Source: Candidatus Bathyarchaeota archaeon | GTDB lineage: Archaea > Thermoproteota > Bathyarchaeia > Bathyarchaeales > Bathycorpusculaceae | Direction of reading: 5' to 3' | DNA length: 64,000 bases | NCBI GenBank assembly: GCA_963717465.1 | Contig: OY970340.1 | Coordinates: 320,001 to 384,000, forward strand | Shown here: positions 1 to 64,000 of the stretch, piece after piece | How the letters are laid out: every line of letters begins with the position of its first letter | Position numbering within the stretch: the stretch's first letter is position 1 | Made by a program: the position numbers and the translations under genes | Notes under the pieces: model-generated | What the model saw: the letters and a program-made list of their open reading frames with translations, nothing else | What the model was told of the DNA's origin: nothing | Databases searched by the model: none

Positions 1-1
1 G

Positions 2-1069
2 GACATCACCACCGGCTGCAACTTTTCATGTTCATTTTGCCTTAGCAGTAGCGGACAGCGATCAAGAAATGAACTTAACAGTTCACAAGCAATTGAAGTA
101 ATAAACAGGCTGTATGACGCGGGGATTTTGTTTCTTCGAATACTCGGTGGTGAACCTTTTTTCCGCAAGGATATAATGGATATAATTAATTATGCGACGA
201 AAAAGGGGATGCTAATTTCTTTTAGCACCAACGGTTCATTGATAACAAAACAAGTTGCCAAGAACCTTAAAGCGGTTGAAAACAACATCAATTACTTTCA
301 GGTTAGTCTGTACGGTGCAGATTCGCCCTCGTACGAAAAAGTTACGAAAAACCCTCAGGGTTTCAAACTCGTAACGAAAGGGATTCAAAACTTAATTGAA
401 ATCGGTATGAAACCAAGCATTTTTTGGGTGTTAACTAAAGACAATATAGATCAAGTTGAGAAGGCATACGAACTTGTGTCGAAATTAGGCCTTTCTGAAC
501 TTAGACTCTCATCTAAGCTTAATTTGGGAAGAGGCAAAACTGATTGTGAATCCGATCCTACAGAATCGATAGAAGCTTGGCGGAAAACCTTGATTATCCT
601 AAAACAATTAGATAACATGACAAAGTTAGCTGGATCGCCAAGAGTTGTTTTACATGAAAGACCCCTGCTTGGCGAATACCTATATCATTTAACGGGTTTA
701 CCATACTTTTTTGTAACTTGTAAAGCTGCAACAACGATGATTTATGTCAATTCAGAGGGATATTGCAGTCCATGTCCCTTCTCAACTAATATGCCCAGTA
801 TGTATGATCCATTAGGACTAAGCAAAGCGCCTACTTGTTTGAATATTCTTGAAAATAGTTTTAGTGAAATTTGGAATTCAGACATTTTTATGACTTACCG
901 CAAACTCCAAGATCCAAATTTTAATCCGAAGGAAATATTCGTCAAGTGTCCTCATTTTAAAAGTGGGTTCTGCGATCCATGTGTATTTACACCCTGCACA
1001 TGTAGATTTTCAATGGAATTGATCGCAAAAGCCTTCAAAGCAAACCAAACAAACAAAATTATCATTTGA
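2..1069 (+). CDS. Radical SAM/SPASM-domain protein (5' end outside window)
   Basis: Frame is open from position 2: DITTGCNFSCSFC (CxxxCxxC), GGEPF, STNG, and a Cys-rich SPASM-like C-terminus. Confidence 0.9.
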   Translation, partial: DITTGCNFSCSFCLSSSGQRSRNELNSSQAIEVINRLYDAGILFLRILGGEPFFRKDIMDIINYATKKGMLISFSTNGSLITKQVAKNLKAVENNINYFQVSLYGADSPSYEKVTKNPQGFKLVTKGIQNLIEIGMKPSIFWVLTKDNIDQVEKAYELVSKLGLSELRLSSKLNLGRGKTDCESDPTESIEAWRKTLIILKQLDNMTKLAGSPRVVLHERPLLGEYLYHLTGLPYFFVTCKAATTMIYVNSEGYCSPCPFSTNMPSMYDPLGLSKAPTCLNILENSFSEIWNSDIFMTYRKLQDPNFNPKEIFVKCPHFKSGFCDPCVFTPCTCRFSMELIAKAFKANQTNKIII

Positions 1070-1257
1070 GCATATGATTTACCTCAATAAACGTTTAGAT
1101 AAGACGCCAACCCCATGCTAACCAACTTGAACGATTAACTTAAAAATTCTTCTTTCAAGGGCGGCCGCATAAGCACTTGTTGTGATTTGAATAAGCTTTT
1201 ATACGAATTTGCTGAGATGATAAAAAAAGCGTGCATCCGAGTGAGGATAAAGACTAA

Positions 1258-4200
1258 ATGCCGTACATTAAAAAAATTGAGTTAAAAGGCTTTAAGTCTT
1301 TTGGACCGCAAACCGTTAAAGTAGTACTGGATAAAGGCTTCACTGCTATAACAGGTCCAAACGGAAGCGGAAAAACCAACATTATGGATGCAGTATTATT
1401 CTCATTAGGTGAATTAAGCACAAGAAGACTTCGCGCTGAAAACGCTTCCAACCTGATTTTTCACGGTTCAGAAAAAGCCGGGCAAGAAAAAGCAAAGATG
1501 GCAAAAGTCGTCATTCAATTTGACAACACTGACGGCACAATGGCGGTCGACACTACGACGGTTACTATTTCTCGGGAAGTTTACAGGAATGGCCAAAGCG
1601 TTTACAGGCTTAACGGCAGAAGAATGTCACGCACTAACATTATAGATACGCTCTCCATGGCTGCAATAAGCAGCGTTAGCCAAAACATTATTCCCCAAGG
1701 CACAATTACACGGTTAACAGACATTAACCCGATTGAGCGAAGAAAAATAATCGAAGACCTAATTGGAATCGCACAGTACGATGCGGAAAAAGCTGAAGCT
1801 GAAGATAAACTTCGAACGGCAGACATTTCAATTCGAACAGCCATGGGCAGAATCGACGAAGTTCAAAAACGCCTTGACGACTTAGAACGAGAACGCAACC
1901 AACTCTTACGTTACAATTTTATTCAAAACGAAATCAAAAAATTTGAGGCAATAAAAATCTCGCATGAAGTTAGACAGCTAAACAAAAAAATTGAAGAAAC
2001 AAATGGTCAAACTGAAAAAATCATCGCTAAAGTTGACCGCTTAAAGGGACTCCGTGACATGAGAAGGTTAAAACGCCGTGAAATTGAAGGCGAATGGAGA
2101 AAACTAAGCGGAGAAACCCTTGAAGAAGGCGGCTCACAGGTTCTTAAGGTACAAATAAAAATTGGCGAATTAAAATCTAAACTCACCGAGTTATCTTCAA
2201 AAATCAGTTCTGGGCAAGCAAGCCTTGAAAGTCTAAAGCGGGTAAAAGAAAACAATCAGGAACAACACGAAACAATTCAAAAAGAAATCAAAGATAACCG
2301 ATTAAAAATTCGCGTTCATCGAGCTGCTTATGAAAAAATTCAAAGCCAGATAAACCTGAAAAAGACTGAGCATGATAGTCTTGCTCAAGAAACAGCTCAG
2401 CTTTGGGAAGGCTTAGGAGATAACAGCCAGAAAATACGCGGATTGGAGATGCAAGTTGAAACTCACATGCGAAGGTTGGCTTACTTGCGCTCTGAATACA
2501 CAAAAGATAAGGCGGCCCTTCGAATCAGTTCAGGTCGACTAAAGAATTTGAATGTCCGCAAAGAAAAGTTCGTTGCAAGTCTAAAGGAAATTGAGACAAG
2601 CCTAAATGAATTAGAAAAAGTTCAAAAAGACCAAAAAGACCAGCTTAAAAACCTGGAAACTATCATTGACCGTAAATTGATCTCAGAAGGAAACTGTTGG
2701 AAAAGAAATTTCAGAAGCAGAAAGAATAGCTGGTTCAGCTAAGGATGCAGTAATAGAATTTGCTACACAACGTGAGCTTGCAGCAACAATAGCAGCTGAA
2801 GAAAAAGCCTTAAGAAGCATTGAAGAAATGGGCGACGCTGGAGCACTTAATGGAATTCACGGAAGACTTCGCAATTTAGTTAAAATTGACAAGAATTACA
2901 AGAAAGCTATAGATGCAGCAGCGATAGGATGGCTTGACGCTTTAGTCGTAAAAGATATTGACTCAGCGTTCATGTGCGCTGAAACGCTTAAAAAAATGAA
3001 GCTGGGACGAATAAAAATCATCCCTTTACAGGGAGCCATTAATCCGAAAAAGAAAGATACCCCTCATAGAGAAGGGGTAGTTGGTGCGCTCTCGCAATTT
3101 TTAAATTACGAGACAACGTTTGAGAGTGCCGTAAATTACGTTTTCGGAGATACCATGGTCGTTTCTAATGATCAGACAGGCTTTGATCTTTCAAATGAGG
3201 GATACCGTGCAGTCACGGTTAACGGTGACTTGTATGAGCCAGGAGCCTTTGAAAGCGGTTATTACCGAGCACCTATTGACTTCTCAACAATTATTCCAAG
3301 TGAAACCGCTATTAAAAGTCTAGATGAAGCAGTTAAAGCGCTTCAACAGCATCTTACTCAACGAGGAACAGACATAACGGGCATCGAAGAAGAAATTGAC
3401 CGTAACAAAATTGAAATGACACGACTGCTGGAATCCATTAACACTTTGGATAGGGAAATAATTAGAATTAAACGAAGCGTTAAACGAACTCAATTCAACA
3501 TTAGACACGTGGATAAGTATGGCGGAAAACTTGAACGGGAAAACGCAGCTTACAAAGGCCGCATGAGCATGTACGTATCTGAGCGAAACGCTATTAAACG
3601 GTTGCTACAGAAAGCTTCACTCAGACATAGCTACCTTAAGATTAAAAACAGATATGGGTCATATTCAAGAACTTGAAGTTCAACGAGAAAAACTTGCAGA
3701 AGAATTAAACACTTTACGCCAAAACTTGGGCTCCGCGCAAACGGAAATTTCAACATGCCAATCACAATTTGACAATGTTCTAAGAACAGGTTATCAAAAC
3801 GTTAAGATTCAAATATCAAAGATTGAACAGCAACAGAAACGTTTGGATAAAGAAGTTGCTGATGCACTTCAAGAACGTGAATCACTTAAGCAGGAAATAA
3901 ATGAACTGGAAAAAAGTCGCGTTGAAATTTCAAAAGCAGTTTTCTCAGCACGCGAAGAATCAAGAAAGTTCACTTCTCAAATAGACACAATCGATACTGA
4001 ATTAAGATTGCTTGATGCAGAGTATGAACAGTCGGAAATGCTTCTAAATCAGCTCCAACTCAGCGTGCAAACTTATAACTTGACGACTGCAACAGCATCA
4101 AAGCCAACTAAAGCAGTATCGGTTACGAGCAGCCTTTAGAAGCGACGGATAAGCAGGTAGAAGAGGCAGAGACTAGCATTCAAATGATGCAGTTTGAACT

Positions 4201-4814
4201 TGAAAGAATAGGAGCAATAAATCAGCTTGCACTTTCTCATTATGCAGATCAAATTTCAAGGTATAGAGAATTATCGATGCGTCTAAACGAGTTAGAAAGG
4301 GAAAAGCAAGCAATCGTTCAATTCATGGATGAAGTTGAAGCGAAAAAACGCAAAGTCTTCATGACTGCATTCGAAAAAATCAATGCCTAGATTAAAAGTT
4401 TATTTCTCAAAACTCACTGGTGGAGGAGATACCGAGCTAAAGCTGGAAAACCCCGATGAACCCTTCGCTGGAGGAATAGACATGTTAGTGCAGTTCCCAA
4501 ATAAACCATCTATCGTTGTTAGTGGAGCAAGCGGTGGCGAGCGTTCAGTTTCAGCAGTCAGCTTCATATTCTCACTAAAAGAGTTAACTCCAGCATCATT
4601 CTACATTCTTGATGAAGTTGACGCCCACCTAGACGCTTTCCACACAACAAAGCTTGCTGATTTACTTTTGGAGGAAGCGGGGAAAACTCAATTTATCGTG
4701 ATTACTTTAAGACCTGAAATGGTCAATAAAGCCCAAAAAGTTTATGGAGTCTATGAGAGAAATGGCGTTTCAAACGTTGTCACTGCTAAATTTCCGGGGC
4801 AGCTGCTTAAATGA
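1258..4814 (+). CDS. smc: Chromosome segregation ATPase SMC, split by about 4 frameshifts (probable sequencing indels)
   Basis: GFKSF, Walker A GPNGSGKTN, coiled coils, hinge (GIHGRLRNL..GRIKIIPL), SGGERS signature, ILDEVDAHLD; fragments 1258-2742, 2828-3676, 3654-4139, 4184-4390, 4383-4814. Confidence 0.95.
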
Positions 4815-5515
4815 CGCAAACGCCAACTCGCAGACCCTTCTATTTACGTCCACCATGGAATATTCTGTTCGAGTTAAGTAAACTGGAGAAGCTTACTCCA
4901 TGGAACATTAACATTGCTTACTTGCTCGGATCGTTTCTTACCGAAATGGAGCGTGATGGAAAAGTGGATTTCAGGGCTTCTGGTGTTGCATTGGATTCTT
5001 CAGCGTTAATATATTTAATGAAGTCAAAGCTTTTGCTTACTTTGCAGGAGCCACCTGTAGAGCCTAAACCAGTGGGAGATTTTGTTCCGCCACCCTTATT
5101 TTTACCCTTAAGACACGAGTTAACATCAACAACTATTCATCATTTACTTGAAGTCTTAGACGACGTGCTTAAAGGAGAAAAACTGCTTCACCTTGACAGA
5201 ACAATTGTTCAGCAGCCTGTTCTGCCAGCAGTTTCAGATTTGATGCCACAATTTGACGAGTTCATCGCAGAACTTGAACTGCAAATGGATAAATTGTATG
5301 CACAATTAGTTGAGAAAGTCAAGGGTTCAGGAATAATAGATTTTTCCACATTAACAAAGGGTGCAACTCGAATAGAAGCAATTCGTATATTCATTTACCT
5401 GTTATTTTTAGCTCAGGATGGCTTAGTTAGTTTGTGGCAAAATGAAGAAACAGAAGAATTATACATAGCAGTGGGTAGCCTAAATGTTGGAAAAGTCGGA
5501 AAACCAAGCAGTTAA
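4811..5515 (+). CDS. scpA: Segregation/condensation protein A (kleisin)
   Basis: PWNINIAYL, DFRASGVALDSSALIYLMKS, FIYLLFLAQDG; directly follows smc. Confidence 0.88.
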   Translation: MTQTPTRRPFYLRPPWNILFELSKLEKLTPWNINIAYLLGSFLTEMERDGKVDFRASGVALDSSALIYLMKSKLLLTLQEPPVEPKPVGDFVPPPLFLPLRHELTSTTIHHLLEVLDDVLKGEKLLHLDRTIVQQPVLPAVSDLMPQFDEFIAELELQMDKLYAQLVEKVKGSGIIDFSTLTKGATRIEAIRIFIYLLFLAQDGLVSLWQNEETEELYIAVGSLNVGKVGKPSS

Positions 5516-6089
5516 AAGAAGAAGACGTTGAACAAGCTATAGATAATGATGAAAAGGTAAGGCAGTGCCTTTCATTAATTGAAGCTGCACTGTACGTTTC
5601 AGGAAGACCATTAGATCTAAATGAGCTCTGCCAAGTTATAGGCAGCCGATCAAAAAAGAAAGCAAAGAAATACGCAGACATTCTTATGCAGAAGTATTCC
5701 GCCCGCAATACTGCACTAGAAATTTTAGCGTTAAAGGACGAACGCTACGTTCTGCAAGTCAAAGCTGATTACACGCCGTTAGTTAAGAAACTTGTTAACA
5801 GACCACTGCTTTCTTCAGGTCCACTAAAAACTTTGTCCTACATCGCGTACAGGCAACCGATTTCGCAGAAACGCGTGATTGATGTACGGGGCAGCATGCT
5901 TATGGACACATAAAGATGCTTAAAGACATGAATTTGATTAATTCTGAGAAAAGCGGTCGCTCCATGGCTTTGAAAACTACAGATTACTTCGCTGATTACT
6001 TCGGGCTATCTCATGATACTGGAGTGATGAAGAAAGAGTTGAAACGTATTTTCGGTGAAGCAATAAAAGAAGAGGAACAACCATCCTAA
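5484..6089 (+). CDS. scpB: SMC-Scp complex subunit ScpB (two frameshifts)
   Basis: LIEAALYVSGRPL, LKTLSYIAYRQPI, TTDYFADYFGL read across frames; indels near 5513 and 5890. Confidence 0.88.
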
Positions 6090-6353
6090 TGTGTTGTGAA
6101 ATTTTCTGATTTTCATATTATGCTTATAATAATTTTAACATGAATTTATTGGATAAACTTGCATTTTTCGAAATTAAATTTTAAATCCAGTTTATTTAAA
6201 CCATGTTTAGTTATTGTTTCCTATTAATTGGAATCTAAAAACTTTTAACATATTATTAGAATTCTAAAAAAACATATTTCAAATCATTCTAATTAAAAAC
6301 TGTATCTGAAATTCATAAGCTTATTTACATAATAAAATGTTCTTTCAATAAAT

Positions 6354-7790
6354 ATGAGGTCATTATATATGTCTATTGATACACAAAATAATCAAGCTCA
6401 AATCGAACAACTTGAAGCAGAAAACAAACAGCTCCTGGATGATTTTATCAACTTCATAAAGGAAGCTATTGATGGAGCCAAAGAAATCTCAGTGATGAGC
6501 GACGAAACGCTGAAACTGAGCAAAGAAACAATAACATTGGCTTTTAGCGTTGAAGGAAACGCCAATAAAGTCGCCGATACTGCAAGCAAAGCAGCCTCAA
6601 GCGCTCAACAGAGTGTTGATGCTGCTTTATCGTTGGTCAATGAGGCTGAGAATTCTATGGCAGCGGCTGTAAATGTAGTGGAATTTGGAAATAAAGTTTC
6701 AAGCCTATCTAATGATTTGGTAGCTGGTATGCAGCAAATAGCCTCTGCCTCAAAAGAAGTAGCTAAGGGCGCACAAAAACTCTCCGAACTGTCCCAAAGG
6801 GCTGCATCGAGCACTGAATCATTAAATAAAGTTATGGATGAAGCGGGTACAATAGCTAAGGAAACTTCAGTCATAACCGGCGATGCTGTAAAAAGATCAA
6901 AGGATGCAAACGACCAAGGTCAAAAGGGTCTTTTAGCGATTGAGAATATTAAAAGTAACATTACAAGAGTTTCTGAAGCTGTAACATCAATGGTTAACGC
7001 TGTTGAGCAGGTTGGGCAGATGGCTAATTCCGTCTCAGATATAGCTGGCCAAACAAACATGCTGGCGTTAAATGCTGCGATAGAAGCGGCTAGAGCGGGA
7101 GAAGCAGGAAGAGGCTTTGCAGTAGTTGCTGATGCCGTTAAAGGCTTAGCCGGGCAATCAAAAGTAGCGGCAGGATCAGCCATCAACCTAGTAAAAGGCA
7201 TCAAAGAAGCAGGCATTCAGACTAATTCCATAACCCAGCAATCACAGACAGGCGCAGCCGAGGGAGCAAAAGTCGTTTTAGGTTCTATAAAAGAGTTAGA
7301 TGGAATAGCTGAAATAATGAATGAAATAGCAAGCAAAGTAAGCCTTTTAACGACGGGCGTTGAACGAGGACTCGCCGCATTGGGATCAGTGGTTAGCGTA
7401 ATTAATGAGGTTGCATCCATTGCAGAGGAAAGCTCATCAGCCTCAGAGGAGACTTCTTCAGCAATTGAGCAACAAGCCTCTGCTTCACAAGAAATCACTG
7501 ATATCGCTGGTTATGTTTCTGCCTCTGCTGATTACGTATCTCAATCAGCCAAAGAAGCAAAAAAAGACGCACCAATCATTGCAAAGGCTTTAGATGAAGT
7601 GGCTGCTGGCGTTAATACAGTACAAATAACTGCAAAAGAAGTAGCATCTACCTCGCAAAGCGTTTCAAAAACAATGGAAGAAATTGGAAAAATAAACGAG
7701 AAAGAAAAACAAGCGCTAAATAGGCTAATTGACAAGCGCAGACTAATGCTTGACGAATTAACAAAGAAAAAAGCAAAATATTCAAACTAG
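6354..7790 (+). CDS. Soluble methyl-accepting chemotaxis-like protein
   Basis: Hairpin-tip motif [30 protein letters not shown]; no hydrophobic TM segment. Confidence 0.9.
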
Positions 7791-8025
7791 AGGAAAAATA
7801 GTGAAATTGATGGCAAAAGAAAAATTTTTTGCTAATCAAGAGCTATTACTTTTTTTGTGTTCTTGAATTAAAGTCATTTTATCTAGTTTTCTTGAACGCT
7901 TAAGGAATTAGTTAATATAATTTCTTAAGCTTTGCCTGATGCCTATGTAAGATGTTGAAAAAAAGGTTTTAGGTTAGTTTCTGTTCCAATTAATTTAAAT
8001 AAATAGGTTTAACCTAGTTTTCTTG

Positions 8026-11001
8026 ATGAGATTCACACGGAAAAAGGAAAAAGAGCGCAAGAATCTCCTTATAAAAGGGAAGAAAAATATCGGGAAATTG
8101 TAAATGATGCGCCTATTGCAATTTTAGAAATTAGTTTTGACGGCTCAGAGCTCAGATACGCGAATTCCATCGTAAGCGAATTACTGCATTATTCAAAAGC
8201 AGAGCTTCTCTCAATAAATCCTTTAGAAGACATATTAGTTGAAGAAAGCAAAAAGGATTTCAAAAAAACCGTTAAAGAAGCACTGGCTGGTAAAAAAAAT
8301 CTTAACGCTGAGCTTAAAGTAAAAACAAAGGATGGAAAAACCTTTTGGGGACTATTTAATGCAAGAGTGATTTTTAAGAATAAGGAGCCTTATTCACTCT
8401 TAGTTTTTGCCCAAAATATAAATGAACTTAAAAAAACAGGAGAAGCTCTGCAATTATCAGAAGAAAAGTTTTCAAAGGCATTCAAATTCAGCCCAAATGC
8501 TGTAACACTAACTCGCCTAAGAGACGGCAAAATAATTGACACTAACGATTCAGCATTAAACATTTTAGGTTTTACTCCTCAGGAAGCAATCGGTCACACT
8601 ACGTTAGAGTTAGGGATTTGGAGTGATCCCAAGGACCGCGTAAGCTTGACTGAGGAGCTTTCCTCAAAGGGATTTGTTCTTGGCAGAGATTTTGTTTTAA
8701 AAAGGAAAGATGGAACTAAAATTACAGTAACCCTGTCGGCGTCGTCTCTTAAGATTCAGAATGAAGATTGCTTCTTGTCTTCATTTTTAGATGTGACTGA
8801 ACAAAAAAGGGCAGAGCAGAGACTTTGGCAAGCGAAGAATGATTGGGAACGTACCTTCGATGCGGTTCCAGATTTAATCATGATAATAGATTGTGAGCAT
8901 AGAATTGTTCGTGCTAACCGTTCAATGATTGGAAAAATAGGTGTTACGCCTCAACAAGTAGCAGGACTACCTTGTTATAATGCAGTTCATGATGCTAATT
9001 TACCTCCAACTTTCTGTCCTCATGCCAAGACAATCTGCGACGGCAAAGAACACGTTGCTGAAGTGCATGAGCCAAAACTCGGCGGCGATTTCGTAGTTAG
9101 CACTACCCCGCTCAAAGATGAAAATGGACGATTGATTGGTTCAGTACATGTAGCCCGAGACATCACTAAACGCAAAAAAATTGAAGAAGAACTTAAGAGC
9201 AGTGAAACTCGTTTTCGCTCGTTATATGAAAATAGTCTTGATGCTGTCATGCTGACTATTCCTAATGGCGCCATTCTCAGTGCTAATCCTGCGGCACAGC
9301 ACATGCTGGGCATGACTGAGGATGAAATTAAGAAGGCTGGTCGAAACGGCATTCTCGTTATGGACGACCGGGCGGCTGAGACTATTAAGGAGCGCGCAAA
9401 GGTTGGAAGAGCACAAGCGGAATTGACCTTGAGAAGGAAAGGTGGCTCCAAGTTTGAAGCAGAAGTGTCTTCAGGCTTGTTTACCGATGGTGATGGCGTA
9501 ACAAAAACAAGTATGATAATGAGAGACATAACTGAACGCAAAAAGGCGGAGGAAGTGATTAGGGAAAGAGAGCAGTTGTATAGAACTTTATTTGACAACA
9601 GCGATGATGGTTTTATCCTACTTGAGCCGTTTTACGACCAAAATGGTAAAGCATGTGATTTTAGGTTTTTGAAAGTTAACCCTGCATTTGAGCGTCAAAC
9701 TGGCTTAAGAGCTGAAGATGTCGAAGGCAAAAATGTAGGAAAAGCTGTGAGTGGTCTTGAGCTAGAGTTTTCTTCAATTGTTAAAAAAGTTGTTGAGACA
9801 GGTGAAGCTGCACGTTATGAAAGCTTTAATCAAGATAGGAGCAGGTTGTACGAGGGGCATTATTTCCCTTTTATAAGAGGAAGAGTTGGCGTTCTTTTCA
9901 GGGATATAACTGAGCGTAAGAAAGCTGAAGACAGCGCTAAAGCAAAGCGAGAAAAAATATCATCAGCTTTTTAATTCTATGACTGAAATGTTTATTGTTG
10001 CAGATTTGGTGCGCGATAAAAATGGGTTAGCAATCGACTTCGTTTATGTTGACGCTAACCTGGCATTTCTAAAAAACATCAAGAAAATAAGGAATGATGT
10101 TATAGGCAAAAGATTAGGAGAACTTTTTGAAATCAGCGGAGATTTTCGATTGGAGTTACTTAACAGAGTTGAAAAAACTGGGAAGCCGCATCGCTTCTTA
10201 GCTAAAAGCGAAATAGAAAATCGTCAATTTGAAGTTCTTGCCTGGAAAACTAGTAAAAATCAAGTAGGTTGCACGATTGAAGACATTAGTGAACGCAGAT
10301 TACTAGAAAAGCAGTTGCAAGATAAAGAACGCATGGCAGCTATTGGTGAAACTGCTGGAATGGTTGGACACGACTTACGTAATCCTTTGCAAACTATCGT
10401 CGGTGAGTTATATCTTGCAAAATCAGAATTAGATGAAATTCCTCAAGAAAATAGGAGAGAAATATTACAGGAGAGCATTGAAAGCATAGATACACAAGTC
10501 ACGTACATGGACAAAATAGTGAGCGACTTGCAAACCTTCGTTAAACCAGTGCAGACAAACAAGCAAAAAGTAAACTTAAATGAACTAATCGCATCAACTT
10601 TAACGCAGACCAGCATCCCTGAGAACATTCAAGCAACGACCAAACTCAAAGATAAACTAACTATCGATTCAGACCCTCAACTGCTAAGAAGAGTCTTAAT
10701 AAATCTCATCACAAACTCGATTCAAGCCATGCCAAAGGGTGGAGAATTAATAATAAATGCAAACGCTAGCAGTAAACGTCGAATGAAAATTGAAGTTGAG
10801 GACACCGGAGAAGGAATCCCTGAAGAGATCAAACCTAAAATTTTCACTCCATTGTTTACAACTAAATCAAGAGGCCAAGGTTTCGGTTTATCAGTGTGCA
10901 AAAGAGTGATTGAAGCTCAAGGAGGAACAATAAGTTTTATTAGCGAAGTTGGAAGAGGCACAAAATTCACAATAACATTACCATTAAAATCGTCTGGATA
11001 A
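8026..11001 (+). CDS. Multi-PAS sensor histidine kinase (frameshifts near 8075 and 9945)
   Basis: Repeated PAS/PAC units ending DITERKKAE; H-box VGHDLRNPL; HATPase N/G boxes; frame open upstream of the tracked ORF 8367, so the start is approximate. Confidence 0.88.
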
Positions 11002-11170
11002 AATCTGGATAAAAAACATGAGACTAAGTCTTTGATTTTGCCCTCAAAAGCTTAACCAAGAGGAATACTTCCTCGCAAAGTCGCTTAAGAAAATTACGTG
11101 GTCTTACTGAGCATATGCCGAAAAAAATTATTCTGGATTAAATTTAATCCAACCTTACCAAAATTATGGT

Positions 11171-11368
11171 TTATTCTTTCATTTCTTTGATTTTTTCTTC
11201 TACGGCTGCAAGTTCTTTTTTAAGTTCATTGGCATAATTCTTTAATTTCTCTATTTTTTCAGCCTTTGTAAAGAAGCGTCTTTTGTAACCCCCTTCGCGG
11301 AGAGGGAAGGGACGCCAGCCGCATGAATAGTTATGGTCCATGCCACGATCATAATAATCATCATCCAT
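11171..11368 (-). CDS. Small protein resembling DUF5320 family (Gly/Arg N-terminus plus coiled coil)
   Basis: RRFFTKAEKIEKLKNY..ELKKELAAVEEKIKEM; GAGGTGA ribosome-binding site upstream. Confidence 0.6.
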   Translation of the reverse strand: MDDDYYDRGMDHNYSCGWRPFPLREGGYKRRFFTKAEKIEKLKNYANELKKELAAVEEKIKEMKE

Positions 11369-11576
11369 ATTTTTTCACCTCACAAATTCATCATAAAAGT
11401 GGATATATAAAATGCGGGAGAATCACTCGGAAACTTCGAACTTAACACCGATAATGCACTTCTTAACGCGCAGTTTTAGTTCAGAGGAAAAGAGGAAAAA
11501 GTAGTTACTGTCGGCTTATAGTCACAAACGTAAAAATTCTCAATTGGCTTTCAACTGTAATTCGGAGGTGCAAAGT

Positions 11577-11783
11577 TTGAAATTAAGTGCCAGAAACCAG
11601 TTTAAAGGAAAAGTATTATCCGTTGACAAAGGCATAATAACAGCCAAAGTTAAAGTTGAAGTAAAAACGCCAGTTACCGTTACAGCGGTTATAACAAAAG
11701 AAGCTGTTGAAGACCTAGACGTAAAAGTTGGCGACGAGGTTAATGCAATAATGAAGTCAACCGAAGTCATGATAAGCAAATAA
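11577..11783 (+). CDS. TOBE/Mop molybdate-binding protein
   Basis: KLSARNQFKGKV..AVITKEAVEDL..GDEV.A.MKSTEV; GGAGGTG then TTG at 11577. Confidence 0.9.
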   Translation: MKLSARNQFKGKVLSVDKGIITAKVKVEVKTPVTVTAVITKEAVEDLDVKVGDEVNAIMKSTEVMISK

Positions 11784-12093
11784 CTAACTATTTTTTAGCC
11801 AATATACTTGTTTCAACCCGCGTTATCTCTAATTTAACGATAAAAAGCAAAACAGGCTTCAAATAGCAAGAAAGTTAACAGGCGTTTAAACTCAAAAAAA
11901 TGCTAAAATTCATGTTTTCTACACCCATGACCCAATTCGCGAAGTTTCCCTGAAACTTAAGCCAAACAACATTTTAGAAACCATGAGTTTTAAAGACTTT
12001 TTCTGAATTTCCAATAGTTATATGAGGGATATGTTTATATTGAAATCCATTGATATAACCGTACATTTCTAATTCGAAAAACACGTGGAAACG

Positions 12094-12147
12094 TTAATTC
12101 TGAAACTCTGGACATTTTATTAATAACGAAGGTAAGCTCTTTTGCAT
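12094..12147 (-). pseudogene. Truncated remnant of the zinc-ribbon gene at 17119-17319
   Basis: Reads MQKSLPSLLIKCPEFQN* versus VKEKLPSLLIKCREC in the intact copy, at the same position relative to the repeat. Confidence 0.65.
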
Positions 12148-12174
12148 AAAAGTCACTTCAGTAAATAAAAGTAG

Positions 12175-12376
12175 ATGTTAGTTGAATTGACCTTGTTTTA
12201 GTCCAAGCGAACACAAAAACTAGCAGGAGAGGGGGGACACTGGAACGCATTCCGCTTGGATTAAAAGTCAATTCAACCAACATTTTTTGTAAGCGATATA
12301 CAATATCAATTTAACATTATTTTTTATAAAAATATGTGACTGTCTTTAAACTACTACTTATGCTTGTTAGCTAAAT
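12175..12376. repeat. Composite repeat copy 1: long inverted repeat plus conserved linker
   Basis: Arms 12175-12211 and 12251-12283 pair (about 33 bp, 4-nt bulge, 39-nt loop), followed by AATATGTGACTG..AAACTACTACTTA. Confidence 0.85.
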
Positions 12377-12511
12377 TTGATTGAACTGATATTCTTTCTA
12401 CTCTTCAAATTCTTCACTATTTGGGTTTCTGAAGAGAGAGTAGCATAATAGTAATTGCGGTTGACAAGCGTAACTCGCAAAATAAAAAAGTCAGGGGTGT
12501 TTAAATAATAT

Positions 12512-12922
12512 ATGGAAGTTATGAAAAAAGGGTTTTCAACTTCTATGGAGGGAGAGACGCTCAAAAACACTGACTTCAGATGTGTCCTCTACACGGGAAA
12601 GTACAGTCAACTTGTCTTGATGTGTCTGCAACCAAACGAAGAAATTGGAATGGAAACACATGATTCAGTTGATCAATTCTTCAGATTCGAAAAAGGCGAA
12701 GGAAAAGTGGTCATTGATAAAACCGAGTACAAGGTCAAAGATGGCGATGCAGTAATTGTTCCATCAGGTGCACAGCACAATGTAATAAATACTTCAAAAA
12801 AGCGAAAACTAAAACTCTACACAATCTATTCGCCACCAGAACACGTAGACAAGACAATTCGACACACTAAAGCCGATGCAGAAGCTAAACCAGAAGAGTA
12901 CGATGGAAAGGCAACAGAATAG
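12512..12922 (+). CDS. Cupin-domain protein
   Basis: EEIGMETHDSVDQFFRFEKGEG, VIVPSGAQHNVIN, LYTIYSPPEH. Confidence 0.9.
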   Translation: MEVMKKGFSTSMEGETLKNTDFRCVLYTGKYSQLVLMCLQPNEEIGMETHDSVDQFFRFEKGEGKVVIDKTEYKVKDGDAVIVPSGAQHNVINTSKKRKLKLYTIYSPPEHVDKTIRHTKADAEAKPEEYDGKATE

Positions 12923-12981
12923 GCTCTTCTCACTTTTCTAGAAATAAGAAATAGTAGAACTGCTTACTTGTTCAATCCTTT

Positions 12982-13305
12982 TTAGTCCTCAATGTCTTTC
13001 ATTGTTTCTCTTAATGCCCCAAAGGTTTCCTGAACTGTTCGATTGTCAAGCATGTCTGTGTTCAAGTCTATCGCTTTATTATTTCTCAAAAAATTATCTG
13101 TTATGAAGTCAAGTACAACCCTAACAAAAAGCTTCCACAGTTTAGACATTTGCATATTGTAGATTTCATCATTTGTAAAACCTTCTTCACTTATTCTGCC
13201 TAACAATTCATTTCCTATATCGATTTCTAAGAAGCCTTGCTTTTTCGTTTCATCCAAGAACTCTCTGAAAGTCATATTATAAACGTTCTTGCTTGAACTA
13301 GACAT
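12982..13305 (-). CDS. Hypothetical protein, paralog of 43366-43689
   Basis: Shared MTF.EF.DE.KKQG.LE, EGFT.DE.YNM.MSKLWK, NKAI.LN.D.L.N.TV. Confidence 0.75.
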   Translation of the reverse strand: MSSSSKNVYNMTFREFLDETKKQGFLEIDIGNELLGRISEEGFTNDEIYNMQMSKLWKLFVRVVLDFITDNFLRNNKAIDLNTDMLDNRTVQETFGALRETMKDIED

Positions 13306-13385
13306 GTTATATTTGTTTGTTGGGTTGCTTTTTTAATAATTATTGCATGCCAAAATGGATGCACATTCTTAGATGAGCTTTCCAT

Positions 13386-15236
13386 TCACTTGGCAGGCAA
13401 ACGTAAGGTGAAAGTTGTCCCTTTACCCTCTTGACTATCAAAAGATACGGTGCCATTTAATGCTTCAGTCATACGCTTAACCACTGGCAAACCAAAACCT
13501 TGCCCCTTCGCTTTAGTCGTAAACATTGGTGTAAACAATTTATTCTTGATTTCTTTAGGAATACCAACACCTGTATCCTTAACACTTATAACAAAATAGT
13601 TTTCATCTTTGTAAGCGTGTATTGTCAGACTACCCCCATTGGGCATAGCTTGAACAGCATTATTCACTAAATTGTACATAATACGGTTAATGAAAGTAGA
13701 GTCGGCTACAATGCTCCGAGCGTCAGGTTCAACATTAATGCTGACTTTAATATTCTCAGGCGCACTTGTCTTTGATAGCAACTCTTCAATTATGCCTTTA
13801 ATGTCAGCTTTTTCAATAGAGGGGTTAAGTGGTTTAGAGTAGTCTTGAAGATCGGCTACAATTTTATTAATATAATCAATATTCCTCTCAATTTCCTGAA
13901 TGCTCTCCAAGGAATTCTTTTTCTGATCACTTTCCAAAGTTAATTCCAATTCTGATTTAAGCAAGTATAAATCACCAGTAATAGCCTGCAATGGATTACG
14001 TATATCATGACCTACCATGCCTGCAGTAGCACCAATAGCTGCTAAGCGCTCGGCATCTTTCAACTGCTTGGTGCGTTCATCAACAAGCCTTTCCAAGTGA
14101 TCACGGTATTTCTCAAGCTGCTCTTCAGTTTTCTTGCGTTCGGTAATATTTAGCACATACATACGTATGCGCTGAGCTTTTGGCACGTTGAAGCAGTGCT
14201 GAAGGTACCAGTCATCGCCGATTTTTACCTCACTAACAAAAGTGTTCGCGGTCTTCTCTCGAAATAATTTAACCATCCTTTTCCAGTCGGCAAACAATGG
14301 ATGCTTTAAACCCAATGCTTTAAGGTTAGCAAATTTGGCTTTTGCCGTAGGATTAGCATATTCGACTTTGCCCTCAAAATCTACTTCAATAACAGGGTTA
14401 GGGTTAAGTATTGGAAATGAAGCTAATCTTTTAACTTCTTCTTCAGCTTTCTTGCGTTCTGTAATGTTTCTTGTTATTCCTCGCCAACCCAGTAGTCTAC
14501 CTTTAGCATCAAAGAAGGGAACACCATTAATCTCAACAAAAATCAATCGTCCCTTACTATCATAAGATGGCACTTCTAAACCATTAAATGGCTTAGGATT
14601 ATCGTTCAATTTATTAAATAATAAAAGCATTTCTTCTTTTACTGAATCGGGCATTCTAATAAACACTGTCTTACCAATAATATTCTGAGGTTTAATTCCC
14701 CATAACTTTTCTATTTGAGGACTACAATAGGTAAAGAGTCCCTTATTATCCGCTTCCCAAATTAAGTCACTTGTAGTTTCGATTAAATCCTGATATTTCT
14801 CTTTACTTTCTTTGAGGGCTATTTCTGCTTTCTTGTCTTTTGTAATATCCTTGAATATTACTGCAAACCAGTTTTCCTCTTTTAGAGGTAGAACTGTTGC
14901 TCCAAGCCATTTATCCATACTTATTGAGTATGTCTCAAAACTGACAGCGTTTCCTGATTTAACAGCCTTTTCATAATTTGATAAGTACTCTTTACTTGCT
15001 AATTCAGGTGTGAACTCTGTTACTTTTTTGTCTAATACATTGCGTCTTGTTAAGTTTAATATTTGCTCAAAGAGTTTATTATAACCATGAAGGATGTAAT
15101 CGATGGCTTCTTCTTTATCATTAAAGGCAAGCTCACAGACCTGAACACCTTCACCTAAGGATTCTAAAAGTTTAAGGCAATTATCAAAACTATTTTGGAA
15201 GATATCTTTGATTTGTTTTTCTTCCATAAATCCCAA
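13386..15236 (-). CDS. PAS sensor histidine kinase
   Basis: PAS/PAC units, VGHDIRNPL, NLVNNAVQAM, DTGVGI, GQGFGL. Confidence 0.92.
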   Translation of the reverse strand: MGFMEEKQIKDIFQNSFDNCLKLLESLGEGVQVCELAFNDKEEAIDYILHGYNKLFEQILNLTRRNVLDKKVTEFTPELASKEYLSNYEKAVKSGNAVSFETYSISMDKWLGATVLPLKEENWFAVIFKDITKDKKAEIALKESKEKYQDLIETTSDLIWEADNKGLFTYCSPQIEKLWGIKPQNIIGKTVFIRMPDSVKEEMLLLFNKLNDNPKPFNGLEVPSYDSKGRLIFVEINGVPFFDAKGRLLGWRGITRNITERKKAEEEVKRLASFPILNPNPVIEVDFEGKVEYANPTAKAKFANLKALGLKHPLFADWKRMVKLFREKTANTFVSEVKIGDDWYLQHCFNVPKAQRIRMYVLNITERKKTEEQLEKYRDHLERLVDERTKQLKDAERLAAIGATAGMVGHDIRNPLQAITGDLYLLKSELELTLESDQKKNSLESIQEIERNIDYINKIVADLQDYSKPLNPSIEKADIKGIIEELLSKTSAPENIKVSINVEPDARSIVADSTFINRIMYNLVNNAVQAMPNGGSLTIHAYKDENYFVISVKDTGVGIPKEIKNKLFTPMFTTKAKGQGFGLPVVKRMTEALNGTVSFDSQEGKGTTFTLRLPAK

Positions 15237-15313
15237 TAATTAATTAATTCTGTTTAGGTATTTTATTTTTTAGGTTTAATCTAGTTAATATCTTTATAGA
15301 GCCACAAGTAGAG

Positions 15314-15500
15314 ATGGTTTGAATTGACCATGTTTTAATCCAAGAGAAAATAAAAATAAGTGGTAGAGAGGGAATGGAGATTTTTTCCGCTTGGACTAAA
15401 TGTTAATTCAACCAACATTTTTTTGTAAGGGATATGCATGATCATTTGTAACATTATTTTTTAATAAGAATATGTGACTGCCTTCAAACTACTACTTACT
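15314..15500. repeat. Composite repeat copy 2: hairpin plus linker
   Basis: TTGAATTGACCATGTTTTAATCCAAG..CGCTTGGACTAAATGTTAATTCAACCAACAT, then AATATGTGACTGCCTTCAAACTACTACTTA; colinear with copy 1. Confidence 0.85.
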
Positions 15501-15667
15501 ACCATAGCGCGCTTGCGGCTTTTCAAACTGAAGTTGCCATTAACATAAGCTAAAGCTCTAAAACTATCCCACTTAACCTCAAAAACCCAATCGTTGCTAC
15601 TAAAAATCCTAAGAGGAAGGTTTGGGTAACATTGGTTTATAAAAATGCATAATCGATCAGAAATTAT

Positions 15668-16147
15668 TCAACTGTGTGATTGCTCTTTTACTTCTATATT
15701 ATGTCTTGCAAGAGATCGGTAGGTAGCTGGTTCAATTCTTGAAACCAAAGGGTCTGCTATTCGATGAATAATTCTCCATTCTTCTTTTTCTTGTCTAAAG
15801 ATTGTTGTAGCCCTTAGAGCAATATGAACTATCTCACCTGTATCATCTATTTTAGCATCGAACTGCTCCACCTCTACAACATATCCCAAGTCTTGAGTTG
15901 AAAACTTCACAAGCCTATCCCAGCTTACGTTATATCCTGCTTGGAACCAAGAAGCACGTGAATTCAAGTGATGGATGACTTCTTTTAAACCCACTGAGAT
16001 ACCGCCTTGTGCTCCAAGCAATGAAACGTCCTTTTCGATGGAGAAGAGTTTATCGTAAGGTTCTGGGTTGCCCTTATAGAACTCTTTGACTGCAAGATGT
16101 GTCCTTTCAACCATTTGTTCAAAGTCAGGTATAACCAAATATATCAC
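15668..16147 (-). CDS. NTF2/SnoaL-like protein
   Basis: DLGYVVEVE..LRATTIFRQEKEEWRIIHRIADP. Confidence 0.8.
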   Translation of the reverse strand: MIYLVIPDFEQMVERTHLAVKEFYKGNPEPYDKLFSIEKDVSLLGAQGGISVGLKEVIHHLNSRASWFQAGYNVSWDRLVKFSTQDLGYVVEVEQFDAKIDDTGEIVHIALRATTIFRQEKEEWRIIHRIADPLVSRIEPATYRSLARHNIEVKEQSHS

Positions 16148-16270
16148 AATTAGACAGCTATAGTGCTTGGCACTTCAAGTTATGTGATTGTTCTATGCCT
16201 ACATTGAAGCGTTAGCTATAACAGAGTCTAAGTTATTGCTAGATGTCTCTTTTATAAGATCAAGCTTTCT

Positions 16271-16330
16271 AATTTAATAAGAATATATGACTGCCAGTTT
16301 ACAACTACTTAGCTAAATCTGCCACCACAT
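16271..16330. repeat. Composite repeat copy 3: linker plus zinc-finger gene tail
   Basis: AATAAGAATATATGACTGCC..ACTACTTAGCTAAATCTGCCACCACAT; minus strand reads SVCGGRFS*. Confidence 0.75.
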
Positions 16331-16390
16331 ACAGAAAAGAACACGCTAACCTTAATAGCTAATAATTAACTAGTATATTGAGGTATTATT

Positions 16391-16717
16391 TTGAATAAGA
16401 ATCACCAAGTCATAGCTGATTTTAGCATAATACCAATTGGACACAATGAGACAAGCGTAGGACGCTTCGTTGCAACTGCCGTTAAAGCGTTTAAGAATGT
16501 TAATGGCTTAGATTATGAAATAACTGCTATGGGGACAGTCCTTGGAGCTAAAGATTTGGATACAATTTTTGAAGCTGTTAAACAAGCCCATCAAGCAGTG
16601 ATAGATAAGGGCATTAAAAGAGTAGAATCCACATTAAGGATAGATGATAGAAGAGATAAGGCTCGTACAATTGATGACAAGGTAAAAGCAGTTAATGAAT
16701 ATATCAAACAATCTTAA
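16391..16717 (+). CDS. MTH1187-family (thiamine-binding-like) protein
   Basis: IADFSIIPIG..YEITAMGT..RVESTLRIDDRRDK. Confidence 0.88.
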   Translation: MNKNHQVIADFSIIPIGHNETSVGRFVATAVKAFKNVNGLDYEITAMGTVLGAKDLDTIFEAVKQAHQAVIDKGIKRVESTLRIDDRRDKARTIDDKVKAVNEYIKQS

Positions 16718-16855
16718 TGGTTTAGAAAAAAAGCTTCTAAAGAAAATCCAAGCGCGCGGCGCGCGAATACAAAGAAACGTAACTGTTATTCTACAGTAAC
16801 AAAGATTAAAATCGTCAACTTTTTTATTTAAACATTGATTTTAGGAGGTGAATGC

Positions 16856-17083
16856 ATGCAAGTAACCGAGCCTAAGCAAGAAGGCAATCTAAGCAACGGT
16901 GTCTACGATCTAATGTATCAACTCCTTGAGGAAAATCAGAGCCTTTGGCGAATAAAAAACAACTACAAAAATGATTCCAAAGGTGACCCTGAAGCAAACA
17001 AGTTCTGGAAAAACCTAGGAAAGGATAAAGAAGAACATATCAACCAACTTACGAAACTCTTGGCAAAGAGGATACAGAGTTAA
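16856..17083 (+). CDS. Small helical protein, possibly a half ferritin-like domain
   Basis: YDLMYQLLEENQSLWRI..FWK.L..DKEEHINQL (ExxH-like); GGAGGTG ribosome-binding site. Confidence 0.6.
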   Translation: MQVTEPKQEGNLSNGVYDLMYQLLEENQSLWRIKNNYKNDSKGDPEANKFWKNLGKDKEEHINQLTKLLAKRIQS

Positions 17084-17118
17084 AGCGCGAATCCTTTCTG
17101 ACAACTGTTCGAAGCCTT

Positions 17119-17319
17119 TTAAGGACAAAATGAGATAGCTAAAACATCATCCTTATCCCACTTCAGCTTAGTTTTGCACACAGTGCATTTGAATTCTCTT
17201 TCTTCAAATTCTGAGGAACAAAATGTTTTCATATTCATCGACAATCCAGTATCAACTAAAGCTTTGCACTCACGACATTTTATTAAAAGAGACGGCAACT
17301 TTTCCTTCACTTGAATCAC
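17119..17319 (-). CDS. Small zinc-ribbon protein
   Basis: CREC..CTVC..W; a truncated paralog lies at 12094-12147. Confidence 0.65.
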   Translation of the reverse strand: MIQVKEKLPSLLIKCRECKALVDTGLSMNMKTFCSSEFEEREFKCTVCKTKLKWDKDDVLAISFCP

Positions 17320-17351
17320 CGAAAGGACAATAAGTAGAATAAGTAGAAAAG

Positions 17352-17450
17352 GGTTTGTTTGAATTGACCCACTCTACTGTTATTTTATTTTTTTATAAAA
17401 GTATGTGACTGCTTTCTTGCAATCACTTAGCTAAACCTTCCACCACACAT
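17352..17450. repeat. Composite repeat copy 4 (hairpin body deleted)
   Basis: TTTGAATTGACC left-arm start followed closely by TTTTATAAAAGTATGTGACTGC..ACTTAGCTAAACCTTCCACCACACAT. Confidence 0.75.
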
Positions 17451-17598
17451 TGGACATTCAGCTGGGAACTTGTTCTAATAAATCATAAGCCGATAATGAC
17501 ATAGAAAATAGAAGTAAATGTTGCATTTAGGGCAGTAACTAAAGCCACCAACAGGTTTGCCACATGCATCGCAAGGACGAGCTAAAAAGGTTAACCAT
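17427..17598 (-). pseudogene. Degenerate multi-CxxC (RING-like) zinc-finger microprotein gene
   Basis: Reads ARPCDACGKPVGGFSYCPKCNIYFYFLCHYRLMIY*NKFPAECPMCGGRFS*; in-frame stop and 5' frameshift. Confidence 0.7.
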
Positions 17599-17634
17599 AA
17601 ATGTGCTCATGGACTCATAAGTAAAGTGTTGAAA

Positions 17635-19046
17635 CTACAGCCAAGAACAGTGGAGACATTGATGAAAATAAGGGAAAACTGGAAAGCCGCTTAATCGTTT
17701 GAAACAACAATTTTTCCGCTCGGCAAACACACGACAACGTGCCAGCCTTGAGGTAGCAAAGTTTCCAGTTCCTGTTCGGTTACTAGCCTTTGGCAGTTTT
17801 TGCCATCGGCGCATCCCGCCATTACGCGATATCTTTGTGCTTCGCTCTCTTTTGATTTGCTCAATTTCTCTGTTGATTGAATCTTTAGAAATCATTACGC
17901 ATTCTTGAAACAAATCAATGCCTTCCCTGTAAGCAATCCGTTGTATTGCCTCAGCCTCCAAAGTAATGTTAGGAATGGCTATTGCAGGCTCTTTACCAAC
18001 CCATTCAGCTTCAAGCTGTCCGAGTATGTCCTCAGAAAAGTGTCCTGATTGTCGCAGGTTGTCGATTGCTACCTTTATTCTAATATCATCTTCGCTCGAT
18101 ACAGCCTTAGTTGTTGTGAATTGTAACAGCGGAACAGCTTCTTTGTATTTTTCTCGAAGCTTCTCTATTTCAGGCTGTGAGTATGGGCTTTCCTCTTCTC
18201 TAACTTTGCGACCTCTAATTTTCTTGCCCAATTCGGGTGAATGCCAACCTCTTCCAGTGCAGTTTCAACCATTCGCCTGCCATCATGCCATGTAAAGTGC
18301 ACATTAGCATTTTTTTGATAGTTCCACAATCAAATCACCCATATGATTGTAATTTAGCGGTTAGTAAGGCTTACATATGTTTCTCCAAACTTTATTCTCT
18401 AAGCCTAACCGTCTGCCCATCTTCTTCTCATCCATTCCTTGTAATTCAAGAAGTCACGTTTTACCTCAGGTTCAAGAAGGCTATCTGTCGCACACCTTTG
18501 TATCGTCCTACACCGTTACCTTTCAAAATCTCAGACAGACAACTAATACAAGGCAAATCCTTTATTTCCCAATTATCTTCAAAATACTTGAATTTTAGCT
18601 CAATCATCGTTTCCTTGGCTAAAGCCTACTGTTGACAAAGCTGATTAGCGATTTATCTCTTAGATTTTGAGCATAATCCCACAGTCTCGTAAACCGTCTT
18701 TTGAGGGCTTTCGATGTTCCCTCTGCTGGATTAATGTGATTGCGCCTGATAGTCTTGCTAAATCGCGGTAGCTATGCTTGTAAAAGCTCTTGACGGCTGT
18801 AACCATGTTTACTTTGATAGGATTGGTAAATTGAGGAGTTTCAGCAGTAACAAAATCATCCAAAAGCTGTTCTGCCTCTTTGCTTGCTGGACTATCTTTT
18901 AAAGCAAGCAGTTCTGTCGGGTTCTTTTTAGCCCACCTGCAAAACTCCAACAGATAAAAGCAGTTGGCATTTTTTGATTGCAATTTGCCAACCCAGCGCA
19001 TAACTTGAGAGATTACGTTGCTTCTTGTTATCTTCTCGCCGCCCAA
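17635..19046 (-). pseudogene. Decayed tyrosine recombinase/integrase-like gene
   Basis: Across frames: AVKSFYKHSY, LRDKSLISFVNS, FTWHDGRRMVETALEEVG, IRGRK..SPYSQP..LREKYKEAVPLLQF; several frameshifts and one in-frame TAA; 3' end uncertain. Confidence 0.75.
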
Positions 19047-19202
19047 GAAAATTCACCGTCTGCATAACCTTCAATATAATAATGACCATAACTTTCGTAT
19101 AAACGTGCGATAAACATATTCTTATAAAACAAAGCTTTATATTGAAATTAACGGTTTTAGTGACTACCTATTTGGATTAGAATAGAGAAAAAGGGAATTA
19201 AA

Positions 19203-19598
19203 ATGTCAGTTTGGCATGGCAGTTTGCGCAAAAGAAAACTAACAGGCGGCAAAAAAAGAGCCTACCGAGGGAAGAAAAAGTTTGAGCAGGGCGGATTTGC
19301 AGCTGAAACAATTCTTGGTGAACCGAAAAGGAAAAGCACACGCGGCTTTGGCGGCAACAGTAAAGTCAAAGTGTTAAGCGACAAGTTTGCTTCAGTGACC
19401 GACCCGAAAAGTGGTAAAATCGAAAAAAGCGAAATTTTACGCGTTGCAAAAAACGCAGCTAATGTTGATTATAACCGAAGAGGCGTAATAACAAAAGGCG
19501 CCGAAATTGAAACAGCATTAGGCTTGGCACGTGTCACTTCTCGCCCAGGCATAGACGGCGTAATAAACGCGGTCCTAATAAGCAAAGAGAAAAGCTAA
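19203..19598 (+). CDS. rps8e: 30S ribosomal protein S8e
   Basis: RKRKLTGGK..RRGVITKGAEIET.LG.ARVTSRPG.DGVINAVL. Confidence 0.97.
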   Translation: MSVWHGSLRKRKLTGGKKRAYRGKKKFEQGGFAAETILGEPKRKSTRGFGGNSKVKVLSDKFASVTDPKSGKIEKSEILRVAKNAANVDYNRRGVITKGAEIETALGLARVTSRPGIDGVINAVLISKEKS

Positions 19599-19626
19599 AT
19601 TTCACTGCTGGCTTGCAGCTTCACTT

Positions 19627-19905
19627 TTAATTTTTAGCTAGTTGTTTTGCTATTTTTTGTATTATTTTTTCTTTTGCTTCTTTCTTTTCAACCAGCAGCA
19701 TTCCTGTTGTAGCCCAAGGTGTTCTGGGATAGTGAGCTTCAAGTTTCACCTCGCTTTTTAAGCCTAAGCGATCAGCCGCATCTTTAACTTCGGTGATTTT
19801 GGGTAATTGCACAGCCAAGTTTTTGGGTACTCGTCTTCCATTTTTTCTAGCTTTAGAGCTATCAAAGTATACGGGCCAAATTATTACTTTATCGAGTTTA
19901 CGCAT
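19627..19905 (-). CDS. srp19: Signal recognition particle 19 kDa protein
   Basis: IIWPVYFDS..RKNGRRVPK..HYPRTPW. Confidence 0.93.
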   Translation of the reverse strand: MRKLDKVIIWPVYFDSSKARKNGRRVPKNLAVQLPKITEVKDAADRLGLKSEVKLEAHYPRTPWATTGMLLVEKKEAKEKIIQKIAKQLAKN

Positions 19906-19919
19906 TTTTTCACCTTAAA

Positions 19920-21670
19920 TTACTTGTGGGCGTAATAAGCCACCAATTTCTGATCAACTTCATCTACTTTGGCGAATCCGAACCGTTCAAACTGAATAAT
20001 AGTTTGCGGCTTTAAGTTTTTGCAGGCGCTCTCAGCATACCCTTCAACAATTGATGCATCAGGCATCACCACTTGGCAACTGAACGTTTGCTCGTGTGGT
20101 ATCCACTGTATAAGTTGCGGCTTAATTTTTCTAATTTCCTCATAAGACTCGCTTTCAAACAACGCCTCAACTATGCCGCTTTTTTCGCCCACTATTTTGA
20201 TGTTGAACAATTCCATAAGCCTAACTATTTTATCCTTCTCCATTGCTTGCGCGTCTTTTCTTGAAATCCAAAAACACACAAGCCCATCTTCTTGTTTCGG
20301 CGTTACAGTGTATTCTCTGAATCCTCGTTCAGCTGTTCAGGATGCAACGGCAATTTTGCGTGGAAAGCCTTTGGAACCTGCCTAACTTTTAATTCCACTG
20401 GCTCTGGAACAAAGAAGTATCTGTCGCTTGTGGCGTCAAGGATTTTGCGGTTGTAGGCATACAGGTTTTCCCAGCTTAATGTGACATCGTTTGTTTTTGG
20501 TCCAACGTCGATTATCATTTTTTTGATGGCTTCAGGTGTGATTCCGCGTTTGCGCAAAGCGGCAAAGGTGCCGAGTCGTGGGTCATCAAAGCCTTTGTAG
20601 ATGCCTTCATTTATACCTTGAATAATTTTTGATTTGCTCAGGAATGCCCCTGTTATTTTCAGTCTGCCATAATGAATTGCTTCAGGATACGTCCAACCGA
20701 GATACTGATACATGTATTTTTGCCGAACCATGTTCGTTAAATGTTCTTTACCTCGAATAATATGCGTCATGCCCATCAAATGATCGTCTAACCCAGCTGC
20801 CAAATTATAAAGAGGCCATAGAACGTATTTGCTTCCAACTCTTGGATGAGGATACTTTTTTGTGTCAATAATTCGCAGCGCAGGCCAATCTCTAACTGCA
20901 GGGTTTGGATGATTTAAATCAGTTTTGACTCTCACAACAGCTTGACCCTCAGAGTAACCGCCATTTAACATCTGTTTCCAACGTTCCAAATTCTCCGCAG
21001 AAGCTTTGTCTCGGCAGGGGCATGGTTGCATAGCTATCGTTTTTTTCCTAAACTCTTCTGAGGGGCAAACGCAAACGTAAGCGTTACCATCAGCAATTAG
21101 CTTTTCAGCGTACTCGTAATATATGGGCAATCGGTCACTTTGAATGTACTCTTCATCGATTTTGCAGCCAAGCCACTTCAAGTCTTGCCTGATGCTTTCA
21201 TAGAATTTCAATGATGGCTTCTTTACTTTTGGATCCGTATCTTCAAAGCGCAGAATAAATTTGCCATTGTACATGCGAGCGTACTCGTGGCTTAATATTA
21301 TGGCTCTTGCTGAACCTAAATGTAAGACGCAATCAGGGTTTGGAGAAAAGCGAGTAATCACCTGAGCGTATTTTTCAGCGTTTGGCAATGGTGGCAAACG
21401 TTTCTCTTCGACGTTTTCTTTCTTTTGAGTTTCAGGCCAGTTTTTCTCAATAATGCTTTTTTGCTCTGAAACCGATAGAGCATTGACTTCATTAACAACT
21501 GTTGCGATTACGCTGGATAACTCTTTTACTTTTGACCGGAGCTCCTGTTTTTCGCCTAAGATTTTGCCGACTATTGCTCCTGCCTGAGCCTTGCCGTCGT
21601 GTTGAACTGCATTTAGCAAGACGAGTTTTCGAATAAATTCTCTAAGTTCAGCGTCATTTTCAAGTGCCAA
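19920..21670 (-). CDS. gltX: Glutamate--tRNA ligase (frameshift near 20330)
   Basis: RFSPNPDCVLHLGS, LRFEDTDP, THIIRGKEH, LSKS; C-terminal IQFERFGF in the 19920-20279 fragment. Confidence 0.95.
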
Positions 21671-21686
21671 CTTTTGCGCCTACTGA

Positions 21687-22759
21687 TTACATGGTTCTTT
21701 TAATCAAGAATTCAGCGAATGCTTTTAATTTTTCCTTAGCTTGTGGAGTGGGCAAAAGTTTTTCCACTTCAATCCAGCTTTCTTTGACAATTCTTTCAGC
21801 TGCAAGTTTAGCATCTTCAATGGCGTTATATTTTTGAATCAAAGAGATGGCTTCATCTCGCAAAGCTTGATCCGAACTATGCATGTTAAGAATTTCGACT
21901 AAGTCGTTTCTTATCTGAACTACTGGCTTTTTTGAGTGCATAAAGGATTATTATGGTTCTTTTGCCTTCAGTGATATCCTGCCCGACTCCGCCCTTGTTC
22001 TTGGCAAATTCTTTCCCAGTTAAATCCAGAACATCATCTTGGATTTGAAACGCAACACCGAGGCTTTCAGCGAAACGTCCAAGTTTATCCGTTAACTCGC
22101 GAGTTCCGCCTGCTAAGACTGATGCCATTTTTGCTGCCATACGTGCTAGTGTGCCTGTTTTGTAAGCGCACATTTGAAGATAATCTTCTTCAGCATACTT
22201 CGTCTGCGTTAGCTATGCCTCTGTGCCAAGCTATGTCCATTGCTTGACCCATACTAAGGTTAATCATTTCTTGAACGTAAATCTCGTAAATATCACAAAG
22301 TACTTCTTTGGGCAATTTTACTGTTTTCTGCATCAGTGTTAAGAAAGGCAAATAGTACATTGCGTTGCCAACATTTACTGATATGTCTAAGCCGAAAATC
22401 TTGTATGTGCAAGGTTTTCCGCGGCGCAATTCTGAGGAGTCTTGTATATCATCAATTACGAGAGTGCCGTTGTGGACTACTTCTGGAATTATTGAAAAAT
22501 CGACCCAATAATCAGGATTTTTACCCAACGTTTCGCAAATCAGTAAGAAAAGCGCGGGGCGCCATCTTTTCCCACCTCTATCGAGCATGTCCCAGATTGG
22601 CGTTGCAATAGCTTTATTCAAGGGTTCCAAATTGTAACTGTACATTGGCGGATTAACCTCGAATAAAATCGCGTTTTTTGAGAATTCTCTGGGAAGGTAT
22701 TTTTCAATGGCTTTATCGATTAATGGTGCTTTCTCTTCAAGAAACTTTGCAACGTTCAA
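21687..22759 (-). CDS. idsA: Geranylgeranyl/polyprenyl diphosphate synthase (two frameshifts)
   Basis: GGKRWRP, DDIQDSSELRRG, GQAMDI, YKTG, FQIQDDVLD, DITEGK. Confidence 0.9.
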
Positions 22760-22761
22760 TC

Positions 22762-23859
22762 TTATGCTCCTCGTTTCGCGTATTTCTCTACGTTGAAGCC
22801 TCTTGTTTTTAGCCACTCTGCTGTTTTTCCAGTAACTACAACTGGAGCCTTTGGCAGGGTGCTAATTTTTTGTGCTCCGACAAGAAACATGGAAGTTCGT
22901 AATTCCTCAATTAATTTTAACAGTTTAGCCTCAGTTTCTTTTAAACTTTTAACCGCAGTTTCAAGTATTGGCTGAGAGATACTTGCTAAGCAAGCGTTAA
23001 GCGCTAGAGCCTTAGCAACATCGATTCCGCTGCGCAGGCCACCTGAAGCAATAATCGGCAACTTTACCGTTTGCGCAGTCTCGACGAGGCTTACCGCAGT
23101 TGGCACTCCCCAATCCCAGAAGGCTTCGGCTAAATCATGCTGTACACTGTCTTGACTATTTGAACGGTAGTATTCAACTGCTGAAAAACTTGTTCCCCCA
23201 ACGCCGCTGACATCTATAGCTTTCACACCTGCAGTCTCAAGCGCTCTTGCAGTTTCAGCGGAAATACCCGCGCCTGTTTCTTTGACGATAACTGGCTTGT
23301 CAAGGTTCCCTGCGATTTCACTTATCTTTGACAGGACACTCTTGAATTCGGTTTGGCCTTCAGGTTGAACAGCTTCCTGCAACGCGTTCAAGTGCACAGC
23401 TAAAGCATCAGCATCGATCATTTCAATTATTTTCTTAACTTCCTTTAAGCCATAGCCGTGAGCAAATTGTACCCCGCCAATGTTGGCAATTAAGAAGGCA
23501 TTAGGCGCTTTTTTACGCGTTATGGAAAAAGTTTTTTTTAAGCTTTTGTCTTCAATTGCGGCTCTTTGGCTTCCAACACCCATGCCTAACCCCAAATGTT
23601 CTACTGCCTCAGCGATTGACGCGTTGATTTGAAGAGCCCGCTCAGTTCCACCTGTCATGGCACCGACGATTATAGGCGCTGACAATTTTTTACCCAAAAA
23701 AGACGTGGATAATTCAATGTCTTTTCGATTAATTTCTGGCAAGGCACGATGAATAAAATGAATATCTTCAAAACCGGTTGTTACTGTTTTAGCTTGGATG
23801 TTTTTTTCCAGAGATATTTTTATATGTTCATCTTTTCGTGTCCTCGTTGCCTGGACCAA
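22762..23859 (-). CDS. fni: Type 2 isopentenyl-diphosphate delta-isomerase
   Basis: RKDEHI, GAMTGG, GVGSQR, HLNALQEAVQPEG, VKETGAG. Confidence 0.96.
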   Translation of the reverse strand: MVQATRTRKDEHIKISLEKNIQAKTVTTGFEDIHFIHRALPEINRKDIELSTSFLGKKLSAPIIVGAMTGGTERALQINASIAEAVEHLGLGMGVGSQRAAIEDKSLKKTFSITRKKAPNAFLIANIGGVQFAHGYGLKEVKKIIEMIDADALAVHLNALQEAVQPEGQTEFKSVLSKISEIAGNLDKPVIVKETGAGISAETARALETAGVKAIDVSGVGGTSFSAVEYYRSNSQDSVQHDLAEAFWDWGVPTAVSLVETAQTVKLPIIASGGLRSGIDVAKALALNACLASISQPILETAVKSLKETEAKLLKLIEELRTSMFLVGAQKISTLPKAPVVVTGKTAEWLKTRGFNVEKYAKRGA

Positions 23860-23861
23860 TT

Positions 23862-24665
23862 TTACGCCTTCTCGATAACAGTGCCTAAAACGCTTTGGTC
23901 AGTTAATGCCCGGAAGATAGATAACGATTTTGTTGCACCTGTAATGGTTACTGGAATACCCTGCTCTACTGCTGGAATCAATTCAGCAATTTTGCCCTGC
24001 ATTCCGCCGGTAACGTCTTTTCCAGCAGCTTTACCCAGCTTGGGCTGAATTTTCTTTAACTCCTCTAAAGTTAAGTGCTTGTATGGTTTAGCGTTCGAGT
24101 TTTCTTTAGGATCTGCATCAAATAAGCCATCAGTATCAGCGCCAATAATAATTTTTGAAGCATTGTACCTAAGAGCCAGATAAGTTACCAGTTGGTCGCC
24201 GCTTAGTATCGTGAAGCCCAACTTGTAATCTAACACTGCGTCGCCGTAAAACACTGGGGTGAAAGTCATTTTCATCATGCTTTTCAAGACGGTTTCATCA
24301 AATGTCTTGACTTTGCCGTTCTCCGTGATGAAACATGATGATGGCGCGATGCTTATTGCTGGAATTTCATGCCAGATAAGAGCGTCCATGACTAAACCGT
24401 TAAGAACAGTCATCACGTGGTGGGTTTCTGCGAAGCCTAGTTTCTGCGTCGGGTCCTCTTTGTAGCCGTCTTTGATACCGTATTTCTGGGCTGTTGGATG
24501 ACCAAAACTTCCGCCGCCGTGCACAATTATCAAGTTATCTAGGTCTGCTCTTTTTATTTCTTCAGCTAAACGATTTATTATTTCGGTTTTAGCGGCTAAT
24601 TCTCCGCTTTTATCGGTGATTGCGGAGCCGCCGATTTTCAAGATTATTGGTTTTGCTTGGTTCAT
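23862..24665 (-). CDS. Isopentenyl phosphate kinase
   Basis: LKIGGSAITDK, VHGGGSFGH, SGDQL, DVTGGMQGK; within MVA cluster. Confidence 0.93.
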   Translation of the reverse strand: MNQAKPIILKIGGSAITDKSGELAAKTEIINRLAEEIKRADLDNLIIVHGGGSFGHPTAQKYGIKDGYKEDPTQKLGFAETHHVMTVLNGLVMDALIWHEIPAISIAPSSCFITENGKVKTFDETVLKSMMKMTFTPVFYGDAVLDYKLGFTILSGDQLVTYLALRYNASKIIIGADTDGLFDADPKENSNAKPYKHLTLEELKKIQPKLGKAAGKDVTGGMQGKIAELIPAVEQGIPVTITGATKSLSIFRALTDQSVLGTVIEKA

Positions 24666-24706
24666 CCAGTATCACCCTACATTTACAATGTTCTGCTAGA
24701 TTAATT

Positions 24707-25093
24707 TTACAGTAGTGAGACTACTTCATTCTCAACTTTTACCCTATTGCCAGTCTTAATCTTGCTGGTTTCTATCTTATCGACACATGGAATTTCACTT
24801 ATTATTGCGCCAACAGCCACCACGGTTTCACATTCCTTGTTAATTATCGCAGCTGGAGCAGTTTTATTCTTTTTCATCCTATAAAGCGTATAGGAGCCGA
24901 CTGTGCTGCCTTTGCCGGTGGGAAACACCAATATTTTATCCTTAACGCTTATTCCTTGAAGTTCATGCCCCTTCTCAATCACAACACCTGAATTGGGATC
25001 TACGCCGCCGTAGAAGGATATGGGCATAGAAGTAACCAGTGCTTCGCCTTCGCTTTTTCCTTTTGAAATTAATCTTCCCTTTAACTGCTCCAT
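24707..25093 (-). CDS. Phosphomevalonate dehydratase small subunit (aconitase X swivel, DUF126)
   Basis: ISFYGGVDP, GKGSTVGSY. Confidence 0.9.
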   Translation of the reverse strand: MEQLKGRLISKGKSEGEALVTSMPISFYGGVDPNSGVVIEKGHELQGISVKDKILVFPTGKGSTVGSYTLYRMKKNKTAPAAIINKECETVVAVGAIISEIPCVDKIETSKIKTGNRVKVENEVVSLL

Positions 25094-26280
25094 TTTCCAG
25101 TCACCGCTGATTGGACGCATTCCTCCATGCTGCCCATTTTTGTTTTCATAGCGTTCTGCCGTGAGTAAAAGCAGCCTTTAGCCGAAGTAGTTGCTAACGA
25201 TTTGAACCTGCCTTTCAGTGGAGCCACAGCCATGCAGGTATCACAAGCAAATTTTCCTCCTGCCGCTTCAATTACTTTTGTGTAACCGCGTTTATCAGCA
25301 AGCTGCTTGGCGGTTCTTGAAGTAGCAACCCAAAACTCTGTGCCCCTGGCAACTTTCTTGCCTGCTAACAAATCGGCGATCTGCTCAATTTCTTTTATTG
25401 AACAATGAGGGCACCCGACACAGACCAACTCAATTTCAGACACTTCATCATTGATATTGGCATAAGCATCTTTAATGTCAGAAGATTCCACTAGGACTTT
25501 TTCTTTTGGTTCAGATTGTAATTCAGCTGCAGGCGTTATGCCTTTAATGTAGAAAAGCGGTTTAGCACCATAAGTCACAACTGAAGCACAAAAAGACTTA
25601 AGCTCATCAAGTTCCGCAGACTTTATGCCAGTTATATAGGGAATCTTGTTCTCAGCTTTTTTCCCAATAGCATATCCCAGTGCACCCCAGTCAGATAACT
25701 TTGTTAATTCTGTTTTGACTTGCACATGAACGTCGGGAACTCGGTTCTCGTCTAAGTGCAGACCGTAACAGGGCGTTTTGCCGACAAATGCGGCTGCCAA
25801 CGCGGATGGACCGCCTTCACGGTTAGTTTTTGCGCCCAGAACTGAGTTTGCGAAGGTTACTGCGCTGCTTTCTGACCATGCAACATGTTCACCGTAAAGT
25901 GGCAGGTTGCCGATTAGGTATGGTGTGCATGTGCAGCTGATTAGTATGCCCATTTTTTGGAAGGCTTCGATTACAAGGTTTTGTTTTTCAGCGAACTCGG
26001 GGCTTATGCCTAATTCACGCCAGTTCTCTAAATCCATGCCTGCTGGGTTTAGGGTTGTTAATACTTTGACTTTGCCGTCAGCAGCTAACTCGTTTAAAAA
26101 TTCTAATCCTGCGTCGCCAAGGTTGTGGTAGGAGACGCCGGCAACTTGTACACTGCCAACTTTGATTAGGCTTTCAGCACCGTAAATGTCGCCTAATGCA
26201 ACTAGAATTTCCATGCTTTTACGTACTGCATAGCCTTGTTTGCCTTTGAGCATTTCTTGTTCTTGCTTAGTTAGGTGCAT
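25081..26280 (-). CDS. Phosphomevalonate dehydratase large subunit (aconitase X)
   Basis: SCTCTPY, AWSESSAV, NREGGPSALAAA, GCPHCS, DTCM; within MVA cluster. Confidence 0.92.
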   Translation of the reverse strand: MHLTKQEQEMLKGKQGYAVRKSMEILVALGDIYGAESLIKVGSVQVAGVSYHNLGDAGLEFLNELAADGKVKVLTTLNPAGMDLENWRELGISPEFAEKQNLVIEAFQKMGILISCTCTPYLIGNLPLYGEHVAWSESSAVTFANSVLGAKTNREGGPSALAAAFVGKTPCYGLHLDENRVPDVHVQVKTELTKLSDWGALGYAIGKKAENKIPYITGIKSAELDELKSFCASVVTYGAKPLFYIKGITPAAELQSEPKEKVLVESSDIKDAYANINDEVSEIELVCVGCPHCSIKEIEQIADLLAGKKVARGTEFWVATSRTAKQLADKRGYTKVIEAAGGKFACDTCMAVAPLKGRFKSLATTSAKGCFYSRQNAMKTKMGSMEECVQSAVTGKWSS

Positions 26281-26287
26281 AATGTGG

Positions 26288-27598
26288 TCACAGGTACTTG
26301 TTTAAGTCAACTTTTCGGTACGTTTCCTTGCCGAACCCCTTTTCTGTTTTCCCGAATGGAACTGTAGCGTCTAAACCTGCTTTGGCAGTGGTGGCTTTTT
26401 TGCCCTCTGTTAAATCTCCTGACGGGTCAAGCGAGGATCCACCCTGGTTAGAAAGGATAACAGAATTTTTGTCCGCTTGGAACCTTGTGGCAATTGCCCA
26501 TTCAACGTCGTGAGGGTCATAAATGTTTATATCTTCATCCACTACCACGCAGTGTTTCAGGGACTTGTGGCCTTCAAAAGCTGCAGCAATCGCTTTTTTG
26601 CCGTCATCAGCATTCTGCTTCTTTATTTGCACTACAGCATGTAGCCAACTGCATCCGCCAGGCGTGATGTAGACGTCTTTGCATTGGCAGACCTTGTTAA
26701 CCTCGTTGAATATGGTTGGTTCCTTAGGCATACCCATAAGAAACTTATGTTCGTTTCTTCCCGCCAAAATAGTTTGGTAAATCGGGTTCTTGCGGTGGGT
26801 CATGCATTTGATTTCTATGATTGGCTGTTGTCTAACACGGTCTTCGATGCCTGTGAGGTCTAAAAAGGGTCCTTCAGAAACTTTTTCTTTGGTTATTCTT
26901 CCTTCCAGAATAATTTCTGAATCTTTTGGAACTTCAAGATCGATTTTTTTGCATTTTACTAGGTCGGTTTTTTCTAGCGCGTTTGCCATGCCAAGCTCAT
27001 CAACACCATTAGGCAAGGTGGTAGCGGCTGCGAGAAGAATAGCGGTTGAGTTGCCAATGCAAATGGCAATGTCGAGTTCTCCTCCGGCCTTTTTGAGTGC
27101 GCTGTCTGTTCCGCGGTTTTCCACTATGCGTGCCACAAAATGATTCTTATCCAGGAGCATTAAGCGGTGGAAGCACATGTTTCGGCTTTTGAACTCAGGA
27201 TCCTTTATGATGGAGACGGCTGAGGCAATGTATTTTCCCCCATCCTTCTCCGTATACTTCATTATCGGGAGCTTGGTTAAATCAACATTTGACTCGACTA
27301 CTTCTTGGCACTCGCCAGTCTTCTCCACTTGCGGCGGCTTCGGATGCTCAATCGCGCTCGATAACTTGGGCAGCAACAGGTCCTTTTTTGCGCCTAAGGC
27401 TTGAGCTATCAATTCTTTAGAAGATATGAGCCCCGCAACGACGGGAATGTTGGATTCCTTGATTTTTTCGAAAAACACGGGTTTCTCGCCTAACGCCTCA
27501 ACGATACCCGCCAATTCGAACTCTGCTGAAACTGGTTTACGTATCCTTGTTAATTCGCCCTTCTTGTCCAGTGCATTAATAAAGCTTCTAAAACCCAT
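26288..27598 (-). CDS. UbiD-family decarboxylase, probably anhydromevalonate phosphate decarboxylase
   Basis: EGPFLDLTG, GGCSWLHAVVQI, VVVDEDINI, EWAIATRFQ, SSLDPS; sits between mvk and aconitase X. Confidence 0.9.
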   Translation of the reverse strand: MGFRSFINALDKKGELTRIRKPVSAEFELAGIVEALGEKPVFFEKIKESNIPVVAGLISSKELIAQALGAKKDLLLPKLSSAIEHPKPPQVEKTGECQEVVESNVDLTKLPIMKYTEKDGGKYIASAVSIIKDPEFKSRNMCFHRLMLLDKNHFVARIVENRGTDSALKKAGGELDIAICIGNSTAILLAAATTLPNGVDELGMANALEKTDLVKCKKIDLEVPKDSEIILEGRITKEKVSEGPFLDLTGIEDRVRQQPIIEIKCMTHRKNPIYQTILAGRNEHKFLMGMPKEPTIFNEVNKVCQCKDVYITPGGCSWLHAVVQIKKQNADDGKKAIAAAFEGHKSLKHCVVVDEDINIYDPHDVEWAIATRFQADKNSVILSNQGGSSLDPSGDLTEGKKATTAKAGLDATVPFGKTEKGFGKETYRKVDLNKYL

Positions 27599-27639
27599 AA
27601 GCGAACTCAACCTACATGGCTTAATCATTTTCTAAACGT

Positions 27640-28584
27640 TTATAGTTTTTCGACGCCGATCTTTGTCCGCAGCACTTCAAAGCCTAACTTCTGAATGGCG
27701 CTTGCAACTTTATCCTGCAAATCTTTCCCAGGAGTCAGGGCAGTCATGCATCCACCGCCCCCTCCGCCTGTAAGTTTAGCTCCAAGGGCGCCTTCTTTAC
27801 GGGCAACATCCACCAGCAAGTCAAGTTCTTTGCTTGAAACCTCAATCTCTTGCAGTAACCGATGATTCTCATTCATGATTGCGCCGACTTTTTTTAAGTC
27901 GTATTCTTCTAAAGCTTTCCGTCCAGCGTACGCTAACTCTTCAGCTCGCTTGAAGAGGGGGTTGTATCTTTGCGGGTTATTCTTTTTGCGTTCGGCGACA
28001 CCTTCAACCATGACTTTAGTGTTCGCCACTTTACCTGTGCTACCGATGATGATTTCGATAGGTTCACGAATACCAAGATGCTCAACGTCATCTGGTCCAC
28101 CAGCCGTGTTCTTCATAAACCAGAGTAAGCCGCCGTATGTTGCCGCAGTGTTATCTATGCCTGAAGGGTTTCCAGCATAGGCTTTCTCGGCTTCATAAGC
28201 AATTTGATTAATTTCATCATCTGAGACCTTCATGTCTAACTCTTGGGCGATAGCTCTTGCGATAGCCACGCTACTTGCTGCTGAAGCACCAAGCCCACTA
28301 AAGCCTGGAAGACTACCTCCAATCCAAATACTTAAAGAAATTTTTGGGTCAAACCCCATAGATTTAAGCATACGCTGTATGGATTCAATTTGTTGAAGAC
28401 GCTTTTCTTCAGCATAACCTTTGCTGGCTAACCGTTCATCCTTAATTTTTAAGCCCCCACTTGAAGCCTTAGTGACAATAGCGTCTGTTGTTGAGTCAAT
28501 AGCTGAAACAACGCCTGGAACACCATGAACCACAAAATGTTCCCCGAACAAAATTACTTTTCCATACCCTGAACCTTTACCCAT
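27640..28584 (-). CDS. mvk: Mevalonate kinase
   Basis: GKVILFGEHFVVHG, GLGASAA, PSGIDN, GAKLTGGGGGG. Confidence 0.95.
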   Translation of the reverse strand: MGKGSGYGKVILFGEHFVVHGVPGVVSAIDSTTDAIVTKASSGGLKIKDERLASKGYAEEKRLQQIESIQRMLKSMGFDPKISLSIWIGGSLPGFSGLGASAASSVAIARAIAQELDMKVSDDEINQIAYEAEKAYAGNPSGIDNTAATYGGLLWFMKNTAGGPDDVEHLGIREPIEIIIGSTGKVANTKVMVEGVAERKKNNPQRYNPLFKRAEELAYAGRKALEEYDLKKVGAIMNENHRLLQEIEVSSKELDLLVDVARKEGALGAKLTGGGGGGCMTALTPGKDLQDKVASAIQKLGFEVLRTKIGVEKL

Positions 28585-28913
28585 GCAGTTTATCCCTAAA
28601 GGGCATTGTATTGGCTCTTTGAGATAAAAGTTTTCGCAAATTTCGCCCTTTTCTCACATTTTCTCGCCAGTTTTGACAAAGCAGTCAGTACCAATGCGCT
28701 TAGTTGGTTGTTAAGCAATATAGATAATGAAGTCAAAGAAAAAGATAGAATTGAACAGATTAAGCAATAATTACTAAGTGATGAAGCTATTGGCGATGCA
28801 TTTGTTTATAATATTACTTTAGTTCAGTCATCAGACAGGCTCAAACAAATCCTACTTCATCGCACAAAATAAAGACAAACAAAAAAAGAAATAAGAAGAA
28901 ATAATTAAAAGTC

Positions 28914-29528
28914 TTATAACGTGCTAACTGAATGTAGAAGTGAAGACTGACTAATGTTTTTTCCTTGTCTAGGCGAGAACGACCGAGTCTCAGGCGGTAG
29001 AATCAGCGATTCTATTCTTTTAAACGAGAACGGTTTGAGAACGAATCCTGTCTTACCTAAGACGGCAATGAAATTCTGAAAACGCAGAGGAGCATGATAT
29101 CGTATTCGTTCTTCTGTCACCTTTTTGAAGAATGCTATGTAGTCTTCATAACTTTTGTGAACAGAGATCATGATGAAGTCTGAATCTAAACCTTGTCCTT
29201 CCAACTCGCAAAGTACTTCGGGTTGTTCATTTAGCCATTTCCGAATATTTGATAATTCTTCTGATGACAGCAAGTAATTAGCTATTGAGCTAAAAGAGAA
29301 TGCGATAATTTGGATTCCAATTTTAGCTAAGTTAGGAATCGCTGTGTATTCGCTTATGTAACCTTCCTTTTCCAACTCTTGCCTTCTCCGAGTTGTTGTT
29401 GTTTGAGACATACCCAAAATCTTGGATAGTTCCTTGTCGCTTGTTCTTGACTCATTAATCAAAGCGAACAAAAGCTTTATTTTTTCTTTATTTTTCCTTA
29501 CCTCGTACTTGGCGCGTGTTTCTTGCAT
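28914..29528 (-). CDS. Lrp/AsnC-family transcriptional regulator
   Basis: SRTSDKELSKILGMSQTTTTRRRQELEKEGYISEYTAIPNLAKIG. Confidence 0.85.
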   Translation of the reverse strand: MQETRAKYEVRKNKEKIKLLFALINESRTSDKELSKILGMSQTTTTRRRQELEKEGYISEYTAIPNLAKIGIQIIAFSFSSIANYLLSSEELSNIRKWLNEQPEVLCELEGQGLDSDFIMISVHKSYEDYIAFFKKVTEERIRYHAPLRFQNFIAVLGKTGFVLKPFSFKRIESLILPPETRSFSPRQGKNISQSSLLHSVSTL

Positions 29529-29794
29529 TTAGAATACCCCAGTTTAGGGTTATTTCTTCTTAGTTTTAAGTTTTGCTTGAAGACACCAAGAACAGCATTG
29601 CGTCTGGCGTCTTCTATTCCAGCAATAAAGGGTATGCGACTTATTCATTTCACAAAGCGCTGTTCATCTGGTGACAAGAGTAATATGTAATTACCCCAGA
29701 GTAAGAAACAGCGCTTAAAATAGCGCGTCCTATAAGGGTAGCGTGCTCTCTTTGACTACCCGACATGGGATTTAAAATGGAGGTACTATAGAAG

Positions 29795-30571
29795 ATGGGA
29801 ACATTAGATAACAAGGTTGCTCTAATCACCGGAGCAGCCAGAGGGCTCGGGCGAGCAATGGCCCAGAAATTCGCCAAGGAAGGAGCCCGAGTCGTTGTCG
29901 TCGATATTAGCCGAGATGGCGGTGAGGAAACCGTCAAGCTTATCAAAGATGCTGGAGGCGACGCAATATTTGCGACAGCCGACGTATCGAATATGTCAGA
30001 GGTACAAGCCATGGTGCGCACAGCAGTTGACACATTCGGTGGTCTTGATTGTGCTGTAAACAATGCAGTAATTGACGTAGGTCCGCATCCCGTCGCGGAG
30101 ATACCTGAAGAGGACTGGAACAGATCTATGGCGGTAAATCTTACTGGCGTGTTCCTTTGCATGAAATACGAGATATCTGCGATGCTCAAGCGGGGAGGTG
30201 GGTCGATCGTTAATGTGGGTTCCGGCCCAGGTAACCTCGGTGCTCCTGGGGTAGGCTGGTACCTCGCTGCTAAAAACGGCGTAATTGGACTCACAAAGAC
30301 CGCCGCCCTCGAATATGGTCCGCGTGGGATCAGAATAAACATGCTAGGTCCAGGGACAATGTGGACTCCAGCGCTACGGGAAGTGGCAAAAAAGAGCCCG
30401 CAACACTTCGAGGTCATGAAGAATATGGTCCCTGTCGGGCGCCTTGCGGAACCCGAGGAAGTGGCTGAAGCGGCTGTGTGGTTATGTACACCCGCAGCAT
30501 CATATGTTATCGGACACACGCTCGTCGTTGATGGGGGAGCAACTGCTGGAATAATGGGGTATAAGCATTGA
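29795..30571 (+). CDS. SDR-family oxidoreductase
   Basis: ITGAARGLG, NNA, YLAAK (YxxxK); visibly more GC-rich than its flanks. Confidence 0.93.
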   Translation: MGTLDNKVALITGAARGLGRAMAQKFAKEGARVVVVDISRDGGEETVKLIKDAGGDAIFATADVSNMSEVQAMVRTAVDTFGGLDCAVNNAVIDVGPHPVAEIPEEDWNRSMAVNLTGVFLCMKYEISAMLKRGGGSIVNVGSGPGNLGAPGVGWYLAAKNGVIGLTKTAALEYGPRGIRINMLGPGTMWTPALREVAKKSPQHFEVMKNMVPVGRLAEPEEVAEAAVWLCTPAASYVIGHTLVVDGGATAGIMGYKH

Positions 30572-30631
30572 CAGTTGTCTTTTTTCTGTTATATCTAAAC
30601 GGCTTAGCACTGTGCTAACTGGTGATTCGTA

Positions 30632-31054
30632 ATGTCAGAATTCAAAAAAATGAAGGCGAGTGCGCTTCGCGGCGTTGAGGCGTTCAACAATGGATATGAT
30701 GCTTGGTCTGCCAACGCTGACAAATCGTACGATCCTGACTGCGTTTATCACTCAGGTCTATTTGAAGCACATGGTATGGAGGATATCAAACAAATGACTG
30801 CTGCATACATGAAGGCGTTTCCAGACATTCATCTCAAAGTGGAGGAGTGTGTCGCTGAAGGAAACGCGGTAGTGCTACGTTACACGGTTACCGGCACTTT
30901 CAAAGGTGAATTTATGGGTATGCCACCTACCAATGAGAAGATAACATATCCGATGATGGAGGTCGGCCACTATGTTAAAGGCAAGGTCATAGAAGGTTGG
31001 GGAGTGGTCGACATGACCTTATTGTTGCAGATTGGCGCGAAGTTGGAAAAATGA
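30632..31054 (+). CDS. SnoaL-like ester cyclase family protein
   Basis: AFPDIHLKVE..AEGNAV..GTFKGEFMGMPPT. Confidence 0.88.
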   Translation: MSEFKKMKASALRGVEAFNNGYDAWSANADKSYDPDCVYHSGLFEAHGMEDIKQMTAAYMKAFPDIHLKVEECVAEGNAVVLRYTVTGTFKGEFMGMPPTNEKITYPMMEVGHYVKGKVIEGWGVVDMTLLLQIGAKLEK

Positions 31055-31095
31055 TAATTTCGATTAGTTCATTCTTGCCCTATTTTTTTTAGTGA

Positions 31096-31182
31096 CTTTC
31101 GATGTTCCCTTTGCTGGATTAAAGTGATTGCGCCTGATGCCCTTGCTAAATCTCGGTAGCTATGCTTGTAAAAAACTTTTGA
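31096..31182 (-). repeat. Fragment of the integrase-like gene
   Basis: Roughly 90% identical by eye to 18708-18793 (CTTTCGATGTTCCCT..CGGTAGCTATGCTTGTAAAA). Confidence 0.85.
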
Positions 31183-31539
31183 TCCGAAAACCCTAACATT
31201 TTTAGGTGAATCCTAGCATGAGCTATTCAAAGTCCATCATAAAAGTTCGAATTTTTGGTAAATTTAGATAAAAATGTTCGTTTACTCTTGGTTCTCAAGA
31301 GCTTTGTTGAATTGTTTTATCTGTATATTATTTGCTAGGCAAATAAGGTTAATTCCAGCTGGTTCGTGTGATAAACATTCAAATTAAAAGAGAAACAAAG
31401 CAAGTTTCCCATCAGTTAGTATCAAGGAATTCTGTGTTATTTAGAGTCTGCACAAAATTTCTTATATCAATTCAAGACGTAATCAATTCATCGTGAATGC
31501 CAGGACTGGAATAGAGCTTAACCGTTCAAGGTATTCAAA

Positions 31540-32193
31540 ATGAGTGAAGAAGAATTAAATGCTCTAATTCAGGAAAAAGAAAAAGAACTGTTCTCTCTTA
31601 TTTCACAAATGGAAATTCTCCGCCTTGAATTCGCTAACGAGACAACTGATTTTGCAACAGATTGGTATCAGAAAAATGTCAAGATTTACATTATGAAATT
31701 CTCTGAAATTACGTTAAAAATGAAAGAAGAAAAAATTCATGAAATGAAAACCAAAGTCAACGAACTTGTAAGAGACGCTGATAAAATAGTGAGTGAAGAG
31801 CTTTCCAATCCTGAATTGTGGTGGCATCAAAGACCCAACTTGGAGGAATCAGCTTACTTGTACACTCAGGTTTCTGATAAATACCCTGAAATTCTTGATC
31901 GGGCAGTTAGACATATTCTGGGTCGTTTAGGGGTTATTCTGGAAGAGTTCGGTTATAACGTAACAACTCAAGCTAACTCCGGGGCGTATCCTGAATGCTG
32001 GTTTGATAAGCTACCAAATGGGCCTAAAGTACCGTACTTTCCGCATATGCTTACGTGGTCAAAAGATATGCAGTACACGATTGTAAAATACAACACGCTA
32101 TTCACAGCGGCACTCCAGCTTATGAAACAAACACAGGAACTAAGAGATCAAAAGAAAGAATTGCAGGCTAGCGCACGATGGGACACCATATAA
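31540..32193 (+). CDS. Hypothetical helical protein
   Basis: 217-aa ORF, no recognised motif. Confidence 0.65.
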   Translation: MSEEELNALIQEKEKELFSLISQMEILRLEFANETTDFATDWYQKNVKIYIMKFSEITLKMKEEKIHEMKTKVNELVRDADKIVSEELSNPELWWHQRPNLEESAYLYTQVSDKYPEILDRAVRHILGRLGVILEEFGYNVTTQANSGAYPECWFDKLPNGPKVPYFPHMLTWSKDMQYTIVKYNTLFTAALQLMKQTQELRDQKKELQASARWDTI

Positions 32194-32272
32194 AGAAAAT
32201 TCGTCAATCAGGTATTCGATAGCGAGTTTCAGCAGAAAATATTTTAGAATCACGTTTGATTTTACATAAGGT

Positions 32273-32545
32273 ATGCTGAATATTGTTAATTTCCTAATCG
32301 GATTCGTGGTTGTTCTTGGTTGTTTATTCCTAATTGGGATAACTCGTGGACGGAGGATTTCACAAAAAACATGGGTATTTCTCTGGACAATCGTTTCATT
32401 GTTGTTTGCCATTTTTCTAATCACATCTGCCATCATCGGCGATGAAACGTTGTTGAGCTACAGTTTAGGCGGTTCAATAGGATACGTGACTGCGGTTTCA
32501 ATCCATACAATTGAACACGCGATAAAAGAAACTAAAAAAGGCTAA
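32273..32545 (+). CDS. Small membrane protein
   Basis: Three hydrophobic segments. Confidence 0.55.
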   Translation: MLNIVNFLIGFVVVLGCLFLIGITRGRRISQKTWVFLWTIVSLLFAIFLITSAIIGDETLLSYSLGGSIGYVTAVSIHTIEHAIKETKKG

Positions 32546-32546
32546 C

Positions 32547-33602
32547 ATGATAAAAGTGTGCCAAAGCAGCAAAAACTTGGGAAATAACAAGACTAAACAA
32601 AACATAAAGAAAGATGTAGAAAAAGAAAAGACTTTTATCTGCCCCCTTTTGTACTCGATTGAGGGGTTCATCATTAGCGCGCAAGATGTTTTAGCGATTC
32701 AGCAGCAGTATAAAATAATAGGCAGATTTGATGAGCTTGAGGAAGCTCTTTTAGCGGTAAAAGCCAAAAAGCACATACTAATTGAGGGCCCTGTTGGTGT
32801 GGGAAAGACAGTTATCGCTATGGCGCTGGCTAACTATCTCAAAAGAAACATCTACCGCGTTGACGGTGACGAACGTTATACGGAACAGAAGATGGTAGGC
32901 TGGTTTGATCCTCCACAGGTTATGGCAAAGGGATATTGTCAAGAAGCTTTCATTGAAGGCCCACTCATGAAGTCCATGGATGAAGGCGCATTCCTCTTTA
33001 TCAATGAACTTAACAGGATGCCTGAGGGCACTCAAAACGTTTTATTGCCAGCCATGGATGAGAGAAAAATTGTCGTTCCACGAATCGGCACCGTCACGGC
33101 AAAGGATGGCTTCCTTATAATTGCCACACAGAACCCTGAAGAATACATTGGTACTAGTCGACTAAGCGAAGCATTAAAGGACAGGTTTGTCTGGGTGAAA
33201 CTGAACTATCAGCCTGAGCAGGAAGAGGAGGAAATCGTGAAAAAGGAAACCTGTTCTTCAGATCAAATTCTTATTAAACTTGCAGTGAAAATCGGGAGAA
33301 AAACAAGAGAAATTCCTGAAATAAGAAGGGGCGCATCAATCAGGGGAGCAATCGACATTGTCTCGATAATGCAGCAAGCCACTTCACGAAACATTGCAGA
33401 TTTAACAACTCCTGAAATAAAAAAGATCCTTGAAAAAGCAGCAGTGCTTTCTCTGACCTCTAAAGTGGAGCTAAGAGAAGGTTCCCACGAGAAACTCATC
33501 GAAATCATTAAAAAAACGGTTGGCAAAGTCTTAGAGGAAATTATTCTTCAGAAAAAACCTGAATTGAAAGAGCCTACAAAGGAGCATTCGGAAAATTTTT
33601 GA
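32547..33602 (+). CDS. MoxR-family AAA+ ATPase (true start probably near 32673)
   Basis: GPVGVGKT, FINELNRM, IATQNP, LSEALKDRF. Confidence 0.88.
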   Translation: MIKVCQSSKNLGNNKTKQNIKKDVEKEKTFICPLLYSIEGFIISAQDVLAIQQQYKIIGRFDELEEALLAVKAKKHILIEGPVGVGKTVIAMALANYLKRNIYRVDGDERYTEQKMVGWFDPPQVMAKGYCQEAFIEGPLMKSMDEGAFLFINELNRMPEGTQNVLLPAMDERKIVVPRIGTVTAKDGFLIIATQNPEEYIGTSRLSEALKDRFVWVKLNYQPEQEEEEIVKKETCSSDQILIKLAVKIGRKTREIPEIRRGASIRGAIDIVSIMQQATSRNIADLTTPEIKKILEKAAVLSLTSKVELREGSHEKLIEIIKKTVGKVLEEIILQKKPELKEPTKEHSENF

Positions 33603-34534
33603 CAACCCTCCCTCTGGTGAGGGAGGATCTGAAACAGGGTGATTTTTTAAAAATTCGGCTTCTTATGGATAAGAGTCCCCAGACTTTAGCTGAGATTCTT
33701 CAAGACCCTGAAACCTTTAAGGAAATGCTGAAAGCTATTGAAAACGCTAACATGAAGCTTTCAGCTGCACTCTTTCTTTTTGAATTTCAATATCAAGACG
33801 CGCTCTTGACTTTGGAGCAGAAGCAGCTTGCAAAAGTTACGCTTATTCGAATCCTTATGCAGCTAGCTTCCAAGTTGTCTGCAAGGGGGATAAGGTCGAC
33901 ACAGCGAGTCCTCACCCCATTCAGGCCAGGACTAGACGAGATAGAGACCGAATGCACCATGGAGAACCTGCTGGGGAAGAAAATTGCCGAATACGAAGAC
34001 ATCATTATGGTGGATAAGCAGCCTAAGCAACGCGGAACCGTTCTGATGCTGGACATTAGCAATTCAATGCAGCGTGAAAAGATACTATTGGCAAGTTTAG
34101 CAATAGGTGTATTAGCTTACCGGTTAAAAGGAGAATACTACTCGATACTAACGTTTGCTGATAAAGTGGAAGTTATCAAGCAAATGGAAAAAACAATGAC
34201 CATCGAGGAATTGCTGGATAAGATGCTGGAAATTATGCCCAAAGGCGCAACGGACATAGGCAAAGCGTTAGATGAAGGACTTGAACAGCTTTCAAAGAAA
34301 GTTACCCATGAAAAAATTGGGATACTGATCACAGACGGCTGGGTAACAGCTGGCGACAACCCTGTGGACATTGCAAAAAACTACCCCAAACTGCACGTTC
34401 TGCAAGTACCAATCGGAGTAGGCGGCGGAGACGACCAAATGTGCATAGACATGGCTCAAGAAGGCAGAGGCATGAGACTTAAAATTAAGGATTTTGAAGA
34501 GATACCGCGCGCAATTCTTGAGGTTCTGAAATGA
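33599..34534 (+). CDS. VWA-domain partner of the MoxR ATPase
   Basis: MIDAS motif LDISNSM, GATDI, LITDG. Confidence 0.88.
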   Translation: MTTLPLVREDLKQGDFLKIRLLMDKSPQTLAEILQDPETFKEMLKAIENANMKLSAALFLFEFQYQDALLTLEQKQLAKVTLIRILMQLASKLSARGIRSTQRVLTPFRPGLDEIETECTMENLLGKKIAEYEDIIMVDKQPKQRGTVLMLDISNSMQREKILLASLAIGVLAYRLKGEYYSILTFADKVEVIKQMEKTMTIEELLDKMLEIMPKGATDIGKALDEGLEQLSKKVTHEKIGILITDGWVTAGDNPVDIAKNYPKLHVLQVPIGVGGGDDQMCIDMAQEGRGMRLKIKDFEEIPRAILEVLK

Positions 34535-34776
34535 GATGAGGCGGAAGCGCATTTAAAATTAAACCCAAATCCAAACTTCCTAACTATCCTTAATTCTCGT
34601 TTTCCTAGGTTCATATTCCCTTATTCTTAATCTCTTTGTATTACATTAGCGTATCAAATATCACATAAACAAAACATGTTTCTATTAATCATATATAATG
34701 GTTTTGTGTGAGTTTCAATTAGAAAAGTTTTTATGAGTGAAAAATTAAGTTTTTTAGCCAGAAGGGAAGAGAATTC

Positions 34777-35259
34777 TTGTTCCAAAGAGCCGTTCACGAC
34801 GATATTGCAATTTTTGTTCTTTGGATCATGGTGGCTTTTGTTTGGCTCCCAATAAGATATTTTAATCAATTTTTAAACTGTGGAACTCCACAGTCGTATT
34901 TGTTGTTAGCTATTATTCTTGGCGTCTTTTTTGGTGCATTTTGCAAAGCCCCACTGTCATTGAGAGAATTGAGAATTATTGAAAAAAAAGGTGAGTACAG
35001 GCTTTCTGGGGAAACTTATTCGGTGATGGTTCTAATTGTTTTAGTTTTAAGCATTTTAGTGCTTGAGCTAAAGGTTGTTTCCCTTCAAGGGTTAACTATT
35101 GCATTATTCTTTTATTATCCCTCTATTCCTGCAGTCTTTTTAACGGAGGCTATTTTTTATTACAGATGGGAAAGAAAGAACCAGAGAAATCTTTACACTA
35201 AAGGAAATTTTTTCAGAACTATAACTCAGAACCAGAAAATTGAAAATTCAACTCATTAA
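34777..35259 (+). CDS. Hypothetical membrane protein (start uncertain)
   Basis: Four hydrophobic segments. Confidence 0.55.
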   Translation: MFQRAVHDDIAIFVLWIMVAFVWLPIRYFNQFLNCGTPQSYLLLAIILGVFFGAFCKAPLSLRELRIIEKKGEYRLSGETYSVMVLIVLVLSILVLELKVVSLQGLTIALFFYYPSIPAVFLTEAIFYYRWERKNQRNLYTKGNFFRTITQNQKIENSTH

Positions 35260-35431
35260 AATTTCCACTACTCGATTCTAAATCGTATCCCAAAAAAATT
35301 AATTATGATTTACCCCAAAAAGTCATTTCGTTACATAACCGAATTTCCAATGGTTAAAATAAGTCATATTTTCAACAAAAGCTAAAGGCAAACCATAAAC
35401 CAAAAATGCTTAAGCCCTAAGTTCATAATGA

Positions 35432-36277
35432 ATGACTAAGTATAACGTGTTGGCGCTTAGCACTGAATATTGGAAACCGAAACAGGATTACTTAGATGAC
35501 ATAATTGATGCAGTTGAAGGCAGAATAGAAGATAACGATTTTGCAGTTGTGTCTGAAAAGGCTATTTCAACGGCAACAGGCAACATCATAGACGAAGACA
35601 AAATCAGCCCAACATTAACTTCAAAAGTGTTATCGCGTTTTTGGATGAGAATTATCTGGGGATATTTTCTTGGACCTCTTTGCGGTTTTGGTCCAAGGCT
35701 TCTAAATCGCCTAAGAAATTACCCTTTGGAAAGTGGAAGCCGCCACAAACAAGCAGCCTTGCAATACGCTGGATTTACGCAAGCACTAATGTTTGGCTCA
35801 GAAGGTGGAATCGACGGCTCAAACCTACCATATTCATACGTAAGCCTGCCCCTAAAGAACCCTGATGAAGAGGCAGAGAAAATTCGCAAACACATCAAAA
35901 CTTGCCTCAAAAAAACCGTCAATGTAATAATCGTTGACACCGACAAAACTTACCAATTCAAAAATTTCTGCTTCACGCCTCGGCCCCACCCGATAAAGGG
36001 CATTCACTCCGTAGGAGGAATAAGCTTGTACCTCACTGGAAGGATGCTGAAGCTTAAAAAAAGCTCTACACCAATCGGAATTACAGGCTTCAAAATAAGC
36101 GCAGTAAGCGCTCTACAAATTGCAAACATTGCTGATAGAGCAAGGGGACCGGGTTCTGGCGCAACAGTTTGGGATATGGCAGCACGTTTCCATGTTCAGG
36201 TGAACGGAGTTAGCTGGGAAATGCTAACTAAAATGAAACATAAACCCTTGGTGCTAGTTAGAATTTCAAGTGAATAA
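35432..36277 (+). CDS. Coenzyme F420-0:gamma-glutamyl ligase (CofE)-like protein
   Basis: VVSEKAISTA.G, GGIDGSN, VIIVDTD. Confidence 0.78.
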   Translation: MTKYNVLALSTEYWKPKQDYLDDIIDAVEGRIEDNDFAVVSEKAISTATGNIIDEDKISPTLTSKVLSRFWMRIIWGYFLGPLCGFGPRLLNRLRNYPLESGSRHKQAALQYAGFTQALMFGSEGGIDGSNLPYSYVSLPLKNPDEEAEKIRKHIKTCLKKTVNVIIVDTDKTYQFKNFCFTPRPHPIKGIHSVGGISLYLTGRMLKLKKSSTPIGITGFKISAVSALQIANIADRARGPGSGATVWDMAARFHVQVNGVSWEMLTKMKHKPLVLVRISSE

Positions 36278-36363
36278 AAGTATTTAACATGCTCTCCAAC
36301 TACTAATTGTTAGCGAACCTTCTTGTAATCAAACTAATCAACAGAATCACTAAGGGTATAGGA

Positions 36364-37872
36364 ATGGAAGAAGACATACATAAGTTAGATTCATTTTTTA
36401 ACCCAAAATCGGTTGCAATAATCGGGGCTACTAAAAAAGTAGATAAAGCAGGATACGTGATCTTCAAAAACATCGCCAACAACAAGCAACATGGAATTTT
36501 CAAGGGAGAACTCTACCCCGTGAACCCCAATGACGACTCAATTTTAGGCTTCAAATGTTACCCTTCAATCACAAAGATACCAAACGAAATCGAGTTAATC
36601 GTCGTCATAATTCCAGCGAACCTTGTTTTGGGCATTTTGGAAGAAGCCGCCACGAAAAAAGTTAAGACGGCAATTATAATAAGTTCAGGATTCAGAGAAA
36701 TCGGCAACGTTCAACTTGAAGAACAATTAGTTGACGTAGCCAAGAAAAATGGCATAAGAATTCTGGGACCCAACTGTTTAGGAGTTTATTATTCGAAAAC
36801 TGGTATTGACACGCTTTTTCTCCCAGAAACCAAAGTTCTAACAACCGGGGATGACGTGGTTGCAACGCCAAGACCTATGCCTGGCAACATAGCCATGGTC
36901 ACTCAAAGCGGAGCATTCGGCGTTGCCGCTATGGACTACTTAACTGGCAGGCAGATGGGCATTAGCAAATTTGTAAGTTTCGGCAACAAGTGCGATGTAA
37001 CAGAAACAGACATTCTCCATTACCTTCTGCATGACAAGGAAACGCAGGTCATACTTGTTTACTTGGAAGACATAAAATCAGGCAAAGAATTCCTGAAAAC
37101 TTCCAAGAAAGTAACTGTTAAAAAACCGGTTGTCGTCATCAAATCGGGAAAGAGTGAAGCGGGTGCACGAGCTGCAGCCTCGCATACTGGCGCGATTGCT
37201 GGGTCAGACAAGATATATGATGCTGCTTTTGAGCAGGGTGGAATTATAAGAGCAAGGGACATGGAGGAGTTCTTCGACGTTGGAAAAGCATTGGCGATGC
37301 AGCCGCCTGCTCAAGGCAAGAACGTCGGCATACTAACGGACGCTGGTGGACCAGGAGTTATGACGGTTGATGAATGTGAACTTTTAGGGCTCACTGTAGA
37401 GCATTTTTCGGACGAAACCAGTCAGAAATTCAAGGAACTTAAAGATGAAAACGTGATATTGCAGATTGCGGCCACTTCGAATCCTGTTGACCTTACAGGT
37501 TCAGTTACTGATGACATGTTCAAAATCGCCTCAGACATCATGTTCCAAGACAAAGATATTTACGGCATAATTTTGCTGGGGCTTCACCACATGCCGGGCC
37601 TGAAAGAAAAATACATTGGTGACGTGGTAAAAGTTGCTTCAAACTACTGCAAACCCATAGTAATGTGCGACATCGGCGAAACAGAAATGGCCCTCTACAC
37701 AAGATCCAGGTTTGATAAACTCGGCGTGCCCTCTTACTCCTCGCCTGAAGACGCCGCGAGAGCCATGAAAGCATTGGTAACTTATGGTTCATACCTGCAA
37801 AAAAATAATTGCCTAGAAGAATACCTCGCAGAATTCCAGAAAAGAAAAAACAACACTAAAATACCGCAGTAA
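36364..37872 (+). CDS. acdA: ADP-forming acetate/acyl-CoA ligase alpha subunit
   Basis: FFNPKSVAIIGA, GPNCLG, TQSGA, AAASHTGAIAG, NPVDLTG. Confidence 0.9.
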   Translation: MEEDIHKLDSFFNPKSVAIIGATKKVDKAGYVIFKNIANNKQHGIFKGELYPVNPNDDSILGFKCYPSITKIPNEIELIVVIIPANLVLGILEEAATKKVKTAIIISSGFREIGNVQLEEQLVDVAKKNGIRILGPNCLGVYYSKTGIDTLFLPETKVLTTGDDVVATPRPMPGNIAMVTQSGAFGVAAMDYLTGRQMGISKFVSFGNKCDVTETDILHYLLHDKETQVILVYLEDIKSGKEFLKTSKKVTVKKPVVVIKSGKSEAGARAAASHTGAIAGSDKIYDAAFEQGGIIRARDMEEFFDVGKALAMQPPAQGKNVGILTDAGGPGVMTVDECELLGLTVEHFSDETSQKFKELKDENVILQIAATSNPVDLTGSVTDDMFKIASDIMFQDKDIYGIILLGLHHMPGLKEKYIGDVVKVASNYCKPIVMCDIGETEMALYTRSRFDKLGVPSYSSPEDAARAMKALVTYGSYLQKNNCLEEYLAEFQKRKNNTKIPQ

Positions 37873-38230
37873 CGACAACTCGACTCCCATCAATCAACTT
37901 CAACTTTTCACGCAGATAAACCGGAGCAATAACCTCCAAAACATCACTCGGATAATCAGGCATTATAGGAATCACAATCCCACAGTCAAAACCATTAATT
38001 TGCGCTTTGAATAGTTTGCCAGGTAAGTAGCCTTTCTCAGGCAAAATATCCATTGCCCCCGAAGTCTTAAGCAAATTCGTGTTTTTATTTTCTTTTTCTA
38101 AACGTATGTTTAATGTTCCAGGAAAAGGAATAAAATTCAATTTTTCATTTATCTGCCGCTCGACCCATGGTAAATTGGTGAATTTTTTGCCGTTGCCCTT
38201 GCCTGAAAAAACGGTGCCTGCTAACTCCAT
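37856..38230 (-). CDS. ribK: CTP-dependent riboflavin kinase
   Basis: GTVFSGKGNG, PFPGTLN, LEVIAPVYLR. Confidence 0.9.
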   Translation of the reverse strand: MELAGTVFSGKGNGKKFTNLPWVERQINEKLNFIPFPGTLNIRLEKENKNTNLLKTSGAMDILPEKGYLPGKLFKAQINGFDCGIVIPIMPDYPSDVLEVIAPVYLREKLKLIDGSRVVVTAVF

Positions 38231-38267
38231 TTTTTGCAAAAGCAAGCCTTCGAAGGTTGCTTAGAGC

Positions 38268-38636
38268 TTATTTTTGTTCTTTTAGCCATTGGGCGACCTT
38301 TTTCAGGGTTGCATCTGATGAAATGTCAACGACTGGAATGATCATTTTTTCTTTTGTCTCGATCGTCGGGGAGTATTTGGGCATCAGCGCGTATCCGACA
38401 AAAGTCCAATAAACCTTGCCTGCTTCTAAAAGCTCCTTAGCAACCGCGGCTGTTGAAGCAGTCAGGGGGAAATATAGGAAAACTACTCCATCAACCCAAT
38501 ATAAACCTGCAAGTTTGCCTCCGGCAATTACTGATGTAAAACGTGCTATTTCGTCAGGCGATTCGAACCGTGTCTTCTCCATAATAACTATTTCCTTAAA
38601 TGGTTCATAACTAATCTTGACATCGTTCTTGCTCAT
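38268..38636 (-). CDS. Hypothetical protein
   Basis: 122-aa ORF with GGTGA ribosome-binding site, co-oriented with ribK. Confidence 0.7.
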   Translation of the reverse strand: MSKNDVKISYEPFKEIVIMEKTRFESPDEIARFTSVIAGGKLAGLYWVDGVVFLYFPLTASTAAVAKELLEAGKVYWTFVGYALMPKYSPTIETKEKMIIPVVDISSDATLKKVAQWLKEQK

Positions 38637-38859
38637 TCGTTTTCACCGATTGCTTACTTAATTTGTAAATGGCTCCCTTTTAATTTTACCTATAGCTTAT
38701 CCTTCCAGAAAATAGGTTTGCTTAATATGTAATGTTAAGCTTACCATTTATTCAGATGCGGAAATGGCGCTTGAATAATTCCTTGTTTGCGAATAATTAT
38801 CTTCTTGTGGGAAATAATTTAAATCTGTGGGGAATATCTATTTTTGGTGGGAACAGATT

Positions 38860-39111
38860 ATGGTTGAGACCACGACTAAACTGGATGAGAAAGGACGCGT
38901 TAGAATTCCCAAGCAAATCAGGGAAGCTGCTCAGCTTAAAGAGGGAAGCTGTGTCAACATCAAAGCAAAAGGTAAAACTATAATCATTGAACCTGCTGAG
39001 CCTGTAGCTGACAAATACTACGGAGCATTCAAAGTGGAAAAATGGCCTGAGGATATGGATGAATTCGTTGGAGAGGAAATGCAGAAACGCTGGAAACAAC
39101 GAAGTACGTAG
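38860..39111 (+). CDS. AbrB/MazE-type antitoxin
   Basis: KLDEKGRVRIPKQIREAAQLKEG. Confidence 0.85.
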   Translation: MVETTTKLDEKGRVRIPKQIREAAQLKEGSCVNIKAKGKTIIIEPAEPVADKYYGAFKVEKWPEDMDEFVGEEMQKRWKQRST

Positions 39112-39509
39112 ATGTCAACATATTTGTTTACTGGCTAGGTAAACATCCGAAATTCGGTGAAACAGCATACAAGTGGATCCAAAAAATCGAAAACTCTGCC
39201 AGCAAGGAATACGTTACTTCAAGCTTGACAGTCTACGAAACTCTTGTTATACTGGCCGGACTTTCCAAAAGAAACCTAAAAGATAACGAACTTGTGGAAG
39301 AGGTCACCAACGCCTTAACGAACATGAAAGGCTTAACAATTGAGCCCCTCAAACTCGAGGACCTCAAAGCTGCAACAGACCTGATGGGGAACCACAAAAT
39401 CGATTATGAAGACGCATTACACTTGGCCGTTGCAATGAGAATTGGTGCCCAAGAAATAATATCAAACGACAAACACTTTGCCACTACCAACATAAAAAGA
39501 ATTATTTAA
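39090..39509 (+). CDS. VapC/PIN toxin (probable CTG start)
   Basis: KYVDVNIFVYWL in frame upstream of the tracked ORF; YET, DYEDALHLA, ISNDKHF. Confidence 0.85.
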   Translation: METTKYVDVNIFVYWLGKHPKFGETAYKWIQKIENSASKEYVTSSLTVYETLVILAGLSKRNLKDNELVEEVTNALTNMKGLTIEPLKLEDLKAATDLMGNHKIDYEDALHLAVAMRIGAQEIISNDKHFATTNIKRII

Positions 39510-39680
39510 GGAATCGTGCATATTACCGAAATTCTTCAGCGTCTCTTTTCGCCGCTTTTTCTTTGAAACCTGGAAACTAAACACCGACCGAGACTGCAAC
39601 TTGTCTTAATGTAAGGAAAAAAGTTATAGCGTAGGTGAGCGTTAAGCCTTCAACAACGATTCATGTTCGGATGGTTATTT

Positions 39681-40760
39681 ATGCCTGAAATCCGCGTGGC
39701 ACTTGTAGGTGTCGGCAATAGTGCATCAGCCCTGATTCAGGGCACACAATATTACAAGGATGCAAAAGAAACAGAGACCGTTCCAGGACTTATGCATGTT
39801 AGCTACGGTGGTTACCACATAAAGGACATAAGATTTGTAGCGGCTTTTGAAGTAAACAAGGACAAGATAGGCAAAGACCTATCAGAAGCAATCTTCACTA
39901 AGCCGAACTGCTGCGAAAAATTCTCAAAAGTACCGAACCTCGGCGTAAAAGTTTCTCCTGCGCCTATACTGGATGGAGTTGCTCCGCATATGCGAGAGAC
40001 TTTTAACGTTTATGATGATAGTAAAACAGATAAGGCAAGCGTTGTTAAAATTCTCAAGGATTGCAAAACGCAAGTGCTTGTGAATTATCTTCCTGTTGGA
40101 AGTCATGATGCTGCACGGTTTTATGCTCAATGTGCTATGGATGCGGGTTGCGCGTTTGTTAATTGTATGCCTGAATTCATTGGTTCCGAGAAGGAATGGT
40201 CAGATAAATTCTTGAATGCTGGGTTGCCAGTGCTGGGTGATGACATAAAAAGCCAGGTTGGTGCGACGATTTTGCATCGCACTTTGGTGAGGCTTTGCCT
40301 TGATCGCGGAGTAATCGTTGATGAAACATACCAGCTTAATTTAGGTGGAGATACTGATTTTCAAAACATGACTGTTGAGAACCGCCTGAAATCCAAACGC
40401 ATCAGCAAAACTGAAGCAGTGACAAGCCTTGTACCATACGAGTTGCCAACACGGATTGGCCCGTCAGATTATGTTGGTTTTCTGAATAACAAGAAAATCT
40501 GTTATATTTCGCTTAAAGGTCGCAAGTTTGGTGATCGCCCGATTAATATTAGCCTTAAGCTTGAGGTTGAGGATTCACCTAACAGCGCTGGAGTGGTGAT
40601 TGATTTGATTCGCGCGGCTAAAATAGCATTAGACCGCAAAATCGCAGGTGCGCTGTTAAGCATGCCTTCGTATGCGTTTAAGCATCCGCCGATTCAAGTG
40701 CCTGATTCACAAGCTAGGCAATGGACGGAAGATTGGATAGCAGGCAAACGGGAAAGATAA
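39681..40760 (+). CDS. ino1: myo-inositol-1-phosphate synthase
   Basis: GVGNSASALIQG, NYLPVGS, GDDIKSQVGAT, DSPNSAG. Confidence 0.95.
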   Translation: MPEIRVALVGVGNSASALIQGTQYYKDAKETETVPGLMHVSYGGYHIKDIRFVAAFEVNKDKIGKDLSEAIFTKPNCCEKFSKVPNLGVKVSPAPILDGVAPHMRETFNVYDDSKTDKASVVKILKDCKTQVLVNYLPVGSHDAARFYAQCAMDAGCAFVNCMPEFIGSEKEWSDKFLNAGLPVLGDDIKSQVGATILHRTLVRLCLDRGVIVDETYQLNLGGDTDFQNMTVENRLKSKRISKTEAVTSLVPYELPTRIGPSDYVGFLNNKKICYISLKGRKFGDRPINISLKLEVEDSPNSAGVVIDLIRAAKIALDRKIAGALLSMPSYAFKHPPIQVPDSQARQWTEDWIAGKRER

Positions 40761-40865
40761 GGTTAGCATTTGAATGGATGTAGTTAGTTGCGTTTGATGA
40801 TGTGGAAGATTTTTAAGCTTGAAATTATAATTTAGAAACTGTTTAGAAACTAAAAGGTGCAAGTT

Positions 40866-41273
40866 ATGGTACGTGTTGGAAATTATGAAGTTCCAGAAGG
40901 GCTCTATTACTCGAAAGATTTTGAATGGATAAAGATTGAAGCAGATAAAGTTCGGATGGGTATAACTGATTACGCTCAAAAATCGTTAAGAGAAATCGTT
41001 TTTGCCCAAATGAATCCATCCGGAACTGAAGTGAAGCAGGGAGAACCGTATGGTTCAGTGGAATCCGTTAAAGCTGTTTCAGACTTAATCTCAGCAGCAA
41101 GCGGAACTATCGAAAAAGTTAACGAGGAAGTGCAGTCTAAACCAGAACTGATAAACGAAGATCCCTACGGGAAAGGCTGGCTAATCATACTTAAACCCTC
41201 GAACCTAAACGCTGAACTTGCTAACTTAATGGATTTCAATAAAGCCGTCGAATGGCATAAAGCTCAAAAGTAA
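40866..41273 (+). CDS. gcvH: Glycine cleavage system H protein
   Basis: GITDYAQ, VESVKAVSD (lipoyl Lys), NEDPYGKGW. Confidence 0.95.
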   Translation: MVRVGNYEVPEGLYYSKDFEWIKIEADKVRMGITDYAQKSLREIVFAQMNPSGTEVKQGEPYGSVESVKAVSDLISAASGTIEKVNEEVQSKPELINEDPYGKGWLIILKPSNLNAELANLMDFNKAVEWHKAQK

Positions 41274-41436
41274 GCGCACGTCACGTCATCTCTTAAATAA
41301 AGAGACCCTCTTTTTATTGGCTTAGATAACATGCTTAAGTTAACTTTCGGACTTAAGCCATGTATTCTTGTTAATGGTTAACAAAAATGATTTTTGTTTG
41401 TTGTTTTTGTTTTGATTCTTGCTTTATTTTACATGT

Positions 41437-41877
41437 TTATGGCTGAGTGAATGGTTCAGTCATTCCAGCTAGCAATTTTCCAAACGTGTTGATGTGCGTT
41501 TCTTCGTCAGCTAAAATTTCTTCGAGCAAGCGTCTTGTGGTGTAGTCTCCTTCTTCAGCAGCTGTCTGGATTCCATGCTTGTAAAGTTCGATTGCGCCTT
41601 CCTCGTCTTCTTCATTCTGCCTTAACATTTCGATCAAGCTTCCGCCGACAAATATGGGTTCAGGTTTAGTTGTTGGTATGCCATTTAAGTAGTCGAGCCG
41701 CTCGGCAAGCCTTTCAGCATGCTTCATCTCGGCAATAGCGATTTTTCTGAAAGTGCCCTCGGTAATTGCGCCGTTTAATCCTGTTACTTGTATATGTTGC
41801 CACATGTATTGAATGGAAACTTGAAGTTCGCGTGCGATAGCCTCGTTTAAGAGGTCGAGCAGTTTTTTTGAAGCCAT
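41437..41877 (-). CDS. Ferritin-like/bacterioferritin-family protein
   Basis: ARELQVSIQY, EMKHAE, EEGAI..Y, DEETH ferroxidase-type motifs. Confidence 0.88.
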   Translation of the reverse strand: MASKKLLDLLNEAIARELQVSIQYMWQHIQVTGLNGAITEGTFRKIAIAEMKHAERLAERLDYLNGIPTTKPEPIFVGGSLIEMLRQNEEDEEGAIELYKHGIQTAAEEGDYTTRRLLEEILADEETHINTFGKLLAGMTEPFTQP

Positions 41878-42041
41878 AAAAATCCTTCTATTAAGCAAGT
41901 AGCCTACTTCATGTATTTAACATGTTTGTTTCGGAACAATTTAGCCAGTAAGAAACAGGAAGCTATTCGTTAATGTTATGCAAAAAGTATATTTGACAGG
42001 TAGCCATCAAAGTCTTAGCCAAAACAGAAGGTTACTGCTAA

Positions 42042-42203
42042 ATGCCCATACTTGATCCAGTTAAAAAAGCAATAGCGCAAAAGCACAGGTTGTACATGAA
42101 GATTTGCAGGGACTGCGGCGCACGGAACGCTGAAACCGCAATAAAATGCAGAAAATGCAAAGGAAAAAACCTGCGCTGGAAGAAACGAGAAATAGTAAAG
42201 TAA
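42042..42203 (+). CDS. rpl40e: 50S ribosomal protein L40e (not in the ORF track)
   Basis: MPILDPVKKAIAQKHRLYMKICRDCGARNAETAIKCRKCKGKNLRWKKREIVK. Confidence 0.93.
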   Translation: MPILDPVKKAIAQKHRLYMKICRDCGARNAETAIKCRKCKGKNLRWKKREIVK

Positions 42204-42512
42204 ATTTAACTTACAGGTTAAAGAATCTATATTACTTTTTTAGATTTCTTTTGGAGGGCGCTTTCTTGATGAAACTCCAAGACGATCTTGGCATAATCCG
42301 AACAAATTCTTCAAGCTGCAGGCTTGCATTCAGGCATGGTCTTAGTGCGTTTATTGCATATTTTTTAGTTTAATGCTTCTCATTAAGCTCTTGTTAATTT
42401 AGGTTGATAGGCATCTGTAATCTGAGTTAAAAACCATGCTTCAAGAGACCCAAAATTTCACTTTTTTGTTTTCTGAAAAAGAAGAAATAGTAGTTACTAT
42501 CTAACAGTTTCT

Positions 42513-43332
42513 ATGCGATTACTCTTTAAAGAAGCCATTCAAACCTGTTTTAGCCCAACAGATGACCGATTAAAGAAGCTCACCAAATGGGTTGAAAACT
42601 CAAACTCCGCAAGAGACACAAAAAACCTAAACAAAAAACTTAACCAGTATGATAAAGCGGAAGAACTCATCGCTTTCTACACTTTTGCACCATTAGTGTT
42701 AAGTCTAAACAGGGTAGGGTTAACAAACAGAATACTATCATTAGCTAATGTAAGTGCGTTTGAAGAGAGTGTGGAAGAAATAGCTCTCGAAAAACAATTC
42801 AACCCACCAAAAGAATACCTACGATGGCTCAGAAAACAATGTGACAATCACCCCATTAGATATGTTAGAGAGCAAGCAAAACTGCATAAGGATAACCAGC
42901 GATTAGAAGGAAATACACATGCTGATGCATTCATTCAAACCGACAAACTGCTCATCTTCTTCGAAATTAAGTTCACTTCAGACATTTCATGTGACACTAC
43001 CTTTGACCCATGTAGAAATCAATTGGCAAGACTTGTTGATGTCGGTTTAGAAGTTAACGAACAAAATGGCAAAGAAGTTCTTGTAATCCTATCAACTCCA
43101 CGTAAACTCTACGAGAGTAAAAGCAGATTCTATTATTACAAAATCGGAGTACGCTCACCCAGAAAAGATGAAGGAAGACATTGAGTGGAGAAGCGTTGCA
43201 ACTATTAGAGATAATGTCTTAGCTGTAAGGTGGATTGCTCTCGAAGACTTAATTGATGCACTCTACAGAGACTTTGAGCATAAGGATAAGAAAGAAGCAT
43301 TAGAATTTTTCAAAGAGAAAAACCTCTTGTAA
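42513..43332 (+). CDS. Putative PD-(D/E)xK nuclease (frameshift near 43147)
   Basis: EGNTHADAFI..FFEIKFTSD..RNQLAR; continues in another frame to TAA at 43332. Confidence 0.6.
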
Positions 43333-43365
43333 AATCTGTGAAAGAGATTAAGTCATTATTCTTTT

Positions 43366-43689
43366 TTAGTCCTCAATGTTTTTAATTAATTTTTTTAATG
43401 ACTCAAGGGTTTTCTTAACTGTTAGATTGTTAAGAAGATCCAGGTTCAATTCTATTGCCTTATTATCATTTAAAGAATCGTCTGTCATGAAGTCTATTAC
43501 TACCTCACTGAAGACCTTCCAGAGCTTTGACATTGGCATATTGTAGGTTTCATCATCTGTAAAGCCTTCTTTACGCATTCTTCCTAACATTTCATTAATT
43601 AATGCAACTTCAAGCGTTCCTTGCTTTTTTGCTTCATCTACAAATTCTTTGAAAGTCATGTCTAAAACATCTTTGACTATGTCAGACAT
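43366..43689 (-). CDS. Hypothetical protein, paralog of 12982-13305
   Basis: Same length (107 aa), strong similarity, conserved upstream DNA. Confidence 0.75.
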   Translation of the reverse strand: MSDIVKDVLDMTFKEFVDEAKKQGTLEVALINEMLGRMRKEGFTDDETYNMPMSKLWKVFSEVVIDFMTDDSLNDNKAIELNLDLLNNLTVKKTLESLKKLIKNIED

Positions 43690-43871
43690 ATCATATTTTT
43701 TGTTTGGTTGCTATTTTAACTACTATTGCATACAAAAATAGATGCACATTTAACCTAACAACGCTTTTCCTATGTGTAGGATTAGACAGTTAGTAAAGTG
43801 AGCGTTAAGTTTGTTGTTACTTAGACGAGACAACATATACCTATATACTATCTTATAATTTCATTCGCTAA

Positions 43872-44009
43872 ATGAATGGAAACATAGTTACTTGCCCAAA
43901 CTGCGGTAATACGCTTGATAAACCATGCAAAAAATTAGAAAATTCTGTCTTTGCAATTGCAGCTTACCATTGCCCAAAATGTGATACTACTTTTAAAGTG
44001 GTTCGCTAA
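43872..44009 (+). CDS. 45-aa zinc-ribbon microprotein (not in the ORF track)
   Basis: MNGNIVTCPNCGNTLDKPCKKLENSVFAIAAYHCPKCDTTFKVVR. Confidence 0.65.
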   Translation: MNGNIVTCPNCGNTLDKPCKKLENSVFAIAAYHCPKCDTTFKVVR

Positions 44010-44218
44010 AAATCTTCTTTTTTTCAGGTTTTCTGGATGATGATATTCTTATTGCTTTTCTCTCTAAGGTTTTATGTTTATATCTCTTAATTGAAAATAA
44101 AAGCTTTTTGAAATCTGTGAAATAATAATAATTTATTCAATCTTCCACCACATGCGGCATTCAACTGGTCAATCCTTCCAAGTCCTTTGTCTTTTATTTA
44201 TAGTGAAAGAGGGGTTCT

Positions 44219-44638
44219 TTAATCTCGCTTTGCCAATCTTTTCTTCATGCATTCTTCACAAAAATTGTTCTTGAACCTTCTTAAACGTCTGGGCTGAAAT
44301 GATTTTCCGCAGCCATTACAGTTTATTTGATTAACCTGTTTGGGTTCAAGTAGTCTTAATCTTCGCTCTATCTCAACTCTAACTTCAGGATCATCAACTG
44401 TTTTCAAAGCATCAGTTAACAAAATTCTTGCCTGTTCAACACTGTTTTCACCAAAAACCTTTACAAAGCCATTCTTGCTATTCCCAAGCTGAATGGGCAA
44501 CATGCAAACAAAATTTGAAGGATAACTCTTAGACTTGCGCATATCAATTACGGCAAAGCGAAAGCGATGCCTCTTGGAATAGTCCGAAATGTCTTCTCGC
44601 TTAATGATACGCAATTTAAAGTCCATGTCAATCAACAC
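44219..44638 (-). CDS. Hypothetical protein with C-terminal zinc finger
   Basis: CNGCGKSF..FCEEC. Confidence 0.7.
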   Translation of the reverse strand: MLIDMDFKLRIIKREDISDYSKRHRFRFAVIDMRKSKSYPSNFVCMLPIQLGNSKNGFVKVFGENSVEQARILLTDALKTVDDPEVRVEIERRLRLLEPKQVNQINCNGCGKSFQPRRLRRFKNNFCEECMKKRLAKRD

Positions 44639-44691
44639 TTAGAACTAAGAGATTAAGAATACAACCTAATAATTGTAACCTATGGATTTTT

Positions 44692-44807
44692 CAAAAATAT
44701 ATTGTCTGGTTTGAAACTTGTTACCCGAATCTTCCACTACACACTGGACATTCAGTTAGAAGCTTGTTCCGATATACATGATTACTTCAAGCATCACAAG
44801 GTCGAAG
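44692..44807 (-). pseudogene. Internally deleted copy of the RING-like microprotein gene plus linker (repeat copy)
   Basis: Reads LRPCDA*..YRNKLLTECPVCSGRFG*; DNA matches 17430-17480. Confidence 0.7.
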
Positions 44808-44825
44808 GTAGGCCCTGATTACATA

Positions 44826-47453
44826 TTATTGACTATTTGAGGGAAGATTGATTGTGAATTTTGTTCCTTTGCCAACTTCACTTTCAAAAAATATTGTTCC
44901 GCCTTGAGCTTCTATAACCCGTTTGCAGACTGATAAACCGAAGCCTTGACCTCTTGATTTAGTTGTAAACAATGGAGTAAAGATTTTAGGTTTGACCTCT
45001 TCAGCAATTCCTACACCAGTATCCTCAACCTTAATCTCCATTTGACCTTTACCATCAACAAGTGCTTCTATCATTAATTCTCCACCGTTTGGCATGGCTT
45101 GAACTGAATTCGTGACAAGATTGATTAGCACTCTTCTTAGCAGTTGAGGGTCTACATCAACTGTTAGCTTCTCTCTAAGTTTAATTGTTGCTTGAATGTT
45201 CTCAGGAATGTTCAATTGGTCTAAAGTTGATGCTAAGAGTTCATTTAAATTAATAATTTGCTTGATTGTTTCCACTGGTTTAACGAAAGTTTGCAAGTCA
45301 CTCACTATTTTATCCATATAGTTGATTTGTGCTTCAATATCCTCAATGCTCTCAAGCATCATAGTTCTTGATTGTCCTTCTGGAACACTATCTAATTCTG
45401 ATTTTGCAAGATACAGTTCCCCAATGATGGCTTGCAACGGATTCCGCAAATCATGCCCAACCATGCCAGCCGTTTCACCAATGGCTGATAGTCTTTCTTT
45501 TTCCTGCAATTGCTTTTCTAAGTTCTTACGTTCAGTAACATCTTCAGCGATTAAACCCATTTGGTTTGGGTTCGGTCTCCATGCAAGAACTTCAAAATAA
45601 CGGTTTAACACTTCACTTTTCATTAAAGAGCGAATAGGCTTACCAGTTTTTTCAACTTGATTGAACATTTCCAGCCAATAATCAACCCTAAATTTTGTTA
45701 AGTCTCTTAGATTTATGTCTTTAAAGACATCCCTCGTTCCTTTGCCAATAATATCCTCTTTTCTTTTATTCAGAAGCTTTAAAAACGCAACGTTGGCATC
45801 AGTAATAACATAATCAATAATTTTTCCTGCTTTATCAAAAACTAAATCGGCGATAAAGAACATTTCACTCATAGAATCAAAAAGCTGATGATAGCGTTTT
45901 TCACTTTCCTGCAAAGCAAGTCGAGCCTGCTTAAGCTCAGTCATGTCAACGCTTATCCCTCTTGCTCCAACAATCTTATCTTGCTTTATGATTGGTACAC
46001 TAATAAGTAATACAGGGAATTTTGAACCGTTCTTTCTAACAAACATATATTCAATACTTTGTCTTTTACCGTCTGAAAACATTTTTATCATGTTAGTTTT
46101 TGAACGTTTAGCATCCTCTTCAGCGACCAAACGGTTAGCATTAAAACTGCTTCCAAAGTCCTGTTTAGAATAACCCGTTTGCTCAATTGACTTCGAATTT
46201 GCAAAATTTATGATCCCTTTATTGTCAATTTCAAAAACCATTTCAGGTAACTTATCAACCATCTGTTGATATTTGCTCTCGCTTTCCTTCAGCTCCGCCT
46301 CAGCTTTTTTACGTTCGGATATATCTTTAAGCAAAACGCCGACTTGACCCCTAACGAATGGAAACATGTGAACATCAAACCACCTGCTTACTTCCTTGTT
46401 AAACCTTTCATAACGTGCCCATTCGCCGGTCTTGGCAACTTTGCCAATTAATGAAAACCATATAGGCTCAATGTTCTCTGGAACTTCGCTTGCCCTTTTG
46501 CCTTCAACATCTTCGATGCCCCCGCCTGTTTGACGCTCAAACGCAGGATTAACCTTCAAAAACCTAAAATCACATAGTTCTCCTGCTTGATTGTACAGTG
46601 GCTCAAGCAAAATGAAACCATCATCGCTATTATCAAACAATGTCCTGTATAGCTGTTCACTGTCTCTGAGTGAATTTTCAGCTTTTTTGAGTTCGGTTAC
46701 ATCTCTGAAGAGTATGCCGATTTTTCCTTCCTGGTATTTGAAAGTATAACCATCATACCATCGGCTGGTAACTTGGTTATAGTTCTCAAAATGCTCGGAT
46801 ATACCTGTTTTGTTTGCCTTATCGATAGAAGAAAACCAGTGGGACTCTATCTTAGGAAATATGCCTTTTACACGCTTGCCAACGAGAACGGATGATTTAA
46901 CTCCAGTCTGCTTCTCATAAGCTTCATTTACCCTAAGATACACCAAATCAACAAGCTTACTTTCCTTATTGTACAATAGCTCAAACAGTACAAAGGCATC
47001 TTGAGTATTATCAATAAGTTTATGGTAGAGTTCTTGGTTTTCTCTTATTGCATCTTCTGCTTTCTTGCGTTCAGTGATGTCTTGAACAGTTACTATTAGC
47101 CTAACTGGATGATTATGTTCAAAGAAGGTCTGTCCAGTGGCAGTTATCCATCTCATGTTGCCGTCTTTCTGGTTAATAACTCGATATTCTGCACAGTATT
47201 CTCCATTTTCATTTGGGTTAAGAGCCTTGTCAATTTCTGCTTGAGTATTTGCACGGTCATCTGGATGTATCAATGACATAAAAGTATCATGCGTAAATTT
47301 TCCTTTCGGACCAACTCCCAAAATTTCCCTAACGCGCTTATCCAATTGAATTGTTCCAGAAGTCAAATCATAATCATAAATTCCCAATTTATTAGCCTTT
47401 ATTGCTAATGAAAATCGTGTTTTCGTTTCAAACAAATTTTCTTTTTCAAGCAA
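44826..47453 (-). CDS. Multi-PAS sensor histidine kinase
   Basis: Several PAS/PAC units, VGHDLRNPL, HATPase boxes; close paralog of 8026-11001. Confidence 0.93.
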   Translation of the reverse strand: MLEKENLFETKTRFSLAIKANKLGIYDYDLTSGTIQLDKRVREILGVGPKGKFTHDTFMSLIHPDDRANTQAEIDKALNPNENGEYCAEYRVINQKDGNMRWITATGQTFFEHNHPVRLIVTVQDITERKKAEDAIRENQELYHKLIDNTQDAFVLFELLYNKESKLVDLVYLRVNEAYEKQTGVKSSVLVGKRVKGIFPKIESHWFSSIDKANKTGISEHFENYNQVTSRWYDGYTFKYQEGKIGILFRDVTELKKAENSLRDSEQLYRTLFDNSDDGFILLEPLYNQAGELCDFRFLKVNPAFERQTGGGIEDVEGKRASEVPENIEPIWFSLIGKVAKTGEWARYERFNKEVSRWFDVHMFPFVRGQVGVLLKDISERKKAEAELKESESKYQQMVDKLPEMVFEIDNKGIINFANSKSIEQTGYSKQDFGSSFNANRLVAEEDAKRSKTNMIKMFSDGKRQSIEYMFVRKNGSKFPVLLISVPIIKQDKIVGARGISVDMTELKQARLALQESEKRYHQLFDSMSEMFFIADLVFDKAGKIIDYVITDANVAFLKLLNKRKEDIIGKGTRDVFKDINLRDLTKFRVDYWLEMFNQVEKTGKPIRSLMKSEVLNRYFEVLAWRPNPNQMGLIAEDVTERKNLEKQLQEKERLSAIGETAGMVGHDLRNPLQAIIGELYLAKSELDSVPEGQSRTMMLESIEDIEAQINYMDKIVSDLQTFVKPVETIKQIINLNELLASTLDQLNIPENIQATIKLREKLTVDVDPQLLRRVLINLVTNSVQAMPNGGELMIEALVDGKGQMEIKVEDTGVGIAEEVKPKIFTPLFTTKSRGQGFGLSVCKRVIEAQGGTIFFESEVGKGTKFTINLPSNSQ

Positions 47454-47718
47454 TACCTATAAAACTCCTCAAAAATCGACTATATTATAAATATAATATT
47501 AACAGTTTAAATCATATATAAATTGGCATTTCCAGAAAAGAAACGAGAAATAGTAAAGTAGTGCCTGCGCTTATTGGTTGAGATTTTAGGCAAGGCTTTG
47601 AGCGTCAGGCTTTAGTGGTCAAAGTGCATTGCTCATAGTGATGTTTCAGGGGGGATTGGGTAGGTCTTTGGGTAAAACTTATATTCTGCCCAATTCATTG
47701 GGTAACATGTGCTGAGTT

Positions 47719-47961
47719 ATGGCTGAAACTACTTTTTACAAGAATAAGGTGTATCTTCCACGTGAAGTTCAAGAGAAACTGGGACTGGCTGAGGGTGACG
47801 TTTTGCGTATTGAAGTCGTTGAGAAAGGTGTAGCTAAATTAGAAGTTGCACGCAGTTGTGATGCATCAGCAAGAATCCTCAAAAGACTCAAAAATCCTCC
47901 AGACCTGGGAAGAGTGAAGGGTAAACTTGGGCGAGAGGAAATCTACGAAGATATTACTTGA
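47719..47961 (+). CDS. AbrB-type antitoxin
   Basis: VYLPREVQEKLGLAEGDVL; overlaps the PIN gene. Confidence 0.8.
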   Translation: MAETTFYKNKVYLPREVQEKLGLAEGDVLRIEVVEKGVAKLEVARSCDASARILKRLKNPPDLGRVKGKLGREEIYEDIT

Positions 47962-48382
47962 CACCAATATCCTTGTCCATGCTCATAATAAGTCATCTCC
48001 TCATCAGAAAAGCGCCAGCGCTGTAATTGAGGATGCAATGACTGGCAAATTCGATGCATGCTTGACAGCTCAAGTGATATACGAGTTCTTTGCAGTCATA
48101 ACGAACCCAAAAAGGGTAGAGTCACCCATGAAATTAGATGAAGCAGTCAACGTTTGTAAGGATTTTTGGGAATGTTTCGAAATCGAAAAGATTAATCCAA
48201 CTCATAACACAGTCATGGACGTAATGAAGCTGGCCAAAGAAATGAAAGTTTCCAAAGGCAAGATTTTCGATTGCGTCTTGGCTGTCACAGCCAAAGATAA
48301 TGATGTGCAATGCATTTACACTGAAAATACCGATGACTTCAAAAAATACCTGTTTCTGAACGCTTCCAACCCTCTTAAATGA
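47927..48382 (+). CDS. VapC/PIN toxin
   Basis: LLDTNILV, QVIYEF, IFDCVL, YTENTDDF. Confidence 0.88.
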   Translation: MGERKSTKILLDTNILVHAHNKSSPHQKSASAVIEDAMTGKFDACLTAQVIYEFFAVITNPKRVESPMKLDEAVNVCKDFWECFEIEKINPTHNTVMDVMKLAKEMKVSKGKIFDCVLAVTAKDNDVQCIYTENTDDFKKYLFLNASNPLK

Positions 48383-48428
48383 CCACAGACATTATTGTAA
48401 CCACCAGTGATTTGAACGATGCAAGTCG

Positions 48429-48640
48429 ATGTCTAAGTTACCGTCTGTGGATTATGATAGGGTTATCAAAGTCCTTACACAATAGGTTATGTTGTTAACA
48501 GCCAGAAAGGAAGCCACATAGTTATGCGGCTTGTTGATAACCAGAGATATATTTCGTTGTTCGGCTGCAGAAAAAATAAGAGGATGGCAGTTATTCCTGC
48601 ACATAAACCTCTTGGAAAAGGGATGCTGAATTATCGACTT
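48429..48640 (+). pseudogene. HicA-family toxin remnant
   Basis: MSKLPSVDYDRVIKVL / GYVVNSQKGSHIVM..VIPAHKPLGKGML across one frameshift; no hicB seen. Confidence 0.7.
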
Positions 48641-48871
48641 TTTCTTTTAAGCAATTGTACCGACGCGACCCAAAAATTTTGGCCAATCAGAACTACCAAG
48701 ATTGGGACAAAAAACGGAGAAAGCAATCCTGCCATTATTAAAGCAAACCCGCCCTCATATAAACGGCCCATTCAGCATTCGCGTGCATGAACGGACAAAA
48801 CAGGACGAAATTGGCTAAGTATAAAAGGCTCTCAAGCGCATTAAAACAAAACGGGCAGTTGCGGTGAACTG

Positions 48872-49801
48872 ATGGTTTCTAAACTACCTTTAAAGAAAAC
48901 CATTTTTGTCCTAGCGGTCATCATCGTTATTGCTCTTAACCTGTACACTTTAATAGCTGCATACCCTGAAAGCACGCAGATAAGTGCAGGCATTAACCTT
49001 TCAGGTTCAGGCTCCAATTTAGCCAAGGATTTCTCAGCATATTACATAGCAGCGTGGAGGCTCTGGCATGACCCCAGCCACATTTACACTATCGGAGGCT
49101 TAGCTGATGGCGAGCCGATGATTTTTCCGCAACCGGAAACTTACAAGTACCTGCCGTCCTTTTTGCTTATAGTTTCACCTTTCCTTTCGCTGAGTTACCA
49201 GCAGGCACTTTTAGCTTTTGATATTGTTCAGTTCCTGCTTTTGCCCATCATGGCTTACATGCTCTATAAGATGCTGGGCAACAAGCCGCTGGCAGTCACT
49301 TTCATCATCATCCTTATTGCATTACTCTTGCCTTATCCAGCTCCAAACGGGGGACTTTCTTTGAGCTATTACTGGCAATGGGCTGAAGGGCAAGCCAAAG
49401 TCTTCGTGACTTTTCTGCTTTTGCTCAGCTTCTACCTTGGTTTTCGGGGTAAACCGGTTTTATCTGGAATTGTTTTTGCGTTTGGGTTTTTCGACCCTAG
49501 GTTCGGGTTGCTGGCGATACCACTCTTTGTCACGTATAACTGCAAAAAACTCAAAGTAGCCACTGTAAGCGCAATCGGTATGATGGTTGTGTCAAATGCG
49601 ATGCTGCTTTACCCAAGCATGGGCTTAGGATTCATAAGCATGGCTTTCAATTCAACGACAACACCGCTATACTACTACTCATTCATACCTCTCTTTACGC
49701 TTATAGCACTCACCGTGGTGAACGCCAAAGAAGTAGTCGCTGCCTTCTTTAGTTTAATAAGGAAAAACAACAAAACATTAGAAGTAGGCCAACAAGGATG
49801 A
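48872..49801 (+). CDS. GT87/DUF2029-like membrane glycosyltransferase
   Basis: KDFSAYY, YKYLPSF, EGQ, multiple TM helices. Confidence 0.75.
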   Translation: MVSKLPLKKTIFVLAVIIVIALNLYTLIAAYPESTQISAGINLSGSGSNLAKDFSAYYIAAWRLWHDPSHIYTIGGLADGEPMIFPQPETYKYLPSFLLIVSPFLSLSYQQALLAFDIVQFLLLPIMAYMLYKMLGNKPLAVTFIIILIALLLPYPAPNGGLSLSYYWQWAEGQAKVFVTFLLLLSFYLGFRGKPVLSGIVFAFGFFDPRFGLLAIPLFVTYNCKKLKVATVSAIGMMVVSNAMLLYPSMGLGFISMAFNSTTTPLYYYSFIPLFTLIALTVVNAKEVVAAFFSLIRKNNKTLEVGQQG

Positions 49802-50089
49802 GCAGATTGTAAGATTTCAAAAAGCTTAGGCAATCAACTAAGCTAGAAATCGTGTCTTAGTATAGAGCTCAACTATAAGTTGTATTAGCATGCGCTTTAA
49901 CCCGTAGGTTAAAAAAAAACAATGCTATTTTTATCTTCCAGACCAATTTGAAACTCAAGTTAATCATGGCTCTTCCTTGAATTGGATATTTTCCTTCCAT
50001 ACAATATGCTAACGGATTGTTATTACTAATCAGTATTATTAATTCATAAATACTTTAAGAATTTAAAATCCATTTTTTCTTGGTAAACA

Positions 50090-50656
50090 ATGATAAAAGA
50101 GAATAACGAAAACAAGACAACCTATGAAGACTTACCATACATCCCTATGGATACTGCTGTAAAACCTGCAATGTCTAGCTTTAAGAAATTAGATGTTGGC
50201 TGCGGAAACATTGGGCAAGGTGACGTTAACTGTGACTTATACATAAAAGATGCTGGGCATAGAGGAAATAAACTACAAGAAGAACAAATAAACCCTAAAC
50301 TAATATTAAATTTTGTCAACTGCGACGCATTACATTTGCCTTTTAAAAACAATGTTTTCGAAGAAGTTTATAGCAGTCACTTGATTGAGCATGTTTCTAA
50401 TCCATCCTTACTAATTAAGGAAATGCTACGGGTAACGACACACTCTGTAATAATTAAGTGCCCTCATCGTTTTGGTGAGCCCTTTAGAGCTAGATATAGT
50501 AAATATCATAAATGGCATTTCACAAGGAAGGATTTTGCTCATTTATCAAATGTTAGCGGTTATATTTCAGGTTGGGCTTACCTGCCCCATGATTATTTTC
50601 CACTTTTCAGGCTTCCATCAGAAATAACCATTCAAATAATAAAAGAGAGAGTATAG
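50090..50656 (+). CDS. Class I SAM-dependent methyltransferase
   Basis: LDVGCG, DALHLPF, SHLIEHV. Confidence 0.85.
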   Translation: MIKENNENKTTYEDLPYIPMDTAVKPAMSSFKKLDVGCGNIGQGDVNCDLYIKDAGHRGNKLQEEQINPKLILNFVNCDALHLPFKNNVFEEVYSSHLIEHVSNPSLLIKEMLRVTTHSVIIKCPHRFGEPFRARYSKYHKWHFTRKDFAHLSNVSGYISGWAYLPHDYFPLFRLPSEITIQIIKERV

Positions 50657-50932
50657 TCATTTACAAAAAAGACTAAACTTTTTATGTCTTTATGTTAGGT
50701 AACTTAATTTTACAGTCAAAATCGAATAAATTTTTTAATTCTATCTGACGAGAGTTAACAGCAAAAAGAAACTGACGATAACAACAGAACCATTGCAAGC
50801 TTTACTCATGCGATTAGGGTGAAATCAAGATAAAATCTAATGTCAAGTGTGAAAAATAATTCCGCCCTCTATGTGGAGCAGTACACCAGGATAGAATAGG
50901 TGATAACGTGTTTATAAAATCCTAGTCTACCA

Positions 50933-51232
50933 TTGAATCATTCATTTAAGAGCATAGTCATAGGGAATGACACGTTAATTGCTCAACACGTTTTTATTAT
51001 TGACAGCTACCACAGAACAGGAAGGAATGAATTAATAAGAACCCAATGTGGAACTAAAGGAGCAGTAAAGATCGGCAATGATGTTTGGATTGGTGAGGGG
51101 GCAAAGATTTTAAAGGGGGTTACGGTAGGTGATGGCGCTATAATCGGCGCTGGCAGCGTAGTAACAAAGGATGTGCCGCCATATTGCATCGCAGTTGGGG
51201 TTCCAGCTAAGGTCATTAAAGAAAGAAAATAG
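50933..51232 (+). pseudogene. Left-handed beta-helix O-acetyltransferase, 5' part degraded
   Basis: [37 protein letters not shown]; stops upstream. Confidence 0.75.
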
Positions 51233-51317
51233 AAAAGTTGAGAACATATATTTTTAATTTTAGGTAAGGTAATCTGCTTTTTGGTTTTTGCTTTTTCTCA
51301 GTTTTAGCCGTTAACAG

Positions 51318-51749
51318 TTATGGGTTATTTTGGTCGTCTTTGAATCCTAAGAGATCTTTAAGAGATTTTAATTGATCTTTTAACTCGTTTACTTCAAGTT
51401 CAAGGTCATTTGCTTTATCTTCAGCGTCTTCAAGTTCTTGGAATTCTAAAATCATGCCTGAACGTTCAGATTCTATTATTTTCAGGTTCTCTCTTAGTTT
51501 GTTTAAGTTGCTGTTTAAGCCTGACTTTATTTCGGTTAATTTTTCAATTAAGCTTAGGTAATCTGGTGAATCTGCAGGTTTTGCTTGGGAATCGACTTTT
51601 GCTCTGAATTTGAACTGGCATTTTGGGCATTGAAAAATTCCTATTTGGATTTCAGAGGTGCTTCTTTTCAGTCCCTTCTTTGAGGATGCCATAGTCCAGG
51701 ATTTTATGACTGTTGATTCTGTTCCGCATTCAGGACAATTAACCATCAA
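51318..51749 (-). CDS. Cren7-like zinc-ribbon domain fused to a coiled coil
   Basis: CPECG..KSWTM..IGIFQCPKC..KFR followed by heptad-rich acidic helices. Confidence 0.6.
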   Translation of the reverse strand: MMVNCPECGTESTVIKSWTMASSKKGLKRSTSEIQIGIFQCPKCQFKFRAKVDSQAKPADSPDYLSLIEKLTEIKSGLNSNLNKLRENLKIIESERSGMILEFQELEDAEDKANDLELEVNELKDQLKSLKDLLGFKDDQNNP

Positions 51750-51867
51750 GTGAGCCTCACGCGATCAATCATTTTTCTTATTATTCTGTTGACGTGGCTA
51801 TAACATTTTGCATTGCAAAAGAAAGATTTTGGCGAAAAATAATAAAAAAAGAAAAAAGATATGTTAG

Positions 51868-52866
51868 TTAAAGGCTGATTTGGAACATTAATCTTTCAGC
51901 TAGTTCCTTGTATCGGTTTCTGATTGTGACTTCGGTTACTTGTGCGATTTCTGCGATTTCTCTTTGAGTTTTTCTTTCTCCTGTTAAGACTGATGCTACG
52001 TAGCTTGCGGCTGCGGCGATGCCTGTTGGACCTCTGCCTGAGGTGAGTTTGAGTTCTTTTGCTGCGGCTAGGATTTTGTGGGCGATCTCTTCTACTTTTC
52101 CCTGCATGGTTAATTGGTTGGAGAATTTTGTTACGTACTGGCTGGGTCTAAGCGGCGGGATTGAATAGTTGAGTTCTTTTATTAGGAAACGGTAACTGCG
52201 GCCTACTTCTTTCTTGTTTATTGTTGATGATTGCGCGATTTCGTCTAGTGTTCTGGGTAGTCCGCATTGTCTGCAGGCTAGGTAGATTGCTGCTGATGTA
52301 ACGCCTTGGATGGATCTGCCGCGGATTAAGCGTTCTTTTACGGCTTTTCGGTAGATTACTGAGGCGGTTTCAAGGATGTTTTTTGGCAGGTTGAGGTTGT
52401 TGGATATCTTGGTGATTTCTGATAGGGCAAAGGCTAGGTTGCGTTCTGTTGCGTCGGATACGCGTATGCGTCTTTGCCATTTTCTTAAGCGGTAGACTTG
52501 GGCTTTTTGTCCCGGCGAGAGGCTTTTGCCGTAGATGTCTCGGTCGTGCCAGTCGATGGTTGTGGATAAGCCTTTATCGTGAATTGTATAAGTTAGGGGT
52601 GCGCCGACTCGGGTTCTTTTTGATCGCTGCTCATCGTCGAATGCTCTCCATTCGGGTCCTCTGTCAGCTATTTTGGCTTGGATGACGTAGCCGCAGTCCA
52701 TGCAGACTAATTCAGCGGCTTCGTAGTCGCGCATTAGTCGGGTGCTGCCGCATTCGGGGCATGATTGGACTTTAAAAGTTTCTGTTTTTTGGGGTGCTTG
52801 GTCTGCTTCCTCATGCAGCTTGCTTTCAGGTACCTTGTTATCTTGTAACTTGCTTTCTCTACTCAT
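51868..52866 (-). CDS. tfb: Transcription initiation factor IIB
   Basis: CPECG zinc ribbon, GPEWRAF, two cyclin repeats, [12 protein letters not shown]. Confidence 0.98.
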
Positions 52867-53125
52867 GGTCTTTTCTCCTTTTCATCGTTTTCGAGAGAAG
52901 CAGGTATAACTGCTTGTTTGCAAGTTGAGCGGGTTCTTTGATTGTTGGTTTTATTATTGCGTAAGGTGCGGTTACTGGGCCTATTATGTCAAAAATTTTT
53001 CCGACGACTTTTAGGTTTTCGTCGACAACTTCTAAGCCAAGTTTCGGGGCGTTTTCGGTTTTTACCACGAGACTTTGTGAAGGAGTAACATTTAAAACTC
53101 TTCCTAATCTCTGCAATCCCTTCAT
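52859..53125 (-). CDS. gar1: H/ACA RNP component Gar1
   Basis: [15 protein letters not shown]; usual position beside tfb. Confidence 0.88.
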
Positions 53126-53275
53126 TCCTCTCCGAAAACAAAAAGGGTCACCGTAGATGTATATTTAAAGTTTTCGAAGATTTGATGTAGTGGCAAGTTA
53201 AGGAAAACTATTATCTGGGGAAAACTTCTTAAATAAGAAGCGCGATATGACTTTGCCTTAAAAGGGTGAGGCTTT

Positions 53276-53656
53276 ATGTCAAAACCGTTTTATGTAAAGT
53301 ATGAAGTGCCAAAAGAAGTCGTGGATGCAGCCTATGAAGCCCTACAGATTGCTTCGAAAACCGGCATAGTGAGAAAAGGAACTAATGAGGCGACAAAAGC
53401 TGTTGAACGTTCAATTGCGAAGTTGATTGTGATTGCTGAAGATGTTGATCCGCCTGAAGTGATTGCGCATTTGCCGCTTCTTTGTGATGAAAGGAAGATT
53501 TCGTACGTTTTTGTTCCTAACAAGGATAAGCTTGGCAATGCAGTCGGTATTGATGTTCCATGCGCGTCAGCGTGCATTATTAAGGAAGGAGAAGCTACAG
53601 GGTTAATCAAGGAAATCGTAACCAGGATTGATCAGATCAAACGAGGCTCTAAGTAA
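53276..53656 (+). CDS. rpl7ae: 50S ribosomal protein L7Ae
   Basis: [27 protein letters not shown]. Confidence 0.97.
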
Positions 53657-53889
53657 TGAGCAGCAAGGAAGAGAGAGCAGCGGCAGCGGAAGAGCTTATT
53701 CCATCCGAAGTCATCCAGGTAATCGGGCGTACAGGTGTTACTGGTGAAATTACGCAGGTTCGAGTGCGCATCTTGGAAGGCAAAGACAAAGGCAGAATCA
53801 TTACACGCAACGTTAAAGGTCCAGTGCGAGTTCAAGATATCCTAATGCTGCGAGAGACTGAGCGGGAAGCAAAGAAAATTACAAGATAA
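53656..53889 (+). CDS. rps28e: 30S ribosomal protein S28e
   Basis: [24 protein letters not shown]. Confidence 0.97.
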
Positions 53890-53905
53890 ACAAGAGGGTT
53901 AATGA

Positions 53906-54103
53906 ATGCCAAAAGCAAGAAAATGCTCATTTTGCGGTAACAATTTTCCAGCTGGAACAGGAATGATGTACGTAAAAAACGATGGGACAATCTTGTGGTT
54001 TGACTCAGGCAAGTGCAAGAAGAGCTCTTTAGTGTTTGGCAGAGATGCACGCAAACTTAAGTGGACTCAGTACTTTGGTAAAGAAGAGAAAGGCAAAGCG
54101 TAA
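53906..54103 (+). CDS. rpl24e: 50S ribosomal protein L24e
   Basis: CSFCG..GTGMMYVKNDG..RKLKWT. Confidence 0.97.
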   Translation: MPKARKCSFCGNNFPAGTGMMYVKNDGTILWFDSGKCKKSSLVFGRDARKLKWTQYFGKEEKGKA

Positions 54104-54499
54104 ATTAAGCATCCAATCTTAAAGTTTCCTTATTTTTTAATTTTTAGTTTTAACTCGTGTCTGATTTTACGTAGAGGCAACTTTGAGTGAGAATGATGAG
54201 GGAACTCCTGAAGACTTGTTGGTAGTTAAGCCTGCTACTTCTTCGGTTTGGTCTTTTTTTGGACCTTAAAGCTCAACGAGAATGCCGAGAAAGACATTTT
54301 GCCATACCCGTAGATGATCTGGAAAATCTCGGAAAACCCACGAATAGCATGGAAAATTCGTAAATCCTTAGTTCAAATGAGCTGAAAAAAGTGCAAAATG
54401 AGCTGAATGGTATTTAGAAAGCGCAAAATTTCTTGAATTCTGGGAAAATTTTAACTATTTACCAATACTGTTTTAGTTGTTTGTATATACTGTTTTTGT

Positions 54500-54723
54500 A
54501 TGTCAGATGTTGTTACTGTCAGAGTTGAGAAGTTGCTGAAGGAGAAAATAAAAAAGCACAAGATAAACGTGAGCAAGGTTGTTCGGGATGCCCTTGAAGA
54601 AGAGGTAAAGAAGCAGGAAGATGCTAACTGCTGCAGGCCATTGGTGAGGTGAAAACTATTCTGCAGAAAATTCCGAACGATGAAATTGTGAAAGCCGTAA
54701 GAGAATCAAGAGATCAAAGATGA
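54500..54723 (+). pseudogene. VapB/CcdA-like antitoxin (frameshift near 54626)
   Basis: MSDVVTVRV..KINVSKVVRDALEEEVK..EIVKAVRESRDQR. Confidence 0.7.
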
Positions 54724-55141
54724 AAAAATACCTGTTTGACGCCAGTGCACTCATGCTGCTGATAAAAGAGGCAGATGCAAATACTACTGCGAGTTAACTG
54801 CAAGATTCCAATGTCCTCGACTTAACTTTTTATGAGGTTGGAAACGCAATCTGGAAGGAAAGCGCACTAACAAAAATGTTGACAGAAGAGGATTCAAAAA
54901 GAATGCAAAAAACATTCAAACAATCCTTATGAAAACTGACCGCATAACAAGTGAACCTGACACTTTTGAGAGAATCCTTGAAATCGCACAAACAGAAAAA
55001 CTCGCATTCTACGATTCAAGCTACATCCATCATGCAAAAGAAAAAGAACTCCAACTCATAACAGAAGACCAACAACTCAAAACAAAAACCCAAAATTACA
55101 CCAACGCTCAAACCCTAACCGAACTGCTAACCCAAAAGTAA
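54720..55141 (+). pseudogene. VapC/PIN toxin, interrupted
   Basis: YLFDASAL, YEVGNAIWK, FYDSSY, LITED; in-frame TAA near 54795 plus a frameshift. Confidence 0.75.
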
Positions 55142-55414
55142 ACAGAAGCAACGATGCAATGGCTAAACTTAACCTAAAAATCATGAAAGTGCTAGAGAAA
55201 TTACAGTTACATTAACAGTCTGAATTATCATCGCATCACAAAAGCTGACCTATGAATTTGATTTGCTTGATTGCTTTAAAAAAATCATCTTTTGAATAGG
55301 TCTCTTCTCTTATTGTAGATTAAAGGGAAGGTGGAAAAACGATTGATTTAAAGCATGAGTAGCGATGGTTATCAAAAGAAAAAAAACTATGCTGATTATG
55401 TACTATAATTCGCG

Positions 55415-56152
55415 TTATGCATGTAAGAGCGCACCAATAATTCCGAAACCAACACCAAATACACCGAAAATAATCACGAGGAGCAAATCCCTCCACTTAT
55501 CAACATATTCTCTTGTCGAATCAACATCATGCTTCGTAGCGAAATCAGCTGATGTTAAGGCAAATCCGGGATTCATATTGAAAGACAAGTTTTTCTGCGC
55601 ATCCGCTATGCTAAATTGAGGTTTTTCATGGAACTTGCTGTATTTTTCTTCAATTTTGTTTGTTTTGCCAACGACAAAATATAGACACCCTTCATGCCGC
55701 CCAATCTTTATTGGTTGATTAGTCATATTAAGTAATGTAGCTGTTAAATGCCCGTGAAAACCAGGATCAACATGCCCCAAAGTAAAAAAGTGGAGGCCTA
55801 AATTAGAAAATCGTGGATTCATAAAAAGCGAGCCGTCGATATCGAATGGCATGTTTATGCATTCTCTTGTCGTGAAGAAGACAAATTTTCCAGGTGGGAT
55901 TATTATTGCGTTTTCAGTGAGCTCCTCTCTAGCTAATTTTCCTATTACATCACCAACATGTAGAATCATAGCATTTCCTTCAAAATTCTTATCGTCAGCA
56001 ATTTCTGTTGGTTTGACGTCCCCCGTTGGGTCGTAAACAAGTCTATTCAAGTTTCCTTTATGTTCTGGGACTTTGCAAATCCCAGTATAATTATCGCAAC
56101 TCCAGCCTTTAATAATTAAATCTTGCATCTCGCCTTGAGTTAAATCCGACAA
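55415..56152 (-). CDS. dCTP deaminase/dUTPase-fold protein with C-terminal transmembrane helix
   Basis: IIPPGKFVFFTTRECINMP, GHVDPGFHGHLT..LLN; tail LLLVIIFGVFGVGFGIIGALL. Confidence 0.8.
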   Translation of the reverse strand: MSDLTQGEMQDLIIKGWSCDNYTGICKVPEHKGNLNRLVYDPTGDVKPTEIADDKNFEGNAMILHVGDVIGKLAREELTENAIIIPPGKFVFFTTRECINMPFDIDGSLFMNPRFSNLGLHFFTLGHVDPGFHGHLTATLLNMTNQPIKIGRHEGCLYFVVGKTNKIEEKYSKFHEKPQFSIADAQKNLSFNMNPGFALTSADFATKHDVDSTREYVDKWRDLLLVIIFGVFGVGFGIIGALLHA

Positions 56153-56537
56153 TAAATCACTTCCTTCGAATCATCTTAATGGTATCAGACTTATCAATTT
56201 TTTGTATTCTAATGATTTAGTGCGAAGTTATTAACATGGTGAATGTGGCCAAATATCCACGGCAATCTTTTTGGTCTACCAATATGTACAATAAATCGAT
56301 CTCGAAAGGCGCTGATAGCAATGCGTTTAATAGAAACTCATCCTGAAAAGTTAAAAAGGCGAAAACTACAGAAATAATTGCCCAACAAAAAGGAATGGAA
56401 ATTAAGTGGTCTTGAAATGGGAAGCAAGCAAATCAATGAAATATCTATAGAGCTTAGTGTAATAAGGATAAATCTCATGGATAAACATTGGATTAAAGTA
56501 ATTACGGATAAAGAATCTGCAAAAATGAGGGTAATAA

Positions 56538-56957
56538 ATGAGCAATGAGGCTTCGAGCAATAATGTTTCTACTACAGATATGAGACTTTGGCAAAAGCTC
56601 GCTGGAAAAGCGTGGGCTTGCAGGAAATATGCTCGTGTTCTAGGAAATACCAAAGTCGGCGCTGCTGTACTTTCTGATGGAAAAATTTTTACTGGGTGCA
56701 ACATTGAACATCAATTCCACAGTCATGACATTCATGCCGAAGTAACTGCGATAAGTAACATGATATCTAACAATCACAAGAGGTTACAAGCGATCGTAAT
56801 TGTTGCTGAGAGACAAAGGTTTACGCCTTGCGGGGCTTGCATGGATTGGATTATCGAATTTGGCGGAGGCAAATGCTTGGTAGGAAATCAGTCCGCCCAA
56901 AACAGCGAAATCAACATTTATCGGGCAAATGAGCTAATGCCTTATTATCCGAAGTAA
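56538..56957 (+). CDS. Cytidine deaminase-family protein
   Basis: VGAAV..GCNIE, HAE, PCGAC zinc motifs. Confidence 0.9.
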   Translation: MSNEASSNNVSTTDMRLWQKLAGKAWACRKYARVLGNTKVGAAVLSDGKIFTGCNIEHQFHSHDIHAEVTAISNMISNNHKRLQAIVIVAERQRFTPCGACMDWIIEFGGGKCLVGNQSAQNSEINIYRANELMPYYPK

Positions 56958-57224
56958 AGAAACTATCCTCAATTCTTTAGGCGGGTCTATTGGCAACGCA
57001 TCCTTATTAGTTTTAAACTTTTTTCTCACTGAATTTAGATTTTCACAAACTTCCGCTGGAATTACATCATCTGATGCTTTTGAGGCTTAATTTCTGTTAA
57101 CTTATCATAAGATTAATGGAGTATATATTAATGGTCAGAGATAAGTTACAGAAGGGATTTGGGGCTTTCACATCTTTTTGACGCGCAATCCTTTAATAAT
57201 AATTCACACAATCAATTGAAAATA

Positions 57225-58031
57225 ATGACAGAGATAGCTTTCGATAATGTTGCTCATGAGTTAGGTGTAACACGTGCCTTCTTTGATAGAATCGTCAAAG
57301 ATGGGAAAGAAATTCCATTTCACAGGTCTGGGGCGAGAAATGTTGTTTACAGAACTGACCTGGATAATTATGAAACTATGAAAGAGTCACGAAAAGTCTT
57401 TCTTGGGAAAGACGTTTTTCTTAAAGCTTTGAAATTCGCCTTGGAGATAAATCTTCACGGTCATACAAGAGCAGATTTCGGTACAAAAAGGCAACGTCCC
57501 TTCATGCAAGCTGTGGAGAATTGGACACAGGGAGCACTTGCTGAATTAGCCTTACAAAAATTTATACAAGACAAATACAATCTTGAACTACAAGTTGAGT
57601 TTCGTGTTTTCGATGATGCAATAGTTGGTCAGGACATTGTTGCTGTAAAAAGAAACAAAGTGATAAATCCACCGAGAAAAAAAGTAAGCGTCAAGAGCGG
57701 CAAAACTAATGGCATGTGTTTGTTAGTTCCTACCAATGAAGTTGAAAGTAGCCAAAGATTTTCTGAGTACTATGTTTTTGTAAGAGTAGATTTTCCTGTA
57801 GACACCTTCGTAAGGTTTTATCGTGATGCCCCAGAATTTAGCGACTTTAAAGACAAGATAAGCCCCTTTGAGAATGCGATTGCATATATAGCTGGTTACT
57901 GTGAAAGGACTAACCTTTCCAAAAGAACTGTTCCTGAAATAGGTTTAGCTGATGAAGAGAGGTATGTTCAAATAGTAGGAAACTTGAAAAATCAAGATAG
58001 TGATTGGCAAAATTTTGTCAATGACCTCTAA
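57225..58031 (+). CDS. Excisionase-like HTH fused to a putative PD-(D/E)xK endonuclease
   Basis: VAHELGVTRAFFDRIV..IPFHRSG; QGALAELALQKF..QDI..VSVKS..YYVFVRV. Confidence 0.55.
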   Translation: MTEIAFDNVAHELGVTRAFFDRIVKDGKEIPFHRSGARNVVYRTDLDNYETMKESRKVFLGKDVFLKALKFALEINLHGHTRADFGTKRQRPFMQAVENWTQGALAELALQKFIQDKYNLELQVEFRVFDDAIVGQDIVAVKRNKVINPPRKKVSVKSGKTNGMCLLVPTNEVESSQRFSEYYVFVRVDFPVDTFVRFYRDAPEFSDFKDKISPFENAIAYIAGYCERTNLSKRTVPEIGLADEERYVQIVGNLKNQDSDWQNFVNDL

Positions 58032-58450
58032 TTAAGTTTAGAGGTCTTTCCAGCTGTTGCTTTAAGAATTCTGCTGATACAGTAACTTAACCTGTGCTTC
58101 ACATCATATTCCCAAATACGTATCACAGTCCATCCTTGCTTCTTCAACTGTCGATTAACCATGCGGTCTCTTTTCTTGTTCCCTGAAATTTTCTTATCCC
58201 AATATTCAACGTTAGTTTTAGGTCTAACAAAACGTTTAGAATTACCATGCCAAAAATCAGAATCAATGAAGATAGCAAGTTTTTTCTCGGAAAAAACAAT
58301 ATCGGGCTTACCCATAATTGCTTTATCATAGACAGTGAAAACTAAGCCTTTTTTTCGCAATTCATTTATCATTATGTTTTCAGCTTTTGTGCCTGTAGAG
58401 CGTATCCTTTGCATGTTCTTTCTACGTTGTTCAGGTGTAAGATTATCCAT
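58028..58450 (-). CDS. vsr: Very short patch repair endonuclease
   Basis: MDNLTPEQRRKNMQRIRS, GKPDI, FIDSDFWHG, GWTVIRIWE. Confidence 0.95.
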   Translation of the reverse strand: MDNLTPEQRRKNMQRIRSTGTKAENIMINELRKKGLVFTVYDKAIMGKPDIVFSEKKLAIFIDSDFWHGNSKRFVRPKTNVEYWDKKISGNKKRDRMVNRQLKKQGWTVIRIWEYDVKHRLSYCISRILKATAGKTSKLN

Positions 58451-58453
58451 TTA

Positions 58454-59443
58454 CTATCTCTTAACAGAAGGCTTAGAAAAATCCATGTAATAAGTTTCAT
58501 TATCAATTTTGTAAAAGACAACATCAGTGCGGCCATATCGTTCTAAATCTTCTTTCTTAACCAGTGCCCCTAATAGTACTTCGAGCCGTTTCCTGAAATA
58601 TATGCCAATAATGCTGTTATTATGAGGTGTATGTATGGCTTTACCATTTTGTTGTGCTCTGGTACAGATCATAACTTTATCATTATCAGTGTAAACAGTA
58701 AAATGTACTTCGACGTCAGGGAAAAAGTCAGTATTATAAACGCTTGAAGGTAACCTTATGTATGCTTGATTAGGCTCTCTGCCCTCTTCAGGTCTCTGCC
58801 CCCAATTTAACCCAGAACGTTTTGGTAACTCGCCATATCTATCAAGCAAAGAGACACGTTCAAATGGCAATCCTTCTAAGACCACACCTTTAGGAACTGC
58901 GGAGGGCTTATCTTCTACGAGTAGTCTCTGCTTGATTAGCCGCCGATAAGTTTGGTCTTCATAAATTGTAACAAGGTTTTCAGCGTCTTGATGATTGCAG
59001 TAAATTGATTCACTGCTCATATTTTCAAAATAATCATTTGCTTCTTTAAGCGGGCATTCAGTCATTAATTCTCTTTGATTACTAAAAGCAGTTTGAGTAT
59101 AGTTTGCTGAACCAGCAAAGGCTATTATCGGTTTTTCATCTTTGAGCCAGATATACATTTTTGAATGCACTGGCGGGCAATTTACGATGTAACTGCAAGT
59201 AAATACATCATTAAACTCATCCATTAATTGCTGAAAACCTCGATGATTGCTTTTAGATAACCCGTCTTGAGAACTCATGCCTAAAATTAATTGTACTTGA
59301 ACGTTTGGGTTTATACTTTTCAATGTATTTAGATGATGAAAAGCCATAGCGGCTGTCGCATAACCAGAGACTATGAGAAGTTTGTTGCAGCCTTTTTGTG
59401 CTGGTTCAATAAGTATTTTGTTAAATAAGTCGTCAATAATCAT
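58454..59443 (-). CDS. NgoFVII-like PLD-family restriction endonuclease
   Basis: IVSGYAT, VHSKMYIW..GSANYT (HxK), SGLNWGQ; lies between dcm and vsr. Confidence 0.82.
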   Translation of the reverse strand: MIIDDLFNKILIEPAQKGCNKLLIVSGYATAAMAFHHLNTLKSINPNVQVQLILGMSSQDGLSKSNHRGFQQLMDEFNDVFTCSYIVNCPPVHSKMYIWLKDEKPIIAFAGSANYTQTAFSNQRELMTECPLKEANDYFENMSSESIYCNHQDAENLVTIYEDQTYRRLIKQRLLVEDKPSAVPKGVVLEGLPFERVSLLDRYGELPKRSGLNWGQRPEEGREPNQAYIRLPSSVYNTDFFPDVEVHFTVYTDNDKVMICTRAQQNGKAIHTPHNNSIIGIYFRKRLEVLLGALVKKEDLERYGRTDVVFYKIDNETYYMDFSKPSVKR

Positions 59444-59467
59444 GTTCGCTATGTCAGTTTGAATTAT

Positions 59468-60571
59468 TTATAAAGTTATCTGTTGCAGTTGTAGCGGTTT
59501 CGATTGCGTAATATTTTGTAAAATTGGTGAAATGTTGGGTTCAACAGATTTATACTCTATTTCAGCAAAAGTTTTCAGAATTGCTTCGAAGACTACTTGA
59601 GCACCTTTCGGCGGGACTGCCATGCCGATCTGACGTCTGACACTTTCTTTAGATCCGCTGAAAGAAAACCAGTCGGGAAATGTTTGTAATCTTGCTCTTT
59701 CTCTATTAGTTAATGCTCTGTTTTCTTTCCAATGATACATATGTGTTCCACCGCCACCGCTTCCCGTAACAGTGTATGCGGGTTTCTTTGGATCTAACCG
59801 TTTGTATAGTTGACTTATTTTGGCACCGTTGACCTTAAGTCTTAGATGTTCAGGTAAATTGGCTGTGAAAACGTTTTCGCCTGCTTTAATATACTGTAAT
59901 CGTTCAATGACATGCTTTGCCTGCTTGGTTAACTCTTGGTTTTTTGCATCGGAAGGTATCGGCGGGTTTTTTAACGCTGTCTTGCATGTTACTGGTGTAT
60001 TGTTTATCGGAGCCGGAACTTTAAAGATTAGAGATAGATCTCTTCTTATCCCAACAATTATTATTCGATGCCGTGATTGTGGAACGTTGTAATACTCAAA
60101 CTTATAGAGGTTAGGTACAATATTGTATCCTGCATCAGCCATTTCTTGCAGGATGACTTTTAGTGCTTTTCCGTCATTTGCATTTCTTAATCCAGCTACG
60201 TTTTCAGCAAGAAACCATTTAGGCTGAAAGTGTTTTAGCGCTTTAATACAGTACTCATAAAGCTGTCCATAAATGCCGTTGAAACCTTTTTTCTCGCCAA
60301 CATCGCTGAAATCGTTGCAGGGAAAACCGAAGGCGAGAGCATCAGCTGAAGGAAGCTGATTCATATCAAGGTCTGCTACATCACAGCAAATTACACTATT
60401 GCTACTAATGTTTTTGCGGTATGTGTTGCAGGCATCTTCGTCATAATCATTCGCCCAAACTGGATTTATGGAAAAATCGGTTGAGCCTTCGGTGACCTTG
60501 GCTGATATTGCGCCGAGGGCTAATCCACCTGCGCCGTTAAATAATTCGCCTAGTCTGAAGCTCATGGTCAC
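59468..60571 (-). CDS. dcm: DNA (cytosine-5)-methyltransferase
   Basis: FNGAGG, GFPCNDFS, AENVAG, QSRHR, RERARLQTFPD, QIGMAVP. Confidence 0.96.
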   Translation of the reverse strand: MTMSFRLGELFNGAGGLALGAISAKVTEGSTDFSINPVWANDYDEDACNTYRKNISSNSVICCDVADLDMNQLPSADALAFGFPCNDFSDVGEKKGFNGIYGQLYEYCIKALKHFQPKWFLAENVAGLRNANDGKALKVILQEMADAGYNIVPNLYKFEYYNVPQSRHRIIIVGIRRDLSLIFKVPAPINNTPVTCKTALKNPPIPSDAKNQELTKQAKHVIERLQYIKAGENVFTANLPEHLRLKVNGAKISQLYKRLDPKKPAYTVTGSGGGGTHMYHWKENRALTNRERARLQTFPDWFSFSGSKESVRRQIGMAVPPKGAQVVFEAILKTFAEIEYKSVEPNISPILQNITQSKPLQLQQITL

Positions 60572-60768
60572 CGTATCCCCTTTGTACGTAACTCTTATTT
60601 AAACCTAAGTTAGAATCTGATGTTGAGATCTGAATTTTACCGAATATCCCATTCTTGCGACTATTTCTGCAGGCTAAATTTTACTAAATTCGTAAAAAAT
60701 AATATAAAAATCGGAAAATTTAAATATTATATCTTCATTTATCTTCCCAAACGTGAGGAATCCAGAAT

Positions 60769-61806
60769 ATGATTAGATTTAGTGGTTGCTACACGGCACT
60801 TGTGACACCCATGACTAGTAGTCGTCGAGTGGATTATAGAGGCTTACGTAGCCTAGTAGACTTTCAGATCAGGGAAGGTGTAAAGGGCATTTTAGCGGTT
60901 GGTACCACAGGTGAGAGCCCAACTTTGGATTGGAATGAGCATAACAGGGTTATTGAGGAAGTGCATGAGTACGCGGATAACAGGGTTTTAACTATTGCTG
61001 GAACTGGAAGCAACTCAACTCAAGAAGCCATCGAAGGCACAAAACATGCTATGGAATTGGGCATTAAATCCGTTTTACTTGTGGACCCCTACTATAACGG
61101 GCCAAGTTCACTTGAAATACGAAGAGAATACATTGAGCCCATAGCAAAGGAATTCCCAGAAGTGCAAGTTATCTCTTACATTATTCCTGGCAGAACAGGA
61201 GCACAACTCCTCCCGCAAGACCTAGCGGTCCTCAACCACCAGTACGCAAACGTTCGCTGCGTAAAAGAGGCCACGGGAGACTTGGAGAATATGAAGTTAA
61301 CCCGCAAACTCTGCGGAGATGACTTTGACATTCTCTCAGGCGACGACGACAAAACCTACGCCATGATGACCAGCCCAGACATAAAAGCAGCTGGAGTAAT
61401 ATCCGTCACCAGCAACATCGCGCCAAGAGCAATAGCCGACATGGTCCAGCTTCTACTCGATGGCAACACTCAAGAAGCCACCAAAATCGCCCAAGCACTC
61501 CAACCACTATTCAGCATAGTCACCGTAAAAACAATGGAGAAAACACCCTACGGACCAGCAGCATGCAAAGCCCGAAACCCACTCGCATACAAAACCCTAA
61601 TGAACATACTTGGCATGCCATCAGGACCCTGCAGGCAACCCCTTGGAAAAATGACCCACAACGGCATAGACGTAGTCTTAGCTAACGCAAGAAAAGTTCA
61701 CGAGAACAACCCGGAAATCCTAAAACCCATAGCAGACTACTTCAACGTTGACATAAAAGAACGCCTCTACAACCCAAAATACTTGGAGGGACTCTACTAT
61801 CCTTAA
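60769..61806 (+). CDS. dapA: 4-hydroxy-tetrahydrodipicolinate synthase
   Basis: TALVTP, GTTGESPTL, PYYN, VKEA, SGDD. Confidence 0.95.
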   Translation: MIRFSGCYTALVTPMTSSRRVDYRGLRSLVDFQIREGVKGILAVGTTGESPTLDWNEHNRVIEEVHEYADNRVLTIAGTGSNSTQEAIEGTKHAMELGIKSVLLVDPYYNGPSSLEIRREYIEPIAKEFPEVQVISYIIPGRTGAQLLPQDLAVLNHQYANVRCVKEATGDLENMKLTRKLCGDDFDILSGDDDKTYAMMTSPDIKAAGVISVTSNIAPRAIADMVQLLLDGNTQEATKIAQALQPLFSIVTVKTMEKTPYGPAACKARNPLAYKTLMNILGMPSGPCRQPLGKMTHNGIDVVLANARKVHENNPEILKPIADYFNVDIKERLYNPKYLEGLYYP

Positions 61807-62593
61807 AATCTGCGTAGCAGGTGCCAGTGGAAGAATGGGCAACGCAATCATAAAAGAAGCTGTAGCCAAAAACCACACAATAGTAGGCGCAATAGAAGCC
61901 CCAAACAACCCCAACATAGGCAAAACACTACGAGAACTCGGCATATACACATCCGACACAAAAATATTAAGCTCCGACAAAATCCCAGAAGCAACACGAG
62001 AAGCTGACATTTACATATCATTCACGGTGCCAGCCGCCGAATTAATGAACATTCCCACAGTAGCCAAACTCGGCAAACGCATAATACTGGGCACGACAGG
62101 ATTTGCGCCTGAGCAGAAACGGCAAGTTGAAGCTGACATGTCAGGCAAAGTCCCAGCTGTTTTCTCACCAAACTACTCAGTAGGCGTCAACATACTCTTC
62201 AAACTAGCAGAAGCCCTGAAAGCTTTTCCAGCAGACTTTAATTTCAGTCTAAGCGAAATCCACCACACCGCCAAAAAAGATGCACCAAGCGGAACCGCCA
62301 AAAAACTCGAAGAAATAATCATGAAAACCCGCGGCTACACAAAAACAGTCTACGGCAGAGAAGGCATAAGCCCACGCATGCCAGAAGAACTCGAATCCGT
62401 CGCGTTAAGAGCAGGCGGAGTCCCAGGAATACATGACATAATCGTCGCAGGACCAAACGAAATGCTCAGAATCGAACACACAGCTTTTTCACGAAACGTT
62501 TTCGCCCAAGGAGCCATCATCGCCGCAGAATGGCTCAGCAAACAAACAGAACCCAAAATCTACAGCATGGCAGACGTACTCAACCTAACATAA
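61799..62593 (+). CDS. dapB: 4-hydroxy-tetrahydrodipicolinate reductase
   Basis: ILKICVAGASGRMG in frame upstream of the tracked ATG; GTTG, EIHHTAKKDAPSGTA. Confidence 0.95.
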   Translation: MLKICVAGASGRMGNAIIKEAVAKNHTIVGAIEAPNNPNIGKTLRELGIYTSDTKILSSDKIPEATREADIYISFTVPAAELMNIPTVAKLGKRIILGTTGFAPEQKRQVEADMSGKVPAVFSPNYSVGVNILFKLAEALKAFPADFNFSLSEIHHTAKKDAPSGTAKKLEEIIMKTRGYTKTVYGREGISPRMPEELESVALRAGGVPGIHDIIVAGPNEMLRIEHTAFSRNVFAQGAIIAAEWLSKQTEPKIYSMADVLNLT

Positions 62594-62616
62594 ACCAAAC
62601 AAACCTAACGTAACCG

Positions 62617-63798
62617 GTGAAAGAATTGCATGGCAGAGTCGTCGTTAAATTCGGAGGCGCAGACCTCGCAACGGGCGAAAAAATCAGTCAAGCCGCCCAA
62701 CTGGTAGCCCAATCGCCATACAAGGAAATCGTAGTCGTTGTTTCTGCAATGGGTAAAATGACGGATAGCCTAGTCGAATCAGCAACGCTTATCGGCGTCT
62801 CAGAAGAGGATTACGCGGATATAATATCAATGGGCGAGAGAACAAGCGCCCGCGTCTTCTGCTCCTCGCTGCGAGCGCAAGGATTAAACGCTGAACTCTT
62901 CGACCCAGGCTTCCAAAACTGGCCCATAATAACAGACTCAAACTACCTAAACGCAAAACCAGACCTAGAAAAAACCCTCATGCTAACGGACAAGGAAGTT
63001 AAGCCGAAACTGGGAAAATCGGTTCCCGTCATGTGTGGTTTCCTTGGAAAAGACAAGAACGGCAAAATAACCACGCTTGGCCGAGGCGGAAGCGACACAA
63101 CAGCGCTTCTAATAGCCAAATGCATAGGCGCCGACGAAATCATACTTGTCAAGGAGACAAGCGGCGTAATGTCAGCAGACCCAAAAATCGTCCCAGAAGC
63201 AAAACCATTAAACAAACTCGACATCCACGAAATGTTCGACTTAGCCCAAGGCGGCGCAAAAATCATAAAACCCGAAGCCCTAAAATACAAACAGCCAGAC
63301 CAGACCATGCGAATCGTAAATTTCGCCTCAGGCAACTTAGCAGAAGGAGGCACCCAAATAACAGGCTCGTTCAACTTGAACTCGGTTGAAACACAATGCC
63401 ACGAAGGCCTAATAGCCATAAATATCATCTGCGAGGTCAACGCCCAAAACATAAGGGAGATTTTTTCTTCGCTTAACCAGAAGCCTGTCTACGGAGTCAG
63501 TTCCGGAAGGAAATCGGTAACCGTCTTCACCACCGACGGCGATGTTGGCCAGGTGCTAAAAAGACTTCATGCGATTGACGGTTTCAAAGCGATTAGTCAT
63601 CGAGAGAAAGTTGCGATGATTCAGCTCAGTCACCCACAATTTATTGATTCGCCAGGTGGCATAGCGAAAATTTCAGCCGCATTAAGCAGAGCTGGAATTA
63701 ACATTATTGAGGTTACAACTAGTAAGGCGACCATTAACGTTTTTATTGAAGAAAATCAACTCAAAAAGGCACAGGAAGCAATAAACGATGTCGTTTAA
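62617..63798 (+). CDS. lysC: Aspartate kinase
   Basis: [30 protein letters not shown] domain. Confidence 0.93.
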
Positions 63799-64000
63799 GC
63801 GCAAAGTAGCAGTTTTAGGCGCAACAGGAGCCGTTGGGCAACGGTTCATTACACTGTTGCAAAACCATCCATGGTTCAAAATTGAAGTATTAGCCGCATC
63901 AGAGCGGTCAGCAGGCAAAAAATTCAAAGACGCATGCAACTGGGTCATGGAAACAGACATGCCAAAAGAAATCAGTGAAATGCCAGTAGCATACACCGAC
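63788..64000 (+). CDS. asd: Aspartate-semialdehyde dehydrogenase (3' end outside window)
   Basis: [28 protein letters not shown]. Confidence 0.93.

Follow-up and report, generated by a model that had tools for sequence, protein, structure and literature searches.

Introduction

The closest described systems to the locus analysed here are archaeal genomic islands and cryptic integrated elements that encode tyrosine recombinases. In the available portions of a thaumarchaeal survey (PMC6563490) and of a review of archaeal tyrosine recombinases (PMC8371274), such elements are described with an integrase gene at one end, short direct flanking repeats, sites that are empty in relatives, an AT-rich intergenic target and decay after integration. 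The same portions place 15 of the 68 surveyed elements in intergenic regions (PMC6563490) and psiM100 in an AT-rich intergenic site (PMC8371274), and describe both integration in tandem and the exchange of modules through homologous recombination (PMC6563490, PMC8371274).

Two other systems share features with the locus. In integrons, a tyrosine recombinase adjoins unrelated genes separated by a structured, partly hairpin-forming repeat; they are recognised by an IntI-type integrase next to attI, uniform attC boundaries with paired core sites at each cassette junction, and mostly promoterless cassettes in one orientation. MITEs are short, non-coding, multi-copy units with inverted-repeat arms, recognised by terminal inverted repeats, target-site duplications and many near-uniform copies. 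Archaeal intergenic small RNAs with anti-ribosome-binding-site loops are also known, for example sRNA154 and sRNA41 of Methanosarcina mazei.

We analysed a 64,000-nt stretch (the window) of the genome of a soil Candidatus Bathyarchaeota archaeon, in which an array of unrelated genes separated by copies of a composite repeat lies between scpB and rps8e. The array probably makes up the interior of a 7.1-kb insertion (~12047-19135) that interrupts the rps8e TATA region, and its repeats are probably truncated duplicates of a small promoter-type unit rather than a recombination site.

Results

The array occupies an insertion at the rps8e TATA region

A comparison of the scpB-rps8e interval in related genomes had been suggested by a sequence-only reading of the window. 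Matches to the two genes lie 278-1224 nt apart in all seven same-genus relatives fetched and 13,290 nt apart in the window, and all seven lack the content of the entire ~13-kb gap. A 13-bp direct repeat, TTTATATTGAAAT, bounds the array and splits the ancestral rps8e TATA region (Table 1). The exact core occurs in the window only at 12034 and 19136, and no copy was found inside the array at up to 2 mismatches. The native flanks lie on opposite sides: 12027-12046 corresponds to the left flank of the relatives plus the core, and 19129-19170 to the core plus the right flank. When the 20-nt rps8e-upstream pattern of the relatives was searched against the 3.05-Mb genome with up to 3 mismatches, its sole match was at 12027, with 0 mismatches. 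These boundaries are att-like, with the caveat that the core is only 13 bp long and AT-rich and that only 7 nt of native left flank lie outside it.

Pfam and PHROGs searches found no replication or mobilisation gene in the island, and in GC content it differs little from the surrounding DNA; an origin as a foreign element is therefore unsupported, and the cargo looks native. For the small genes of the island PHROGs gave no useful match, the best being phrog_2834 (function not known; E 3e-4) for the zinc-ribbon gene. Inspection of the coordinates of an IS6-type transposon revealed no convincing inverted ends. In the left 5.9 kb of the gap (6086-12026) we found no flanking repeat and no shared 9-mer, and the origin of this part is left unexplained by a 7.1-kb insertion.

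Table 1. Features of the array and its boundaries (window coordinates)
Feature	Position	Strand	Basis or remark
Left att-like site	12027..12046	+	displaced left half of ancestral rps8e promoter; 13-bp core TTTATATTGAAAT at 12034-12046
Copies 1-4 of composite unit	12094-12376, 15306-15498, 16266-16329, 17119-17598	-	co-oriented, minus-strand unit
Copy 1, zinc-ribbon microgene 5' remnant	12094..12140	-	12105-12135 (31 nt) 77% identical to 17268-17298
Copy 1, long hairpin, C/U-rich loop	12175..12283	-	RNA fold, inverted repeat, 5-copy consensus fold
Copy 1, linker	12320..12376	-	promoter-type box ACAGTCAC (minus strand, 12335-12343) and TATA-like run
Cupin gene	12512..12922	+	Pfam Cupin_2, E 1.5e-16
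PAS histidine kinase (13386-15236) and 107-aa hypothetical (12982-13305)	12982..15236	-	Pfam HATPase_c, PAS, HisKA
Copy 2, hairpin and linker	15306..15498	-	hairpin ~15315-15416, linker 15458-15498
SnoaL/NTF2-like gene, downstream of copy 3	15668..16147	-	Pfam SnoaL_3, E 7e-6
Copy 3, linker and ~35 nt of zinc microgene 3' end	16266..16329	-	repeat search, alignment to copy 4
Thiamine_BP (MTH1187-like; 16391-16717) and 82-aa helical gene (16835-17083)	16348..17083	+	Thiamine_BP Pfam E 7.5e-29
Copy 4, zinc-ribbon microgene, 66 aa, intact	17119..17319	-	open reading frame
Copy 4, hairpin 3' arm only, and linker	17350..17429	-	arm 17350-17369, linker 17389-17429
Copy 4, zinc microgene with four CxxC, disrupted in this assembly	17427..17598	-	extra T and TAG
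XerA-like tyrosine-recombinase gene, frameshifted	17691..19046	-	tblastn pieces in three frames
Right att-like core TTTATATTGAAAT	19136..19148	+	doubles as TATA region of rps8e (19203-19598)

A broken XerA-like recombinase gene lies at the right end

Between the integrase gene and the right end of the insertion are 90 nt. Its segment 18315-18473 has stops in every frame, and the HxxR and Tyr motifs are readable in different frames. Elsewhere in the genome only short fragments of this integrase were found, and the array itself holds a single integrase remnant. The same assembly splits SMC, ScpB and GluRS at homopolymers, so that assembly errors may account for some of the frameshifts and the integrase may be less damaged than it appears.

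Intact homologues of 363-459 aa were found in 12 of 60 other genomes of the genus. Their profile matches XerA (4a8e, E 2e-9) across HxxR (aligned with HDGR) and the catalytic Tyr, and the predicted fold matches the same structure (E 2e-8); in the fold ranking XerA comes first, followed by phage, lambda, IntI and Cre recombinases. The gene next to the array belongs to the tyrosine-recombinase type. Together with the empty site and the att-like repeat, the profile and fold matches support the earlier suggestion that the array was inserted beside a gene of this type. Features expected of an integrated element are thus present in the recombinase fold with HxxR and Tyr, the att repeats with swapped flanks and the empty site; foreign cargo and replication or transfer genes are absent.

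The family is not recognised by Pfam; of its 23 loci in the collection searched, 22 are in Bathyarchaeia MAGs. At six loci of relatives, direct repeats flanking the integrase homologues were only 11-12-mers, with no empty sites for comparison. Five other MAG loci are all occupied at one and the same position, upstream of an RNase Z-like gene. Parts of the array's repeat were found at none of the integrase-homologue loci in other genomes (0/8 and 0/23, 31 loci in all).

Compared with the described archaeal elements, the island differs in this Pfam-invisible integrase family, in lacking replication and mobilisation genes, and in a cargo of native host genes that were relocated or duplicated. Its target is the TATA region of a ribosomal-protein gene, with a core that keeps the TATA for rps8e, a situation not found described in the available portions of PMC6563490 and PMC8371274.

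Four co-oriented copies of one composite unit

A repeat search identified a 41-nt family at 12320, 15458, 16271 and 17389, with 73-90% identity to the reference copy, and a 64-nt family at 15453, 16266 and 17384. An 18-nt pattern drawn from the copies has four matches in the window, all on the plus strand; 0.40 were expected from shuffled sequence, and none of 100 shuffles reached four. Copies 1 and 2 are 80% identical over 196 nt (E 5e-39), and copies 3 and 4 are 75% identical over 64 nt. The sequence-only reading was right in seeing four co-oriented copies of one element.

Read on the minus strand, the full unit consists of a zinc microgene, a promoter box (the linker), a hairpin and a zinc-ribbon gene. 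This order, and the retention of a different part in each copy, are borne out by the repeats and alignments, as had been proposed. By reading of the sequence, the zinc-ribbon remnant of copy 1 continues for ~14 codons before a stop. About 15 nt of the zinc microgene 3' end remain within 12320..12376. The copies diverge from the reference by 10-27% and in other pairs by 18-25%, and their edges are ragged and unequal.

The copy-4 zinc microgene is 77% identical to an intact 57-aa copy, with one TAG, and has an extra T after the start codon. The TAG stands where two other copies in the same genome, one of them intact, have a Gln codon. A reading of this TAG as pyrrolysine was dropped because Gln occupies the codon in two other copies, including the only intact one, and because the records of the relatives name Bathyarchaeota/Bathyarchaeia. 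The zinc microgene was also considered as a companion of the histidine kinase and of the integrase; both ideas were rejected, with a kinase nearby in 1 of 11 relatives' loci and an integrase match in 0 of 12 microgene loci. The 66-aa zinc-ribbon gene is present in 1 of 60 other genomes of the genus searched.

The linker resembles a promoter

The linker matches a putative promoter/operator type, TGTTGTAG-N8-ACAGTCAC-N5-TATA, in the same order, spacing and orientation. Some 46 instances were found genome-wide (46 nhmmer matches at E<8, 10 of them training sites). At 13 of the 46 matches, a Shine-Dalgarno sequence with a start codon and an ORF of 30 codons or more lies 10-150 nt downstream of the box; in reverse orientation this holds for 5 of 46, and at random positions for 3.2%. 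Moreover, the box lies ~38 nt upstream of the ATG of HTH_45 in all eight orthologue loci of other species and in three copies of this genome. Judged by this pattern, the linker is one instance of a promoter/operator type that the genus conserves, and the four repeats likely act as promoters, not as gene-capture sites. A degenerate linker pattern had 0 matches in a metagenome scan.

The start of the NTF2-like ORF lies 147 nt past the start of the 18-nt box match and 129 nt past the TATA-like end. By reading of the sequence, copy 3 has a second box nearer the NTF2-like start, so the target gene of copy 3 is uncertain.

The hairpin forms a genome-specific family

The copy 1 hairpin folds at -40.7 kcal/mol (z -6.1) and that of copy 2 has z -3.1, within a range of -1.6 to -6.1 across copies; in a consensus fold of five copies, compensatory changes occur in 5 of the 29 pairs. 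Further occurrences of the hairpin unit are at genome positions 1545322, 1650742, 180799 and 2637763, with weaker ones at 1709386 and 828707; in total there are 6-8 diverged copies, in unrelated contexts. No copy elsewhere in the genome lies near an integrase. A T-run follows the stem in most copies. BLAST of 60 other genomes of the genus did not recover the unit and gave only marginal 24-33-nt matches in nine; by this measure it is restricted to this genome.

We predict that the hairpin, whose loop is C/U-rich, acts as a small RNA or a leader. Like the archaeal anti-RBS small RNAs, the unit has its own (predicted) promoter-like box, a stable stem with a variable C/U-rich loop and, in most copies, a T-run after the stem; a TATA-like run accompanies the box, and the folds support the structure. 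It differs from them in being confined to one genome by BLAST and in having no Rfam match, and the hairpin of copy 2 may alternatively form the leader of the kinase mRNA. In Rfam searches the whole window had no match at gathering thresholds, and the array region had only a sub-threshold match to GIR1 (E 0.41). A metagenome scan with a degenerate hairpin-arm pattern had 0 matches.

A small coding gene is unlikely here: the 'LVELTF' reading stems from the conserved 5' arm, the frames diverge past that arm, and one copy has a stop. Another hairpin family, near 1.217 Mb of the same genome, has different stems and is not the family of the array.

The cargo is a mosaic of native-looking genes

Cargo genes lie on both strands. 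The cupin gene has a paralogue with 69% amino-acid identity at genome position 1953118, and the 107-aa gene, which lies downstream of copy 2 together with the kinase, has paralogues at genome position 248839 and at window position 43369. The kinase 5' end and the hairpin are 80% identical to genome 1650467-1650877. Homology to the G003 locus begins at 16348. The Thiamine_BP gene is single-copy in this genome and stands in a conserved neighbourhood in 3 of 3 relatives examined; the counterpart of that neighbourhood in this genome (2.2048-2.2094 Mb) is without it. Clearly, at least one cargo gene has been relocated from a conserved chromosomal neighbourhood. None of the 6 genomes with both the Thiamine_BP and the 82-aa gene has the two side by side, and their junction in the array (16718-16834) has no repeat; on these comparisons the pair represents two relocated native genes. 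With native orthologues or paralogues of its genes, the cargo looks native. The neighbourhood comparisons uphold the view of the array as a mosaic of unrelated genes of different origins.

Alternative explanations of the repeats

The promoter-hairpin unit might spread by itself in the manner of a MITE, or serve as a portable patch of homology. We regard this as unlikely, though the best of the alternatives. The unit shares with MITEs its small size, non-coding nature, multiple copies and inverted-repeat arms. Its restriction to this genome, its 6-8 copies in unrelated contexts, the copy carried to 1650 kb along with the truncated 5' end of a kinase, the relocation of native genes into the island and the co-oriented flanking pattern would all fit. 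Unlike MITEs, however, the unit shows no target-site duplications at its ends (by alignment reading), its few copies are diverged and truncated rather than uniform, its inverted arms are internal, and a promoter-type box is always present on one side only. The Thiamine_BP/82-aa junction without repeat and the absence of a repeat-bearing donor-site scar at 2206447-2207078 also speak against it. In the patch version, a circle excised between two copies would insert at a further copy, so that host genes are relocated with co-oriented repeats around them. Co-oriented repeats around inserted DNA are also expected from circle recombination at a shared repeat. That the unit is such a patch, with genes behind a ACAGTCAC-type promoter being excised and re-inserted at other copies so that an island at a TATA box, its integrase dead, grows into a set of relocated host genes, is a speculative idea with a small chance of being right.

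Serial site-specific integration or capture, as favoured by the sequence-only reading, would make each copy the scar either of one integration of a small element or of a cassette that the neighbouring recombinase captured at the repeat. The small element would consist of integrase, zinc microgene, linker, hairpin and zinc-ribbon gene. Copy 4 and the integrase do form a compact 2-kb unit, copy 1 repeats the promoter-hairpin-zinc-ribbon order at the opposite end of the insertion, and tandem integration is known for tyrosine-recombinase elements in the available portions of PMC6563490 and PMC8371274. However, the att-like repeat is a different sequence present at the outer ends only, with no internal core, and the array has one integrase remnant and ragged, diverged copies. 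The linker is a promoter-type motif found in ~46 places and upstream of HTH_45 in eight other species, the repeat parts elsewhere in the genome lie away from any integrase of this family, the 31 integrase-homologue loci carry no part of the repeat, and at least one junction of independently relocated genes is without it. The repeat is scattered, away from this recombinase family, an outcome that the sequence-only reading had itself named as refuting it; the gene-capture claim loses its basis, and we consider serial capture improbable.

The same reading had excluded a classical integron, and in this it is supported. Although a tyrosine recombinase adjoins unrelated genes separated by a structured repeat, the repeats have unequal edges, the junction at 16718-16834 is without a repeat, only copies 1 and 2 keep the full hairpin, a promoter-type box is carried by the repeat, cargo orientation is mixed, and the att-like site is unrelated to the repeat. 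The recombinase is nearest to XerA and phage integrases by structure, IntI (2a3v) ranking ninth, and its best sequence and fold matches are to archaeal XerA; no IntI-type integrase next to attI was found.

Chance similarity of AT-rich intergenic DNA, which the composition of the region (GC 0.34-0.41) and its common two-copy short repeats might suggest, is refuted by the shuffle test and the 196-nt alignment and has practically no probability left.

Discussion

The locus is best read as a decayed integrated island in which relocated genes now form a mosaic, with duplicated promoter/small-RNA-like units separating them. An integrase of this family would have inserted an element at the TATA box, with the duplicated core regenerating the TATA for rps8e, and the integrase would have decayed after insertion. 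The island may then have grown and been reshuffled by ordinary duplication and by illegitimate or homologous recombination, leaving copies of the composite unit with different truncations. On the minus strand, the copy 4 box would drive the zinc-ribbon gene, that of copy 3 possibly the NTF2-like gene, that of copy 2 the histidine kinase as well as the hairpin, and that of copy 1 the hairpin alone.

The analysis removes a candidate integron-like capture platform. If the patch idea were true, archaea would have a gene-shuffling route in which promoters, not att sites, serve as joints. A tyrosine-recombinase family that is specific to Bathyarchaeia and invisible to Pfam appears to insert beside promoters of housekeeping genes, here rps8e. 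The promoter/operator type TGTTGTAG-N8-ACAGTCAC is conserved across the genus; the genome-specific hairpin family may represent small RNAs; and the move of a single-copy host gene into an island is clear. Taken singly, the recombinase family, the promoter type, the hairpin family and the moved gene are modest findings; in combination they offer a way into the control of transcription and the reshuffling of genomes in an uncultured class of archaea.

Split upstream sequence of rps8e

The window corresponds to 320001-384000 of a genome represented by one contig of 3.05 Mb. The distance between the scpB and rps8e matches was 278-1224 nt in 7/7 relatives (other genomes of the same genus) fetched, versus 13,290 nt in the window. 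The sequence upstream of rps8e in these relatives was found in the window as two halves sharing a TATA-containing core (alignment A1). A 20-nt pattern from the relatives had exactly one match in the whole genome at ≤3 mismatches (at 12027, with 0 mismatches); as a control, the reversed pattern gave 4 matches at the same threshold. Exact matches to the 13-bp core, TTTATATTGAAAT, occur in the window only at 12034 and 19136, and no copy at ≤2 mismatches was found between these positions. This arrangement, a split upstream sequence with a duplicated core, is the signature left by one insertion of ~7.1 kb. The inserted span matches almost exactly the array plus the recombinase gene delimited in the sequence-only reading. 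Via the duplicated core, a TATA is still present before rps8e, and genes for S8e, SRP19 and GluRS (Pfam) follow to the right of the array.

Another inserted block, 5.9 kb long (6086-12026) and absent in 7/7 relatives, separates the scpB stop codon from the displaced half of the rps8e promoter. It encodes an MCP-signalling protein and two PAS histidine kinases and also contains a TOBE gene and a DUF5320-like ORF; a search for flanking repeats detected none.

Positions of the features discussed (window coordinates, unless marked as genome positions)
Feature	Position	Content	Direction
Left half of rps8e upstream sequence	12027-12046	left flank and TATA-containing core	
Insertion	12047-19135	array and recombinase gene	
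Right half of rps8e upstream sequence	19129-19170	same core and right flank	
Copy 1	12094-12376	box upstream of hairpin and dead zinc-ribbon remnant	toward lower coordinates
Copy 2	15306-15498	box upstream of hairpin and kinase	toward lower coordinates
Copy 3	16266-16329	box upstream of NTF2-like gene	toward lower coordinates
Copy 4	17119-17598	box upstream of zinc-ribbon gene	toward lower coordinates
Promoter and hairpin unit	genome 1545322	further copy	
Promoter and hairpin unit	genome 1650742	further copy	
Promoter and hairpin unit	genome 180799	further copy	
Promoter and hairpin unit	genome 2637763	half only	
Promoter and hairpin unit	genome 1709386, 828707	both weak	

Copies of the composite repeat and their zinc microgenes

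A repeat search over 10000-21000 recovered a 41-nt direct-repeat family with four copies (at 12320, 15458, 16271 and 17389; 73-90% identity to the reference copy), a 64-nt family with three copies, one 67-nt and one 39-nt pair linking copies 1 and 2, a 31-nt pair (12105-12135 and 17268-17298) and a 20-nt family that brings in 17350-17369. An 18-nt pattern derived from the copies matched the 64-kb window 4 times, always on the plus strand, against a shuffle expectation of 0.40, and 0/100 shuffles reached 4. Whole-genome blastn paired copies 1 and 2 (E 5e-39; 80% identity over 196 nt) as well as copies 3 and 4 (75% over 64 nt). These results established that the four co-oriented copies proposed from the sequence alone are real; the proposal that each keeps a different subset of the unit was also borne out. 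In minus-strand order, the full unit consists of a four-CxxC zinc microgene, the linker, a hairpin of ~108 nt and a 66-aa zinc-ribbon gene. This anatomy was as first described, except that the recombinase-like gene is broken and so is the microgene of copy 4, which has an extra T directly after the ATG and a TAG where two other copies in the same genome, one of them intact, have a Gln codon.

The genome carries one intact 57-aa four-CxxC microgene and several broken copies. In 34/60 other genomes of the genus the microgene forms a multi-copy family, many copies having internal stops. No integrase was found near it (0/12 loci), and a kinase, present at 1/11 loci, is not a regular companion. The zinc-ribbon gene is present in 1/60 other genus genomes, in a different context. 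Both microgenes gave only sub-threshold zinc-ribbon matches in Pfam. A further zinc microgene remnant lies at 44687-44774, directly after a histidine-kinase gene, in a stretch (43369-44900) where a paralogue of the 107-aa cargo gene was located as well (43369-43689); together with the flank downstream of it, the remnant occurs a second time at genome 2907 kb.

The linker as a promoter/operator type

The minus-strand sequence of the linker is (A)GTAGTAG, 7 nt, RCAGTCAC, 5 nt and a TATA-like run; the promoter/operator box has the form TGTTGTAG-N8-ACAGTCAC. An nhmmer profile of ten sites gave 46 matches in the genome at E<8, with the common order TGTnGyTGT, 6-8 nt, RCARTCACA, ~5 nt, TTAA or TTAT, and in many of them GGAGGTG and a start codon come next. 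For 13/46 matches, the stretch 10-150 nt downstream contained a Shine-Dalgarno sequence with a start codon and an ORF of ≥30 codons, compared with 5/46 in the reverse direction and 3.2% of random positions; for 8 of the 13, the distance was 57-71 nt. The same box precedes the ATG of an HTH_45 gene by ~38 nt at all 8 orthologue loci found among 40 other genus genomes, and at three copies in the genome under study (2632590, 2656022 and 1356231). Based on the genome-wide box order and the conserved HTH_45 upstream box, the linker is evidently an instance of a genus-conserved promoter/operator type, directed toward lower coordinates. We infer that the linkers work as promoters, and the HTH_45 protein is a candidate for reading the box.

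The HTH_45 form, TGTTRTAG-N8-RCARTCAC-N5-CTTAATTG, is conserved in 8 other species (winged-helix genes at loci L053-L063). Weaker boxes are clustered at 2.632-2.661 Mb of the genome under study.

The hairpin unit

One long stem-loop is predicted for copies 1 and 2 and likewise for three further copies in the genome (-24 to -41 kcal/mol, z -1.6 to -6.1). Compensatory changes occur in 5 of the 29 pairs of the consensus fold, and the C/U-rich loops vary from copy to copy. The surroundings of the promoter and hairpin copies elsewhere in the genome are unrelated to one another. A BLAST search of 60 other genus genomes did not detect the unit; 9 of them gave only marginal 24-33-nt matches. We read the hairpin unit as a predicted genome-specific small-RNA-like gene or leader.

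At genome 1650467-1650949, a box, a hairpin and the first ~57 kinase codons are 80% identical to window 15037-15426 and adjoin an unrelated 341-aa gene. This fragment looks like a dead partial duplicate.

The recombinase gene and its family

The 128-aa ORF at 18660-19046 resembles the N-terminal part of ORFs of 363-459 aa in 12/60 other genus genomes. Pfam did not recognize these homologues. A profile of six of them matched archaeal XerA (4a8e, E 2e-9; 5hxy, E 2.6e-5) over a stretch that includes HxxR and the catalytic Tyr, and an AlphaFold model (mean pLDDT 72) had XerA as its best match (E 2e-8), ahead of phage, lambda, IntI and Cre recombinases. Profile and model place the family among the tyrosine recombinases.

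In the window, pieces of the gene are spread over three frames, and 18315-18473 has stops in all frames. The same assembly splits the SMC gene (1258-4814) into five ORFs with open frames overlapping at homopolymers, breaks the ScpB gene (5686-6089) at a GGGG run and puts the C-terminal domain of GluRS (19920-21670) in another frame than the rest of the gene. The assembly therefore seems prone to indels; any pseudogene call that relies on frameshifts is weaker for it, and part of the frameshifts in the recombinase gene may be assembly errors. Because its lesion density is above that of SMC, the integrase is nevertheless likely dead. A search of the genome found no intact member of the family, only the window copy and short fragments, one of them at genome position 1777014. 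Another fragment, 12 kb to the right at window 31087-31191, shares 80% identity with the N-terminal ORF over residues 82-116 of the latter.

In five of 23 integrase loci from a collection of species genomes (L070-L074, Bathyarchaeia MAGs), the integrase gene sits at one shared position, upstream of an RNase Z-like MBL gene and in divergent orientation to it. This position is empty in the genome under study (2974292-2975500), and homology stops right after ...ATACAAAT / ...GAAGCNATACAAAT. The shared position suggests that promoter-proximal sites are the target of this family. At these five loci, the elements' far ends were not found.

Composite repeat, integrase and origin of the cargo

The sequence-only reading took the repeats for a gene-capture platform, or for tandem integrations of one element family. 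Homologues of the linker, hairpin, microgene or cargo were found in 0/8 integrase loci from relatives (≤18 kb of sequence) and in 0/23 of the species-genome collection. On these counts the composite repeat is not linked to the recombinase family, and the capture platform does not withstand the refuting test set for it.

The cargo encodes Cupin_2, PAS histidine kinase, SnoaL-like and Thiamine_BP (MTH1187 family) domains in Pfam. Paralogues within the genome were found for the cupin and 107-aa genes and for the 5' end of the kinase gene with its hairpin. Thiamine_BP is a single-copy gene; 3/3 relatives examined have it in a conserved neighbourhood, and the counterpart of that neighbourhood here (2.2048-2.2094 Mb) is without it. 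In the window, its homology to the relatives begins at 16348, which is 18 nt away from copy 3. Thiamine_BP and the 82-aa gene are apart in 6/6 genomes with both (on different contigs or 192 kb distant), and their junction in the array (16718-16834) joins two separately relocated genes with no repeat. Judged from these comparisons, the cargo is probably native and of mixed origin. The ancestral Thiamine_BP neighbourhood is heavily rearranged here (genome 2204766-2209445 versus L089-L091), and several neighbours present in relatives, namely Hsp20-like, zinc-ribbon and TerC-like genes, are elsewhere or missing.

A weaker form of capture, in which the common promoter-hairpin unit served as a homology patch for moving genes, seems improbable to us. 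Cryptic integrated elements of archaea and att sites in AT-rich intergenic DNA, as well as tandem integration and modular exchange via homologous recombination, are described in the portions of PMC6563490 and PMC8371274 consulted, which contain no case of TATA-box integration.

Our preferred explanation takes the array for the inner part of a decayed integrated island at the rps8e TATA box. This island would have turned into a mosaic in which diverged, unequally truncated duplicates of one promoter/hairpin transcription unit separate relocated and duplicated host genes.

Follow-up and report, generated by a model that had tools for sequence, protein, structure and literature searches.

The end of the ribosomal protein gene rpl40e is present twice in the analysed window, a stretch of 64,000 nucleotides of a Bathyarchaeia genome, which raises the question whether the DNA between the two copies is an element integrated at this gene and whether the copies are its attachment sites, as the initial annotation had proposed for 42180..47560. 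The genome (3,053,889 bp, assembled as a single contig) is designated G000 in our comparisons. The direct repeat of 23 bp is exact (42180-42202 and 47538-47560, spaced by 5358 bp) and occurs at just these two sites in the genome, even with three mismatches tolerated; the chance expectation for this 23-mer is 1.4e-8 per window. Both the repeat and the completion of its copies by different stop codons (TAA in copy 1, TAG in copy 2), which restores the protein either way, are as first described, and the pair thus has the form of the gene-restoring direct repeat of tyrosine-integrase elements. Among genus relatives, rpl40e ends with TAG in only 5 of 111. The features of the locus, in window positions, are as follows.

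42042..42203, plus strand: rpl40e, ribosomal protein L40e, 53 aa, the target gene, with stop TAA (PF01020 and NF003161, both over cut-off)
42180..42202, plus: repeat copy 1, comprising 15 bp of the gene, a 6-bp spacer (last two codons, 42195-42200, placed according to the table of junctions) and TA of the stop
42201..42242, plus: element arm of the P' type, the first bases of which are those of the stop codon
42261..42343, plus: 5' remnant of a disrupted methyltransferase-like gene (82% identity to the gene at genome position 3047549; label read by eye from this paralog)
42513..43332, plus: putative nuclease-like gene, 223 + 54 aa, split by a 2-bp deletion near 43146
43366..43689, minus: 107-aa ORF of unknown function, two paralogs elsewhere in the genome (58-63%)
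43872..44009, plus: zinc-ribbon ORF, 45 aa, two paralogs (zinc-ribbon matches below cut-off)
44219..44638, minus: 139-aa ORF of unknown function with CxxC motifs, four paralogs elsewhere (45-83%)
44826..47453, minus: multi-PAS sensor histidine kinase, 875 aa (PAS, HisKA and HATPase_c over cut-off)
47538..47561, plus: repeat copy 2, the final 7 codons of rpl40e and TAG, with no inverted arm on its left side
47719..48382, plus: AbrB/MazE-PIN (VapBC-type) toxin-antitoxin pair, found at unrelated places in many relatives
48872..49801, plus: GT87-like membrane glycosyltransferase of the accessory tract (PF09594 slightly below cut-off)
49896..49933, plus: second, partial arm copy in the orientation of the first (HMM match, suggestive only)
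50090..51232, plus: methyltransferase and fragment of a hexapeptide-repeat acetyltransferase, where the accessory tract ends
51318..52866, minus: coiled-coil gene and TFB, the conserved backbone right of the tract (TFB by NF001658; gene order in relatives)

The nature of the left junction is indicated by the sequence that starts at the stop codon of rpl40e. When the integrase-proximal arm of an element in a relative, G099, was used as a query, the best match in 3.05 Mb was 42201-42242 (E 5.6e-5; the next, 0.057). The same segment is the top match of an HMM of four arms (17.4 bits vs. 10.8 in the reversed control) and of an HMM of nine arms that holds no G000 sequence. It lies directly 3' of ATA-N6-TAA at the rpl40e end, which is the arrangement of attL in the rpl40e-targeting family. 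Because the arm stands at the stop codon, copy 1 is, as judged by sequence, the attL of an element, and the left junction is a real attachment site. The idea that copy 1 is followed by a native terminator, and so is not an attL, was given up after the motif had been recognised as the arm of an element. An integron attC or dif-like palindrome was rejected as well, as there was no genome excess over the reversed control and no cassette spacing; arm-like sites between cargo genes, expected of an integron array, are limited to a single additional weak copy per locus or none. With the motif shortened, matches were obtained in 17 of 201 family genomes, approximately the control rate and mostly at unrelated genes, and this version was discarded.

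The link between this arm and an integrase comes from relatives. Contig G099:C28 starts with the end of the spacer and the arm, followed 19.2 kb on by an integrase (PF00589), an inverted arm and the spacer GTGAAG with TAA. This spacer is G099's own rpl40e allele, shared by 16 of 112 genus genomes; the contig begins inside the spacer, and the element is not followed on its right by DUF116 or TFB. In the metagenome, locus L181 combines rpl40e with the arm, with cargo of 9.6 kb and with the C-terminus of an integrase, although the stretch ends inside the integrase gene. This C-terminus is 83% identical to the G099 integrase and is contained letter for letter in the 438-aa protein P0002, and the L181 and G099 elements have cargo in common, as well as 59 nt at the left end (90%). 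G076:C34 carries a cousin integrase in a complete element of 3.6 kb, which is built to the same plan and inserted where an acyl-CoA ligase gene has its stop codon. In all three cases the far-end integrase is transcribed toward attL; none is present in the window. These sequence comparisons establish the arm, its association with the integrase and its place at rpl40e, and they support, within the genus, the 3' end of this gene as an integration target. An attL and an attR with an intact rpl40e on one stretch were never seen in the loci examined. A 314-aa recombinase of G073:C9 was rejected as the responsible enzyme, since it has no match in G000, a strong match in one other of 120 genomes, and no visible link to rpl40e.

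On this basis we propose, with a probability of roughly 0.55, that the island is a decayed, integrase-less derivative of Bathyarchaeia elements that insert at the rpl40e stop, and that copy 2 is the old gene end left after a one-off, non-canonical entry. Intact members of this group would carry a tyrosine integrase of about 440 aa at the far end, transcribed inward, and would end in imperfect inverted arms of about 40 bp. Strand exchange is predicted to occur within the 6-bp spacer, i.e., the last two codons of the gene, with ATA (in the host) or TTA (in the element) before it and TAA after it; both where the crossover falls and that the integrase is active are inferences. The new TAA would be supplied by the element arm, and the protein would therefore be unchanged. 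In G000, the attL is retained, while the integrase and the inverted right arm have been lost. A piece bearing the attL and 15 extra gene bases, already without integrase, may have entered the resident rpl40e once, either as an aberrant circle or by homologous entry on the left and an illegitimate join on the right, and the old gene end (TAG allele) would have been left behind as copy 2. Copy 2 is thus most likely the displaced old gene end; it is not an attR of the family, but it may represent a target end. The island should now be fixed and no longer a substrate of the integrase.

The integrase family comprises 381 relatives at E<=1e-40, and PF00589 is over cut-off for two members. The family sequence is closest to archaeal XerA-type folds, and the model of P0002 (pLDDT 78) matches XerA 5hxy with an E of 1.4e-10; a C-terminal coiled coil is present, and no arm-binding N-terminal domain was seen in the predicted structure of P0002. 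Residues K203, H284, R287, H310, and Y319 are conserved in 120/120 homologs. The position of the first catalytic Arg is occupied by Asp (Asp172) in all 120, and Arg201 is found in 119 of them; our guess is that Arg201 could be the substitute catalytic Arg. The spacers of the G076 element differ (CTTGAA vs. CTTTAA), and those of two arms in G073:C9, located away from rpl40e, are unmatched. Tentatively, and with considerable reservation, one may think of a large undescribed family of Bathyarchaeia tyrosine integrases that reads the ends of protein genes (ATA, last two codons, stop), is retargeted from gene to gene (rpl40e, acyl-CoA ligase), has a relocated catalytic Arg, and tolerates mismatched spacers, with the island as an integrase-less passenger moved in trans. 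If this is true, the mismatch-tolerant enzyme would be half an integrase and half a Tn916-like transposase.

The island is a relic with ordinary cargo, and the view of it as a decayed element is supported by a frameshift, a gene fragment and the loss of the integrase. The nuclease-like gene has an intact 275-aa paralog at genome position 2640726, relative to which it carries the 2-bp deletion. Of the cargo named in the initial annotation, the kinase and the zinc ribbon stand, while the nuclease is indicated at the level of a motif (D-x-E-x-K, preserved in 6/6 aligned copies), with no match to Pfam or NCBIfam families. Its predicted structure is unusable (pLDDT 38, alignment of 6 rows), its neighbours in the Atlas are unnamed, and the nearest named family there, at 0.86, is a mere lead. 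The interval contains no recognisable integrase, as had been stated: PF00589 has four matches in the genome and none in the window, and an HMM of 40 members of the integrase family finds in G000 a single C-terminal, non-catalytic remnant at 832.3-832.7 kb of the genome, 470 kb away. Neither integration nor transfer genes are present in the island, a gene loss characteristic of CIMEs, and no capsid, packaging or replication genes that would point to a provirus were found among the ORFs scanned. There are no tRNA genes in the window and no Rfam matches in 41000-52000. The rpl40e tail, the arm and the integrase have no match in viral contigs; the plasmid collection gave one weak match of 28%, and comparison of the cargo with six other elements also gave one weak match.

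Accessory DNA is not confined to the interval between the copies but passes beyond copy 2, to 51317. We consider it improbable, yet worth weighing, that copy 2 is unrelated debris of an rpl40e end travelling with VapBC, and that the island is the whole 9.1-kb tract behind attL (42204-51317), built by successive insertions, with its right end deleted along with DUF116. The DUF116 gene, present here in relatives, is indeed missing at the G000 locus, paralogs in G000 being only 47% identical. Moreover, other stray pieces of the locus occur in a toxin-antitoxin cluster at 203-206 kb, where 76 bp (89%) correspond to the 5' end of rpl40e and 99 bp (94%) to the 3' end of the PIN gene that lies right of copy 2, and in L192 a tandem duplication has copied the rpl40e tail without any element. 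The arm-like copy at 49896..49933 also fits this reading; it is the second-best HMM match of the genome (14.0 bits, with the reversed-genome control reaching 10.8 at most; E 0.22) and is possibly the left end of a second, older element. However, unlike the other pieces, which have diverged, copy 2 is an exact direct repeat that terminates at the stop, 5.3 kb away from the gene, and the G+C content is 35.8% between the copies vs. 39.4% beyond.

A reading that we rate lower still takes the 23-bp copies as the canonical attL and attR of a non-autonomous element served in trans by another integrase, the 5.36-kb unit being still excisable as a circle. It would yield the same sequence product as the displaced gene end that we prefer, and an exact repeat of a gene 3' end that ends at the stop resembles those of streptococcal rplL elements (PMC4701971) and of a thaumarchaeal element with a change from TAG to TAA (PMC6563490). 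However, the four PF00589 genes of the genome adjoin tRNA genes or lie within 1.3 kb of them, and the integrase family that targets rpl40e uses a 6-bp spacer and inverted arms. Of the proposed attL/attR pair, the left, attL-type end is retained; the 23-bp pair does not represent the att core of this family, since the right end of the family consists of an inverted arm, the 6-bp spacer and TAA, which is absent at copy 2. Near copy 2 there is no minus-strand arm match with TTA-N6-TAA; a possible decayed remnant of such an arm on the left side of copy 2 was dropped as not significant, the same level being reached by 1051 of 20000 AT-rich random windows. A second copy of the rpl40e tail was found in none of 119 genus genomes, none of 331 family genomes, and neither in metagenome nor in viral contigs; the only other double-tail case among 120 genus genomes (G119) reflects assembly of the complete gene and its flanks on two contigs. 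Neither the downstream comparison of genome loci nor that of 120 metagenome loci revealed the predicted empty allele (TAG and then TGCCTGCGC), G000 being on a long branch and the comparison set having no close relative. A circle was not found either, the one read run available for the comparison covering neither junction. The DNA behind copy 2 is unlike that downstream of rpl40e in any relative.

It is highly unlikely that the locus arose with no site-specific step, the arm being a variant terminator and the gap between rpl40e and TFB a flexible island swapped by homologous recombination between conserved flanks. This gap does vary widely among relatives. Four genus loci have the arm but neither an integrase in the stretch examined nor an inverted arm, which is not readily explained by an excising element, and weak arm-like tails occur at cargo-free loci (G009, G100, G127, and L216). 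On the other hand, the arm is found as an inverted pair around an integrase-bearing element and also away from rpl40e, and a related integrase has the same design at another gene. A strong arm is present at four of 78 genus loci, all with extra genes behind it, whereas 61 of the 78 have DUF116 within 1 kb and no insert before it; the HMM scores of the four strong loci are circular, their tails having trained the model. G094 carries the arm and 2.2 kb of cargo, both of which are absent from its closest sisters, G079 and G019. An assembly artefact at copy 2 or at the junction is scarcely credible, given the single-contig assembly, the differing base after the repeat that still forms a stop, and the fact that assemblers are not normally misled by a 23-bp repeat with unique flanks, even though the genome has many split genes and neither junction is crossed by a read or contig of one read run (share 0.08; it may be the source sample), the contigs of which are identical to parts of the island and of the DNA on its right.

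The analysis assigns to an archaeal ribosomal protein gene both an integrase and a specific site of attachment. The site design, in which the stop is part of the core and the two final codons form the spacer, can be tested by a plasmid assay, as can the lack of the first Arg; if active, the integrase/site pair might serve as a neutral integration tool in Bathyarchaeia, for which genetics is lacking, and would account for the recurrent defence and signalling genes behind rpl40e in the genus. For island finders, the locus is a warning that a neat gene-end repeat is not necessarily a working att core.

Archaeal elements that target protein genes, and bacterial ones that target ribosomal protein genes, have been described before; the published literature searched contained no report of L40e as an integration target. 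The target is less unusual than the initial annotation implied, as 14 of 68 thaumarchaeal integrated elements use protein genes (Krupovic et al. 2019, PMC6563490). Elements of the NitEve-E2 type described there use the 3' end of a protein gene and a short att site, and bring a new stop, TAA for TAG. Like these thaumarchaeal cryptic elements, the elements described here are small, archaeal, and inserted at a protein-gene 3' end with an element-supplied stop. In contrast, the target list in section 8 of that paper includes no ribosomal protein gene, that section does not describe inverted arms of about 40 bp with a last-two-codon spacer, and the thaumarchaeal elements encode an integrase, which the island in the window lacks. 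Streptococcal ICEs and IMEs, whose tyrosine integrases act at rplL, rpsI, and rpmG with repeats of 12-54 bp, share the targeting of a ribosomal-protein-gene 3' end, the exact gene end in the repeat and the unchanged protein; they are, however, bacterial and carry conjugation modules, while in the archaeal case no transfer genes were seen and the identity needed seems to be just the 6-bp spacer (PMC4701971). IntDOT of CTnDOT lacks the first catalytic Arg, the function of which is taken by an Arg further downstream (PMC8138268), and in this it resembles the rpl40e-family integrase, with Asp172 and the nearly invariant Arg201; unlike IntDOT, the family is closest to the archaeal XerA type, with a C-terminal coiled coil and no N-terminal arm-binding domain in the model. 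Finally, whereas a CIME retains both attL and attR and the arm of the family attR is missing here, the island is similar to CIMEs in being decayed and integrase-less, at a site reused by successive elements (PMC5704250).

Two copies of a 23-bp sequence, identical at every base, lie in direct orientation at 42180 and 47538, the first being the end of rpl40e; the stop codon is completed by TAA in copy 1 and by TAG in copy 2. The initial annotation had reported this repeat, and re-reading of the sequence confirmed it. In the 3.05-Mb genome (G000), a single contig that contains the window, the two copies are the sole matches even when up to three mismatches are allowed. This 23-mer is expected 1.4e-8 times per window by chance, and of the 284 exact direct repeats of at least 20 bp spaced 1-150 kb apart, this pair is among the 17 with unrelated flanks. 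The 8-mer CCTGCGCT, present just 5' of copy 1 (42172-42179) and just 3' of copy 2 (47564-47571), may be paired by chance or may be a trace of the joining step. The features of the region are as follows:

42180-42202, copy 1, end of rpl40e
42201-42242, arm, a sequence of about 40 bp starting at the rpl40e stop
between the copies, a piece of a broken methyltransferase-like gene
between the copies, a nuclease-like gene that a 2-bp deletion has divided in two
between the copies, three small ORFs
between the copies, a multi-PAS histidine kinase gene
47538-47560, copy 2
right of copy 2, a VapBC pair, a GT87-like gene, then transferase genes

Every cargo gene between the copies has paralogs elsewhere in the genome, and the cargo was thus drawn from the local accessory pool; the G+C content there is 35.8%, versus 40.1% in the genome. 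The nuclease label is based on a D-x-E-x-K motif kept in all six aligned copies, but profile searches gave no family match for this gene, and the label is thus a putative one. No integrase is encoded between the copies, as had been proposed, and all four PF00589 genes found in the genome lie outside the window, each adjoining a tRNA gene or close to one. A broken small gene (48415-48628) that follows the PIN gene is HicA-like by eye and has matches in many relatives.

Two minus-strand ORFs at 17635-19046 of the window, beside the start of an rpS8e-like gene, look like a broken integrase by eye and have no Pfam match, and a 20-bp repeat joins window positions 18766 and 31154. At 909814-916658 of the genome, an integrase-like frame whose start lies within tRNA-Val is accompanied by a 38-bp repeat 6.8 kb further along; it may represent an integrase divided by its own att site. 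At 2397194-2413976, a 439-aa integrase adjoins tRNA-His, the 5' end of which is repeated twice, 15.0 and 16.7 kb off. Two diverged tandem segments 5.4 kb apart (222957-228774), with a small integrase piece at 226.7 kb, are a possible provirus remnant.

Of the 111 genus relatives with a match to the rpl40e tail, 78 were compared over long downstream stretches. DUF116 lies 3' of rpl40e in 64 of these 78 loci (within 1 kb in 61) and is followed by TFB; in the other 14, DUF116 is not in the fetched stretch. In the window, DUF116 is absent between rpl40e and TFB, and TFB with its coiled-coil neighbour begins at 51318, which indicates a variable tract of 9.1 kb (42204-51317) with copy 2 in its middle. 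The island limits initially set at 42180..47560 are therefore correct as bounds of the repeat but not of the tract. The block normally found 5' of the locus, which ends in sucD, is displaced to 454-459 kb in G000, and in a TFB tree of 46 rows G000 forms a long branch with no close relative.

The 40 bases behind copy 1 are unlike the T-rich tail of most relatives and recur 3' of rpl40e in four genus genomes (G073, G076, G094, and G124) and in the metagenome locus L181; the tails of L197 and L237 repeat those of G076 and G073 and were not counted as independent. Sisters of G094, 1-2% apart in TFB, have neither the arm nor its 2.2-kb cargo, and both were thus gained in G094, which is nested among them. 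Strong arms occur in four of the 78 genus loci, all four with extra genes behind, and weak arms (G009, G100, and G127) come without such genes; the scores of the strong arms are circular, as those tails trained the model, and the loci were selected because they resemble the window, irrespective of their cargo. When the integrase-proximal arm of an element of genome G099 was used as a lone query, 42201-42242 was the best match genome-wide (E 5.6e-5; next 0.057). An HMM built from four arms not located behind rpl40e on their contigs also gave its top score, 17.4 bits, at 42201 and its next, 14.0 bits, at 49896, with a maximum of 10.8 in the reversed genome. Since both searches rank this position first, copy 1 is, as judged by sequence comparison, a left element junction (attL), composed of the gene, the spacer GTAAAG (6 bp of the last two codons), TAA, and the arm.

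The element of G099 occupies contig C28, which starts with the last four spacer bases, TAA, and the arm; 17.8 kb of cargo follows, and then a 453-aa PF00589 ORF transcribed back toward the contig start. Just upstream of this integrase, the sequence runs from the inverted arm (17 of the 21 first bases match) through TTA, the GTGAAG spacer, and TAA into a T-rich tail. This spacer is the rpl40e allele that G099 itself carries and is found in 16 of 112 genus genomes. The rpl40e of G099, on another contig, is an empty site followed by an unlike tail, and to the right of the element the genes are other than DUF116 and TFB; the contig could belong to another strain or represent a secondary site. In L181, the order is rpl40e, arm, 9.6 kb of cargo, and an integrase C-terminus pointing back, which is 83% identical to the G099 integrase and letter-for-letter contained in the 438-aa integrase P0002. 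L181 in this way bridges the gap between the G099 element and rpl40e. Both elements have in common their left end (90% over 59 nt), three stretches of cargo at 76-86%, and, at 79%, the integrase gene; the fetched L181 stretch stops within that gene, and a right end would lie beyond.

A complete 3.6-kb element on contig C34 of G076 encodes a related integrase (58-68% identity). The left junction of the element, located where an acyl-CoA ligase-type gene stops (its protein ends ILE-stop), reads ATA, CTTGAA, TAA, and arm, and the right junction reads inverted arm, TTA, CTTTAA, TAA; the design is that of the G099 element, with one spacer mismatch. Inverted ends (30 nt, 83%, E 4.6e-4) also accompany a more distant integrase homolog in G108. 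In the other 10 loci tested alongside it no clear inverted-end pair was found, and some integrase homologs adjoin tRNA genes; the design rule is therefore demonstrated in three elements only. Taken together, the comparison shows an element family, with inverted arms and a distal integrase, that is inserted at the rpl40e stop codon and at that of one or more other protein genes.

Away from rpl40e, in G073 (C9 10014-42801), two arms with unmatched spacers face each other 32.7 kb apart. Between them are genes for restriction-modification and for another tyrosine recombinase, of 314 aa; a TPR-HEPN and nuclease-like pair located just beyond the arms shares 86% identity with the G094 cargo behind rpl40e. 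In G235 (C4), a 55% identical integrase begins about 60 bp behind cysS; 3.6 kb farther along, 17 bp match the end of cysS, without statistical significance (E 1.7). A MITE-like intergenic repeat of about 45 bp occurs in several copies, in both orientations (L312 276-560, G073:C9 49811-51882, and G076:C34 near 12300).

The integrase, with 381 relatives at E<=1e-40, has a predicted XerA-like fold. K203, H284, R287, H310, and Y319 are invariant in all 120 listed homologs, Asp172 aligns with the first catalytic Arg of XerA in all 120, and Arg201 is kept in 119. IntDOT likewise lacks this Arg and uses another one further downstream, as described in the portion of PMC8138268 consulted here, and the missing residue therefore does not show inactivity. 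The matched att pairs argue for an active enzyme. The integrase trace in G000 is only a non-catalytic C-terminal piece, 50% identical and 470 kb away.

The initial reading of the 23-bp pair as attL and attR is supported for copy 1 but not for copy 2. Where an attR of this family would carry the inverted arm, copy 2 has 15 gene bases, followed by the spacer, TAG, and unrelated DNA; the candidate inverted arm there is equalled by 1051 of 20000 AT-rich windows. A second rpl40e tail, defined as a copy without the gene's own G before it, was found in none of 119 genus genomes and 331 family genomes, many of them incomplete, in no metagenome contig, and the tail has no match among viral contigs. A double tail in G119 proved to be a duplicated contig. 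One of 120 metagenome rpl40e loci (80 with long flanks), L192, has a degenerate second tail that arose from tandem duplication of the gene behind rpl40e along with a decayed rpl40e tail (+640 to +1200 past the stop). TAG is the rpl40e stop codon of 5 among the 111 genus relatives and of 23 among the 120 metagenome loci. The predicted empty allele, in which TAG would be joined to the DNA behind copy 2, was not seen among the relatives' genome loci or the 120 metagenome loci. In L035, L061, and L208, an AGTAA unit at the rpl40e stop has grown to three or four copies, probably by slippage.

By comparison, the window retains the left junction of the family. Strand exchange would have occurred within the 6 bp that make up the final two codons, the integrase end would have been lost, and the attL-bearing remnant would have entered a resident TAG allele once, leaving its last 23 bases behind. 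Normal integration, excision, or tandem accretion cannot duplicate the 15 bases upstream of the spacer, and thus a non-canonical step is needed. Candidate steps are the formation of an aberrant circle, or entry by homology coupled to illegitimate joining at the right side. A real alternative is that copy 2 is debris, as stray pieces of the rpl40e 5' end and of the nearby PIN gene's 3' end also lie at 203-206 kb. There, a toxin-antitoxin-like cluster (202334-206316 of G000) contains a 99-bp piece of the PIN gene (94%) and ends in the rpl40e 5' end (76 bp, 89%; most similar to the gene of G000 itself); the two rpl40e fragments share the plus strand, are separated by 161 kb, and may derive from the two halves of one older copy. 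The attL in G073, G076, G094, and G124 has no right arm in view, a pattern that excision of an element would not easily account for. The repeat itself is confirmed, and its initial interpretation is supported in part, by attL but not by attR.

The initial annotation considered a protein-gene target unusual. Although tRNA genes are the main archaeal integration targets, protein genes are also reported in the text consulted of PMC8371274, and 14 of 68 thaumarchaeal elements lie in protein-gene 3' ends, with no ribosomal protein among those listed in the main account (PMC6563490). The excerpts consulted of PMC10848311, PMC13573593, PMC13626063, and the other literature searched on L40e as a target and on Bathyarchaeia integrases or islands contained no description of this family; supplementary target lists may hold L40e. 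According to the excerpts consulted, one thaumarchaeal element exchanges TAG for TAA (PMC6563490), and in streptococci ribosomal protein genes are standard targets (PMC4701971). The value of the island lies in the integrase family and attachment site to which it leads. CIMEs are described, in the pages of PMC5704250 consulted, as integrase-less elements that keep both attL and attR; the island works like such a relic in lacking an integrase, but differs in that copy 2 does not have the structure of the family's attR.

Follow-up and report, generated by a model that had tools for sequence, protein, structure and literature searches.

The closest described relatives of the protein analysed here, which we call Dcd-TM, are the bifunctional Dcd-dUTPases (M. 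tuberculosis 4a6a/2qlp, M. jannaschii 1pkh) and the dCTP deaminase (Dcd) of E. coli (1xs1), which have the fold and the DPGFxG hairpin in common with it and are its best matches in both sequence and structure. Like these solved enzymes, Dcd-TM is predicted to be a homotrimer with active-site elements at the subunit interfaces; unlike them, it bears an additional Cys/Cys/His motif at the N-terminus, its C-terminal arm is longer, it has a transmembrane (TM) helix, and a threonine (Thr139) takes the place of the deaminase glutamate. The archaeal Dcd-like dUTPases (Thermococcus P45, 9ln0/9ln3/8y1w, and the enzymes native to the class, at loci L021–L049) resemble Dcd-TM in lacking this Glu, with Ser, Ala, or Thr there and the Asp retained, so Glu-less relatives of Dcd can be hydrolases. 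They differ in having no TM segment and in keeping the RSS, FLQ, and YxGxYQ motifs, all three of which are changed in the membrane-anchored Dcd-TM family (to NPRxSN, CLY(F/L)V, and FHxxPQ). The class-native enzymes, about 130–180 aa long, have Ser, Ala, or another small residue at the Glu position in most of 29 loci, and a Glu-bearing form occurs at three (L023, L030, and L049); judging by the archaeal dUTPases, we take the Glu-less ones to be dUTPases.

A second group of comparators acts in sanitising nucleotide pools or in controlling damage from 5-methylcytosine (5mC). Human DCTPP1 acts on 5-methyl-dCTP, CDA converts 5-methyl-dC to dT, and MBD4 also belongs to 5mC damage control; E. coli YjjG, Dcm-Vsr, and M.MthTI-Mig.MthI are further examples. 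The logic of DCTPP1, CDA, and MBD4 is the one proposed here, namely, hydrolysis of a C5-modified dCTP, deamination of the nucleoside, and repair of T:G, and the parallel with 5mC damage control extends to the neighbours of Dcd-TM-type genes, which include C5 DNA methyltransferases (MTases), Vsr, a MutY/Nth-like glycosylase without the C-terminal domain, and a YjjG-like HAD protein. DCTPP1, however, is a soluble protein of the MazG fold, whereas Dcd-TM has a dUTPase fold and is membrane-anchored, and 5-methyl-dCTP is a hypothetical substrate for it. Phage T4 has the dCTPase-dUTPase gp56 together with dCMP deaminase and thymidylate synthase, and a similar coupling of hydrolase, deaminase, and synthase is suggested by one related locus (L116), where genes for a Dcd-like protein, ThyX, and a deaminase-domain protein stand in a row; the T4 enzymes are not membrane-anchored, and searches of viral contigs and cultured phages gave no close relatives of Dcd-TM. 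Deaminases that deplete dCTP protect against phage. In the Kongming system, a protein of the non-canonical NTP pyrophosphatase fold (KomB) is reported to act with a SIR2 effector and to be activated by dITP (PMC13454610; 10.1101/2024.12.20.629578). Our locus resembles Kongming (KomA deaminase, KomB, and KomC SIR2) in that an island of defence type holds a deaminase gene next to one for a nucleotide-sanitising fold whose catalysis is altered. It lacks, however, both the HAM1 fold and an effector, SIR2 or otherwise, its theme is pyrimidines where that of Kongming is purines, and close-family loci of Dcd-TM do not show the pairing.

The locus lies in a stretch of 64,000 nucleotides from a Candidatus Bathyarchaeota archaeon (contig OY970340.1), referred to below as the window, to which all coordinates refer. 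Within it, a 6.67-kb insertion (54104..60768) that carries both Dcd-TM and the adjoining cytidine deaminase, Cdd, separates the gene for ribosomal protein L24e from dapA. The insertion was delimited by the L24e-dapA spacing in same-genus loci: the island is missing in six of six, with DapA 567–602 bp past L24e (a seventh locus, broken at a contig end, was excluded). No tRNA was found at the island, and its ends have only short, imperfect repeats, none of them convincing.

On one side, the pair is flanked by a 50-aa open reading frame for a ribbon-helix-helix (RHH; VapB/CcdA-like) antitoxin (54500..54652, plus strand; Pfam CcdA E 2.8e-5, RHH_1 E 0.0055) and a PIN (VapC-like) pseudogene (54684..55141, plus strand), the last piece of which matches Pfam PIN (E 8.7e-4); stop-to-stop frames place one in-frame stop after 54797 and one frameshift near 54836–54932. 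Dcd-TM (55415..56152, minus strand) and Cdd (56538..56957, plus strand) follow, divergently oriented about an intergenic region of 385 bp between their start codons (56153..56537), just as the initial annotation had them. Beyond Cdd is a gene for a 290-aa protein (57159..58031, plus strand) that combines an excisionase-like HTH (TIGR01764 excise domain, E 2e-4) with a region resembling type II REases (PADLOC PDLC03411 REase_II, E 8.3e-14); a Pfam search with this protein gave no match. On the minus strand are genes for a Vsr very-short-patch T:G mismatch endonuclease (58028..58450; PF03852, 78.1 bits; PADLOC Vsr), an NgoFVII-type (PLD plus B3-like) restriction endonuclease (58454..59443; PF09565, 145.5 bits; PF20731, 121.6 bits), and a C5 cytosine DNA MTase (59468..60571; PF00145, 257 bits). 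C5 MTase, REase, and Vsr thus stand side by side as a type II restriction-modification (RM) system with very-short-patch repair (Pfam; PADLOC MTase_II, REase_II, and Vsr). The flanks that had been described as a decayed vapBC and an RM locus are therefore real, and the defence-type setting holds: the island is an acquired RM/defence-type one, and we regard Dcd-TM and Cdd as cargo of this 5mC RM island, gained by horizontal transfer.

In the 3.05-Mb genome, PF00145 matches at one place only, the island C5 MTase, and the sole PF22769 gene and sole Cdd-type gene found in a search of the same genome are likewise on the island. Among genomes of the same genus, 0 of 39 gave a Dcd-TM gene and 0 of 60 a Cdd, save for one fragment (E 9e-4) holding six stops. 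A C5 MTase occurs in 23 of 60 same-genus genomes, with Dcd-TM and this Cdd in none of those searched, so C5 methylation can do without the module.

Dcd-TM is a 245-aa protein whose gene starts with TTG; its relatives share the same MSDLT beginning. It matches the Pfam DCD family (PF22769) at 40.2 bits (cut-off 27, E 4.6e-10) and scores 54.7 bits on the dCTP_deam model TIGR02274, under the cut-off of 92.8, and 15.7 bits on the trimeric dUTPase model TIGR00576, under the cut-off of 102.55; the trimeric dUTPase family PF00692 gave nothing at E <= 0.01. An AlphaFold2 model (pLDDT 87.6) finds its best Foldseek matches among bifunctional Dcd-dUTPases and archaeal dUTPases (E 6e-10 to 4e-9). Fifty homologues were gathered. 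In HMMER alignments to solved Dcd and Dcd-dUTPases, the Dcd-TM stretch MNPRFSNLGL (residues 111–120; 55793..55822, minus strand) stands opposite GKSSLGRLGL, so that Ser, Ser, and Arg of the first Dcd motif (GRSSxxRxGL) become Pro, Arg, and Asn and the phosphate-binding motif is remodelled; S116, N117, and G119 are invariant among the aligned relatives. Likewise, DPGFHGHLTATL stands opposite DPGFSGHITLEL, and within GHVDPGFHGHLTATLLN (residues 126–142; 55727..55777, minus strand) Thr139 occupies the position of the catalytic Glu of Dcd while Asp129, equivalent to the catalytic Asp of the third motif of trimeric dUTPases, is kept. The Glu column is without Glu in 24 of 24 aligned Dcd-TM sequences, and Asp129 is kept in 21 of the 24 (it is Ala in P0037 and His in both P0041 and P0046). 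These alignments confirm the initial annotation, according to which the Ser, Arg, and Glu of Dcd are lost and the DPG Asp is kept.

At the N-terminus, a W17-C19-C26-H31 motif (56060..56104, minus strand), which may bind a metal, comprises invariant columns in the close family and is absent from the distant relatives at L092, L094, and L095. Dcd-TM is neither an ordinary Dcd nor an ordinary dUTPase, and a housekeeping enzyme of either kind was ruled out by the lost motifs, the absence of the gene from the 39 same-genus genomes searched, and the site in an inserted island. NPGFALT, in the C-terminal arm, was considered as a remnant of dUTPase motif V; this idea was dropped, as class-native Dcd-type enzymes finish in YxGxYQ.

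The TM segment, residues 223–241 (55430..55486, minus strand; Kyte-Doolittle mean 2.64), is followed by a four-residue tail and falls within a helix modelled by AlphaFold2 at 207–244. The C-terminal hydrophobic helix noticed earlier is thus borne out; a segment at Kyte-Doolittle >=1.95 is present in 24 of 24 aligned relatives, which rules out a frameshift artefact. Each chain has one TM helix, and the tail after it is 0–11 residues long in most members. The predicted homotrimer has an ipSAE of 0.73 versus 0.00 for the best control, a value that may reflect model memory, since solved Dcd/dUTPase trimers exist; that mark was attained by 20 of 30 solved pairs and by one of 23 single chains. Contacts agreed by at least 86% between runs, at a partner pLDDT of at least 77, and in the predicted trimer D129/P130 contact N60/A61 of the neighbouring subunit and the three TM helices form a bundle. 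A role in pool cleaning offers no reason for the anchor, which is strictly coupled with the loss of the Glu.

Judged by its sequence, Dcd-TM belongs to a wide clade and is no one-off. The clade has 253 representatives at E <= 1e-10; among the best 150 of these, the DxG motif is present in 135, and Glu is lost in 131 of the 135. A hydrophobic 19-mer follows the core in 110 of these 131 Glu-less sequences and in 0 of the 4 Glu-bearing ones, a split that is repeated in the fetched loci. In the ESM Atlas, only clusters labelled "dCTP deaminase family" were found (213–279 aa, mostly bacterial). Cultured phages and plasmids gave core-level matches only (25–39% identity), to ordinary Dcd or "hypothetical protein", and a viral origin was rejected, neither Dcd-TM nor Cdd having a relative among viral contigs. 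A full-text literature search did not find a Glu-less or membrane-anchored Dcd-like family, or a link of one to C5 MTases, described, and the Glu-less membrane-anchored family appears to be undescribed.

Cdd is a cytidine/deoxycytidine deaminase of 139 aa (PF00383, 58.3 bits) that aligns with solved CDAs, including the GCNIE(N/H) stretch. Its zinc motifs are intact, as had been stated, at H66-A67-E68 (56733–56741) and P97-C98-G99-A100-C101 (56826–56840), and it scores 71.4 bits on NF004064 (cut-off 74) and 65.5 bits on TIGR01354 (cut-off 113.65). At E <= 0.01, neither Dcd-TM nor Cdd matched any family in PADLOC-DB of 2023, so a catalogued defence system was set aside, and NF041025 was not among the NCBIfam-type profile matches of either protein. 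The nearest relatives of Cdd found are a protein 57% identical, encoded beside a Dcd-like TM gene (L094), and one 54% identical (G667), encoded last in an operon that runs C5 MTase, 821-aa AAA protein, and Cdd and has no Dcd-like gene. Going by this operon, the Cdd clade is itself linked to C5 methylation.

Gene neighbours within 5 kb were tallied by tblastn at nonredundant loci (19 of the close family, 25 of distant Glu-less members, and 27 of canonical Glu-bearing Dcd), with queries drawn from the same loci and many contigs shorter than 3 kb. A HAD phosphatase (12/19), a deoxyribosyltransferase-like protein (3/19), or ThyX (1/19) is encoded at 15 of the 19 close-family loci, and a C5 MTase (10/19), a MutY/Nth-like HhH-GPD glycosylase (11/19), or Vsr (1/19) at 13; a deaminase lies within 5 kb at 0 of 19. 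Among distant Glu-less members, 14 of 25 loci have a HAD protein, a CDA-fold deaminase, or ThyX (5/25 each), and Vsr or a C5 MTase occurs at 3 of 25, so the link to 5mC is mostly a close-family trait (13/19 versus 3/25). Canonical Dcd loci scored 0 of 27 for every neighbour class tallied, zeros that are in part an effect of sensitivity and kinship, as this control set is mostly from candidate-phyla bacteria. The co-occurrence of deaminase and Dcd-TM expected from the initial annotation therefore fails in the close family and holds in part among distant Glu-less members, whose deaminase neighbours include the Cdd relative at L094; at L005 and L093, distant members have a divergent CDA-fold deaminase gene as at this locus.

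Genes in these operons overlap or abut, and at two loci (L072 and L074) the order is Dcd-TM, HAD, C5 MTase. The partners fall into three HAD lineages at <=25% identity and at least six C5 MTase lineages at 25–38%, and the Dcd-TM proteins are 39–83% alike; on this divergence, the partners were recruited independently to Dcd-TM loci. The top models for one HAD lineage, under their cut-offs, are those of YjjG-type noncanonical pyrimidine nucleotidases.

The pair of Dcd-TM and Cdd looks more like a means of cleaning up cytosine-type DNA building blocks than like a signalling defence. We propose, tentatively and at somewhat less than an even chance, that Dcd-TM is a trimer anchored in the membrane that hydrolyses or binds pyrimidine deoxynucleotides, acts with a dNMP- or nucleoside-consuming partner, and is tied to 5mC systems; the dUTP clean-up or dCTP depletion that had been named as an alternative comes close to this best-supported reading. 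A cytoplasmic trimer, held at the membrane by its three-helix bundle, would take up a deoxynucleotide of cytosine or uracil type in the pocket between subunits and most likely hydrolyse it towards the monophosphate by dUTPase-type chemistry with the retained Asp129. The product would then be used by a second enzyme, among relatives a HAD nucleotidase, a deoxyribosyltransferase/Rcl-like protein, ThyX, or a dCMP deaminase, and here Cdd, which would convert (5-methyl)deoxycytidine to thymidine or deoxyuridine. Because the module travels with C5 DNA MTases and T:G-repair enzymes in the close family, we take its task to be keeping the pool clean of 5-methyl-dC (and/or dU) nucleotides arising where DNA carries 5mC, in which case it would be the nucleotide-level counterpart of Vsr. 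A metabolic route also fits better than a signal generator with a sensor, since every recurrent partner consumes a pyrimidine dNMP or nucleoside. With its phosphate-binding residues changed, Dcd-TM may bind a non-triphosphate or be a non-catalytic binder, and the island has no HAD or other phosphatase that could turn a dNMP product into a nucleoside for Cdd to deaminate. Whereas the fold, the lost residues, the conserved anchor, the island, and the neighbour counts are established, we infer the substrate, catalysis itself, the sequence of events, and the connection of the module's purpose with 5mC.

The same consumption of pyrimidine dNMPs or nucleosides by all partner types would suit an anti-phage defence by nucleotide depletion, in which Dcd-TM, as a dCTP/dUTP pyrophosphatase, and a partner that irreversibly destroys its product (HAD, Rcl-like enzyme, deaminase, or Cdd) would, on infection, drain the deoxycytidine pool and starve the phage, the anchor serving for activation or restraint. 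The Dcd-TM gene is accessory and sporadic, its surroundings are rich in genes typical of defence islands (RM, AIPR, Schlafen AlbA_2, HerA-NurA, HATPase_c_3, an HTH-Peptidase_M78 regulator, and ORC-CDC6-like with PRTase-CE), and one domain of the deaminase at L121 is shared with the NCBIfam model for anti-phage dCTP deaminase (80 bits, cut-off 400). Depletion nevertheless seems unlikely: neither Dcd-TM nor Cdd was matched in PADLOC, the partner ThyX builds dTMP and destroys no nucleotide, it gives no role to the translationally coupled operons that include C5 MTase and T:G glycosylase genes, a sensor or regulator is not evident in the window, and the phosphate site of Dcd-TM is remodelled.

Alternatively, Cdd may serve ordinary salvage and Dcd-TM may be a membrane protein with no connection to it, the two being neighbours only because a single mobile island picked up both. 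Their genes are divergent and not co-transcribed, the close family shows no co-occurrence, and a Cdd of 31–43% identity in 50 of 100 genomes of the taxonomic family marks Cdd as such as a common salvage gene. The chance that the pair has no joint function is small, however, since the nearest Cdd relatives found stand beside a Dcd-like TM gene and within a C5 MTase operon, respectively, Cdd is missing from the same-genus genomes searched, and a CDA-fold gene lies near 5 of 25 Glu-less loci but near none of the 27 canonical Dcd loci.

The Kongming-like signalling of the initial annotation, in which the deaminase would make uracil nucleotides on infection, the altered Dcd fold would sense dUTP or dUMP, and the TM bundle would damage the membrane in abortive infection, is very improbable and was not supported. 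Dcd-TM does have the look of a sensor pseudo-enzyme, its catalytic and phosphate-binding residues lost and its base/sugar pocket conserved; the TM segment is coupled to Glu loss clade-wide, and a CDA-fold deaminase accompanies five distant Glu-less members as well as this one. Against this, the deaminase is absent from all 19 close-family loci tallied, the commonest partners (HAD, ThyX, and deoxyribosyltransferase-like) are metabolic and would clear away a uracil-nucleotide signal instead of generating one, a separate effector domain (SIR2 or similar) is absent from the island, leaving a single TM helix per chain, PADLOC gave no match, Cdd as a CDA-type nucleoside deaminase cannot make dUTP directly, and the Cdd clade is also found with a C5 MTase where there is no Dcd-like gene. 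We give equally little credence to the idea that Glu-less, membrane-anchored Dcd-like proteins and their variable partners are an accessory arm of 5mC-type restriction that would restore restriction by destroying the C5-modified deoxycytidine nucleotides (5-methyl- or 5-hydroxymethyl-dCTP) with which phages make their DNA resistant to cleavage, or, in a variant, that the trimer would sense these at the membrane and abort infection; if true, this immunity would target the modified-nucleotide pool and not DNA.

If the proposed nucleotide clean-up beside 5mC systems is true, cytosine-methylating prokaryotes would have a nucleotide-level clean-up beyond DNA-level repair by Vsr and Mig-type glycosylases, and the module would be a functional counterpart of animal DCTPP1/CDA/MBD4, built on another fold and tethered to the membrane. 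Whatever its function, a large uncharacterised clade has been delimited, whose members databases label "dCTP deaminase" despite the lost deaminase residues, and its reproducible operon partners make the function of the clade directly testable.

The genes for a dCTP-deaminase/dUTPase-fold protein with a C-terminal transmembrane (TM) helix (Dcd-TM; 55415–56152, minus strand) and a cytidine deaminase (Cdd; 56538–56957, plus strand) are cargo of an inserted island. The window is archaeal, since genes for TFB and ribosomal proteins L7Ae, S28e, and L24e are present just upstream. L24e and DapA lie 567–602 bp apart in all six readable same-genus loci (a seventh, cut by a contig end, was left out), and the 6,665-bp island (54104–60768) that separates them in the window is absent from all six. 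The island encodes, in order, an RHH antitoxin ORF, a PIN pseudogene, Dcd-TM, Cdd, a 290-amino-acid restriction endonuclease (REase)-like protein, Vsr, an NgoFVII-type REase, and a C5 DNA methyltransferase. The first two form a half-decayed vapBC-like pair (54500–55141): the 50-amino-acid antitoxin ORF is open, and the PIN gene is disrupted at two points, with an in-frame stop following 54797 and a frameshift within 54836–54932. The 290-amino-acid protein (57159–58031) has an N-terminal excisionase-type HTH and is matched by a type II REase model of PADLOC but by no Pfam family; it could serve as another nuclease or regulate the RM locus, and the end of its gene overlaps that of vsr by 4 bp on opposite strands.

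Of the Pfam matches in the window's genome, the island holds the sole ones to PF22769 and PF00145 and one of two to PF00383. Neither trimeric (PF00692) nor dimeric (PF08761) dUTPase, nor a canonical Dcd, was found in this genome (3.05 Mb, completeness 88%), which has one MazG-family gene (C1:696469–696651). Dcd-TM found no Dcd-type match in 39 same-genus genomes (0/39) and no close relative among 400 genomes of the class, where the next best match (E = 2e-10, 31% identity) covered the core only. Cdd is absent from the 60 same-genus genomes searched, save one fragment (E = 9e-4) with six stops; of 100 genomes from the taxonomic family, 50 encode Cdd proteins with 31–43% identity. Some C5 methyltransferase is found in 23 of 60 same-genus genomes, so Dcd-TM and Cdd are optional extras.

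The 245-amino-acid Dcd-TM ORF has a TTG start, and its initial MSDLT is common to its relatives in the family alignment. It matches Pfam DCD (PF22769; 40.2 bits, cut-off 27) and PHROG 1663 "dCTP deaminase" (E = 2.7e-16), and falls below the NCBIfam equivalog TIGR02274 (54.7 versus a cut-off of 92.8). Aligned to solved enzymes, it reads MNPRFSNLGL for GKSSLGRLGL and DPGFHGHLTATL for DPGFSGHITLEL; the first motif has thus lost its Ser, Ser, and Arg, and Thr139 stands in for the catalytic Glu, with Asp129 retained. All three phosphate-binding motifs of class-native enzymes (RSS, FLQ, and YxGxYQ) are altered, and residues 223–241 are strongly hydrophobic (Kyte-Doolittle mean 2.64). All elements of the initial annotation are borne out, including the Dcd-like fold, altered motifs, and hydrophobic C-terminal helix. 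Its divergent gene arrangement between a decayed vapBC and an RM locus, with 385 bp between start codons, and its intact deaminase HAE/PCxxC motifs also hold: the 139-amino-acid Cdd matches PF00383, contains HAE and PCGAC, and aligns with tetrameric-type cytidine deaminases, GCNIE stretch included.

An AlphaFold2 model built from 24 family sequences (mean pLDDT 87.6) has a long C-terminal helix (207–244) and a low-confidence linker (198–205). Its Foldseek matches are bifunctional Dcd-dUTPases and archaeal dUTPases (4a6a, E = 6e-10; 9ln3, target TM-score 0.73). Folded in three copies, the protein reached an ipSAE of 0.73 against 0.00 for the best control, a mark that 20 of the 30 solved pairs attained, as did one of the 23 single chains, with contact agreement of at least 86% between runs and pLDDT of at least 77. 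In the predicted trimer, D129/P130 contact N60/A61 of the adjacent chain and the three C-terminal helices pack against each other. Because Dcd and dUTPase trimers have already been solved, this result is one of likeness, not proof.

A word-indexed search found 50 homologues (40–72% identity), all metagenomic except the window's own; one of them is labelled Methanoperedens. Aligned with 23 of these (24 sequences), Dcd-TM shares the TM segment with every member, Asp129 is kept in 21, and W17, C19, C26, H31, S116, N117, H127, and H175 are invariant. An exhaustive profile search returned 9 representatives at E ≤ 1e-30, 253 at 1e-10, and 4,182 at 1e-3. Among the best 150, the DxG hairpin motif occurs in 135. 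Just four of these bear Glu at the catalytic position, and in all four the RSS motif is canonical and a hydrophobic segment is lacking; 110 of the 131 without Glu (Glu-less) have a hydrophobic 19-mer past the core. The fetched loci repeat this split of Glu without TM and Glu-less with TM, which places the window protein in a broad, unnamed clade of membrane-anchored, Glu-less Dcd-like proteins. The class's own Dcd-type enzymes, which we infer to be dUTPases, have approximately 130–180 amino acids and no TM segment, keep RSS, FLQ, and YxGxYQ, and at the Glu position mostly carry a small residue such as Ser or Ala; a Glu-bearing Dcd-type enzyme of the class occurs in three loci.

Neighbours of close homologues were identified by Pfam and tblastn in 22 metagenome loci, 19 of them non-redundant. 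An operon of a MutY/Nth-like HhH-GPD glycosylase, Dcd-TM, a HAD phosphatase, and a C5 methyltransferase, with frequent gene overlaps, recurs in L070 and L072–L076. Within 5 kb at non-redundant loci, in a tally whose queries came from the loci counted and which includes many short contigs, the 19 close-family loci had HAD at 12, a deoxyribosyltransferase-like protein at 3, ThyX at 1, and a CDA-fold deaminase at 0 (any partner, 15), and C5 methyltransferase at 10, HhH-GPD glycosylase at 11, and Vsr at 1 (any 5mC marker, 13). The corresponding counts at 25 distant Glu-less loci were 5, 0, 5, and 5 (any partner, 14) and 1, 0, and 3 (any marker, 3); the 27 canonical Glu-bearing control loci, mostly from related candidate-phyla bacteria, had 0 in every class. 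Recruitment of partners has been repeated: the HAD partners form three lineages with at most 25% identity between them, and the C5 methyltransferases at least six (25–38%), beside Dcd-TM proteins 39–83% alike. For one HAD lineage the best-scoring models are those of YjjG-type noncanonical pyrimidine nucleotidases, with scores under the cut-offs, and another exceeds the cut-off of an archaeal phosphoserine-phosphatase-like model. The glycosylases score highest on MutY and Nth models, under their cut-offs.

Other arrangements were also seen. In L082 (8769–11203), a Dcd-TM homologue lies beside Vsr (opposite strand), a C5 methyltransferase, a second partial C5 methyltransferase-like stretch, and a HATPase_c_3 protein. 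ThyX is directly coupled, by stop/start overlap, to Dcd-like TM genes in L116 (1162–5011), L109, L114, and L115; a 529-amino-acid protein with a dCMP/cytidine-deaminase domain lies farther downstream in L116, and an archaeo-eukaryotic primase-like gene is nearby in L109. A separate conserved operon surrounds distant Glu-less genes in L008, L098, L101, and L103 (also L096 and L100): HTH protein (with a Peptidase_M78 match in L008, L098, and L096), DUF4186, Dcd-like TM, a weakly matching radical-SAM protein, and a 420–440-amino-acid protein. This layout resembles a regulated mobile or defence module. On an Agrobacterium rubi plasmid (L162; NZ_CP049209.1, 16740–20318), a 308-amino-acid "hypothetical protein" belongs to the Dcd-like clade; its gene overlaps that of a class I SAM methyltransferase, and an adenylosuccinate-synthetase homologue comes next, which makes another nucleotide-modifying trio.

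CDA-fold deaminases accompany five distant Glu-less loci (L005, L093, L094, L116, and L121), and L121 echoes the window's logic with Dcd-like TM, deaminase, Vsr, and C5 methyltransferase. The nearest Cdd relative found (57% identity) lies directly downstream of a 287-amino-acid Glu-less Dcd-like gene in L094. The sole match at E ≤ 1e-18 among 400 phylum genomes (54% identity), in genome G667, closes an operon of C5 methyltransferase, an 821-amino-acid AAA protein (AAA_5-like), and Cdd (L159, G667:C1:1328500–1346500, 8720–15725), adjoined by a PRTase-CE/ORC-CDC6-like pair. The ORC-CDC6-like family (PF24389) also occurs near Dcd-TM homologues in L076 and L084. The G667 operon therefore ties the Cdd clade to C5 methylation independently of Dcd-TM, and what links Cdd and Dcd-TM in the window is the methyltransferase rather than a direct tie between them. 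A rival explanation is that the two are merely co-transported on one island.

All recurrent partners of the Glu-less clade consume a pyrimidine deoxynucleoside monophosphate or nucleoside. In the simplest scheme, the Dcd-like trimer would supply this compound by a putative dUTPase-type hydrolysis, and the partner enzyme would dispose of it. The C5 methyltransferases and T:G-repair enzymes to which the close family is coupled suggest 5-methyl-dC nucleotides as the cargo of its module. This reading is weakened by the remodelled phosphate site, the loss of Asp129 from 3 of 24 aligned members, an island without a phosphatase, and a membrane anchor left unaccounted for. A second rival is defence through dCTP depletion by Dcd-TM and its partner; PADLOC (2023) has no model for Dcd-TM/Cdd. 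The signalling proposed initially, in which the deaminase makes uracil nucleotides that an altered Dcd fold senses at the membrane, is a third, and a specifically Kongming-like system is not supported, with a CDA-fold neighbour at none of the 19 close-family loci.

The search results of full-text literature queries contained no description of the Glu-less Dcd-like clade or its neighbourhoods. We assign Dcd-TM to the Dcd/dUTPase superfamily and to the control of nucleotide pools. The functions of DCTPP1, CDA, and MBD4, an animal trio, underlie an analogy: with 5-methyl-dC nucleotides as cargo, the hydrolysis-and-disposal module proposed for Dcd-TM would be their functional analogue, and would be a nucleotide-level counterpart of Vsr.
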